Below are positions 1 through 34,771 of a DNA stretch of 34,771 nucleotides, piece after piece. The notes under the pieces were generated by a model. That model had not been told where the DNA came from. It saw only the letters and a list, made by a program, of their open reading frames with translations, and did not search any database. This stretch comes from Candidatus Woesearchaeota archaeon. Lineage in GTDB: Archaea > Nanobdellota > Nanobdellia > Woesearchaeales > WJIZ01. Positions within the stretch are counted from its first letter, which is position 1; each line of letters starts with the position of its first letter. Made by a program: the position numbers and the translations under genes. The stretch lies in assembly GCA_018221205.1 (NCBI GenBank), contig JAAOYF010000034.1, positions 1-34,771 on the forward strand, in the 5' to 3' direction.

Positions 1-626
1 AACTCAGCCTCCATACCGTACAATTTCGGATGGAATGGCTCTGGGATAGGTATGAAGTTACGGAGATTCAGGTAAGCCTTGATCGTCCCCTGCAATCTAT
101 ACGCTTCTCTCCATAATTCCTTCTCTAATTTATCAAAATCAGTGCTCATGATCCTTTTCTCATAGATGCCCTGGAAATGCTTCATGAACCAATGATCAGC
201 CCATTTATCGCCAGCAGGCAGTCTCACCAGCTTTGGCCTGAAGAATATCTCTAATTCACCTTTATCTACATTCAATTTCTTCCCTTGATGCATGATCTCG
301 ATCTTCTGCATGTACATGCCATGGAAATCAATGTCAAGATGGTATTGATAATAACCCTGTACTTTTCCGCCGAAAGGATGCTTTTTCATCCGCCACCACA
401 GCCAGAGCTCCATGCCTCCTTTATGGGTGGATTTCTGATGGTGCCTTTCCATATATAATTTCTCGATATCACGGTGGGTGTTGCTCGGACTATCTCCTAG
501 CCCGTCATCCCCATACCATCCTTCATCCACAAGATATTCATGCATCATCACATAGAGGTTCTTCAGGTGGAAGACATCATTATATTTCACCTTGAAGGGC
601 GTCACCTCCCTGAGTATCTTTACCAT
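1..626 (-). CDS. Conserved hypothetical protein, partial (runs off the left edge)
   Basis: Not in the ORF track because it has no stop in the window. Hand translation from ATG at 626 gives MVKILREVTPFKVKYNDVFHLKNLYVMMHEYLVDEGW...HPKLYGMEAE, 208 open codons. A TATA-like TTTTAAATA lies about 25 nt upstream. Confidence 0.8.
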   Translation of the reverse strand, partial: MVKILREVTPFKVKYNDVFHLKNLYVMMHEYLVDEGWYGDDGLGDSPSNTHRDIEKLYMERHHQKSTHKGGMELWLWWRMKKHPFGGKVQGYYQYHLDIDFHGMYMQKIEIMHQGKKLNVDKGELEIFFRPKLVRLPAGDKWADHWFMKHFQGIYEKRIMSTDFDKLEKELWREAYRLQGTIKAYLNLRNFIPIPEPFHPKLYGMEAE

Positions 627-648
627 ATCTTTTCCTCTGGGATTTGAC

Positions 649-676
649 TATTTAAAATTTTGCAATAATTTTATAA
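649..676. promoter_or_regulatory. Back-to-back archaeal TATA boxes for the divergent genes starting at 626(-) and 699(+)
   Basis: tatttaaaa (about 649-657) and ttttataa (669-676), each about 22-25 nt from an ATG. This fits leaderless or short-leader transcripts. Confidence 0.55.
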
Positions 677-698
677 GAATGCCTAATTTCCACCCCGT

Positions 699-1892
699 AT
701 GCAAATCGGTGTTGTGGGCAAACCCAATGTAGGCAAGAGCACTTTCTTCAAAGCTGCTACCTTGGCAGAAGTAGAGATAGCGAATTATCCTTTCGCGACT
801 ATAAAGCCCAACTCAGGAGTGGGTTATGTAAAGATCAATGATGCCGCAGTCCAGTTCGGAAAGACCTCTAATCCAAGAGAAGGATTCGTCTTAGGAAAAT
901 CAAGGTTTGTGCCGGTGCAGATGGTCGATGTCGCAGGATTGGTGCCTGGCGCCCATGAAGGCAAGGGCATGGGCAACCAGTTCATGAACGATCTGAGCCA
1001 GGCAGATGTATTGATACATGTTGTCGATATATCCGGCTCGACAAATGACAAAGGAGAGCAGGTAGATCCCCCCTCACATGACCCAGCAGATGATATTAAG
1101 TTCCTAGAAGAAGAATTGGATTATTGGATATTAGCATTGGTGAAGAAAGGCTGGGACAGATTCTCAAGAGGCATGCAGCAGACCCATATCGAAGCGCATA
1201 TCGCTATAGCAAAGCACCTTTCCGGATTAGGATGCAAAGAAGAACTCTCGAAGAAGATCATAGAAAAGCTCAACCTGAAAGGGAAGCACATGATCGACTG
1301 GGATGACGACGATCTGATGGATATCGCGAAAGAAGTGAGAAAAGAGACAAAACCCATGATCATCGCCTGCAATAAGATAGATGTCAAAGGTGCAGAAGAG
1401 AATTATGAAAGGATAAAGAAGCAATTCCCTGATTATACTATGATCAAATGCTCTGCAGAATCAGAGCTTGCATTGAGAGAAGCAGCAAAACATGGGTTGA
1501 TTGAGTATATTCCAGGAGCGAGTACATTCGAGATAAAAGGGAACATGAACGAGAAGCAGAAAGCAGCATTAGGATTCATCAAAGAGAACATTCTAGGAAA
1601 ACATACCTCAACAGGTGTGCAGAATATCCTAGACACTGCAGTTTTTGAAGTGCTCGGATACATCGCTATCTTCCCGGGAGGAGTGGCAAAGCTAGAAGAT
1701 TCAGAAGGCCGCGTGCTACCAGATTGCTTTTTGATGCCACCGAACTCAACGACGCTAGATTTTGCTTTCAGATTGCATACAGACTTCGGCAAGAGATTCA
1801 TCCGCGCTATAGATGTCAAGACAAAGCGGGCAGTAGGAAAAGAGCATAGGTTGATTCATGAAGATGTTGTAGAAATAGTGGCAGATGCCTAA
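699..1892 (+). CDS. ychF: Archaeal YchF/Ygr210-type OBG-family NTPase with C-terminal TGS domain
   Basis: GKPNVGKST, YPFATI, DVAGLVPGAHEGKGMGNQF and NKID motifs; TGS-like C-terminus (DFAFRLHTDFGKRFIRA). Confidence 0.93.
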   Translation: MQIGVVGKPNVGKSTFFKAATLAEVEIANYPFATIKPNSGVGYVKINDAAVQFGKTSNPREGFVLGKSRFVPVQMVDVAGLVPGAHEGKGMGNQFMNDLSQADVLIHVVDISGSTNDKGEQVDPPSHDPADDIKFLEEELDYWILALVKKGWDRFSRGMQQTHIEAHIAIAKHLSGLGCKEELSKKIIEKLNLKGKHMIDWDDDDLMDIAKEVRKETKPMIIACNKIDVKGAEENYERIKKQFPDYTMIKCSAESELALREAAKHGLIEYIPGASTFEIKGNMNEKQKAALGFIKENILGKHTSTGVQNILDTAVFEVLGYIAIFPGGVAKLEDSEGRVLPDCFLMPPNSTTLDFAFRLHTDFGKRFIRAIDVKTKRAVGKEHRLIHEDVVEIVADA

Positions 1893-2284
1893 GAACCTTT
1901 TTTCTTCTTCTGAACACTTCTAAAACTCTCGACGATGTCGATCATATATTTTCCTTCTTCAAGTTTGAAGATGACAGGCTCGTCTTTGAATACACTAACT
2001 AGATCAAGTTCATATTTTCCAGGTTTTAACACCCTGATGCTCTCAAAGTCAAGCACAACCGGACTGTCTTTATCCAGTTCACTCCCGACCATATCAAAGA
2101 CATCTTTCTCGATCTCTTCTTTCTGTTTTTTGGAAAGATTGGTATGTTTGGCTATCTTTTTCGCTTCTTCGAGTTTATCTTTCTTGATATAGAAGAATAA
2201 TCTACCGCCGCATTTGCAGCCTTTGATGATCTCAGTAGCTCCGTCTGCATAGAATGTGCTACATCTCACGCATTGGTGTGGCAT
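1889..2284 (-). CDS. oapC: OapC/ArvC-type Zn-ribbon protein (DUF2072-like)
   Basis: MPHQCVRC...GCKCGGRLFFY N-terminus and ESIRVLKPGKYELDL motif; third gene of the GTPase operon. Confidence 0.85.
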   Translation of the reverse strand: MPHQCVRCSTFYADGATEIIKGCKCGGRLFFYIKKDKLEEAKKIAKHTNLSKKQKEEIEKDVFDMVGSELDKDSPVVLDFESIRVLKPGKYELDLVSVFKDEPVIFKLEEGKYMIDIVESFRSVQKKKKGS

Positions 2285-2296
2285 AGTAGTAATCTC

Positions 2297-2683
2297 TTAT
2301 CTTTTCTTCTTTTTCTTCTCAGGAACAGTATACAATTCAATCTTATTTGGATTTTTCTTGATCTCAGAGACAACAGTGGCCGGCCCGACAACAGTCAACC
2401 CAGTCCTGTTTCCTAGGATCATACCCATCATCCCAGCCTTCATCTTCCTGAATACATTATCTTGTTTCCTGTCAGGATTCACAACAGCCAACTCTATGCC
2501 CTTGAAGGTATCATCGATATTCTCCATCGTTATCTCGATGAGGTCTGCTTCTTCCTCTTTAGTGAGTCTTCCTTCCAGCAGGACAATCTTATTTTCCTTC
2601 ACGATGTCAAGTAATTTATGGATTCTTCTAGCAGAACTCAGATATTCTATCTCATGGTAAGGCACGAATCGTAACGTTAACAT
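2297..2683 (-). CDS. oapB: OapB/ArvB-type protein (DUF2073-like)
   Basis: IVLLEGRLTKEEEADLIEITM, FKGIEL and GLTVVGPA motifs; lies between the small GTPase and the Zn-ribbon gene. Confidence 0.85.
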   Translation of the reverse strand: MLTLRFVPYHEIEYLSSARRIHKLLDIVKENKIVLLEGRLTKEEEADLIEITMENIDDTFKGIELAVVNPDRKQDNVFRKMKAGMMGMILGNRTGLTVVGPATVVSEIKKNPNKIELYTVPEKKKKKR

Positions 2684-2708
2684 TTCTCTTCCTCTTTTTT
2701 ATGCTGTG

Positions 2709-2731
2709 TCAGAGATTCAAAGAATCTCTGA
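2709..2731. repeat. Perfect 10-bp hairpin TCAGAGATTC-AAA-GAATCTCTGA
   Basis: Read directly in the oapA-oapB spacer. Confidence 0.85.
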
Positions 2732-2756
2732 TCGCCAATAAAAAAGCTTTTGCTTT

Positions 2757-3389
2757 TTATGCTGCGTATTTGAATAACGCATTATAAAACTGATTGACGT
2801 TGTTGCCGTATTTTGCAGAGATGCCGATGACCTCATACTGTGGGAACGCACTCTGCACTTTTTTGATGTTTGACTTCTTAAGATCGACTTTATTCGCGAT
2901 AATCAGCAGCGGGATGTCTCTAGCCTGTAGATTGCCTATGATGGTGATATTGACTTGAGAATAAGGATCTATAGTAGAATCCAAGACAACGATGACCGTA
3001 TCCATCTCATCAAGCCATTTGATAGAATCAATGACACCTTTGGTGGCTTCTTTCGCTCTTATTTTGGCTTCTTTCTCCTTCATCCCACTTTTGAGAAACT
3101 CTTCATAATCAATCTTTGTCGCAATACCCGGAGTGTCCACCAGATTGAAGCTCAGTTCCTTCCCATCATCATTCTTGATGTTGATCTGCTCCTTGATCTG
3201 GATCTCTCTTGTTTCATGGGCAACATTACTGACACTGCCCATATCTTCACCAAGCCAATCCTGGCAGATTTTATTCGCCAGAGTAGTCTTGCCTCCATTC
3301 GGAGGACCATATAATCCCAATTTGAGGTGCTTTTTCTTCCGGAAGAGGTTTTTCAGAAGCTTATTGATTAATTTCTGTATAAATCCCAT
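2757..3389 (-). CDS. oapA: OapA/ArvA-type Era-like small GTPase
   Basis: G1 GPPNGGKTT, G3 DTPG, G4 NKVD, G5 SAK; family motifs HETRE, EATKGV and DPYSQVN; N-terminus looks amphipathic. Confidence 0.88.
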   Translation of the reverse strand: MGFIQKLINKLLKNLFRKKKHLKLGLYGPPNGGKTTLANKICQDWLGEDMGSVSNVAHETREIQIKEQINIKNDDGKELSFNLVDTPGIATKIDYEEFLKSGMKEKEAKIRAKEATKGVIDSIKWLDEMDTVIVVLDSTIDPYSQVNITIIGNLQARDIPLLIIANKVDLKKSNIKKVQSAFPQYEVIGISAKYGNNVNQFYNALFKYAA

Positions 3390-3468
3390 CTGTTCCTCAC
3401 TATCGAAGAGTCAACTTAAATACTTTTCTGTTAGAAAAATCTTTAAAGGCATCGAACTCAGAAAACCT

Positions 3469-4020
3469 ATGCAGGATACAGTCAAGAGGGATTTGATACT
3501 GGTTTTTAAAGCGGCTTCAGAGGCAATGGACCATCCCGAGACATGCAGCCTCTTCCTCAAGGACATAAGCAATCGTACTGTCCATAACTCTTCCATCTTC
3601 CAGGATGAATACTCTATCTCAGCCGCAATCCTGCTCTACGCCCTCTCTAAAGTATTGGAGCGTCATGAATCAAAGCAGCTCTATCCAAAGATCAAGGCCC
3701 TCTTGCAGGATATCATAACTCATCTCTCTCAGAATAACGAAAAAGCAGTAAACACAAGCATCAAGAGCATCTTCACGCTCATCTCCAAGTCAGACACCAA
3801 ATTCCCTGTATACATACAGGAAGTGATCAATCAGGCTTCTATCAGGAAGGGATCCAAAGTATACGCACACGGCGTTTCCGCGATGAGGACTGCACAGATA
3901 TTGGGCATTTCCCCTTGGGAATTCTATGGATACATCGGCGCAACATCCATCCCAGAGGTAGACACTGATATTGTTTCAGTGAGAAGAAGATTGCAGTTCA
4001 CAAGAGGATTGTTCTCATGA
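3469..4020 (+). CDS. Hypothetical helical protein with C-terminal UPF0175-like HTH
   Basis: Start moved to ATG 3469 (MQDTVKRD) because the longer ORF overlaps oapA; TTTAAA lies about 22 nt upstream. C-terminal GVSAMRTAQILGISPWEF is HTH-like. Confidence 0.7.
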   Translation: MQDTVKRDLILVFKAASEAMDHPETCSLFLKDISNRTVHNSSIFQDEYSISAAILLYALSKVLERHESKQLYPKIKALLQDIITHLSQNNEKAVNTSIKSIFTLISKSDTKFPVYIQEVINQASIRKGSKVYAHGVSAMRTAQILGISPWEFYGYIGATSIPEVDTDIVSVRRRLQFTRGLFS

Positions 4021-4721
4021 AGACCCTTCTCTTAGATTCAGGTCCGGTCATCACTCTCGCATTGAATAACCTGCTCTGGCTTTTTGAGGAAGTGAAGACG
4101 CACCATAATATAAAATTCTATATCACTGAAGCAGTCAAGAAAGAGATCATAGATAATCCATTGACGACAAAAAAATTCAAGTTAGAGGCTCTTCAGGTCC
4201 TGCAGCTGGTCAATAAAGGGACCATAGAGGTCATAACGAACAAAGAGATCGCTGAACGGACCGATTATCTGCTCCATATCTCAAATTCTATCTATACGGC
4301 AAAGAATAGGCTGTTGAAACTGGTCCACTACGCAGAGATGAGTGCAGTGGCAGCAGCCTTGATAATCGACGCAGATGCAGTCATGATAGACGAACGGACA
4401 ACAAGGTACATGATCGAACGGCCGAAAAAACTCAGCTTGGTCATGCAGCATAAGATGCATACAAAAGTGATGATGGACAAGCAGCAATTGTCAGAATTGA
4501 AGAAAGGGACGAAAAGGATTAGGTTTATAAGGTCTGCGGAATTCGTTACAGTAGCTTTTGAAAAAGGTCTGCTCGATGATTTTTTGCCTCATCTTGCGAA
4601 AAGCAACCTGTTGGATGCATTATTATGGGGGTTGAAACTCAACGGATGCGCCATCAGCAAGAAAGACCTTGAAGCCATGGAACGACTTTCATTAAAACAA
4701 CAGCATTCCACTCTTCGATGA
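4017..4721 (+). CDS. PIN-domain protein (DUF3368/COG2405-like)
   Basis: LLLDSGPVI, TEAVKKEI, HYAEMSAVA and MIDERTTR supply the four acidic PIN positions; ATGA overlap with the upstream gene. Confidence 0.72.
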   Translation: MKTLLLDSGPVITLALNNLLWLFEEVKTHHNIKFYITEAVKKEIIDNPLTTKKFKLEALQVLQLVNKGTIEVITNKEIAERTDYLLHISNSIYTAKNRLLKLVHYAEMSAVAAALIIDADAVMIDERTTRYMIERPKKLSLVMQHKMHTKVMMDKQQLSELKKGTKRIRFIRSAEFVTVAFEKGLLDDFLPHLAKSNLLDALLWGLKLNGCAISKKDLEAMERLSLKQQHSTLR

Positions 4722-4819
4722 GTGGAATTCAAGTGGAATCTGTTGTGCTCAAAAACCACAATGTGGAATGCTGAGCGTCAAAAAGCCACTTGAACAAAAA
4801 ACCGTAGGTGGTTTTTGAC
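4697..4819. repeat. Nested and interleaved inverted-repeat element upstream of herA
   Basis: Inverted pairs 4705-4713/4720-4728, 4701-4711/4763-4773, 4728-4736/4786-4794 and 4749-4759/4808-4818; GTGGAAT occurs three times. Confidence 0.8.
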
Positions 4820-4821
4820 AA

Positions 4822-6342
4822 ATGTCCGTTAAAGGTCTCATTATCTCAGGCGAGTTTGGAAAAGTACTTGCTAGGCAGAAGTCCGATCAACCGTTAGAGA
4901 TAGGTGAGTTGTTGATAGGAGGGACAGAGAAAAAGATTCTTTTGCAGGTGACAGATCTTCTTTACGGCAGCCAAATTTCTCAGCAGAATCTGGAATTGAT
5001 CTCCGGAATAAGCTTAGAGGAAAACTCTCCAGTCGAATTCTTTGACCAAAACTTAAGAAATTATAGTCTCGCAGTATTGAAAAGCCTCATCACCATCAGC
5101 AAAGGCAAGTCAAAGCTCGCAAAAGAACTGCCGAAGTTCCTCTCAGAGATAAGAGAAGTGAAAAAAGAGGACCTTTCGTTCATAACCCAGCCTAAAAATC
5201 CTTTATACATCGGAAAGATGCGCTCTGGCTCAAAGACTCTTGATGTTGATATCTCCCTGCCCGGAAAAAAGGTGTTCTCTCACCATATCCTTATCCCAGC
5301 GACAACAGGAAGAGGCAAGTCTAATCTCACCTCCTGCATCTTATGGAACTGCTTGGATAAAGAGTATTGCGGCATTCTTGTCTTGGATCCTCATGACGAA
5401 TACTATGGGAGAAATGATCTAGGACTGAAGGACCATAAGGAAAAGGACTGCTTAACATATTACACCAACAATAATCCACCGCCCGGAACAAACTCATTGA
5501 GGATAAATCTCAACATCATCCGTCCAGGCCATTTCGAAGGTGTTGTCTATTGGTCTGATCCCCAAAGACAGGCACTGCATGCATACTATAAGAAATTCAA
5601 GGACAGATGGATCGAAGCCATCATCTTAGAGAAACCTTTAGATGTTTCTTTTATGGAAGGGACAATGGCAGTCGTCAAAAGAAGGCTATTGTCATTGCTG
5701 GATCTGGATTGGACCGGAGAGAGATTATTCTCGAACGGAATCTTCACCTTGAAAGGAGGAGAATCGACTGTTGCCGACATCTGCAATGATCTGGAGAGCG
5801 CAAAGACCGTTATCATAGACACATCCTCTTTTTCAGGAGAAGTCGAAATATTGATCGGATCATTGATCTCAACAGAGGTATTGAGAAGATACAAGAATTA
5901 TAAACTGAATGGAGATCTCGTTGACAAACCCGTCTTGAATATCATATTAGAAGAAGCGCCAAGAGTGTTAGGAAAAGACGTTTTGGAGAAAGGATCGAAC
6001 ATCTTCGCTACCATAGCAAGAGAGGGAAGAAAGTTCCAAGTCGGCTTGACAGCAATTACCCAATTGCCCTCTTTGATCCCAAGGCAGATTTTAGCAAATA
6101 TGAACACAAAGATAATCCTCGGCATAGAGATGGCCCCAGAAAGGCAGGCTATCATCGACTCAGCCAGCCAGGACATCTCAGATTCAGACCGGAATATAGC
6201 CAGTCTAGACATCGGAGAGGCCATCATAACATCTAATTTCTCACGTTTCGCAACTCCGGTGAAGATTCCTCTCTTCCAGGATCTCGTAAAATCATCCCAA
6301 CAGACGGATCTCAAGACTTCTTTCACAGGAATCAAAAAATAG
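4822..6342 (+). CDS. herA: HerA-family helicase/translocase (HAS barrel plus FtsK/HerA ATPase)
   Basis: Walker [16 protein letters not shown], Walker [17 protein letters not shown] and ITQLP; adjacent to mre11. Confidence 0.88.
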
Positions 6343-6415
6343 TCTCTTAAATATTTTCTATATTGAAAATAATAACACTGAAAACCTTTTATAGCATACA
6401 GTATTCCTGCTTTCT

Positions 6416-7594
6416 ATGAAATATGCCCATATCGCAGACTGCCATATCGGCGGCTGGCGCGATCCGCAATTATCCGATTTAAGCATCAAAGCATTTGAGT
6501 TGGCCATAGATAAGGTCATAGAAGAGAAAGTCGATTTTGTATTGCTCGCAGGAGACCTTTTCAACACTTCTTTACCAGCAGTCGACAAATTAAAAGAAGC
6601 GACAAGAAAATTAAAGCAGCTCAAAGACAATGATATTCCTGTCTACATGATTGCAGGCAGCCATGACTATTCTCCTTCAGGAAAGACCATGCTTGATGTC
6701 TTAGAAAATGCTGGCCTAGCAGTGAATGTCTGCAAAGGAGAGGAAAAAGACGGCAAACTCCATCTTAAGTTCACCATCGACAAGAAGACAGGTGCAAAGA
6801 TAACAGGCATTCTAGGAAGGATGGGCTCTTTGGATAAGAATTATTTTGAAAACTTGGCAAGAGAGCCGCTAGAAAAGGAGACAGGCTATAAGATATTCTT
6901 ATTTCACGCGTTATTGACAGAATTAAAGCCAAAAAATCTTGATAAAGTCGATTCCCATCCTCTGTCCTTGCTACCAAAGAATTTCAACTATTATGCAGGA
7001 GGCCATCCTCATTTCGTGCATAACGAGGACATGAAAGGATATGGCCGTGTGTGCTATACTGGCCCATTATTCCCGAATAGTTTTTCAGAGTTGGAAGAAC
7101 TGGGAAATGGAGGATTTTTCATAGTTGAAAACGATGAAGTGAAAAGAATCTCCATTAAGCTGTATGATGTCGAAAGGATCAGCATTGGCTGTAATCATGA
7201 TACTGCAGAGCAGGCAGAGGAAAAACTAAGAAAAGCCCTTGATAAAGATCTCAAAAGCAAGATAGTGACAATGAGGATGTCCGGAACATTAGAATCAGGA
7301 AAACCCTCTGATATCGACTTCAGGCAGCTCTTTACAGAAGCAAAAGCAAAAGGAGCATTCGCAATTCTAAGAAATACCTCTGCCTTGACATCAAAAGAAT
7401 TCGAAGAGATCAAAGTAGAACTCTCAAACCCAGAAGAAGTCGAAGAAAAGCTTATTGAGGAATATATCGATAAAGACTCTGTTTCTTTGACAAAAGAGCT
7501 GCTCAAGACACTAGACACCCAAAAGCAGGAAGGCGAGACAGTCTATGTCTTCGAAAAACGTTTAAAAGATGAAATTGATAGGATTCTAAGATAA
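6416..7594 (+). CDS. mre11: Mre11/SbcD DNA repair nuclease
   Basis: Phosphoesterase motifs DCHIG, GDLF, GSHD, FH and GHPH, followed by a capping domain. Confidence 0.88.
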   Translation: MKYAHIADCHIGGWRDPQLSDLSIKAFELAIDKVIEEKVDFVLLAGDLFNTSLPAVDKLKEATRKLKQLKDNDIPVYMIAGSHDYSPSGKTMLDVLENAGLAVNVCKGEEKDGKLHLKFTIDKKTGAKITGILGRMGSLDKNYFENLAREPLEKETGYKIFLFHALLTELKPKNLDKVDSHPLSLLPKNFNYYAGGHPHFVHNEDMKGYGRVCYTGPLFPNSFSELEELGNGGFFIVENDEVKRISIKLYDVERISIGCNHDTAEQAEEKLRKALDKDLKSKIVTMRMSGTLESGKPSDIDFRQLFTEAKAKGAFAILRNTSALTSKEFEEIKVELSNPEEVEEKLIEEYIDKDSVSLTKELLKTLDTQKQEGETVYVFEKRLKDEIDRILR

Positions 7595-7637
7595 ATTTAT
7601 AAATAGGACAATATTCACTACTAAATGATGATGAAAA

Positions 7638-8138
7638 ATGGCTGAACCAGTATATGTAGAAAGAAAAAACCAGGAATCAGGTAGCCTAGCTCCTTCTCTT
7701 GTAGAAAAGATGGAGGATAGCCGCTCAAGGAGATATCACGGAGAGAAGATTATAACACTCTACACTCTTGCGACAGATCTTAAACAAGGAAGAGAGCTTC
7801 GCCATAGACTAGAAAAGGACTTAAGACTAATGGGTTATGATGATGGCGACATCGATTCAATCTTGCTTTGTACGAATGAACATTACAATAACGCAACACA
7901 GCATAGTAGGGAGACGATGCCAGATGGAATTGTAAAGGTTTTTTATAGGATAACAAGAGATAGGTTCAAATTTGTTACAGAACAGGAAAATCCATGGGAG
8001 AAAGTTCCCGATTTTGATACCATTCAGGAACCAGATCTTGAGAGTCCAAGGGGGCGAGGACTTTTCCTTATGAAAAAGTACATGACCGAAATGAAACTAG
8101 AAAAAAAGAGAGTATTGGTCATTGAGTATCGCAAATAA
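7638..8138 (+). CDS. Degenerate HATPase_c (RsbW/SpoIIAB anti-sigma-factor-like) protein
   Basis: N-box-like TNEHYNNATQH and G2-like ESPRGRGLFLMKKYM; the DxGxG box is not recognisable. Confidence 0.6.
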   Translation: MAEPVYVERKNQESGSLAPSLVEKMEDSRSRRYHGEKIITLYTLATDLKQGRELRHRLEKDLRLMGYDDGDIDSILLCTNEHYNNATQHSRETMPDGIVKVFYRITRDRFKFVTEQENPWEKVPDFDTIQEPDLESPRGRGLFLMKKYMTEMKLEKKRVLVIEYRK

Positions 8139-8726
8139 CTAACTCTTCAAACTAATCTTCTCAATAATCACATTCTCGATAGGGACATCCTGAAAACCAT
8201 TCGAATTACCAGTAGGAACTCTCTTGATCTTATCAGCGACATCCATGCCTTTGATGACTTTCCCAAAGACCGCATACCCGAATCCTTGAGCACTCTCATC
8301 CCGGTGGTTCAGGAAAGTATTGAACTCCACATTGATGAAGAACTGGGAAGTTGCTGAATCAACGACATTAGTACGGGCCATAGCCAGAGTATACTTATCA
8401 TTCGTCAGTCCATTTCCCGCCTCGTTCTTGATAGGATCTTTAGTGGCTTTCTGCTTCATCTCCTGATCAAATCCCCCTCCTTGTACCATAAATCCTTCAA
8501 TGATACGATGGAAGATCAATCCGTCATAATATCCTTCATTCACATACGCCAAGAAATTCTCGACTGAGAGAGGAGCCTTATCCTGATACAATTCAATCTC
8601 CATCGTACCCATAGATGTCTCCATAACAACAATAGGATTCTCACTTTCAACTTCTTTCATAGTTTCACCACCTGTTTGACAACCGAACATAAATATCACC
8701 AGACATAATGCAAATACTCTTTTCAT
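8139..8726 (-). CDS. Cyclophilin-type peptidyl-prolyl isomerase, predicted lipoprotein
   Basis: FHRIIEGFMVQGGG, LAMART, SATSQFFIN and GYAVFGKV; N-terminal MKRVFALCLVIFMFG-C is lipobox-like. Confidence 0.92.
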   Translation of the reverse strand: MKRVFALCLVIFMFGCQTGGETMKEVESENPIVVMETSMGTMEIELYQDKAPLSVENFLAYVNEGYYDGLIFHRIIEGFMVQGGGFDQEMKQKATKDPIKNEAGNGLTNDKYTLAMARTNVVDSATSQFFINVEFNTFLNHRDESAQGFGYAVFGKVIKGMDVADKIKRVPTGNSNGFQDVPIENVIIEKISLKS

Positions 8727-8727
8727 C

Positions 8728-9270
8728 TTACCCCTCCAAATGTTTCAATAACTGCAAGACAGCTTTTCTCCTGAACTGTTTCTTCTCCTTGACATCTTCT
8801 GTCTCTCCATAAGTCTGAGAGCTTCCTTCAGGAAGGAAGATAGGATCATGACCAAAACCAAAACTGCCTCTCTCTTCAAGAGCGATTGTCCCTTTCTCTT
8901 CACCGAGAAACGTGATTGCTTTTTCACCTGGCACACAATACCCTACAGCACTCCGATACACACACGATCTATCAGAAACACCATCCATCAGCCTCAATAA
9001 TCCTTTCAGACCGATCTGTTTGTGGATAGGCGCACTATATACCCCAGGAAATCCATTCAAGACATCGATAAACAATCCAGAATCTTCAACAACGATAGCT
9101 TTTTGATACTTCTCAGCAAGTTGTTGAGCAGACTCCAAAGCAACCTCTTCCGGATTGCTGCTTTGTATCTCTATATATTCCTCATCGATCTGCTCTACTT
9201 CCATACCTTCTAGAATCTGTTTAAATTCTGCAACCTTACCTTTATTGTGTGTAGCAAAGAAGATTTTCAT
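8728..9270 (-). CDS. rdgB: RdgB/HAM1 non-canonical purine NTP pyrophosphatase
   Basis: Start moved to ATG 9270 (MKIFFATHNKGKVAE); EDSGLFI, FPGVYS and GFGHDPIF motifs. Confidence 0.9.
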   Translation of the reverse strand: MKIFFATHNKGKVAEFKQILEGMEVEQIDEEYIEIQSSNPEEVALESAQQLAEKYQKAIVVEDSGLFIDVLNGFPGVYSAPIHKQIGLKGLLRLMDGVSDRSCVYRSAVGYCVPGEKAITFLGEEKGTIALEERGSFGFGHDPIFLPEGSSQTYGETEDVKEKKQFRRKAVLQLLKHLEG

Positions 9271-9282
9271 TTTATTTGACCC

Positions 9283-9384
9283 GGGGAACTTTATGTTCCC
9301 CTGTGCTCCTACAAGAATCAAAGATTCTTGAGGTTCCGAAATCATTTGATTTCGGTAACTTTGCCGAGGATTTCGAAAATCCTC
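9283..9384. repeat. Array of four tandem short hairpins in the asnS-rdgB spacer
   Basis: GGGGAAC/GTTCCCC (9283-9301), CAAGAATC/GATTCTTG (9312-9330), CCGAAATC/GATTTCGG (9336-9355), GAGGATTT/AAATCCTC (9366-9384). Confidence 0.88.
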
Positions 9385-10680
9385 TCATGGTTTATACCGT
9401 AGCATAGTCCGTGGAAAAGGAATAGCATCTTTGATGTTGTCAGAACCGCATAACCAGGCGATGACTCGTTCTATACCGACACCATAGCCAGAGTGAGGCA
9501 CGCTTCCATATTTTCGAAGATCAAAATACCATTCATAATTGCTGATATCCTCTCCTTCTTTCTTCAGATCCTTTTTCATCTCTTCAATATCAGTGCTTCT
9601 CTGACTTCCACCGATAATCTCCCCATGACCTTCAGGAGCGAGCATGTCAAAACAAAGCGCTTCTTCTTTGTTCTTGGGATCTCGAGGCTTGTAGAAAGCC
9701 ATGACCTCTTTTGGATAATGCGTAACGACAATTGGAGTATCGAAATGTTCCATGAGTTTATCTTCTTCAATTGTCCTGAGATCCTTCCCAAACTCGATCG
9801 CGAGCTTGGCTTTTTCTTTTAGAATCTTTATTGCTTCTTTATACTTGATAGTCGGCCATTTCTTCTCTGAAATCTTGATCAGTTTTTTTGGATCCCTGTT
9901 CAAAAGAGCAAATTCCTCAGCACACCTTTCAGCAGTCTGTTTCATGCAATATTTTATTTCCTTCTTCGCAAATTCAGTAACTTCAGTTAAATCAAACCAG
10001 GCAGCTTCCATCTCTGCCATCCAGAATTCAGATAGGTGCCTTGATGTCTTAGATTTTTCAGCTCTGAACGTCGGAGACATATTATATATTTTCTCCAAAG
10101 AAAAGACAGCTGCTTCAGCATAGAGCTGCCATGATTGCGCTAAATAGGTCTTATCTTTGTAATACTTTACTTCAAATAAAGTAGAGCCGCCTTCACACTG
10201 GTTGGGCTGAAGAATCGGCGCATCGAATCTGGTGAATCCTTCTTTCCGAAAGAATTCATCACGAGCCTGTACATAAGCACTCCTTATTTTCATGACAGCA
10301 GTTAATTTTCTGCTCCTGATCCAAAGATGCCTCTTATCGAGTAAAAACTCAGGTGATTGGTCTTTCGTAATGGGATAAGTATCACTCTCCCCGACAACAG
10401 CAAAGTCTGAAACAAGGATTTCATATCCAGTTGGGGCTCTTTTGTCTTCTTTTATCTCTCCGGTTATCTCCATCGAAGCTTCGATCTGGACTTTTTTGGC
10501 AATAAGAAATTTCTCCTCACCAACATCTTCTTTAGAAATAACACATTGGATGATATTTGAGCTGTCTCGGAGAACAATGAACTTCAGTTTATTCGAACCT
10601 CTCTCACGATACACCCAGCCTCTGACACTTACTTTGCCAGAGCCTTTTTTCATCGCTTCTTGTATACTAGTGAACTTCAT
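9385..10680 (-). CDS. asnS: Asparagine--tRNA ligase
   Basis: OB-fold N-terminus; CEGGSTLF, LAQSWQLY, FRAEKSKTSRHLSEFWMAEME and WYFDLRKYGSVPHSGYGVGIER. Confidence 0.9.
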   Translation of the reverse strand: MKFTSIQEAMKKGSGKVSVRGWVYRERGSNKLKFIVLRDSSNIIQCVISKEDVGEEKFLIAKKVQIEASMEITGEIKEDKRAPTGYEILVSDFAVVGESDTYPITKDQSPEFLLDKRHLWIRSRKLTAVMKIRSAYVQARDEFFRKEGFTRFDAPILQPNQCEGGSTLFEVKYYKDKTYLAQSWQLYAEAAVFSLEKIYNMSPTFRAEKSKTSRHLSEFWMAEMEAAWFDLTEVTEFAKKEIKYCMKQTAERCAEEFALLNRDPKKLIKISEKKWPTIKYKEAIKILKEKAKLAIEFGKDLRTIEEDKLMEHFDTPIVVTHYPKEVMAFYKPRDPKNKEEALCFDMLAPEGHGEIIGGSQRSTDIEEMKKDLKKEGEDISNYEWYFDLRKYGSVPHSGYGVGIERVIAWLCGSDNIKDAIPFPRTMLRYKP

Positions 10681-12383
10681 TTTAACCCCAATTCATCCAA
10701 CTGTTTCTTATCAACTGGTCCAGGACTGCCATCCATCGGACATTCTGCATTCTTATTTTTTGGAAAAGCAATCACTTCTCGGATATCATGGGTGCCGCAT
10801 AAAATTGCAACAAGTCGATCAAAGCCCAATCCCATACCTCCGTGGATAGGAGCGCCATACTTATAGGCCTCGAGCAAATAGCCGAATTTCTTCATAGCAA
10901 CCTCTTCTTTCAGGCCGATGATTTTCATCACTTTCTTCTGGATTGAAGTATCATGGATTCGGATCCCGCCTGACCCAAGTTCAGTGCCATTCAACACAAT
11001 ATCAAAGAGATTAGCCATGACTTTGCCAGGGTCCTTCTCCAACAAAGGAAGGTGCTCTTTTTTAGGCATCGAGAACATATGATGGCTCGGACTCCAACTT
11101 TTCTCATCTTCATCCCACTCAAAAAGAGGAAAATCAACAACCCAGCAGAATTTAAAGGAATCTTTCTTCCTCAATTCCAAAGAATCACCTAACTTTAATC
11201 GTAATTTACCAAGAACATCATTGACTGTCTCTTTTTTATCAGCGACAAACAATAAAACACCTTTCTTGCCGAGTTTAAGGAGGTCTTTCTCGATTCCTTT
11301 CATGAATTTAGCAATAGGCCCTTCAAGTTCTTTGCCTAATTTCAACCAAGCCAATCCTTTAGCACCTTCTTCTTTGGCAAATTTCTCTAAAGCTTCAATC
11401 TCCTTCCGGGAATAATCCTTCTCGACATGGATGCATTTCACCGTCTCTGCAGAAGTAAAGATCTTGAATTCACTTTTCTTAACTAAAGCAGTAACATCAA
11501 TAAGTTCCATTCCAAATCTAATATCTGGTTTGTCAGTGCCAAATCTATTCATCGCTTCTTCATAAGAAAAGACAGGAAATTGAGGATCAGCTTTCTTGCC
11601 TAATTTCTTCATGATATGCTTAAATAACCCTTCTACAAAATGCATGATCTCTTTTTCATCAACAAAACTCATCTCAAAATCCATCTGAGTATGCTCTGGC
11701 TGCCTGTCTTGCCGAAGATCTTCATCTCGCAAACAGCGGGCAAACTGATAATATCTATCCACTCCAGAGATCATCAGGATCTGCTTGTAGATTTGAGGAC
11801 TTTGAGGCAATGCATAGAACTTTCCTTTATTCACACGAGAAGGCACAACATAATCTCGCGCACCCTCAGGAGTGCTTCGAATAAGCAAAGGTGTTTCAAT
11901 CTCCAGAAATCCATGTGAATTAAAGAATTCACGGGCAGCCATTGAAGCATTATGCCGCAATTTAAGATTTCGTTGCATCTCTGGTTTGCGTAGATCAAGA
12001 TAACGATATTTCAAACGAGTCTCTTCAGTTGATTGCACATCTCCAAAGATTTCCATAGGCAGAGGAGCAGCTTTTCCAATCAAATCTAGACTATCGGCAA
12101 AAACCTCGATATCTCCAGTAGGGATATCTTTATTCACACTATGCCTCTTGGTGACCTTGCCAGAAATGGCAATCACATCTTCTCTATTAAGCTTAAGGGC
12201 ATGAGTATACATCTCTTTATTGTGCTGAGGATTAAAGACTATCTGGGTATGGCCCTCTCTATCCCGTAGATCAACAAAGATAAGGCCACCATGGTCTCTT
12301 CGTTTATGCATCCAACCCATCAAAGAAACAGTCTTGCCAGAATCCTTTCCCCTCAACGCATTGCAATCATGGCTTCTCTTCAT
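10677..12383 (-). CDS. aspS: Aspartate--tRNA ligase, bacterial type with GAD insertion
   Basis: RRDHGGLIFVDLRD, RLKYRYLDLR, STPEGARDY, ALPQSPQ, RFGTDKPDIRF plus a GAD-like insert, and GAPIHGGMGLGFDRL; 568 aa. Confidence 0.95.
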   Translation of the reverse strand: MKRSHDCNALRGKDSGKTVSLMGWMHKRRDHGGLIFVDLRDREGHTQIVFNPQHNKEMYTHALKLNREDVIAISGKVTKRHSVNKDIPTGDIEVFADSLDLIGKAAPLPMEIFGDVQSTEETRLKYRYLDLRKPEMQRNLKLRHNASMAAREFFNSHGFLEIETPLLIRSTPEGARDYVVPSRVNKGKFYALPQSPQIYKQILMISGVDRYYQFARCLRDEDLRQDRQPEHTQMDFEMSFVDEKEIMHFVEGLFKHIMKKLGKKADPQFPVFSYEEAMNRFGTDKPDIRFGMELIDVTALVKKSEFKIFTSAETVKCIHVEKDYSRKEIEALEKFAKEEGAKGLAWLKLGKELEGPIAKFMKGIEKDLLKLGKKGVLLFVADKKETVNDVLGKLRLKLGDSLELRKKDSFKFCWVVDFPLFEWDEDEKSWSPSHHMFSMPKKEHLPLLEKDPGKVMANLFDIVLNGTELGSGGIRIHDTSIQKKVMKIIGLKEEVAMKKFGYLLEAYKYGAPIHGGMGLGFDRLVAILCGTHDIREVIAFPKNKNAECPMDGSPGPVDKKQLDELGLK

Positions 12384-12468
12384 TCATTTCATTAGTTCAG
12401 AGAGAATTTATAAAGGTTGTGCACCCTATCATAATCATCTTTTTAAACAGTATCCTAATTCTAATACC

Positions 12469-12705
12469 ATGGCAGGAAGCTGGATCGTTACAATGAAGAA
12501 TGGCACCCTACCTGATTTCGGAGTAGGTAGTATATCACCCATACATCAAGAGCAAGCACATAGATTTGAAGAAGGGGGCAGAGACATTCTTGAAGGTACC
12601 TATCGCCTCACCCTTCCCGATTTTGTCGATATGTGTAATCCTGATGCATTTTTTCGAGATACAGGTATAGAGATATGCATTTCAGCCAGGGAAGGTGCCT
12701 ATTGA
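12469..12705 (+). CDS. Short hypothetical protein, possibly a frameshifted gene extending to 12823
   Basis: ATG 12469 with TTTTAAA about 22 nt upstream; 78 aa. A +1 frame stays open from 12671 to 12823. Confidence 0.45.
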   Translation: MAGSWIVTMKNGTLPDFGVGSISPIHQEQAHRFEEGGRDILEGTYRLTLPDFVDMCNPDAFFRDTGIEICISAREGAY

Positions 12706-12832
12706 CAGGCCATGGCAACTTGTTCTAGCGTATCGAGATTCACTAGAAAGGGCAGAAGAAGCGACAGTAGTAGGTTATCAAGCACATCATCCAAGAGATA
12801 TGCTTAAAAAGAATCCAATATAAGATCCTATT

Positions 12833-13528
12833 ATGACAAATGAACTCCTTTGGATCCTATTCTTAATATTCTCTTATCTGGGCATCATGCTGGTCTACAA
12901 GTTCTTTGGAAGAAGTGGATTGTATGCCTGGACAGCCATGGCAGTAATCGTAGCGAACATCCAGGTGATGAAGACCATAGAGATATTCGGCTTCGTCACT
13001 GCTCTAGGAAATATAATCTACGGCTCTACTTTCTTGGTAACAGACATCTTATGCGAGAACCATGGAAAAAAAGAAGGAAGAAAAGCAGTCCTCCTAGGAT
13101 TCTTCATATTAGTAGCAGTAACGATATTGATGCAGCTCTCCTTGATGTTCATACCCCATGAATCAGATATATTAAATCCGGCCTTGCAGCAGATCTTCGG
13201 CCTTCTGCCGAGGATAGCCATTGCTTCATTGTCAGCCTATCTAATCTCCCAGACCTTTGATGTTTGGCTCTATAATAAGATAAAAGAAGCGACAAAAGAG
13301 AAACACCTCTGGCTCAGGAACAATGCCTCAACAATGGCCTCTCAATTGATTGACAATCTTATCTTCACTTGGATCGCTTTTGTGGGCTTTGGAGTGTTCT
13401 GGCCGCAGCTCTTCGGATGGCCCATCATCATCTCCATTTTCTTCACCTCTTACGTGATGAAATGGATCGTCGCAATCTTAGATACTCCTTTCTTATATCT
13501 GGCAAGAAAAATGAAGAATGGCGCCTAA
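12833..13528 (+). CDS. yhhQ: Queuosine precursor transporter (YhhQ/COG1738, VUT family)
   Basis: Multi-TM protein with ANIQVMK, GNIIYGSTFLVTDILCE, ASLSAYLISQTFDV, LWLRNNASTMASQLID and DTPFLY. Confidence 0.9.
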   Translation: MTNELLWILFLIFSYLGIMLVYKFFGRSGLYAWTAMAVIVANIQVMKTIEIFGFVTALGNIIYGSTFLVTDILCENHGKKEGRKAVLLGFFILVAVTILMQLSLMFIPHESDILNPALQQIFGLLPRIAIASLSAYLISQTFDVWLYNKIKEATKEKHLWLRNNASTMASQLIDNLIFTWIAFVGFGVFWPQLFGWPIIISIFFTSYVMKWIVAILDTPFLYLARKMKNGA

Positions 13529-14132
13529 AAAAGACTATGAAGAAGAAGCTTTCAAGAAGATTCATGCGAAGTTCGGAAAAGCATCCCAGACACTGATCAA
13601 GGAATTTCATGAGCTCTATAGAAAAGTAGACAGCAAGAGCCGTTCTCATCTCTACTATGTTTCTTCGGAAAATTTCATCAAGGACTGTGCCAATATCATC
13701 GAAGAGTCATACAATCAAGGAAAATACCAGATAATCGTGACCTTTGATCTCCGCACGAGAGATCTTGCCTTCAATCTCAAGGATAGGGGCATTGATTTAG
13801 AAGAGTGGCTTCATTTTGTCGACTGTATTTCTTATGCGACAGGGCATGGCGCTCCTCCGGTATTCAACCTCTTCTGCCTCAACCAACCAGATGAGTTCGA
13901 GAACATCTTCTATTATACTATCATGCACCTGTTGAAGCTCTATCCTGAAAACACCACAGTATCAGTCATATCCCCCTCGACCTTCCTCAATTACTCAAAT
14001 TATAATGATGTCGGCGTCTTCTTCCATTGGTTCATCGAGAAGCTGAACGAGCGCGGCATAAACGTCAATCTTTTATACAGGGAAGATGCAGACAATATTC
14101 TGCATGATATTCTGCAGAGAGAAGTAGGATGA
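13518..14132 (+). CDS. Hypothetical protein, probable inactive RecA/KaiC-like fold (paralogue 1)
   Basis: Overlaps the yhhQ stop; IIVTF...LKDRGID...LHFVDCIS pattern with no Walker A; clearly similar to the next ORF. Confidence 0.6.
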   Translation: MAPKKDYEEEAFKKIHAKFGKASQTLIKEFHELYRKVDSKSRSHLYYVSSENFIKDCANIIEESYNQGKYQIIVTFDLRTRDLAFNLKDRGIDLEEWLHFVDCISYATGHGAPPVFNLFCLNQPDEFENIFYYTIMHLLKLYPENTTVSVISPSTFLNYSNYNDVGVFFHWFIEKLNERGINVNLLYREDADNILHDILQREVG

Positions 14133-14782
14133 TAGACGATGCTGAATTGAGGGTTGAGAAAAGGCTAGTTGATAAGATAATCAAGAAAGTAGGCACGCTC
14201 TCGGAAGAATGGCAGGGCAATGTCCATGGATTCTTCAGGAAATACGCAGTAAGAGAACTGCCCAAGATCTTCATGGTCGATGAATATAACCTTGTACAGG
14301 AAGCTGCAGACGTCGCCGTCGAGATGCTCGCAAGCAACGATAAGGTGCTCATCATTACCTTCAATACCGAAACACGGGATTTAGTGGACAACATAAGCAA
14401 AGCAGGCGTTGAGACCGATGACAGGGTCTTTGTCATCGACACCATGTCCATCAAACAAGGCTACGGCACCCCTCCAGTAAAAAACCTCTACTGCATCAAT
14501 AACCCTACTGATTTCGATGAGATATTCGTCTATGCAAACCTCCTGATGGAAAGGATGAAAGGCTCAACAATAACAGCAATCATGGTCGCCCCCCATGAAT
14601 TGATGAAGCTGACTGATTTCTATGGCATGAAGACAGATTATAACGATGTCGGCATCTTCATCCAGTGGTTCTTTGACAGGCTTGCAGAAAGAGACATACC
14701 TTTGATGTTTGTCTATCCAAAGACAGGAGATAGGATTCTTGCTGAGATGATAAAAAGATTGGTGGATAAACAGGCAGAATAA
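14129..14782 (+). CDS. Hypothetical protein, probable inactive RecA/KaiC-like fold (paralogue 2)
   Basis: ATGA overlap with paralogue 1; shares G.PPV.NL.C.N.P..F..IF.Y and YNDVG.F..WF...L.ER.I with it. Confidence 0.6.
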   Translation: MIDDAELRVEKRLVDKIIKKVGTLSEEWQGNVHGFFRKYAVRELPKIFMVDEYNLVQEAADVAVEMLASNDKVLIITFNTETRDLVDNISKAGVETDDRVFVIDTMSIKQGYGTPPVKNLYCINNPTDFDEIFVYANLLMERMKGSTITAIMVAPHELMKLTDFYGMKTDYNDVGIFIQWFFDRLAERDIPLMFVYPKTGDRILAEMIKRLVDKQAE

Positions 14783-14784
14783 GT

Positions 14785-15081
14785 CTAGCTTTGCCAGGCA
14801 GGCATCTTCTTCATATACTCCTCAGCCAGTTTCTCAGCTTCTTCATCTGATTCCACTCTTTCGCCCATGACAGTGATGGCATCAGGGCTGAAGAATAATT
14901 TCTTGATATGCTGCTTTACTTCCTCTTTATCTTTGTAGCTGCCGTCAGGCTTGCAGCAATCTTTGCAGCGGGCATTATGAGGATCTCCTCCACCACAATC
15001 AGAAGGCTTCATAAGTCGTATGCCACAGCTTTCACAGTACTTGAACGCCGGTGCTTCTCCCTTCCTTTCTACATCAGCCAT
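14785..15081 (-). CDS. Stand-alone putative zinc-ribbon protein (Zn_ribbon_2-like)
   Basis: YCESCGIRL...CKDCC..DGSY and terminal MPAW; overlaps the 3' end of tgt by 13 nt. Confidence 0.7.
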   Translation of the reverse strand: MADVERKGEAPAFKYCESCGIRLMKPSDCGGGDPHNARCKDCCKPDGSYKDKEEVKQHIKKLFFSPDAITVMGERVESDEEAEKLAEEYMKKMPAWQS

Positions 15082-16256
15082 TTTTTCTTCATTTGCTTAA
15101 ACGTTCCTTCTTTTATACTTTTTCTTATGGAATCAAGCAAGTGCAGCATGAAATAGACATTATGATATGAAGCCAGTCTGAAATAACTTAATTCATTGAC
15201 CGTATAAAGATGCCGCAAGTAAGCCCGGGAATAATTCTTGCATACCATACAGCTGCAACCAGGGTCTATGGGCTTTGTATCTCCCTTGAAACGAGCACTT
15301 TTGATATTGATTCTGAATTTATTCTTAAAGCGACCTCCATTGCGAGGAGAGATATACACGCTTCCTCGGCGTGCATTTCGCGTTACCGAAACACAATCAA
15401 AAGTATCAATCCCGCGAGAGACACATTCAAAGATATCATCGATCTCTCCGATGCCAAGAAGATGCCGGGGACGGTCATCCAATAACGGAATGACCCATTC
15501 AAGGATCTGATGCATATCCTTTTTGCTCTTCCCTAAGCTGCCACCGATCGCGATTCCCTTAAAACCAAGATTATTGATAAAGGCAGCACTTTCAACACGA
15601 AGATCCCTGAACCAACCACCCTGGACAATTCCGTATAATGCTTGTTTCTTATCATGATATTTCAAAGAGTCCTTTGCCCATCGATGAGTCCTCTCCAAGG
15701 CCTTTGAAGTATAGGCCTTATCAGAAAGAGGACTGGTACATTCATCAAAAGCCATGATCACATCACTCCCAAGAACACTTTGGATCTGCATACTTTTCTT
15801 TGCATCCATAAAGTGCCACGTCCCATCATACACGCTTTGGAACTTGACCCCCTTACCAGTCACTTTGGCCATCTTTTTCTTGGTCGGCAATACACGTCTG
15901 CCTTCCGGAAAGATGCTGCCTAATTTATTGATATTATGTTCCATCCCAAAGCCCAGAGAAAAGGCCTGAAACCCCCCAGAATCAGAGAAAAGAGGTTTAT
16001 CAAAATGCATGAAGCCCCGTACACCGTTAAATTTCTTCAATACTTCCTCACCAGGTCGAAGATAAAGATGATAGGTATTAGCAAGACTGCATTGAGCTCC
16101 CAATGCATGGAGATCATCAGAATCCAGTGCCCTGACACTTCCCAGTGTAGCAACAGGAATCAAATAAGGCGTCTCTATCTTTCCATGCGTTGTAGAAATA
16201 ACACCAGTTCGTGCTTTTCCTTCTTTTTTAAGGATCTTGAAAGAAAACATTTTCAC
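15069..16256 (-). CDS. tgt: Bacterial-type tRNA-guanine(34) transglycosylase (queuine/preQ1-inserting)
   Basis: ANTYHLYLRPG, DSGGFQ, FDEC, GIVQGG, RHLLGIG, DTFDCV and Zn site CSCMVC...HN; no C-terminal PUA region. GTG start at 16256 (alternative ATG at 16250). Confidence 0.93.
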   Translation of the reverse strand: MKMFSFKILKKEGKARTGVISTTHGKIETPYLIPVATLGSVRALDSDDLHALGAQCSLANTYHLYLRPGEEVLKKFNGVRGFMHFDKPLFSDSGGFQAFSLGFGMEHNINKLGSIFPEGRRVLPTKKKMAKVTGKGVKFQSVYDGTWHFMDAKKSMQIQSVLGSDVIMAFDECTSPLSDKAYTSKALERTHRWAKDSLKYHDKKQALYGIVQGGWFRDLRVESAAFINNLGFKGIAIGGSLGKSKKDMHQILEWVIPLLDDRPRHLLGIGEIDDIFECVSRGIDTFDCVSVTRNARRGSVYISPRNGGRFKNKFRINIKSARFKGDTKPIDPGCSCMVCKNYSRAYLRHLYTVNELSYFRLASYHNVYFMLHLLDSIRKSIKEGTFKQMKKKWLM

Positions 16257-16822
16257 ACTTTGTCTTTCATCTTCAGTTGAAAGACAAGATCATCTAACTT
16301 TCGGATATCGTATTTGATGCCATCATATTTCCGTCTTAGTTCTCCATTGCGGAAATCAAATTTTGACAGCTCAATATACATCTGCTCCAGAAACTTCCTG
16401 ATCTTCACAGCCATCGGATAATTCTCTTTGATGCATGAATTGATGGCCTTCCTTACTAATTCCCCAGAGAGATCGCATAATCCCATCAGATAGAACTCAG
16501 GATCCTCAAATTCCTCAGAATAAACTAAGAATTTATCATTCTTAACAAACTCATATAAGCTTAATGCTTCGACATATTCCTGGATCGCGACTTTGAAGAT
16601 ACCTTCATGCTGCAGTTTTCCTTTTGATTCTTTCTTCAAGCCCGCAACATCTTCCTTCATCTGTTTAAGGACAGCAGCAGCCTCAGGAAGCGTATCCCTA
16701 TGGATAGAGCCGATAGCTGTTTTGGATTTCTGGATAATCTTTCTGCTGGAACGGATGACTTTCTCCCGTTTCTTGTCATAGCTACTAAATTTTTTCCGTA
16801 TCTGCTCAAGGTTGATTTTCAT
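16253..16822 (-). CDS. Translin/Trax (C3PO-like) family protein
   Basis: Start moved to ATG 16822 (MKINLEQ), with a TATA box about 23 nt upstream; REKVIRSSR, QEYVEA, YLMGLCDLSGELVR and LRRKYD motifs. Confidence 0.85.
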   Translation of the reverse strand: MKINLEQIRKKFSSYDKKREKVIRSSRKIIQKSKTAIGSIHRDTLPEAAAVLKQMKEDVAGLKKESKGKLQHEGIFKVAIQEYVEALSLYEFVKNDKFLVYSEEFEDPEFYLMGLCDLSGELVRKAINSCIKENYPMAVKIRKFLEQMYIELSKFDFRNGELRRKYDGIKYDIRKLDDLVFQLKMKDKV

Positions 16823-16844
16823 AGTGTGAAAGAACAAAGAGGCC

Positions 16845-16880
16845 TATTTAAAAATGTCGATTTAGCATAACCTTTAAATA
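16845..16880. promoter_or_regulatory. Divergent TATA boxes for the translin-tgt operon and the membrane-protein operon
   Basis: tatttaaaaa (16845-16854, read on the minus strand) and tttaaata (16873-16880), each about 23 nt from an ATG. Confidence 0.55.
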
Positions 16881-16903
16881 CCAATAACTCAAAGAATAGG
16901 TAT

Positions 16904-17485
16904 ATGGCAGATGAAAGTAGGTTTCGAGCTATAATTGACTTTTTTGATGCTGTCGGCTTGTTTGATGTAGTTCTTCCGTTCATTCTGGTCTTCACTATTG
17001 TCTTCGCCATATTGGAAAAGACAAAGGTGCTGGGCACAGAAGAGATATCTGGCAAGCATTACACCAGAAAGAACCTTAATGCGATGGTAGCATTCGTCAT
17101 GGCATTCTTGGTGATAGCTTCATCTAGGCTGGTCGAGATCATAACAACAGTTTCCTCACAGATATTCATACTTCTATTGTTATCAGTACTCTTCCTTTTG
17201 TTGGTAGGCTCTTTTTACCAGGATGCAGAAGGCGGCTATCTGAAAGGTGGCTGGAAGACCTTCTTTATGGGATTGATGTTTCTTGGCATCGTCTTCATAT
17301 TTCTGGGAGCTATCGAAAATGATGACGGCGATACCATGTTAGATGTATTTTGGGACTGGGCCAAGGGCTCAGGTGATGAGACCACGATCGTGGGCTCTGT
17401 CGTATTGCTGATCGTATTGATCTTGGCCATCATGTACATGGTCAAAGATCCAAATCATACTGTAGAGAAGAAAGAAAAGAAATGA
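16904..17485 (+). CDS. Multi-pass membrane protein (paralogue 1)
   Basis: About 5 hydrophobic segments; LPFILVFTIVFAILEKTKVLG motif. Confidence 0.8.
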   Translation: MADESRFRAIIDFFDAVGLFDVVLPFILVFTIVFAILEKTKVLGTEEISGKHYTRKNLNAMVAFVMAFLVIASSRLVEIITTVSSQIFILLLLSVLFLLLVGSFYQDAEGGYLKGGWKTFFMGLMFLGIVFIFLGAIENDDGDTMLDVFWDWAKGSGDETTIVGSVVLLIVLILAIMYMVKDPNHTVEKKEKK

Positions 17486-17494
17486 GGTGTTATA

Positions 17495-18088
17495 ATGGCA
17501 AATAGAAATTTTTTCCTTGAGGATTTCCTTCGATCATTGGACAGTTGGGGAATAACAGACATTCTCCTTCCCTTCCTGCTGGTATTTGTTATAGTATTCG
17601 CAGTATTGGAGAAAACCTCTGTCTTAGGACAAGGCAAGAAAAATTTTAACGTGATATTTGCCCTCATACTTGGTTTTGCAGTGGTCATTCCTCACTCGAC
17701 CAGTTCCTATCCTATCAGCTTTGACCCTGTAGACATCATCAACGCAGCCCTTCCACAGGTCTCTATCTTGGTAGTGGCGATCATGATGCTCCTTGTTCTC
17801 ATAGGAGTCTTTGCTCATGACAAGGTCTTTCTCGGCTTGGCCATGCCTGGCTGGATCGGTTTCTTTTCTATCATCTCAATCATCTACATCTTCGGCAATG
17901 CAGCTGGTTTCTGGGGAGCAGGTGGTTTGCAGGCATTTTTAGGAGAAGACATCGTAGCCATAGTGGTCATGATATTGGTGTTCGGCCTGATCATCGCATT
18001 TATCACATCCAGCAAGGATGATACAAAGAGTGCCCTTGAACGAGGAGGAATAGCCTTTAAGCAGCTCTTCGGCGGCGGCAAGCATTAA
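17495..18088 (+). CDS. Multi-pass membrane protein (paralogue 2)
   Basis: LPFLLVFVIVFAVLEKTSVLG motif; GAGGTG SD upstream. Confidence 0.8.
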   Translation: MANRNFFLEDFLRSLDSWGITDILLPFLLVFVIVFAVLEKTSVLGQGKKNFNVIFALILGFAVVIPHSTSSYPISFDPVDIINAALPQVSILVVAIMMLLVLIGVFAHDKVFLGLAMPGWIGFFSIISIIYIFGNAAGFWGAGGLQAFLGEDIVAIVVMILVFGLIIAFITSSKDDTKSALERGGIAFKQLFGGGKH

Positions 18089-18090
18089 AA

Positions 18091-18612
18091 ATGGCCACAT
18101 TCTTTGATTTGACAGGCTTGGAAGCGTTTTCAAAGGTCTTCATCTTTATTTTAGTAGTCATATCCATATATGCAATCCTTCACTTCTCAAAATTCGGCAG
18201 GATATCATGGTTGCCATGGTTAGTGGCATTAGTGATGGGGTTGTTCGTCATCATGTCGGATCTCGCGACTGGATTGATAAAGGCACTCATTCCTTGGGGC
18301 GCTGTCCTCTTCCTCTTCCTCGTATTTTCGATGACTGCCTCTCAGATGTTCGGTGCTGCACCCGCAGACTGGGCACAGTTTAAATGGGTGTTATACATTA
18401 TCGTGATCCTTATCCTATTTATCAGCACCATGTTCTATTTCAGAGAGAATACCGTCGTTCCTGGAGATATCGATGAAGACCAGGACGAATTGAAAGAAGC
18501 CAGTTATTTCACATCAGGAAATTTCTTCTTGCATCCAAATTTCCTTGCCTTGATGTTCATCCTGCTGGTGGGGATATTCACTGTCGCGCTGCTGGCAGGA
18601 AAGTCTATTTAG
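18091..18612 (+). CDS. Multi-pass membrane protein (divergent paralogue 3)
   Basis: FIFILVVISIYAILHFSK matches the same N-terminal motif; similar TM layout. Confidence 0.75.
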   Translation: MATFFDLTGLEAFSKVFIFILVVISIYAILHFSKFGRISWLPWLVALVMGLFVIMSDLATGLIKALIPWGAVLFLFLVFSMTASQMFGAAPADWAQFKWVLYIIVILILFISTMFYFRENTVVPGDIDEDQDELKEASYFTSGNFFLHPNFLALMFILLVGIFTVALLAGKSI

Positions 18613-19186
18613 AGAAGCCTTTGGTATATCGTTCTAATTTATTTACATTCTCTGTAAAAGTAGGAAGGATCTTCTGGAATGCCATCTCCATCGCTTTGAT
18701 CTCACTGCCCACATTGGTAAGATTCTGATCATATTCTGATATCTTTCCCAAGATACCTTTATGTAAGCTCTCGAATCTCTCTTTCAGATTCTTTATCTCC
18801 TGGATGACAGTATTCAGCACAGTCTCGGTCTGCTCCTTCCATTCAATGACCTTGTTGATGTCCTTCATCAGATTGTTCCATTTTTCATCGATGATGGCCT
18901 CTGCTATCTCTTCCACTCTCTCACGGATATCATCGCCGCCATAAGAGGAAGATCCTTCATACCCGCCGAAATCTGCCCCAGGATCAGGAGGGGCTGGTTC
19001 AGGGTAAGCTTGTTCATATCCCTGTTGGCCTTGGTCAGGCTGTGCAGATCCTTGCTGAGAATAATCTGGTTGTTGAGGTGCAGCCTGCTGCTGCTCATAA
19101 TAGCCAGGATCTGGGCCAGGCGCGTCCATAGGCATGCCTGCAGACATATTTGCTGCCGGATCTCTTTTTTTCCCAAATAAAGCCAT
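18605..19186 (-). CDS. Protein with a low-complexity P/Q/Y-rich N-terminus and a C-terminal coiled coil
   Basis: Disordered first ~85 aa, then ERVEEIAEAIIDEKW and heptad-like helices. Confidence 0.78.
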   Translation of the reverse strand: MALFGKKRDPAANMSAGMPMDAPGPDPGYYEQQQAAPQQPDYSQQGSAQPDQGQQGYEQAYPEPAPPDPGADFGGYEGSSSYGGDDIRERVEEIAEAIIDEKWNNLMKDINKVIEWKEQTETVLNTVIQEIKNLKERFESLHKGILGKISEYDQNLTNVGSEIKAMEMAFQKILPTFTENVNKLERYTKGFSK

Positions 19187-19197
19187 CTATCTACCTC

Positions 19198-19626
19198 TTA
19201 CTGTTGTCCAGCCTTGTCCCTATTTAAATATTTCTTCTTCTGCATCTTTTCGATGACATCTTTGACAACATCCTCAACTTCATTATGGGTGACAAAATTG
19301 ACAGGCTCCCACAAATTGAGGTATTTTTTCAGAATATCGACATTCTCTTTCTTAGCAAAACCCTCTAACTCTCTGAGCAGGATCATCATCTTATCCTTCA
19401 CATCAGCGATCTCTTTCTTGACTTCAGTCATCTCAAGGTTCAATGTCTTGATCTCAGAGAAGAACGTCTTATGCTTGTTCAGCATGTTTTGGTCAGTGAC
19501 TTGGAATTTGCTCCGAAGATTAGTATAGCGCTCTTCCAGCATCTTCATCCTGCGTGCTACTCCTTGCAGTTCTTCTTTCACTCCAGCACCAGGCCCCATT
19601 TCCTGGCCAGCCCGCTGTTTCCCCAT
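19198..19626 (-). CDS. Coiled-coil hypothetical protein
   Basis: Start moved to ATG 19626 (MGKQRAG), with a TATA-like sequence upstream; long heptad pattern ending in KKYLNLWEPVNFVT. Confidence 0.72.
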   Translation of the reverse strand: MGKQRAGQEMGPGAGVKEELQGVARRMKMLEERYTNLRSKFQVTDQNMLNKHKTFFSEIKTLNLEMTEVKKEIADVKDKMMILLRELEGFAKKENVDILKKYLNLWEPVNFVTHNEVEDVVKDVIEKMQKKKYLNRDKAGQQ

Positions 19627-19750
19627 CGTAATCTTGACCATACAGCAGAAATTCCTTGCAAAATATATAAGGGTATGTAAGGATTTAGGAGTAGTAATCA
19701 AGACAACCCAAGTGTTCTAACCTAACCCCCGAAACCTTTATATACTCATT

Positions 19751-19804
19751 ATATTATAAAATATACTTAATACATAAAACAGGAGGGCATATATTTTATA
19801 ATAT
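19751..19804. promoter_or_regulatory. 15-bp perfect inverted repeat, candidate operator
   Basis: ATATTATAAAATATA (19751-19765) and TATATTTTATAATAT (19790-19804) with a 24-nt spacer. Confidence 0.55.
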
Positions 19805-19903
19805 GTTTGATCTCACGTTTTTTTCGTCCGTAAAACGGGTCTTGATACCCCCAACAACGACTTATTCTAGTCCCTTTTACGGATTTATTTATTTTAAGCC
19901 AAC

Positions 19904-20041
19904 ATGAAAAGACCAATATCCGCCACAATAGATGAAGAACTCATTGATTGGATAGCGAAGCAGCTGAAAGATAAGACCAAGTACCGAAATAAATCTCACC
20001 TTATTGAGATCGCTTTAGAAAAGCTGAAGAAGGAAAAATGA
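19904..20041 (+). CDS. Ribbon-helix-helix (CopG/MetJ/Arc-like) DNA-binding protein, 45 aa
   Basis: Hand translation: MKRPISATIDEELIDWIAKQLKDKTKYRNKSHLIEIALEKLKKEK*; ATGA overlap with the ATPase start. Confidence 0.82.
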   Translation: MKRPISATIDEELIDWIAKQLKDKTKYRNKSHLIEIALEKLKKEK

Positions 20042-22317
20042 AAGAGCCCTTTTCATATAAAACCATAAGGCAAGGAGAAGATTCTGTCTTGCAGATAGAC
20101 TGTGAGCAATATATCAGGCTTCCCTCTATCGAAGATGATCCCATGACCATGTCAAGGGCCATCGACATACTCACCAAAGAACGGAATGTGACGAAGATAG
20201 TCTTCCAGCAGAAGAGGGATTATGAATATGATTTCGAGCAGACCTCTCTGTTGAGAGAGGTCGCCGCATTATATGTCAAGCTCATAAAATCAAAAGACCT
20301 CTTGAGTTTCAGGACTTTAGACTATCAGAAATGCGAACGGTTCATCGGAGGCTGGTATGCTGAACTAAGAAATATAGTCTCACACATATTGAAGACAGAT
20401 CCGGCAGGCGCCTATGTCGAGCTGAAGAGGATCCATAGGAGAGAATCAATAAAATTAGACAAATATGCTGATGAGACAGCATCGGCGTGTGTGAAAGGCT
20501 ATCTGGATATCCTGACAAGGATCATTGAGATGTTCGAAAAGACCAAATTCATAGCTACAATAAAACAATATTCAGCAGGCCACAAGCCAGGTGACAGAGA
20601 AGTCTACCAGCGCATCTTCAGAGCGACCATCAAGCCAGATTTCATGTTCACCAAGCTGATGGCGACCTATCCCCCAGAAGGAGAGGAATTAGATAACTAC
20701 GAACTGCCGGATGGTTCTGAAGTAACAATTTTTGAACTCCCTGATACGGTCCAATATCTCTATCACATAACCCCTCCGGAATTTCGGTTGGATGAAGACC
20801 AATATGAAATACTGGATACTGCAAGGAAAGTCATGGCAGAGCACAAGCCAAAGCGTTCTGATTTTGTCGATCCAGAAAGGATAAGGCAGGTCTTCCAGAA
20901 TGTAGGAAAGGATTTGATAGAAGAGCTGGCAGGCTACAAGAATATAAGGCTCAAAGATAAGGAAATTACGATGCTAACCAGTATCTTGGTGAGATACACC
21001 ATCGGCTTCGGTTTGATCGAAGTCCTCATGCAGGATGAGAAGATCCAGGACGTGACGATCAATTCCCCGATGGGTGAGATTCCTATGTTCATCGTCCATC
21101 AGGATTTTGGAGACTGCAAGACCAATGTCATCCCCACCGAGCCTGAATCTGAAAGCTGGGCTTCAAAATTAAGGCTCATCTCCGGCCGCCCATTAGACGA
21201 GGCCAATCCCATATTGGATACAGAGCTTTCCCTCCCAGGAGCTTCTGTCAGGGTCGCAGTCATCGCTTCTCCATTGAATCCTACTGGGTTAGCGTATGCC
21301 TTCAGGAGGCATCGTGACCGTCCTTGGACCCTTCCTCTCTTCATAAAGCAGAAGATGCTTGACCCATTGTCAGCAGGAATCTTGAGCTTCTTGATAGATG
21401 GATCAAGGACAATGTTGATAGCAGGAACAAGATCAGCAGGAAAGACCTCTTTATTGAGTGCAGTCATGGTCGAAGTCATGAGAAGAGGAAGGATGATCAC
21501 CATAGAAGATACGTTAGAGCTCCCAGTCTCCTCATTAAGAAAACTTGGTTTTAATATCCAATCCATGAAAGTCGCTTCTGCCATGTCCCATGGAACAGCA
21601 GAAGTCCCTGCTGATGAAGGCATCCGTACAACGCTAAGATTAGGAGATTCAGGATTGATAATCGGAGAAGTAAGGTCTACCGAAGCAAAAGCATTATACG
21701 AATCCATGCGTATCGGCGCTCAGGCAAACATAGTGGCCGGAACAATCCACGCCGACTCCCCTTATGGAGTATTCGATAGGGTGACAAATGATCTGGGCGT
21801 GCCTAAAACATCCTTCAAAGCCACTGATGTCATCGTCGTAGCAAACCCCATAAGGTCTCCAGATGGCATCCATCGATGGAGACGGGTAACACAGATAACT
21901 GAAGTCCGCAAGCAATGGGAGAACGATCCCATGCTGGAGCAGGGCTTTGTTGATCTGATGCGTTATTCCCCGAAAGAAGATACTCTCAAGCCTTCAGATG
22001 AGCTGATAAATGGTGATTCAGAGGTCCTGAAGGCAATCGCTGGCAATGTGAAGGAATGGGCCGGCAACTGGGACGCGATCTGGGAAAATATCCTCATGAG
22101 GGCGAAGATAAAGGAATCGATAGTCAAATATTCCGAAAAGCATAAACGCCCTGATCTATTGGAAGCAGAGTTCGTCATATTGGCAAATGATGAGTTCCAT
22201 AAGATCTCAGACAGGGTTGCAGAGAGGACAGGCTCTTTAGATGCGAAGAAGATATTCTTCGAATGGGAAGAGTGGCTCAAGCGCAGGCTCAAGAAAGACA
22301 GGTTTAAAGCCCAATAA
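20038..22317 (+). CDS. Type II/IV secretion (VirB11/CpaF/ArlI-like) ATPase with long N-terminal extension
   Basis: Walker A GTRSAGKT, TIEDTLEL, Walker B IIGEVRS and His box GTIHADS. Confidence 0.9.
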   Translation: MKEPFSYKTIRQGEDSVLQIDCEQYIRLPSIEDDPMTMSRAIDILTKERNVTKIVFQQKRDYEYDFEQTSLLREVAALYVKLIKSKDLLSFRTLDYQKCERFIGGWYAELRNIVSHILKTDPAGAYVELKRIHRRESIKLDKYADETASACVKGYLDILTRIIEMFEKTKFIATIKQYSAGHKPGDREVYQRIFRATIKPDFMFTKLMATYPPEGEELDNYELPDGSEVTIFELPDTVQYLYHITPPEFRLDEDQYEILDTARKVMAEHKPKRSDFVDPERIRQVFQNVGKDLIEELAGYKNIRLKDKEITMLTSILVRYTIGFGLIEVLMQDEKIQDVTINSPMGEIPMFIVHQDFGDCKTNVIPTEPESESWASKLRLISGRPLDEANPILDTELSLPGASVRVAVIASPLNPTGLAYAFRRHRDRPWTLPLFIKQKMLDPLSAGILSFLIDGSRTMLIAGTRSAGKTSLLSAVMVEVMRRGRMITIEDTLELPVSSLRKLGFNIQSMKVASAMSHGTAEVPADEGIRTTLRLGDSGLIIGEVRSTEAKALYESMRIGAQANIVAGTIHADSPYGVFDRVTNDLGVPKTSFKATDVIVVANPIRSPDGIHRWRRVTQITEVRKQWENDPMLEQGFVDLMRYSPKEDTLKPSDELINGDSEVLKAIAGNVKEWAGNWDAIWENILMRAKIKESIVKYSEKHKRPDLLEAEFVILANDEFHKISDRVAERTGSLDAKKIFFEWEEWLKRRLKKDRFKAQ

Positions 22318-22343
22318 TAACCAAGATAAATTAAGACTCAATA

Positions 22344-24488
22344 ATGACCAAGATAAAAAAAGAGGAGTACAAAGACTTATTAGATAAATATAAATCCAAA
22401 CTTTCTCAGGAATTAGAAGGCCACGTAGAAGAAGCCATTCCCCAGACAAGGGAGTATACTCAATTCAGGCAGGAGATTCTTCCTCCTCATATGAATGCAT
22501 ATGAGAAAGCATGCCAGTTTGCAGGAAAGATCCTTAATCTCAAGCCGGATAAGAAAAAAGCACCCTTGTTGCAGGAAGCTATAGAATCCGCTCATCTTAA
22601 TATCACCCCCATAGGGGCAGTTTCCTTTGGTATTCTTGTCCCTCTTCTCCTGATAGTGATTGGCAGCATAGTCGCTTTTGCTTTTCTCCAATCATTGATG
22701 TTTGTCATGATAGTCCTTATTCTCGGAGTAATCATGATCAAACCCCTTTCGAATCTTCCCATCTACATCGCTTCGTACTGGCGTTTGAAAGCTTCCAATC
22801 AGATGGTACTCTGCATTTTCTATGTGGTAACATATATGCGTCATACCTCTAATATTGAAAAAGCCATCCAGTTCGCATCAGAGCATCTCTCTCCTCCTCT
22901 TTCATTGGACATGAGAAAGATCGTCTGGGATGTCGAGACAGAGAAATATGATACACTGAAGCAATCATTGGATATCTACCTGAATTCATGGAGAAAATAC
23001 AATGTCGAATTTGTCGAGGCATTCCATTTGGTAGAATCTTCTTTGTTGGAAGGCGATGAGACAAGAAGATTGGGTGCACTAGACCGTGCCTTGGATGTCA
23101 TCCTGGAAGAGACATATGAAAAGATGCTGCATTATGCCCATCATCTGAAATCCCCTATCACCATGCTCCATATGCTCGGTATAATCCTCCCCATCCTAGG
23201 ATTAGTCATCCTTCCCTTGGTTGTTTCTTTTATGGAAGGGGTGAGCTGGCTCCATCTGTTCTTCTTCTACAACATCATCATTCCAGTAGCAGTCTATTCA
23301 TTAGGCCGTTCAATCCTGACTAAGCGTCCTACTGGCTATGGAGATACAGATATCTCTGAAGAGATCCCTTCATTGAAGAAATTCAAGAACGTCATGGTAA
23401 GATTCGGAAAGAACATCGTACCCATCAACCCCATCATCTTCGCCATCATCATCGGAGGCATCATCCTCCTGATAGGTCTCTCCCCCATCATTATACACTC
23501 TCTCTCTCCAGCATTTGAATTTCCCGCCGATCCAGATGCCTCGTTCCATCTGATGGAATATCAGGAGGATACTGATGGAAACCTCGTAGGCCCCTTTGGT
23601 CTCGGAGCGTCAATATTGAGTCTATTCGTCACATTGGCATTCGGTCTTGGCTTTGGTCTGTTCTTCAGGTTGAGGTCAAAGAACCTCATCAAGATAAGAC
23701 GGAAGACAAAGAAGCTCGAGGACGAATTTGCCTCTGCATTGTTTCAATTAGGGAACCGATTAGGAGATAACATACCTGCAGAGCTGGCTTTTTCGACAGT
23801 TGCAGAGTATATGCAAGATACTGCTTCTGGAAAATTCTTCAGTTTGGTAAGTATCAACATAAGAAAGCTCGGCATGAGCGTCCAGCAGGCCATTTTCTCC
23901 CCGAAATATGGGGCTATCCGCTATTTCCCCTCTAAAATCATCGAAAGCTCCATGAAAGTGCTCGTAGAGTCAGTAAAGAAAGGTCCAAGGATAGCAGCAC
24001 AGTCCCTCACCAATATGGCACGCTACATCAAGGAGATCCATAGGGTCAACGAACGCTTGAAAGACCTCATGGCTGATATTGTTTCATCGATGAATTCTCA
24101 GATCAAGTTCCTCACACCAGCAATATCCGGCATAGTGGTAGGGATAACCTCTATGATCACCTTCATCTTGGCAAGGCTCTCGACCCAGCTGGCGAAATTA
24201 GGACAGGGGTCTGAACTCGGAACCTCCACTTTGGGTGTAGCGACCATCTTCGGATTAGGCATCCCTACTTACTTCTTCCAGATTGTCGTCGGATTATACG
24301 TCGTGCAGATCATCTATATCCTGACCATTATGTCCAACGGCATCGAGAATGGGTCTGACAAGCTGAATGAGCGCTATCAGGTAGGCGTCAACATCATGAA
24401 GAGCACCATTCTATATTGTTTCATAGCGCTGTTCGTGATGATCCTCTTCAACTTCATCGCCTCTAATATCATCTCAAGTTCTCTGTAA
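22344..24488 (+). CDS. Type IV pilus platform membrane protein (TadC/ArlJ-like, two T2SSF-like halves)
   Basis: Follows the ATPase; two cytoplasmic domains, each followed by TM helices. Confidence 0.78.
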   Translation: MTKIKKEEYKDLLDKYKSKLSQELEGHVEEAIPQTREYTQFRQEILPPHMNAYEKACQFAGKILNLKPDKKKAPLLQEAIESAHLNITPIGAVSFGILVPLLLIVIGSIVAFAFLQSLMFVMIVLILGVIMIKPLSNLPIYIASYWRLKASNQMVLCIFYVVTYMRHTSNIEKAIQFASEHLSPPLSLDMRKIVWDVETEKYDTLKQSLDIYLNSWRKYNVEFVEAFHLVESSLLEGDETRRLGALDRALDVILEETYEKMLHYAHHLKSPITMLHMLGIILPILGLVILPLVVSFMEGVSWLHLFFFYNIIIPVAVYSLGRSILTKRPTGYGDTDISEEIPSLKKFKNVMVRFGKNIVPINPIIFAIIIGGIILLIGLSPIIIHSLSPAFEFPADPDASFHLMEYQEDTDGNLVGPFGLGASILSLFVTLAFGLGFGLFFRLRSKNLIKIRRKTKKLEDEFASALFQLGNRLGDNIPAELAFSTVAEYMQDTASGKFFSLVSINIRKLGMSVQQAIFSPKYGAIRYFPSKIIESSMKVLVESVKKGPRIAAQSLTNMARYIKEIHRVNERLKDLMADIVSSMNSQIKFLTPAISGIVVGITSMITFILARLSTQLAKLGQGSELGTSTLGVATIFGLGIPTYFFQIVVGLYVVQIIYILTIMSNGIENGSDKLNERYQVGVNIMKSTILYCFIALFVMILFNFIASNIISSSL

Positions 24489-24508
24489 CCGAGAAGGATA
24501 ATCTCAAG

Positions 24509-24515
24509 AAAAAAA
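24509..24515 (-). terminator. Oligo-T terminator downstream of tRNA-Phe
   Basis: T7 run on the minus strand, 1 nt after the discriminator base. Confidence 0.55.
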
Positions 24516-24516
24516 G

Positions 24517-24644
24517 TGGGGACGCCGTGATTTGAACACGGGACACCTAGATCTCTACTCATCATAGGCAAAGGCCTCTGCAGATCTAGTGCAGATATGC
24601 CTGGAACTTCAGTCTAGTGCTCTCCCAGGCTGAGCTACGTCCCC
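24517..24644 (-). tRNA. tRNA-Phe(GAA) with a 54-nt intron at position 37/38 (intron 24553-24606); CCA not encoded
   Basis: Acceptor GGGGACG/CGTCCCC, D arm GCTC/GAGC, anticodon stem CTAGA/TCTAG with loop CTGAAG|A, T arm CCGTG-TTCAAAT-CACGG; TTTAAA box about 27 nt upstream. Confidence 0.93.
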
Positions 24645-24683
24645 AGAGAATATTTCGAAGTAAATTACTCTTTAAATGACTTT

Positions 24684-25133
24684 CTATTCAGAATCAATCT
24701 TTTCATCGATCTCTTCGATCACTTCTTCCTCGACTTCCTCATCTGCCGTGACAGCATCTTCACCTTCTTCTTTTTTGCTGCCATCAAGGATTTCAGTCTC
24801 TTCTGCTTCATCTTTAGTGACAGATGCTTCAGGACTGGCCTCAGCACTCTCGACAACCTCCATCTTTCCGAATTTTCCTGTGGAAAGCTGCAGTTCTCCC
24901 TGCCACTCGCTTACCCATCCATTCTCTATCTTGATCGTATCACCTACTTTCACTTTGTCGATATCCTCGTTCCAAAGGGTGATGGTGATGGTGCCAGTAT
25001 CATCTTTAGCTTTAGCGTTGCATACTCTTCCGGATTTGCCGAATTTCTCGAATTCCCGAGGTTCGTCTTTAGAAACTATCTCTAGTGTGATGTCTATCTT
25101 CCCCTGCCGTGCTTGTAAGTCTTTGACTGCCAT
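24684..25133 (-). CDS. ssb: Single OB-fold ssDNA-binding protein (SSB/RPA) with an acidic tail
   Basis: DDTGTITITLWNE and IKIENGWVSEWQGELQL; E/D-rich C-terminal ~50 aa. Confidence 0.85.
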   Translation of the reverse strand: MAVKDLQARQGKIDITLEIVSKDEPREFEKFGKSGRVCNAKAKDDTGTITITLWNEDIDKVKVGDTIKIENGWVSEWQGELQLSTGKFGKMEVVESAEASPEASVTKDEAEETEILDGSKKEEGEDAVTADEEVEEEVIEEIDEKIDSE

Positions 25134-25137
25134 CCCC

Positions 25138-25896
25138 CTAAGAAGTTCCCCGCTTTTTATAAACCTTTCCCACAGGTTTAGAAATTTTCCAGAGTAAATT
25201 AAACTGTTTTCTGTAGGAATCTGCCAAATTCTCGTTTTTTATGATAATAGTATATTTTGGATTTCCCCAGATGATTATTGCCAATTTATCGCCATACACA
25301 TAGATAGGAGTCGGATTGAAATACTCCCCAGAGATCCATTTATACGACGTCTGTTTGCCTTCTACAAAATGAGTATCACCCTCTTTTATCAATATCCGCT
25401 CTCTGCATTGTAGTTTCCGTAATTTGTTGAGATATTGCGATAAGGCAATGCGCTCATCTTCCAAAAATTTCCTTTCCTCTACACCACTGATCAATACTTC
25501 CCCTTTTTTCTTTGAAAATACTTTTAAAATATCTCGACACAGACTCTGAAATATCTCCTTTCCCTTGAATACCTCCACTAAAGTATCTTCTCGAGGCATC
25601 GTTGATAAGGCAACCAATTCTGGTAACAGAGTCCTGAATTTTTCTTCCTTTTCTTTGATATAATCCAATATTTTGCCAGGTCTTATTCCTTGGAAATGCT
25701 TCTTACTACTTTTGATCACAAAACTTACGAATCCCTTCTCCAATAATCTATCCAAGGCATCATAGACAGCCTGTCTGTGCAGGCCAGACTTCTCAGCAAC
25801 AATGTTAACAGTTACAGATCCACTCTTCAATAAGGTGAGATACACCTCAATTTCATTGTTGGTGAGTCCCAGTTCCTTCAATATCTCTTTATCCAT
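25138..25896 (-). CDS. TrmB-family transcriptional regulator
   Basis: Start moved to ATG 25896 (MDKEILKELGLTNNEIEVYLTLL); wHTH with VYDALDRLLEKGFV and a C-terminal effector domain. Confidence 0.87.
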   Translation of the reverse strand: MDKEILKELGLTNNEIEVYLTLLKSGSVTVNIVAEKSGLHRQAVYDALDRLLEKGFVSFVIKSSKKHFQGIRPGKILDYIKEKEEKFRTLLPELVALSTMPREDTLVEVFKGKEIFQSLCRDILKVFSKKKGEVLISGVEERKFLEDERIALSQYLNKLRKLQCRERILIKEGDTHFVEGKQTSYKWISGEYFNPTPIYVYGDKLAIIIWGNPKYTIIIKNENLADSYRKQFNLLWKISKPVGKVYKKRGTS

Positions 25897-25923
25897 AAGG
25901 TAGAGGAGCATAGTGAGGAATAT

Positions 25924-25943
25924 AAAGTTTTCGTAAAAACTTT
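25924..25943. promoter_or_regulatory. Palindrome AAAGTTTT-CGTA-AAAACTTT between divergent genes, candidate TrmB operator
   Basis: 8-bp inverted repeat overlapping the TATA-like sequence of the TrmB gene. Confidence 0.45.
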
Positions 25944-25993
25944 TACTACAAATGTTTATAATGGGATATCCGATACTCTCAAAAAGTGATAAA

Positions 25994-27106
25994 ATGACGA
26001 AAACGAAAAGGGAAGTAGTGGAAAATTTCCTTTTGCAGAAATATAAAGATGTAATTAAGCCACTTCGCACACCTCATAAAGAGATTATTCATCCGTTCAA
26101 AGATGGAAGTTTTGGAGTGAGCATATCAGCGTATGCTATGTATGCCAACGGCTGGAACCCCCGAGGAACAAGTTCCTATTTTGGAGGATTATTGTACCAT
26201 GACGAAGAAACAATCTTTGCTATCGGATATTATAGAAAAAAATCAGATCCAGAAGATGATGATGGATATCTCTTTATTGTTGGCCCAAGAGGAGAAGAAT
26301 CAACTAAAAGGGTGGATGAGCTATCGTCTTTACTACTAGAATCCGATGTTCCATGTAAAGGGGTGTATGTACGATTCTTGACCGTAGAGCAATATGGTAA
26401 TTTATTGCAGCAGGGGTTTCTTCCAGCAAAAGAATCTCCCTGGCATCCAGAATCAGCAGAGGAAGATGAACAATATGGCAATGCATTGGTTTCGCTTGAC
26501 TCTTTACTAGAATTAAACGGAGACGAATTGCTCATCCGACCAGAACATCCTGATTTACGGAGACAATATAATAGGTTCGCCAACTTTCTTGAGAGGAATA
26601 TGATAGAGTACACATTCGAAAACGATCCATTGCCGGGATTCTTCCATAATACGATCACAAGATGGTATGATTTGGTGAAAGATCATTTTAAGTGGCTTAC
26701 AAAAGAGGAAAAGGAATTTGGATCATATCCCGAAGATTACAAAAATCTTATGTATGTTACGCGACACGTCGAAAATGGGTTTAGTTTGTTGGGACGTTTA
26801 AGAGATAGGCCAGTCTCTGTGTTCGTAGGGGAACCATTATCCGATACGCGAATAGGGCTATATGCTTCAATCAGTTTAAGAGATGTTGAGGACTTAGTTA
26901 GAAGAGCTGGATTGTTTCCAGATAGAACCATGGGAATTACTGCTCTGCCGACATTTGCCTTGGTTGAATTATTCAAATTACTGAAAAAGGAGGGCTTCAC
27001 GGAAGTCCATTTAGGCGGTTCTGAAACAGCAGCTATGAATAAATATAAAAGAAGATTAGGAGCAAAGAATATGCCGAGCTATTGGGCAGTAAAATTAAGA
27101 AATTAA
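25994..27106 (+). CDS. Hypothetical protein, probable tandem GNAT fold (DUF2156/Fem/MprF C-terminal-like)
   Basis: Start ATG 25994 after an AGTGA SD. The C-terminal KEGFTEVHLGGSETAAMNKYKRRLG resembles the end of Fem/DUF2156 domains. Confidence 0.55.
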   Translation: MTKTKREVVENFLLQKYKDVIKPLRTPHKEIIHPFKDGSFGVSISAYAMYANGWNPRGTSSYFGGLLYHDEETIFAIGYYRKKSDPEDDDGYLFIVGPRGEESTKRVDELSSLLLESDVPCKGVYVRFLTVEQYGNLLQQGFLPAKESPWHPESAEEDEQYGNALVSLDSLLELNGDELLIRPEHPDLRRQYNRFANFLERNMIEYTFENDPLPGFFHNTITRWYDLVKDHFKWLTKEEKEFGSYPEDYKNLMYVTRHVENGFSLLGRLRDRPVSVFVGEPLSDTRIGLYASISLRDVEDLVRRAGLFPDRTMGITALPTFALVELFKLLKKEGFTEVHLGGSETAAMNKYKRRLGAKNMPSYWAVKLRN

Positions 27107-27915
27107 ACCAACGGTATCTTACCGCCATAAAGCGCTTTAAACTTCTTCCCATCAAATTCAAGAGTGAAGATATCGTTGTTGCAAGACGTGCTTCTCATCT
27201 TAATAACACTGATCTCTCGAGTAACTTTTCGATTCCTTTCAGTAAGCTGCAGATGTATGATGCCATCGGCCAGATAACTCTCGATATCCAGCCGGGTATA
27301 GGAGTTGTCTGCACTTTCCTCTGAGATGATAAAAGCTGAGATGCCCAAATCGCGTAAATATTCAAACAGATAGAAGATGTCGCTTCTCGGATCTTCCATC
27401 TTAGTCAATGAATAGAGGGCAGTGAGTGAGTCGATGATGATTATATCACAAAGGTCTTTCTGGACAAGGGTCTGTGCCATGGTCAATATGCTGGTGATCA
27501 TGCCTGGTCCGAATTCATATTCATTTTTTACCTTCCCTTTTACTTTTTTCCGCAATTCTTTCCTTATGCTGCCGAAATCAATAAGGGTTAATTTGTTCGG
27601 ATCACCACTTTTCAGTCTGCTCAGTCCCTTGATGACATCATTTGCATCATTGAGGACTTCGATATTTATCTTCGATATGTCAAATCCAAGACTGACGACC
27701 TGACGCAGCAAGCTCAAAGAGCTCTGTTCGATCGAGATATAGACACCTTTCTTTCCACTCAATATCTCATTATAGAGGATATTGAAACAGAGACTGCTCT
27801 TCATCGTTCCTGCGCTGCCATGGATGATGACAATATTCTCAGCAGGGATGCCTCCGCCTAACGCATGATCAAAACCGTCGATATAGGACTCTACAACATT
27901 GCGTTTCGCCATCAT
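27103..27915 (-). CDS. Single-domain KaiC-like (RecA-superfamily) ATPase
   Basis: IDGFDHALGGGIP, Walker A GSAGTMKSS, Walker B IIIIDS, YLADGII and VIKMRST. Confidence 0.87.
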   Translation of the reverse strand: MMAKRNVVESYIDGFDHALGGGIPAENIVIIHGSAGTMKSSLCFNILYNEILSGKKGVYISIEQSSLSLLRQVVSLGFDISKINIEVLNDANDVIKGLSRLKSGDPNKLTLIDFGSIRKELRKKVKGKVKNEYEFGPGMITSILTMAQTLVQKDLCDIIIIDSLTALYSLTKMEDPRSDIFYLFEYLRDLGISAFIISEESADNSYTRLDIESYLADGIIHLQLTERNRKVTREISVIKMRSTSCNNDIFTLEFDGKKFKALYGGKIPLV

Positions 27916-28124
27916 TTCACCTTCTGCTTCTTAGAGATCAGCCTCAGATTGAAAAAATTCAATTTCAGGTTCAATATACCATGTTTCTCCAAGAAATCAG
28001 CCCATTCCTCGATCTGTCTTTCCTTCAGGCCAAGGATCTTTGCTGCTTCTTTAGCAGATATCTTTCCCTTTGTATCCACTAACGAAATTAATCTGTCAGC
28101 TTCAGTCTGGATTATTGGGCTCAT
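27912..28124 (-). CDS. Small winged-helix protein
   Basis: ISAKEAAKILGLKERQIEEWADFLEKHGIL; ATGA overlap with the KaiC-like gene. Confidence 0.7.
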   Translation of the reverse strand: MSPIIQTEADRLISLVDTKGKISAKEAAKILGLKERQIEEWADFLEKHGILNLKLNFFNLRLISKKQKVK

Positions 28125-28150
28125 GCTTTTCTATTCCATTACCTACACTT

Positions 28151-28651
28151 TTAAATCTTTTGTAATTCAGGCTTTCCCTCAGGAGTGATGATTTTCATGA
28201 TTTTGTTGACTTTCTCTTCTTCCTGCTTCATCATCTCATTTATCTTGATCATGTTCTCCACACTGATCTCAACTAAGAGGTGATAGAGCAGCCTGATGAA
28301 GTCCCGTACAAGGTCGACGAGCATTCCTTCATTGGGGAATCCAGAGTTATGCAGAACTCTTTCGATGAAATCTTTGTGTTCTGCATCCAGTTCTTGGCTT
28401 ATCTTCTCTCCCAGATCATGGAGAAAGTGTTCTTCTTCATCCCACGCGTTGAGCCCGATGAACTGATAATGTTCGTCTAAAGCTTTAAGCTGCATCCTGA
28501 TAAGGCTTCTGAGGTTCTCAAGGACCAACCCACGTAATTGGAATTTTCTCTGTTCAAATATCCTCTGTTTGAGTTTACATACCTTCTTTAAAGCATACAG
28601 CTCTTTCATCTCTTCGTACAGCTGCCCATTCCACACTCCTTCGATGACCAT
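28151..28651 (-). CDS. Hypothetical helical protein
   Basis: Co-oriented and 1 nt from the upstream stop; 166 aa. Confidence 0.65.
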   Translation of the reverse strand: MVIEGVWNGQLYEEMKELYALKKVCKLKQRIFEQRKFQLRGLVLENLRSLIRMQLKALDEHYQFIGLNAWDEEEHFLHDLGEKISQELDAEHKDFIERVLHNSGFPNEGMLVDLVRDFIRLLYHLLVEISVENMIKINEMMKQEEEKVNKIMKIITPEGKPELQKI

Positions 28652-28652
28652 C

Positions 28653-29675
28653 TTAAAACACCAGGAAGTTCTTGAATGCCACTTTCATGATAAGATATAC
28701 TGAGATGGCGATGATATAGAAGATAGGGATTTTCTTTAGGTCTTGCTTGACATTCCCGTATTTGACTATGCTCATCAGTAGGACAGATATGATACTGTTC
28801 GTTCCCACCATCAGATAGACGAAGAGGTCAAAATAGTACGTAAATTCCCTCTTCGATTCAACAGCATCGAACTGGAAAGGCATTTGAGATGCGCTCGCAC
28901 CGCTCATACTCTCGGTGATCGTGCCCCTGACAGTCTCGATCAACCCAGACATCTTCTGCGTCAAGGCAAACATCAGCGGGCTGATGATAAGGACAGTGAC
29001 AGTGATGAAGAGCATGTAGTTCTCGACCTCACTTGCAAGTTCTTTTCTGGTATTCCTGATAGTGGTGATATTCATGGAGATATCATCAAGCAGGGCAGCG
29101 ATATCCACTCCTGTCCTCAATCCTTCGTTCATATTGCTGATTACCCGCCGCAAGAGCGAAGAATCATATTTTGTGCTGAATTCTCTCAATGGCTCGGTAA
29201 GGTCGCCGGTGGCATACGTCTTTTTAGCAACTTCATTGATCTCCTCTGAAAGGATGCCGAATCTAGGCCTGTTCGCTTTCCAGAGCGATGTGTCTAAAGG
29301 CAGCCCTGCTCTATGGTTGGCCGAGACCAATCGCAAAAACTCAGGCAGGACCTCTTCCAACGTCGTTCTCCTCTTGAATTTTAAGTAGTCTAACGCAAAA
29401 AGGAAGAACAGCCATAAGAGCAGGAAGATGAGCACATAGCCAAGGGTGAACATGATCATAGTGATGATAAAGTAATAATACCAGATGACCTGGAACTTGA
29501 TCATCATCACATAGAAGAAGATAAGGAACGCAAGGTCGATGCCGCCGGCCACGAAATACAGCAGGAGATATACTTTCTGGACATCCATCTTTATTCCGGC
29601 GACGATCAGGTATTTTCGCAAGTGCCGAAACTGCTCGAGAAACGTATTGGTCCTTTTTGAGGCCTTCTTCTTCAT
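28653..29675 (-). CDS. T2SS F / TadC-like platform protein
   Basis: LEEVLPEFLRLVSANHRAGLPL and FGILSEEI motifs with TM helices. Confidence 0.88.
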   Translation of the reverse strand: MKKKASKRTNTFLEQFRHLRKYLIVAGIKMDVQKVYLLLYFVAGGIDLAFLIFFYVMMIKFQVIWYYYFIITMIMFTLGYVLIFLLLWLFFLFALDYLKFKRRTTLEEVLPEFLRLVSANHRAGLPLDTSLWKANRPRFGILSEEINEVAKKTYATGDLTEPLREFSTKYDSSLLRRVISNMNEGLRTGVDIAALLDDISMNITTIRNTRKELASEVENYMLFITVTVLIISPLMFALTQKMSGLIETVRGTITESMSGASASQMPFQFDAVESKREFTYYFDLFVYLMVGTNSIISVLLMSIVKYGNVKQDLKKIPIFYIIAISVYLIMKVAFKNFLVF

Positions 29676-30493
29676 GATTCCACTACCGGCCGGTTGCCAC
29701 CGCTCATCGCAAGGAACATGAGCTGCATAGTCGAGAACAATATCCAGAACCCGAGGATGATGCCCACGTTCATCGTCACACCGATGAAGATCAATGCTGC
29801 AGAGATCATCGCAAACCCTATGGTTGGCAGGATGATCGCGACGATCATATAGAACAACGAAAGGACATTCAGTTTCTTCCCATATTTCTTGAATTCAATC
29901 TTCTGGTTCTCAACTATCTCCTTCACGATTATTCCTAAAGTATGGGAGATGTCAGTTCCTGTCTGAAGATGGTTGATGATCTGCCACAACATGATTCTGA
30001 AGCTTTCAGAAGGCACCAGTTCCACAGCCTCATTCAATGACTCTTCCAGGGAGCTTCCCAGTTTGACTTTGATGACTACATCTCTAAGATATTTCCCGAT
30101 CTCATCAAAGTTCTTCACCAGATTCTGGAATGCATCGAAGATCGGCGCATTAGCTTTCAGATCCAGGACCAGGAACCGGATGGCAGAGGTGATCTCTGCG
30201 TCGATGTTCTTCCTTGAGCGGATGATCTTCACTTCAGGCGTCTTCAAAAAGAACATGAACAGGATGTAGAATCCCATAGGGATGGTGATGAGCATAAGCA
30301 GAAGGACGATATACGAACCGGTGTTTCGTGCGACCGATGCTAATATGAAGAAAATGATGATGTTCAGCCCCACAGCCATCATCATAGCGAGTTTTGCAGA
30401 GTTCTTGACAAAATCCTTATAATAGATATCCATGCGTGCTATTTTCAGATTCCTGATCAGCACTTCCTTGTCGAAAAAGAGATTTCGTCCCAT
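29672..30493 (-). CDS. T2SS F / TadB-C-like platform protein
   Basis: Two N-terminal TMs; GSSLEESL, TGTDI and KYGKKLN...YMIVAIILPT motifs. Confidence 0.87.
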   Translation of the reverse strand: MGRNLFFDKEVLIRNLKIARMDIYYKDFVKNSAKLAMMMAVGLNIIIFFILASVARNTGSYIVLLLMLITIPMGFYILFMFFLKTPEVKIIRSRKNIDAEITSAIRFLVLDLKANAPIFDAFQNLVKNFDEIGKYLRDVVIKVKLGSSLEESLNEAVELVPSESFRIMLWQIINHLQTGTDISHTLGIIVKEIVENQKIEFKKYGKKLNVLSLFYMIVAIILPTIGFAMISAALIFIGVTMNVGIILGFWILFSTMQLMFLAMSGGNRPVVES

Positions 30494-30494
30494 G

Positions 30495-32504
30495 TTAACC
30501 TATCTTCTTGTCTTTACCGATGATATCTTTCATCAGATATTCATTTTCTACATAATATAATGACATGATCTTCCCGACCTGCTCGATATCTTCAAGGTTG
30601 TGTTTCACCAGATATTTCAGCACCCTGATCTTCTCATTCATCATCTCTTGCAGTTCCTCTGTCGTGTTGCCGGTGTATAATTCCAAGGTTTTGAAGAGGG
30701 CGATTGACTTGTTCGCAACTTCCATATTGTCTGTCCGGGGATTGTATTGGTAGAGGACATTCACCTCTCCTGATTTCGTGATCTCTGCCAATTGGAACGT
30801 TCTCCTGATGCCTGTTCGTCTGTTCCTGAACTGTACGATCATCAATGAGATGGCAGGCATCATCGTCTTAGGCACGCTCACAGGAGGATTCGTGAGTCTT
30901 ATTAACGCCTCTTCAGCATTGTTGGCATGGAATGTCGCATAGCAGCTGTGGCCGGTATGGATTGCCTCGAACAAGGTCTCAGCCTGCACCTTCTTACGGA
31001 CCTCTCCCACGATGATTCTGTCGGGACGCATACGCAGGCTATTCACCAGGAGATCCTCCATCTCGATAGCCCCTTTGCCTTCTGGATTCGGCGGTCTGCT
31101 CACCATAGGGATCCAGTGCATATAGCGCGGCAGCCTTATCTCTCGTGTATCCTCTATGCTGATGATTCGCTGGTTGGGAGGTATCAGGTTTGTCAGCACA
31201 TTCAGGGCAGAGGTCTTTCCAGAAGCTGTTCCTCCGACGATCAAAGCGCTCAGCTCATATTGCATTACCAGCCAGATCAATGCTGCAGTGGTATAGTCCA
31301 TGGTCTTTGTCTTCAGAAACTTGGTGATGGTCCAAGGATCATGTGAGAACTTTCTGATTGTGATCGTCGGACCGTCTACCGTGATCGGCTTGATCGTTGC
31401 ATTGACTCGGTCTCCATTGGGCAGGTGCGCGTCAAGGAGAGGGACAAGGGTAGTGATCTCCCTTCCGATCTTTCTGCCAGTCATGCTCGCCAGATGGACA
31501 ATCTGAGTATCATTCTGCAAGTATTGATTGGTCTTGCACCATCCCCATTTCTTATGGTAGATATAGACAGGATCATCACTCCTGTTGATGACGATTTCCT
31601 CAAGATCATCATCTGCTTTGATGATCTCTACAATGCCTAGTCCTAAGACTTTTGAGATGAGATAGCTCACGAGGAATCGTTGGGTCTCGGCCCCGACATG
31701 CGCGAAGCTTTCAGAGACCAGCCTGGCAAGATGATTCTGCACAGTCTTGTCGAGTTTCTCAAAGTCTCCTTCAGCCAATTCTAACGTGCCTAGGTTGATC
31801 TGGTCGATGAGCTTCAGCCGGATCTCTTCAAGGATAAGATCAGTCGTGCCGCTGATGATAGGGATCATCATATGGTAGTACCTGCTCGGCTTCATCCTCT
31901 CGCTGTAGACGATGACCTTGACCGTGATGTCCATATAGTTGAAAGAGTATTCATCAAGGATGGTGATGTTTTTGTTGGTGTGGATGGCCTGCTCGTCCAT
32001 GTCTGGATCAGCGGCCTCTCTCTTTTCAGTCACATCTAATCCTGCAAAGATTGCTTCCACTTGAGTTCGGGCCCAGCCAGCTCCAAGCAGAGTATCCATA
32101 AGGGCTTCTTTGTCGATATCCTTTTCCAAGGCAGAAGAGATATACTTTTTGAGCAGGAGGGTCTTGGCGACCATATCGCTCGTCTTATCTTTATCTCCTG
32201 TATCTTTGAGTAGTTCAGCTACCTGAGATTTGTTCCATCCAGAACTTTCTAATTCTCCCTTGACCTGACCCTTTGTCTTTCCTTTACCGAGTTCATCCGC
32301 GATGAATCTCTTGGCGGTCTGGCTGCTGTCCTCTCCGATAGTCTGAGGGATGCTTGTTTCAACCTTCTCATGGATCTTCTTCAGGGCAGTCCTGGTGCTT
32401 CTCTCAGAGATTCCAGCTTTCTTAAGGTTGGAGACTATCTTAGCTTCAGGGACATTCTTTCTTAGGTGTTCTTCAATATACTGAAGAACCTTTGCATTTA
32501 CCAC
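30495..32504 (-). CDS. CpaF/VirB11-like pilus assembly ATPase with three N-terminal helical repeats
   Basis: GGTASGKT, SIEDTREI, LRMRPDRIIVGEVR and TGHSCYATFHAN; GTG start. Confidence 0.92.
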   Translation of the reverse strand: MVNAKVLQYIEEHLRKNVPEAKIVSNLKKAGISERSTRTALKKIHEKVETSIPQTIGEDSSQTAKRFIADELGKGKTKGQVKGELESSGWNKSQVAELLKDTGDKDKTSDMVAKTLLLKKYISSALEKDIDKEALMDTLLGAGWARTQVEAIFAGLDVTEKREAADPDMDEQAIHTNKNITILDEYSFNYMDITVKVIVYSERMKPSRYYHMMIPIISGTTDLILEEIRLKLIDQINLGTLELAEGDFEKLDKTVQNHLARLVSESFAHVGAETQRFLVSYLISKVLGLGIVEIIKADDDLEEIVINRSDDPVYIYHKKWGWCKTNQYLQNDTQIVHLASMTGRKIGREITTLVPLLDAHLPNGDRVNATIKPITVDGPTITIRKFSHDPWTITKFLKTKTMDYTTAALIWLVMQYELSALIVGGTASGKTSALNVLTNLIPPNQRIISIEDTREIRLPRYMHWIPMVSRPPNPEGKGAIEMEDLLVNSLRMRPDRIIVGEVRKKVQAETLFEAIHTGHSCYATFHANNAEEALIRLTNPPVSVPKTMMPAISLMIVQFRNRRTGIRRTFQLAEITKSGEVNVLYQYNPRTDNMEVANKSIALFKTLELYTGNTTEELQEMMNEKIRVLKYLVKHNLEDIEQVGKIMSLYYVENEYLMKDIIGKDKKIG

Positions 32505-32513
32505 TCTCTTTTT

Positions 32514-32666
32514 TTACCTCTTTTTTTTGATCTCAATAATGAATGTATTCTTGGTGTGCTCTCTGAAAACGACCTCCGTACCTTTGTCTATTCCTTTAAA
32601 CTCTGCAATCTTCTTAGGAAGAGTAATGATAAGCTGATTATTAGGAGTCTTCTGTACTTTAACCAT
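32514..32666 (-). CDS. AbrB/MazE/SpoVT-type DNA-binding protein, 50 aa
   Basis: Hand translation: MVKVQKTPNNQLIITLPKKIAEFKGIDKGTEVVFREHTKNTFIIEIKKKR*; strong AAGGAGGT SD upstream. Confidence 0.82.
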   Translation of the reverse strand: MVKVQKTPNNQLIITLPKKIAEFKGIDKGTEVVFREHTKNTFIIEIKKKR

Positions 32667-32853
32667 GCTCAACCTCCTTTTGGGTCAACTCCTATAAAAA
32701 GGTTACTATTAGAAAACATAGTAAAAAAAGTAATAAAAAGAAGAGTATAACTAATATTAAAAATAATATTAAAAATACTATTATCTCTAAAGCAGGGAAG
32801 CAAGATAACAAATTTTAAATAGCAATCGAATAGAAAACAGATGAGGTGATAGT

Positions 32854-33291
32854 ATTAAAGCACAGTATTCAGTAGAGTTCATGCTAGTGTTCGCCTTCTC
32901 GCTTCTAATCTTGGTTCCAATAATCAGTATTCTCCAATCAGAATACTCTGAAAGCAAGCAGACATTGGATGAAAGCCAGGCCTCTCAGATATTGAATGAG
33001 TTGGCTATCGCAGCCCAGGGTAGGTATTATTCAGGTTATCCTGCTAGGACAACACTCGATCTCTATTTCCCTCGTGGAATAATCGAGTTGAATTCTATAG
33101 TGGTCGATACTGATGAGGGAAAGAAATCCGAGATCTTTGCGCTCATCCAGAGGGGAAGGGCAGAAGTGAAAGTGACCAAGACAGTGCCTTTTGCAGTGAA
33201 CATCACCCTCAAGAATTCTGACGGTAGAAGAAAGATCCTCATAAAAGCAGAAAAGGACAACTACGTCAATATAACAGACCCAGTAGAATGA
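32854..33291 (+). CDS. Pilin-like protein with class III signal peptide (probable ATT start at 32854; first ATG at 32881)
   Basis: In-frame (I/M)KAQYSVEFMLVFAFSLLILVPII precedes and includes the annotated ATG; GAGGTGA SD at 32843-32849. Confidence 0.75.
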   Translation: MKAQYSVEFMLVFAFSLLILVPIISILQSEYSESKQTLDESQASQILNELAIAAQGRYYSGYPARTTLDLYFPRGIIELNSIVVDTDEGKKSEIFALIQRGRAEVKVTKTVPFAVNITLKNSDGRRKILIKAEKDNYVNITDPVE

Positions 33292-34361
33292 AGAAAGCAC
33301 AATATGCTATGGAGTTCATCATGTTCTTCGCTATTCTCTCGATTATCTTCTTTGTTTGGCTTGTCATCTATTCAAATCTTAGCGCAGAGTCTTTTGCAGA
33401 CCGTGACAGAAAAGCTATAGAAGATCTGGGAAAGTCAATTCAATCTCATGTTTCTATTGCCTCATCTGCCTATCCAGGCTATCGCTCTGAAGCGCTCATG
33501 ATTCCCTTGAGGGCAGGCCCTGTACCCTTCATCATCAACAACTCAGAATATGTCATTGAACTGAAGACAGCCAAAGGAGACTTTCTCTTCAATATTCCCT
33601 ATACAGTCGGCAAACTGCAGAAAGGAAAGAACATTCTCTGGAACATCAACGGGATAGTGGCTATTGGGAACGAAACAATATCCAATATCAATCCCCTCAT
33701 CAGAAATGGCTTGGTATTTGCAGTCCATCTTGACAACAGTTCATTGTTGGATGAGAACGAGACAAATCTGACAGGTATCAGTGATAATCACCATAAAGGT
33801 TTCTGCCTCGACGCCTCTAATGCCTGTCCGTTGGTAAAAGAAGGCAAGTATGATAATGCTCGTGACTTTGACGGCACAAATGATGTGATCACAGTAAGGG
33901 ATCATGCAAGCTTAGATTTCGGTACTGATCATTTCACGATTTCCTTATGGGTAAAAGCATCTGCTTCTGGGATTGAGGAATCTCTTATAAGCAAATATGA
34001 TGCAACATTCATCCAGCCAGGATGGGATGTGCGGTTTAATGCTGCCGATCAAATCGAGCTTCTCCAAATCATGGCCGAAGAGATGCCCATTGCTCAGATA
34101 GGAGGTGCACGGGATGATGCATGGCACCACGTGGCTTTTGCAGTGGATAGGGTGAACGATGAAGTGACAGCATACTTGGACAATATTGATTTAGGCGCAA
34201 TACCTCATGCTCCCTTTGGCACATTGGATAACGATGAGGACCTCTTATTGGGTGATGGGAAGGGGAACCTTGATGGAATGCTCGATGAGATTAGGTTATA
34301 TAAGAGACTGCTTTCTCCAGTAGAAATCAATGTCCTGGCAACCTATCCCCCACTCGATTAA
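33288..34361 (+). CDS. Pilin-like protein with class III signal peptide and C-terminal LamG/ConA-like domain
   Basis: MKKA/QYAMEF followed by a hydrophobic helix; FDGTND, FTISLWVK, WHHVAF and GMLDEIRLYKRLLS are LamG-type motifs. Confidence 0.85.
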   Translation: MKKAQYAMEFIMFFAILSIIFFVWLVIYSNLSAESFADRDRKAIEDLGKSIQSHVSIASSAYPGYRSEALMIPLRAGPVPFIINNSEYVIELKTAKGDFLFNIPYTVGKLQKGKNILWNINGIVAIGNETISNINPLIRNGLVFAVHLDNSSLLDENETNLTGISDNHHKGFCLDASNACPLVKEGKYDNARDFDGTNDVITVRDHASLDFGTDHFTISLWVKASASGIEESLISKYDATFIQPGWDVRFNAADQIELLQIMAEEMPIAQIGGARDDAWHHVAFAVDRVNDEVTAYLDNIDLGAIPHAPFGTLDNDEDLLLGDGKGNLDGMLDEIRLYKRLLSPVEINVLATYPPLD

Positions 34362-34771
34362 CCCATATAAGAAGGCTTTTCTTCTTTCATCTGCTTCCCT
34401 TTTGCAGAACTGAATCCACTCTTCAATTCTTCATACGCTTTCTGTATGTCAGGTGTGACAGAAGGAGGGACTTTTTCTAAAGCATCCTCAAAGTTTTTTA
34501 GCGTGACTTCTTTTGCCTTGATATCTTTCCGAAGTGCAAGAATCGCAGCTTCCCTGCAGACAGCCTCGATATCAGCGCCTGCATAGCCAGCTGATTTCTT
34601 GGCTAATTCCTTGATATCAACACCCTTCAGAGGCATCCCTTTTGTATGGACCTTAAAGATCTCCTCTCTGCCTTTGGCATCAGCAGGAGGGACAAGGATG
34701 ATTCGATCAAATCGTCCCGGTCTCAATAATCCGGTGTCGATGATATCAGGCCTGTTGGTCGCAGCCAGGAT
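34358..34771 (-). CDS. cdc48: Cdc48/VCP-family AAA+ ATPase, C-terminal part (runs off the right edge)
   Basis: ILAATNRPDIIDTGLLRPGRFDR and GYAGADIEAVCREAA; C-terminal YMG resembles an HbYX-like tail. Confidence 0.88.
   Translation of the reverse strand: MLAATNRPDIIDTGLLRPGRFDRIILVPPADAKGREEIFKVHTKGMPLKGVDIKELAKKSAGYAGADIEAVCREAAILALRKDIKAKEVTLKNFEDALEKVPPSVTPDIQKAYEELKSGFSSAKGKQMKEEKPSYMG

Follow-up and report, generated by a model that had tools for sequence, protein, structure and literature searches.

A bacterial-type tRNA-guanine transglycosylase and a YhhQ importer form a candidate queuine-salvage pair in a Woesearchaeales archaeon

Gene content of the locus

We analysed a stretch of 34,771 nucleotides (contig JAAOYF010000034.1, hereafter the window) from a Woesearchaeales-like genome that is 94.8% complete and consists of 74 contigs. 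The part of interest contains the following genes:

9385-10680, minus strand: asnS, asparaginyl-tRNA synthetase (TIGR00457 439.5 bits, cut-off 342.6); member of an inherited block
10677-12383, minus strand: aspS, bacterial-type aspartyl-tRNA synthetase with GAD domain (TIGR00459 724 bits, cut-off 374); member of the inherited block
12833-13528, plus strand: yhhQ (YhhQ/QPTR, COG1738), predicted 7-deazaguanine base importer (TIGR00697 234 bits, cut-off 51; PF02592 180 bits); core of the proposed module
13518-14132, plus strand: ORF A (204 aa), which shares 28.6% identity with its paralogue ORF B (E 2e-32)
14129-14782, plus strand: ORF B, 217 aa, KaiC-like/DUF7090-DUF7504-like archaeal protein, as a lead only (weak DUF7090 match below the cut-off)
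14785-15081, minus strand: small zinc-ribbon protein (PF12674) directly behind tgt, retained in two relatives only (G004 and G006)
15069-16256, minus strand: tgt, predicted bacterial-type tRNA-guanine(34) transglycosylase of a GGSLG short-pocket, long-insert subtype (TIGR00430 467 bits); core of the proposed module
16253-16837, minus strand: translin-family gene (PF01997 97 bits), overlapping the start of tgt by 4 bases; used as synteny control

The profile scores thus confirmed the four genes that the initial annotation had placed here (asnS, a bacterial aspS, yhhQ and a TGT); asnS to tgt spans 6.9 kb, and the figure of about 7.5 kb given earlier takes in the translin gene. The tgt product counts 395 aa from a GTG start and 393 aa from an ATG two codons downstream. 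An ORF at 12334-12705 (plus strand) is probably not a gene: it has no family match and no homologue in the loci. Contigs of one public sequencing run, possibly the source sample, covered 29 of the 30 bins of positions 9000-17500, and no joints or differences were listed.

The genes that separate yhhQ from tgt, which had been counted as accessory parts of the arrangement, are not conserved: homologues of ORF A and ORF B were found in none of the 222 fetched loci searched from other genomes, and the two are insertions seen only in this genome. Of the Atlas look-alikes of ORF B (at 0.87-0.90), a minority of the members are assigned to KaiC-type/DUF7504 families, and ORF A gave no pairwise match to the KaiC-like ATPase of the window.

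Type and pocket of the transglycosylase

The description of the enzyme as a bacterial-type TGT without PUA domain held up. It scored 467 bits against TIGR00430 (cut-off 307), 121 bits against the arcTGT profile TIGR00432 (cut-off 350) and 38 bits against the DpdA profile NF041059 (cut-off 200), and Pfam recovered the TGT domain alone, with PUA absent. The best sequence matches in the PDB were bacterial TGTs (E 1e-88), with arcTGT 1iq8 at E 2e-16, and the identity was 43% to E. coli TGT and 24-26% to arcTGT. In the tree, which the initial annotation had proposed as a check, the protein was placed inside a 39-row clade with E. coli (support 98/94) and joined with actinobacterial TGTs (100/99), and the AU test rejected its grouping with arcTGT (p 0.018). 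A single clade of Woesearchaeales TGTs was likewise rejected; constraining the TGT rows of the host's own family and G046 as one clade, which bears on the direction of donation, was not (p 0.07). The phage and plasmid collections contained no close relative (best 43.5%). These data support a predicted bacterial G34-type enzyme, not an arcTGT, and the NF041059 score does not suggest a DNA-inserting DpdA.

The catalytic residues are all kept (D92, D171, C173, Q212, G239 and D287), as are the ligands of the Cys3His zinc site (C334/C336/C339/H365) and R293/R296, which equal E. coli R270/R273. The reference positions (D102, D156, Q203, G230, D280 and the Cys3His site) follow Z. mobilis TGT numbering, mapped through E. 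coli; D287 corresponds to Z. mobilis D280 and C173 to Cys158. The pocket loop reads GG-SLGK, which is one residue shorter and lacks Glu235 (Lys243 is in its place), M260 is replaced by Leu, and there is a 25-residue insert. Neither the canonical preQ1-inserting pocket GGL[AS]VGE (L231, V233, E235) nor the pocket signatures of arcTGT (VVP, HLFG) are present. An AlphaFold model built on a 92-row alignment reached a pLDDT of 90.7 with residues 113-122 of the insert at low confidence (a single-sequence model, pLDDT 32, was discarded). Across the GGSLG subfamily the insert that follows the DSGG motif varies and exceeds the E. coli length by 23-86 residues; in the model it has low confidence.

YhhQ is 45-48% identical to the QPTRs of Bacillus and Fusobacterium, which are also its nearest named relatives in a tree that holds no Chlamydia row, and it is sister to the YhhQs of relatives that carry QueA/QueH, three of which lie in or near yhhQ-queH-queA-tgt clusters; both placements indicate a preQ1-importing ancestry. 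An Rfam search of the window and six loci recovered no riboswitch, and in particular no preQ1 riboswitch near yhhQ.

Distribution of the pair and readings of the imported base

Apart from the tgt of the locus, no TGT-family gene was detected in the genome. The genome-wide search that had been proposed earlier covered QueA, QueG, QueH, QueC, QueD and QueF as well as arcTGT, and none of these was found in the 94.8% complete assembly; two QueC matches proved to be an asparagine synthase and an NAD synthase. Qng1 (PF10343) had no match in the genome, and the control genomes were equally without one. With none of the synthesis and maturation genes searched being detected, salvage is the only open route. 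The tRNAs for His and Tyr and a predicted tRNA-Asn with two introns have a U33-G34-U35 anticodon loop, and tRNA-Asp was not found in the 74 contigs; ARAGORN with relaxed thresholds gave noise only.

We then surveyed 61 genomes of the order (this genome and 60 relatives), which are kin and not independent samples, and therefore Fisher p-values for linkage were not used as evidence. A TGT with GG[SA]LG pocket occurred in 14 of the 61, distributed over nine families and including six genomes of the host's own family; these 14 all encode YhhQ, none encodes QueA, and the single QueH match (1/14, in G046) is weak, with 95 bits as compared to 176-241 for the other 14 matches (NCBIfam gave no match for either QueH test protein). 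Among the other 31 genomes with a TGT, YhhQ was found in 11 and QueA in 15, and YhhQ was present in 4 of the 16 genomes without TGT match. In 49 further genomes with the same TGT clade there were three QueA-family matches, one of them above the curated cut-off. QueA does accompany neighbouring short-pocket TGTs in G038, G048, G060 and G093. Three Woesearchaeales on such branches (GGAFG, GSLFG) carry it, and one cyanobacterial MAG has a GGSLG enzyme as sole TGT together with a true QueA.

The linkage of tgt and yhhQ in relatives, on which the earlier proposal partly hinged, was recovered as well. The two genes lie within 6 kb in 7 of the 13 relatives with the GG[SA]LG type, and in 35 of 37 methanogen-labelled loci a yhhQ different from that of the window is located directly downstream of tgt on the same strand (some of these frames begin inside the end of tgt but are still downstream neighbours). 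The GGSLG TGT is partnered by two unrelated YhhQ subfamilies, namely the type in the window and a separate clade (support 100) of Methanotrichaceae and four further GGSLG Woesearchaeales. QueC was present in all five Methanotrichaceae tested, and five methanogen genomes encode an arcTGT in addition to the GGSLG-type enzyme, so that the importer there is unlikely to serve preQ0 and the enzyme there is not the G15 enzyme.

Taken together, YhhQ probably imports some base that the TGT would place at G34, and of the earlier proposal of 7-deazaguanine salvage with insertion at position 34 this part is carried by the G34-type TGT, the co-occurring YhhQ and the missing synthesis genes, while the identity of the base comes from comparison only. 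We lean towards queuine, which would yield Q34 directly. In this reading, YhhQ would import the ready-made base, and at position 34 of tRNA-His, -Tyr, -Asn and -Asp the TGT would put it in the place of guanine; by analogy with known TGT chemistry, D287 would attack the ribose of G34, guanine would leave and the new base would enter, in the Tyr and Asn tRNAs presumably after removal of the introns. The GGSLG loop is identical to that of Anaplasma, for which the modelled pocket leaves 4.0 A for queuine, as compared to under 1-1.8 A with GGLAVG (Quaiyum 2024, PMC11570991); taken literally, it departs from GG[LS][AS]G, the published motif of TGTs that salvage queuine (PMC11570991). The actinobacterial tree partners are predicted queuine salvagers (PMC11130926). 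Counted against this reading are the YhhQs in genomes without TGT match, the 94.8% completeness of the assembly, the tRNA-Asp that was not found, the kinship among the genomes compared, the ancestry of YhhQ, the preQ1 preference of Bartonella and the QueA beside some short-pocket TGTs. Moreover, Cys158 is kept (as C173), unlike in the eukaryotic queuine-using TGTs, which have Val at this position. According to Biela 2013 (PMC3660597), C158V is tied to a lower affinity for preQ1, and bacterial TGT binds queuine without turnover.

The kept Cys158, the ancestry of YhhQ and the QueA beside neighbouring short-pocket TGTs would fit import of preQ1 by YhhQ and its insertion at G34, after which the tRNA would stay at preQ1, as in Bartonella, or be finished by an unknown enzyme. 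Bartonella, with TGT and QPTR, without QueA and with preQ1 preferred, provides the precedent, yet it retains GGLAVG and the TGT of the window does not. In Z. mobilis TGT preQ1 is held by the Leu231/Ala232 switch and Glu235, and these are altered here, in a loop that is one residue shorter and has Lys for Glu; the lack of a preQ1 riboswitch near yhhQ is a weak further point. We regard preQ1 as possible but rather unlikely.

A different base for the GGSLG subfamily (preQ0, CDG or some unknown 7-deazapurine), or action at another RNA site, appears improbable. In its favour are the pocket, which is unlike that of all solved TGTs matched, and the long, variable insert, but the catalytic residues and R293/R296 are all kept, the DpdA score is far under the cut-off, and the Methanotrichaceae produce preQ0 and yet retain a dedicated importer.

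The suggested functional tie of tgt to the Asp and Asn ligases was not supported by the comparison. Chance does not account for the clustering itself: aspS is found no more than 6 kb from tgt in 18 of 43 relatives with both genes, and asnS in 8 of 23. In 20 of 44 TGT-bearing relatives tgt has one or other ligase gene within 6 kb (both TGT types, in varied orientation), and it sits between aspS and asnS in G009, G016, G044 and G049. However, translin is linked as often (tgt-translin 16/36, aspS-translin 21/44), the block persists in relatives in which no tgt was found (aspS-translin 4/9, aspS-asnS 5/7), tgt is never near hisS (0/43; the His and Tyr ligase genes are on contigs other than that of the tgt locus), and the methanogen loci keep tgt and yhhQ without the ligases. 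The ligases are neighbours of tgt by descent, within a larger inherited block of which aspS is a member with no indication that it belongs to the module, and a co-selected unit for Q34 tRNAs is doubtful.

A PUA-less archaeosine TGT acting at G15 on preQ0 supplied by YhhQ is hardly conceivable: the host is archaeal, has no other TGT, and archaeal YhhQ is expected to serve archaeosine (Zallot 2017, PMC5372724), but the profile scores, the identities, the missing VVP/HLFG pocket, the AU test and the methanogens that carry both enzymes all stand against it. The search of this genome and the 60 relatives yielded no arcTGT, and hence YhhQ cannot be feeding archaeosine here, an outcome that the initial annotation had considered.

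Wider meaning and comparison with known systems

Queuosine is generally regarded as bacterial and eukaryotic, and archaeosine as archaeal. One tentative scenario, which we consider less probable than not but worth stating, is that the Woesearchaeales gave up archaeosine for queuosine, that a queuine-specific GGSLG TGT took the slot of an older TGT beside aspS in several lineages, making QueA/QueH dispensable, and that it later passed from Woesearchaeales-type hosts into Methanotrichaceae, ANME-1 and certain CPR bacteria. If true, cultured Methanothrix would hold both archaeosine and scavenged queuosine; a cultured methanogen genus carries the same enzyme type. If archaea do possess a direct-salvage pair, the third domain would join the queuine micronutrient economy, and a metabolite that these reduced archaea obtain from their neighbours would be identified. 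A natural TGT variant with a short loop and a kept Cys158 bears on what lets a TGT accept queuine. Our literature search found no description of a QueA-less TGT-YhhQ pair in archaea, and nothing relevant came up on GGSLG TGTs in a text search.

The find is less surprising in view of published bacterial Q genes in DPANN, which the initial annotation had also mentioned: the QueA-QueH-Tgt pathway was reported in 34 archaeal genomes, 12 of them DPANN (Castelle 2021, PMC8204110), where YhhQ is absent from the main text and has one entry in Table S5 as 'uncharacterized protein'. That pathway shares with our locus a bacterial-type TGT in Woesearchaeota, but matures preQ1 by QueA and QueH, neither of which was found here. 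We observed a yhhQ-queH-queA-tgt cluster in G003, G040 and G055, and the QueA-QueH-Tgt genomes in our sample mostly use another TGT lineage (GG[LVI]xxGE).

With arcTGT (TIGR00432) the enzyme has the superfamily and the archaeal host in common, but it falls below that cut-off and differs in its lack of PUA, its pocket and its clade. The canonical bacterial TGTs of E. coli and Z. mobilis share with it the catalytic Asp, C158, the zinc site, the length and the lack of PUA; they differ in the longer loop, E235 (Lys here), M260 (Leu here), the missing 25-residue insert and the QueA partner. Bartonella henselae (bTGT and QPTR, preQ1-preferring, without QueA; PMC11570991) has the same gene inventory, but with the canonical GGLAVG in place of GGSLG. 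Anaplasma, another tgt-only genus, has the same GGSLG pocket (PMC11570991). In Chlamydia trachomatis, as described in PMC11570991 and PMC11130926, bTGT and QPTR salvage queuine directly without QueA, QueG/H or QueCDEF; the candidate pair described here shares this gene inventory (QueC, QueD and QueF being the members of QueCDEF searched) and differs in its archaeal host, its kept Cys158 and a function that is predicted from sequence, with Chlamydia outside the tree.

Identity and ancestry of the TGT

The window is contig C9 of an assembly (1.28 Mb, 74 contigs, completeness 94.78%, contamination 0.59%) that probably belongs to Woesearchaeales, judging by archaeal genes (OapB, OapC, HerA and a tRNA-Phe with an intron) and by its nearest named TGT relatives, which are labelled 'Candidatus Woesearchaeota'. 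It carries asnS, a bacterial aspS with a GAD domain, yhhQ and tgt where the initial annotation had placed them, all scoring above curated cut-offs, and the genes discussed have a GC fraction (0.39-0.44) similar to that of the contig. The TGT scored 467 bits against the G34 model, 121 against arcTGT (cut-off 350) and 38 against DpdA (cut-off 200), and the closest solved structures by sequence match are bacterial TGTs. Mapped on the E. coli enzyme, it has kept the catalytic aspartates, the Gln, Cys158 and the zinc ligands; the canonical pocket loop GGLAVGE has become GG-SLGK (one residue fewer, no Glu235), Met260 has become Leu, and 25 additional residues follow the DSGG motif. Residue numbers are those of the Z. 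mobilis TGT. The alignment-based model (pLDDT 90.7) is confident outside the insert. For C158, L231, A232, V233, E235 and D280 this numbering is confirmed by PMC3660597.

The IQ-TREE phylogeny used 45 of the 81 collected TGT rows (dropped were most second-type Woesearchaeales, near-duplicate methanogens, three arcTGTs, some references and one DpdA-like row) and placed the window's TGT in a short-pocket clade of 35 rows (100/99), together with Nocardia, Tsukamurella, CPR, Chloroflexota, Deinococcota and cyanobacterial MAG rows. This clade sits inside the bacterial TGTs (98/94), a placement with which FastTree (76 rows) agrees. AU tests rejected a grouping of the window's TGT with arcTGT (p 0.018), a single clade uniting every Woesearchaeales TGT (p 3e-122) and a single clade of their short-pocket TGTs (p 2e-64); a clade of the own family plus one relative, G046, was not rejected (p 0.07). 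Methanotrichaceae and ANME-1 nest among the Woesearchaeales rows, as do two CPR rows, a Pacearchaeota row and one from an unnamed bacterium (98/96, 100/99); this suggests transfer of the short-pocket TGT out of this order, the direction being a lead because the nested loci were chosen by likeness to the window. Enterobacterial plasmid matches (H31-H36) carry a divergent tgt (~29% identity), annotated beside the 16S rRNA methyltransferase resistance genes rmtG and rmtD and unrelated to the tgt-yhhQ module.

The order holds another TGT lineage:
L020-L033 and L147-L164 (fetched loci): second TGT lineage, 26 aligned relatives in a group of 28 genomes

It has a GG[LVI]xxGE pocket, branches outside the sampled bacterial TGTs and in most rows carries Met or Val where Cys158 would be. 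QueA was not found in 16 of its 28 genomes, among them the single-contig genomes G022 and G030, in both of which YhhQ was not found either.

Distribution and genomic neighbourhood

A bacterial-type TGT occurs in 45 of 61 genomes of the order. The family search recovered no second TGT gene in the 60 relatives, and therefore no arcTGT there; arcTGT is detectable in this way, since 27 of 151 genomes in a class-wide sample pass the cut-off, none labelled as the same order.

Co-occurrence by TGT pocket (tallies, not tests; 6 of the 14 GG[SA]LG genomes are from one family)
Pocket: genomes; YhhQ; QueA; QueH
GG[SA]LG: 14; 14; 0; 1 (weak)
GGAFG/GSLFG: 3; 0; 3; 1
Remaining TGTs (GG[LVI]xxGE in 26 aligned, two fragments assigned by exclusion): 28; 11; 12; 12
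No TGT: 16; 4; 0; 1

A species-genome scan returned 50 loci (47 GGSLG, 2 GGNLG, 1 cut), of which one duplicated a relative and was dropped, leaving 49 genomes; a QueA-family match occurs in three (one above cut-off). In 36 of the 49 loci at most 1 kb separates yhhQ from tgt, and 35 of these close pairs are co-directional pairs among the 37 methanogen-labelled loci (one with a Halobacteria label). The methanogen-type yhhQ is of another subfamily than the window's, one to which the yhhQs of four GGSLG Woesearchaeales also belong, so the pairing originated more than once. QueC is present in 5/5 Methanotrichaceae, QueG above cut-off is absent in the two checked, and a full second gene of arcTGT type occurs in five of eight methanogen-labelled genomes. 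Locus L100, labelled Methanosarcinales, carries a Woesearchaeales-type block (translin-tgt-yhhQ-bacterial aspS), with no arcTGT seen in its genome, which is probably mislabelled or misbinned.

Counted within 6 kb, for relatives in which both members of a pair were detected (lower bounds, the assemblies being fragmented), tgt is linked to aspS in at least 18/43, asnS in at least 8/23, translin in at least 16/36 and yhhQ in at least 9/24, and to hisS in 0/43. The aspS-translin linkage (at least 21/44) also occurs in genomes without tgt (at least 4/9), as does aspS-asnS (at least 5/7). Three membrane proteins, translin, tgt, aspS, asnS, mre11 and herA make up a block passed on by descent, which is shuffled in order among loci and can hold either TGT type. 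The neighbourhood is real, yet it does not single out the Q34 ligases: the proposed functional tie to the Asp/Asn ligases is not supported, given the translin linkage, the unlinked hisS and the location of HisRS (C4) and two class Ib (Tyr/Trp) ligases (C31, C72) on other contigs. In four genomes tgt is flanked by aspS and asnS, which leaves some ligase link a small probability.

Gene order in the five nearest relatives runs translin, tgt, a zinc ribbon (two relatives), convergent yhhQ and aspS. The window's yhhQ-tgt interval contains this zinc-ribbon gene and two paralogous ORFs (28.6% identical to each other), which look-alikes offer, as a lead, as possibly KaiC-like. Among 222 loci searched, the zinc ribbon is kept in two relatives and the ORFs have no homologue at any other genome's locus, so that these accessory genes fall away as module parts; the tgt-yhhQ pair itself stands as a real, conserved two-gene unit of bacterial type in an archaeon, for which salvage is the predicted function.

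Other genes of the window include:
699-3389: Obg-like GTPase, convergent with the operon oapC-oapB-small GTPase (oapA-like)
4822-7594: herA and mre11-like phosphoesterase, no rad50 or nurA alongside; the pair accompanies the aspS/asnS/tgt block in several relatives
7638-8138 (+): ATPase of histidine-kinase type resembling RsbW (score under the cut-off), a regulator of bacterial appearance although the host is an archaeon
16904-18612 (+): three family-less membrane proteins, conserved, adjoining translin across the order
20038-24488 and 28653-34361: probable pilus systems, with two type II/IV secretion ATPases, membrane genes of T2SSF type and a surface protein bearing a LamG domain

Pathway genes and predicted target tRNAs

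The genome has one TGT-family gene. No match was found in it to QueA, QueH, QueG, QueF or QueD (control matches in 9, 2, 9, 7 and 10 of 14 genomes, respectively), and two QueC-family matches were rejected as asparagine synthase and NAD synthase. Further relevant genes are:
L074:1341-2048 (own genome, contig C11), - strand: second yhhQ paralogue, upstream of malate dehydrogenase
C74:13881-13984 (own genome), - strand: predicted tRNA-Asn(GUU) with introns of 17 nt (anticodon stem) and 14 nt (37/38)
window 24517-24644, - strand: tRNA-Phe(GAA), intron of ~54 nt, not called by default tRNA scanning

The second yhhQ is distant (34% identity) and may serve another substrate, as its subfamily also occurs in genomes without a TGT match (G011, G015, G025). 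Introns are present in most tRNA genes. U33-G34-U35 is carried by tRNA-His(GUG) and tRNA-Tyr(GUA, one intron); the C74 gene, miscalled Leu by ARAGORN, is predicted to yield tRNA-Asn(GUU) on removal of its two short introns, and neither the 25 Rfam matches nor a relaxed scan included a tRNA-Asp.

The probable salvaged base and comparison with known systems

A base would be scavenged by import and then inserted at G34. This is the economical and quite probable reading, because no route to make or finish the base was found and the importer is present in every genome with this TGT type. Queuine is, by a modest lean, the base we favour: QueA is lacking, the preQ1 switch is altered, the GGSLG loop is identical to that of the Anaplasma model with space for queuine (Quaiyum 2024, PMC11570991), the window's TGT is akin to actinobacterial TGTs, and the importer is retained even in preQ0-making methanogens. 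That preQ1 is taken up instead seems rather unlikely; in its favour are the retained Cys158, the descent of the window's YhhQ, QueA alongside neighbouring short-pocket branches and the Bartonella precedent.

Castelle 2021 (PMC8204110) lists QueA, QueH and Tgt from 34 archaeal genomes, of which 12 are DPANN. YhhQ has 0 mentions in its main text and fills a single row of Table S5; among 13 of its 15 TGT rows, some have a length at which they may be of the short-pocket, long-insert type. In the literature outside subscription journals and bioRxiv supplements, no paper was found that describes an archaeal TGT-YhhQ pair lacking QueA. The window's pair would work like the Chlamydia route, of which it is a possible member.

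Follow-up and report, generated by a model that had tools for sequence, protein, structure and literature searches.

A short-loop tRNA-guanine transglycosylase of a woesearchaeal genome as a candidate for direct queuine salvage in archaea

Queuosine (Q) has been described for bacteria and eukaryotes, with archaeosine as its archaeal counterpart (PMC8204110). The window analysed here, i.e. the whole stretch of 34,771 nucleotides of contig JAAOYF010000034.1 from a Candidatus Woesearchaeota archaeon, encodes a bacterial-type tRNA-guanine(34) transglycosylase (TGT) with a short GGSLG pocket loop. The question raised by this locus, and its main interest, is whether an archaeal host employs a TGT of the queuine-salvage type. 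The direct-salvage route and the GGSLG signature are already published for bacteria, as is the combination of QueA, QueH and TGT for DPANN archaea. In PMC8204110 a complete or partial Q pathway is reported for 34 archaeal genomes, with co-localised QueA, QueH and Tgt in DPANN; the passages of that paper on these genes describe neither a QueA-less route of TGT and a queuosine-precursor transporter (QPTR) nor the pocket residues. In a search that lay largely outside subscription journals, and which also drew on PMC10275265, no paper was found on a QueA-less archaeal clade of short-loop TGTs or reporting Q measured in tRNA of archaea.

The tgt gene (15069..16256, minus strand) is an open reading frame of 395 residues when read from a GTG codon. 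The public record of 393 residues fits an ATG at 16250, which is the probable start. The protein scores 466.9 bits against the bacterial-type model TIGR00430 (cut-off 306.75), but only 121 bits against the archaeosine model TIGR00432 (cut-off 350), and it is too short for the C1, C2 and PUA domains of archaeosine TGTs. An AlphaFold model (mean pLDDT 81.6) matched Z. mobilis TGT in Foldseek with a TM score of 0.84, confirming the TGT fold. Its closest named homologues are from Woesearchaeota and Nanoarchaeota (69–70% identity). Alignments with PDB sequences place Asp92 of the DSGGFQ motif (15981..15983) at Z. mobilis Asp102, Asp171 and Cys173 of the FDEC motif (Asp171-Glu172-Cys173, 15738..15746) at Asp156 and Cys158, Gln212 at Gln203, and Asp287 of the DTFDC motif (15396..15398) at the nucleophile Asp280, all codons lying on the minus strand. 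The zinc site (Cys334, Cys336, Cys339 and His365; 15162..15257, minus strand) is invariant in 33 aligned homologues. Thr292, Arg293 and Arg296 correspond to Thr285, Arg286 and Arg289 of Z. mobilis TGT, residues which we take to act in anticodon recognition. With its fold, catalytic residues, zinc site and model score the protein thus resembles the canonical TGTs of Z. mobilis and E. coli. It differs from them in the pocket loop described below, in having Glu at the position of Lys264, and in carrying about 25 additional residues behind DSGGFQ (15873..15950, minus strand), an insertion which appears as a gap in Z. mobilis and E. coli-type TGTs. This insertion is typical of the clade of the window TGT, in which the segment after DSGGFQ has a median length of 45 residues versus 19; in the model, residues 96–125 of this region have a pLDDT below 50.

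The GGSLG loop comprises residues 238–242 (15531..15545, minus strand) within the sequence IAIGGSLGKSK. It is one residue shorter than the GGLAVGE loop of Z. mobilis TGT, and lacks the Val233-Gly-Glu235 end, GGSLG being followed by Lys without a counterpart of Glu235. Two statements of the initial annotation could be verified at this point: that GGSLG stands where preQ1-specific enzymes have GGL[AS]VGE, which is borne out by the translation of the reading frame and by alignment, and that the catalytic Asp motifs, FDEC and the zinc site are intact, as all of these residues were found in the PDB alignments. The loop is not a chance variant, since 119 of the 120 closest homologues share it; 117 of the 120 also have FDECT or LDECT, and so keep the equivalent of Cys158. 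The register at the Val233 position is ambiguous in these sequence comparisons, as HMMER alignment sets Leu241 opposite Val233 of wild-type Z. mobilis TGT, but Gly242 opposite Gly233 of its V233G mutant. Under the register used in the literature, Gly occupies the Val233 position as in eukaryotic QTRT1; unlike the window TGT, QTRT1 has Val in place of Cys158 and requires QTRT2 (PMC5699537), and a second TGT-family gene was not found in the window genome.

Studies of Z. mobilis TGT indicate how these positions may influence the substrate. The V233G mutation enlarged the pocket without conferring use of queuine, C158V reduced the affinity for preQ1, and Glu235 supports the preQ1 peptide flip (PMC3660597). 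Of the features of canonical preQ1-specific enzymes, the window TGT has Cys158 but not the Val233/Glu235 loop. Because Cys173 is kept, we consider it probable, from the sequence, that preQ1 is also accepted. The typical signature given for queuine-salvaging TGTs is GG[LS][AS]G (PMC11570991), to which GGSLG does not strictly conform. The same GGSLG motif is, however, described for the TGT of Anaplasma phagocytophilum, which likewise has tgt without QueA; this enzyme, set beside the window TGT by its description, was modelled with a clearance of 4.0 A from queuine, and its use of queuine is a prediction from modelling only (PMC11570991, Fig. S1).

The initial annotation had identified the short loop as the form found in Chlamydia trachomatis, whose TGT inserts queuine and belongs to a group with equivalents of Gly233 and Leu158 (PMC12301720). 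A search from a GGSLG/DEL representative yielded 119 further chlamydial-type proteins, in which the Chlamydiota-named members are proteins of metagenome-assembled genomes (MAGs), with no named C. trachomatis entry. GGS[LMVI]G was present in 118 of these 119 proteins, including GGS[LM]G in all seven Chlamydiota-named TGTs, and Leu occupied the Cys158 position in 117. The window TGT shares 34–39% identity with them, and the loops align column for column. Compared through these MAG proteins and through descriptions of C. trachomatis TGT with YhhQ and of the chlamydial BL-TGT group (PMC11570991, PMC12301720, PMC11130926), the window TGT shares the one-residue-shorter GGS[LM]G loop, the LLGIG motif, the insertion after DSGGFQ, the QPTR partner and the absence of QueA, QueG and QueH. 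Unlike that group it has Cys rather than Leu at the 158-equivalent position, DTFDC rather than DTFDS, and an archaeal host with intron-containing tRNAs. In a FastTree phylogeny of 132 sequences (loop columns removed, long-loop TGTs subsampled) the chlamydial group has a support of 1.0 and excludes the window TGT. The assignment thus stands as regards the loop of the Chlamydiota-named MAG group, but does not extend to the remainder of the pocket or to the branch. Judged by loop and gene content, the window TGT and its QPTR appear to work like the chlamydial direct-salvage pair, from outside the chlamydial clade.

The window genome (1.28 Mb in 74 contigs, 94.78% complete) contains a single TGT-family gene. 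Searches in this genome, with matched positive controls for each family, did not find QueA, QueG, QueH, QueD, QueF, QueC, a nucleoside hydrolase or the ECF-type S-component PF12822. Two weak QueC matches were rejected, being read as asparagine-synthase-like and NAD-synthase-like proteins, and in the search for Qng1 even the control genomes gave no match. Since the search for a nucleoside hydrolase gave nothing, the host must have access to free queuine. The QueL route needs QueA downstream. The gene content is thus that of direct salvage, with tgt and a transporter present and QueA, QueG and QueH not found. Tyr, His and probably Asn tRNAs with GUN anticodons, the substrates of a G34 TGT, could be read from the sequence: tRNA-His(GUG) at C59:18966-19039, tRNA-Tyr(GUA) at C64:32024-32146 and a probable two-intron tRNA-Asn(GUU) at C74:13881-13984. 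tRNA-Asp(GUC) was not found in this genome. Many of its tRNA genes bear introns, some apparently at non-canonical or at two positions (C74:13881-13984, C60:151-324, C63:38515-38654), which misled ARAGORN into Pyl and SeC calls. Together with the origin-associated genes of the window and the named homologues of the TGT, the genome size and the tRNA introns suggest a Woesearchaeota-like DPANN host.

The likely partner of tgt in the window is a yhhQ gene of the QPTR family (12833..13528, plus strand; TIGR00697, 234 bits). It lies 1.54 kb from tgt in convergent orientation, and the opposite strands and three intervening open reading frames rule out an operon of the two genes. The initial annotation had presented TGT and a YhhQ as a two-gene salvage route dispensing with QueA and QueG, and had suggested checking for the absence of queA. 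Neither gene was found in the genome, and yhhQ lies nearby, though not in a shared transcription unit. There are two QPTR genes in the genome, the second on contig C11. In a tree of 38 QPTR sequences the QPTR of the window and that of the closest relative, G146, are sisters, and the former groups with QPTRs encoded beside GGSLG TGTs; the sister group of this group includes QPTRs encoded near queA or queH.

The other neighbours of tgt show no comparable association. A zinc-ribbon gene (14785..15081, minus strand; PF12674) overlaps the stop codon of tgt, and also adjoins tgt in G146. Between yhhQ and the zinc-ribbon gene lie two paralogues of unknown function, of 204 and 217 residues (13518-14132 and 14129-14782, both plus strand), with a mutual identity of 29% (E 3e-38) and in one of them a weak match to DUF7090; no such genes were found near tgt in other loci of the order. 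Immediately upstream of tgt, and in the same orientation, is a translin-family gene (16253..16837, minus strand; PF01997). Translin occurs within 1.5 kb of tgt in 10 of 109 loci of the order, the window included, where it adjoins six GGSLG and four long-loop TGTs, and a role as a dedicated TGT partner is unsupported. None of the five neighbouring genes tested is common to most of the 26 loci with a GGS[LM]G loop (translin in 6/26, zinc ribbon in 2/26); only QPTR recurs. Beside yhhQ are also asnS and a bacterial-type aspS with a GAD domain (9385..12383, minus strand; NF003037 and NF001750, over cut-off), encoding synthetases for two of the tRNAs with GUN anticodons. In 31 of the 109 loci, 30 of these being of the long-loop type, tgt has an aspS-related class II synthetase gene at a distance of up to 1.5 kb.

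The distribution of the loop across the order was examined in a sample of 151 genomes, in which the tallies include three unpublished genomes that do not singly carry any of the conclusions. TIGR00430 proteins were found in 111 genomes, QueA in 36, QueH in 37 (35 over the cut-off), QPTR in 57 (55 over the cut-off), QueC in two (none over the cut-off) and QueF in three. Pocket classes could be assigned from 109 TGT sequences, which represent 107 of the 111 genomes after exclusion of the three unpublished ones and of one split gene; one sequence is a fragment without the loop. The GGS[LM]G class (n = 26) co-occurs with QueA in no genome, with QueH in one and with QPTR in 22, and in 14 of the 26 no more than 2 kb separates the gene for QPTR from tgt. 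The pattern is the same in the 18 high-quality genomes with this loop (QueA in none, QPTR in 15). The long-loop class is the commoner type of the order (74/109) and forms a separate clade, characterized by a loop of the GGL-x-[IL]-GE type, DxFDS and, in most members, Met or Val in place of Cys158; it co-occurs with QueA in 29 and with QPTR in 26 genomes. The difference in QueA between these two classes has a Fisher p of 3e-5, in a comparison in which related genomes are not independent. Bacterial-type TGTs in Woesearchaeota are also known from the QueA-QueH-Tgt clusters of DPANN (PMC8204110), but the QueA-paired TGTs of the order sample are of the long-loop (29) or Phe-loop (5) type, and never GGS[LM]G.

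In a FastTree phylogeny of 146 TGT sequences (loop columns removed, six short sequences dropped and canonical bacterial sequences subsampled) the TGTs with a GGS[LM]G loop fall into one clade with a support of 0.986, inside which the short Phe-loop forms are found. This last class (n = 8) co-occurs with QueA in five genomes and with QPTR in none. The Phe loops GG[AS]FG and GS[LI]FG with QueA and without QPTR were observed in G033, G043, G055, G112 and G123 (L059, L039, L064, L030 and L034), and it is possible that the Phe-loop forms represent a return to the preQ1 route. One genome (G073, C20; L011, L081) has a GGSLG and a long-loop TGT on one contig and no QueA, at an estimated contamination of 6%.

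Short-loop TGTs are not confined to this order. In a scan covering 3 of the 64 parts of GTDB, the best 80 of 600 matches include GGSLG enzymes from genomes titled Woesearchaeota, Pacearchaeota, Methanothrix, Archaeoglobi and Thermoplasmatales, and from bacteria titled Saccharibacteria, Parcubacteria and a few others; the titles are labels given by the depositors, and two of the titled loci are duplicates of sequences in the order sample. Geoglobus, Archaeoglobus and Methanothrix, which appear in the titles of carriers, are genera with cultured members. For 32 of the best 80 genomes, whose completeness is not stated, QueA was searched for, and it was found in 1 of 16 carriers of GGS[LV]G versus 9 of 10 canonical controls, the exception being one titled GGSLG carrier, G153. 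It was not found in the single carrier of a GGALD form. A related TGT form, with a GGE[ST][IV]GY loop (L120, L127, L140, L153 and L166, titled mostly Patescibacteria), was accompanied by QueA in 5/5 genomes. In all seven euryarchaeal carriers tested, QueC is present, so that preQ0 is made, and there is a longer TGT-family gene in addition to the short-loop one. This speaks against an import of preQ0 and against a role of the short-loop enzyme at G15.

We propose, with a probability of roughly 60%, that the window TGT and its YhhQ/QPTR serve direct queuine salvage, with insertion at the wobble position of those tRNAs that have GUN anticodons. In this route QPTR would import free queuine, and TGT would remove G34 from the spliced tRNAs through a covalent intermediate at Asp287. 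The short loop would open the pocket so that queuine fits, and queuine would be inserted directly to give Q34 as the product, with no need for QueA, QueG or QueH. Queuine as the substrate is thus a prediction. It is favoured because the GGS[LM]G clade pairs with QPTR (22/26) and not with QueA (0/26), and because the loop is common to chlamydial-type TGTs and has no counterpart of Glu235. Counting against it, the Cys158-equivalent favours preQ1 and V233G alone gave no queuine insertion. Also, the enzyme is on a separate branch at 34–39% identity to the chlamydial type, with Leu241 at Val233 in one alignment, and the absence of QueA is common in the order in any case (45 of the 74 TGTs with a long loop). 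Finally, a GGSLG carrier with QueA exists, and tRNA-Asp(GUC) and a nucleoside hydrolase were not found in the window genome. The prediction of direct queuine insertion from the loop, as made in the initial annotation, thus gains from the chlamydial-type loop, the Anaplasma prediction and the missing QueA, and is weakened by the retained Cys, the insufficiency of V233G and the Bartonella exception discussed below.

As the main alternative, imported preQ1 (or preQ0) might instead be inserted at G34 and the base left unfinished, as in Bartonella henselae, whose TGT prefers preQ1 despite the absence of QueA (PMC11570991). The absence of QueA was a wrong predictor of queuine use in this organism (PMC11570991) and in B. 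breve. B. henselae has tgt and QPTR without QueA, QueG and QueH, as does the window genome. The retained Cys and the many other QueA-less TGTs of the order point the same way, as do the co-occurrence of the closely derived Phe-loop forms with QueA and the position of the window QPTR next to a group encoded near queA or queH. We nevertheless regard this explanation as rather unlikely, since B. henselae TGT keeps the loop GGLAVG, unlike the window TGT with its chlamydial-type loop and no Glu235, and since QueA accompanies 0/26 GGS[LM]G as opposed to 29/74 long-loop TGTs, albeit among kin that are not independent. The distinct clade with its 25-residue insertion, and the combination of Cys with a short loop, a pocket uncharacterised in the literature covered, might also suit another 7-deazaguanine (e.g. 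the archaeosine base) or a route in which an unknown enzyme other than QueA completes the conversion of preQ1. The neighbourhood speaks against this improbable alternative, as none of the tested genes except QPTR recurs in most of the 26 loci.

The absence of QueA and QueH could in principle stem from the assembly, which is fragmented, 94.78% complete and devoid of some tRNAs, and a genome of the same family (G023) has QueA. The TGT of G023 is of the long-loop type, however, and QueA was found in none of the 18 high-quality GGS[LM]G genomes, while a window tgt that is no longer active is at odds with its intact frame and residues; we hold missing genes or an inactive enzyme to be very unlikely. 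Least credible is a replacement of the missing archaeosine TGT with action on G15. Such a role might be expected of the sole TGT in an archaeal genome, but the protein is far below the TIGR00432 cut-off, lacks the length for the C-terminal domains and matches Z. mobilis at Thr285, Arg286 and Arg289, and in euryarchaeal carriers a longer TGT-family gene is retained as a separate gene.

Extending the reading of direct queuine salvage beyond the window, we tentatively propose that a clade of short-loop TGTs centred on archaea and served by dedicated QPTRs (in Woesearchaeota, Pacearchaeota, Archaeoglobi, Methanothrix, Thermoplasmatales and some bacteria) salvages queuine of bacterial origin as a micronutrient, placing Q34 on archaeal tRNA by means of a Cys-retaining pocket unlike those of the chlamydial and eukaryotic enzymes. 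A single change from Leu to Phe in the loop might switch members back to the QueA route. If true, queuine would be to archaea, as it is to eukaryotes, a micronutrient obtained by scavenging, which would point to their depending on bacteria in metabolism. Natural variants of the pocket are also available in the clade (loops with Leu or Met in the absence of QueA, Phe loops often accompanied by QueA, and Cys kept). They bear on the question of which features let a TGT accept queuine, left unanswered by mutants of Z. mobilis TGT (PMC3660597). With cultured genera among the titled carriers, direct salvage in archaea is testable.

Several other features of the window were observed. A scan for sigma-70 promoters, a model unsuited to archaea, gave 8 sites versus 10.4 expected, i.e. 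chance level. An archaeal origin-associated cluster (OapC, OapB and a GTPase) is located beside an Obg-like GTPase (699-3389), and is followed by HerA and a metallophosphoesterase (4822-7594). Three tandem genes for membrane proteins (16904-18612) have no Pfam match, and the first of these recurs near tgt and translin in four other loci of the order. Genes for two type II/IV secretion ATPases and a KaiC-like ATPase, along with two T2SSF membrane genes (20038-22317 and 27103-32504), probably constitute a type IV pilus-like locus. Near the end of the window (33288-34361) a protein with a laminin-G/concanavalin A-like lectin domain (PF13385) is encoded.
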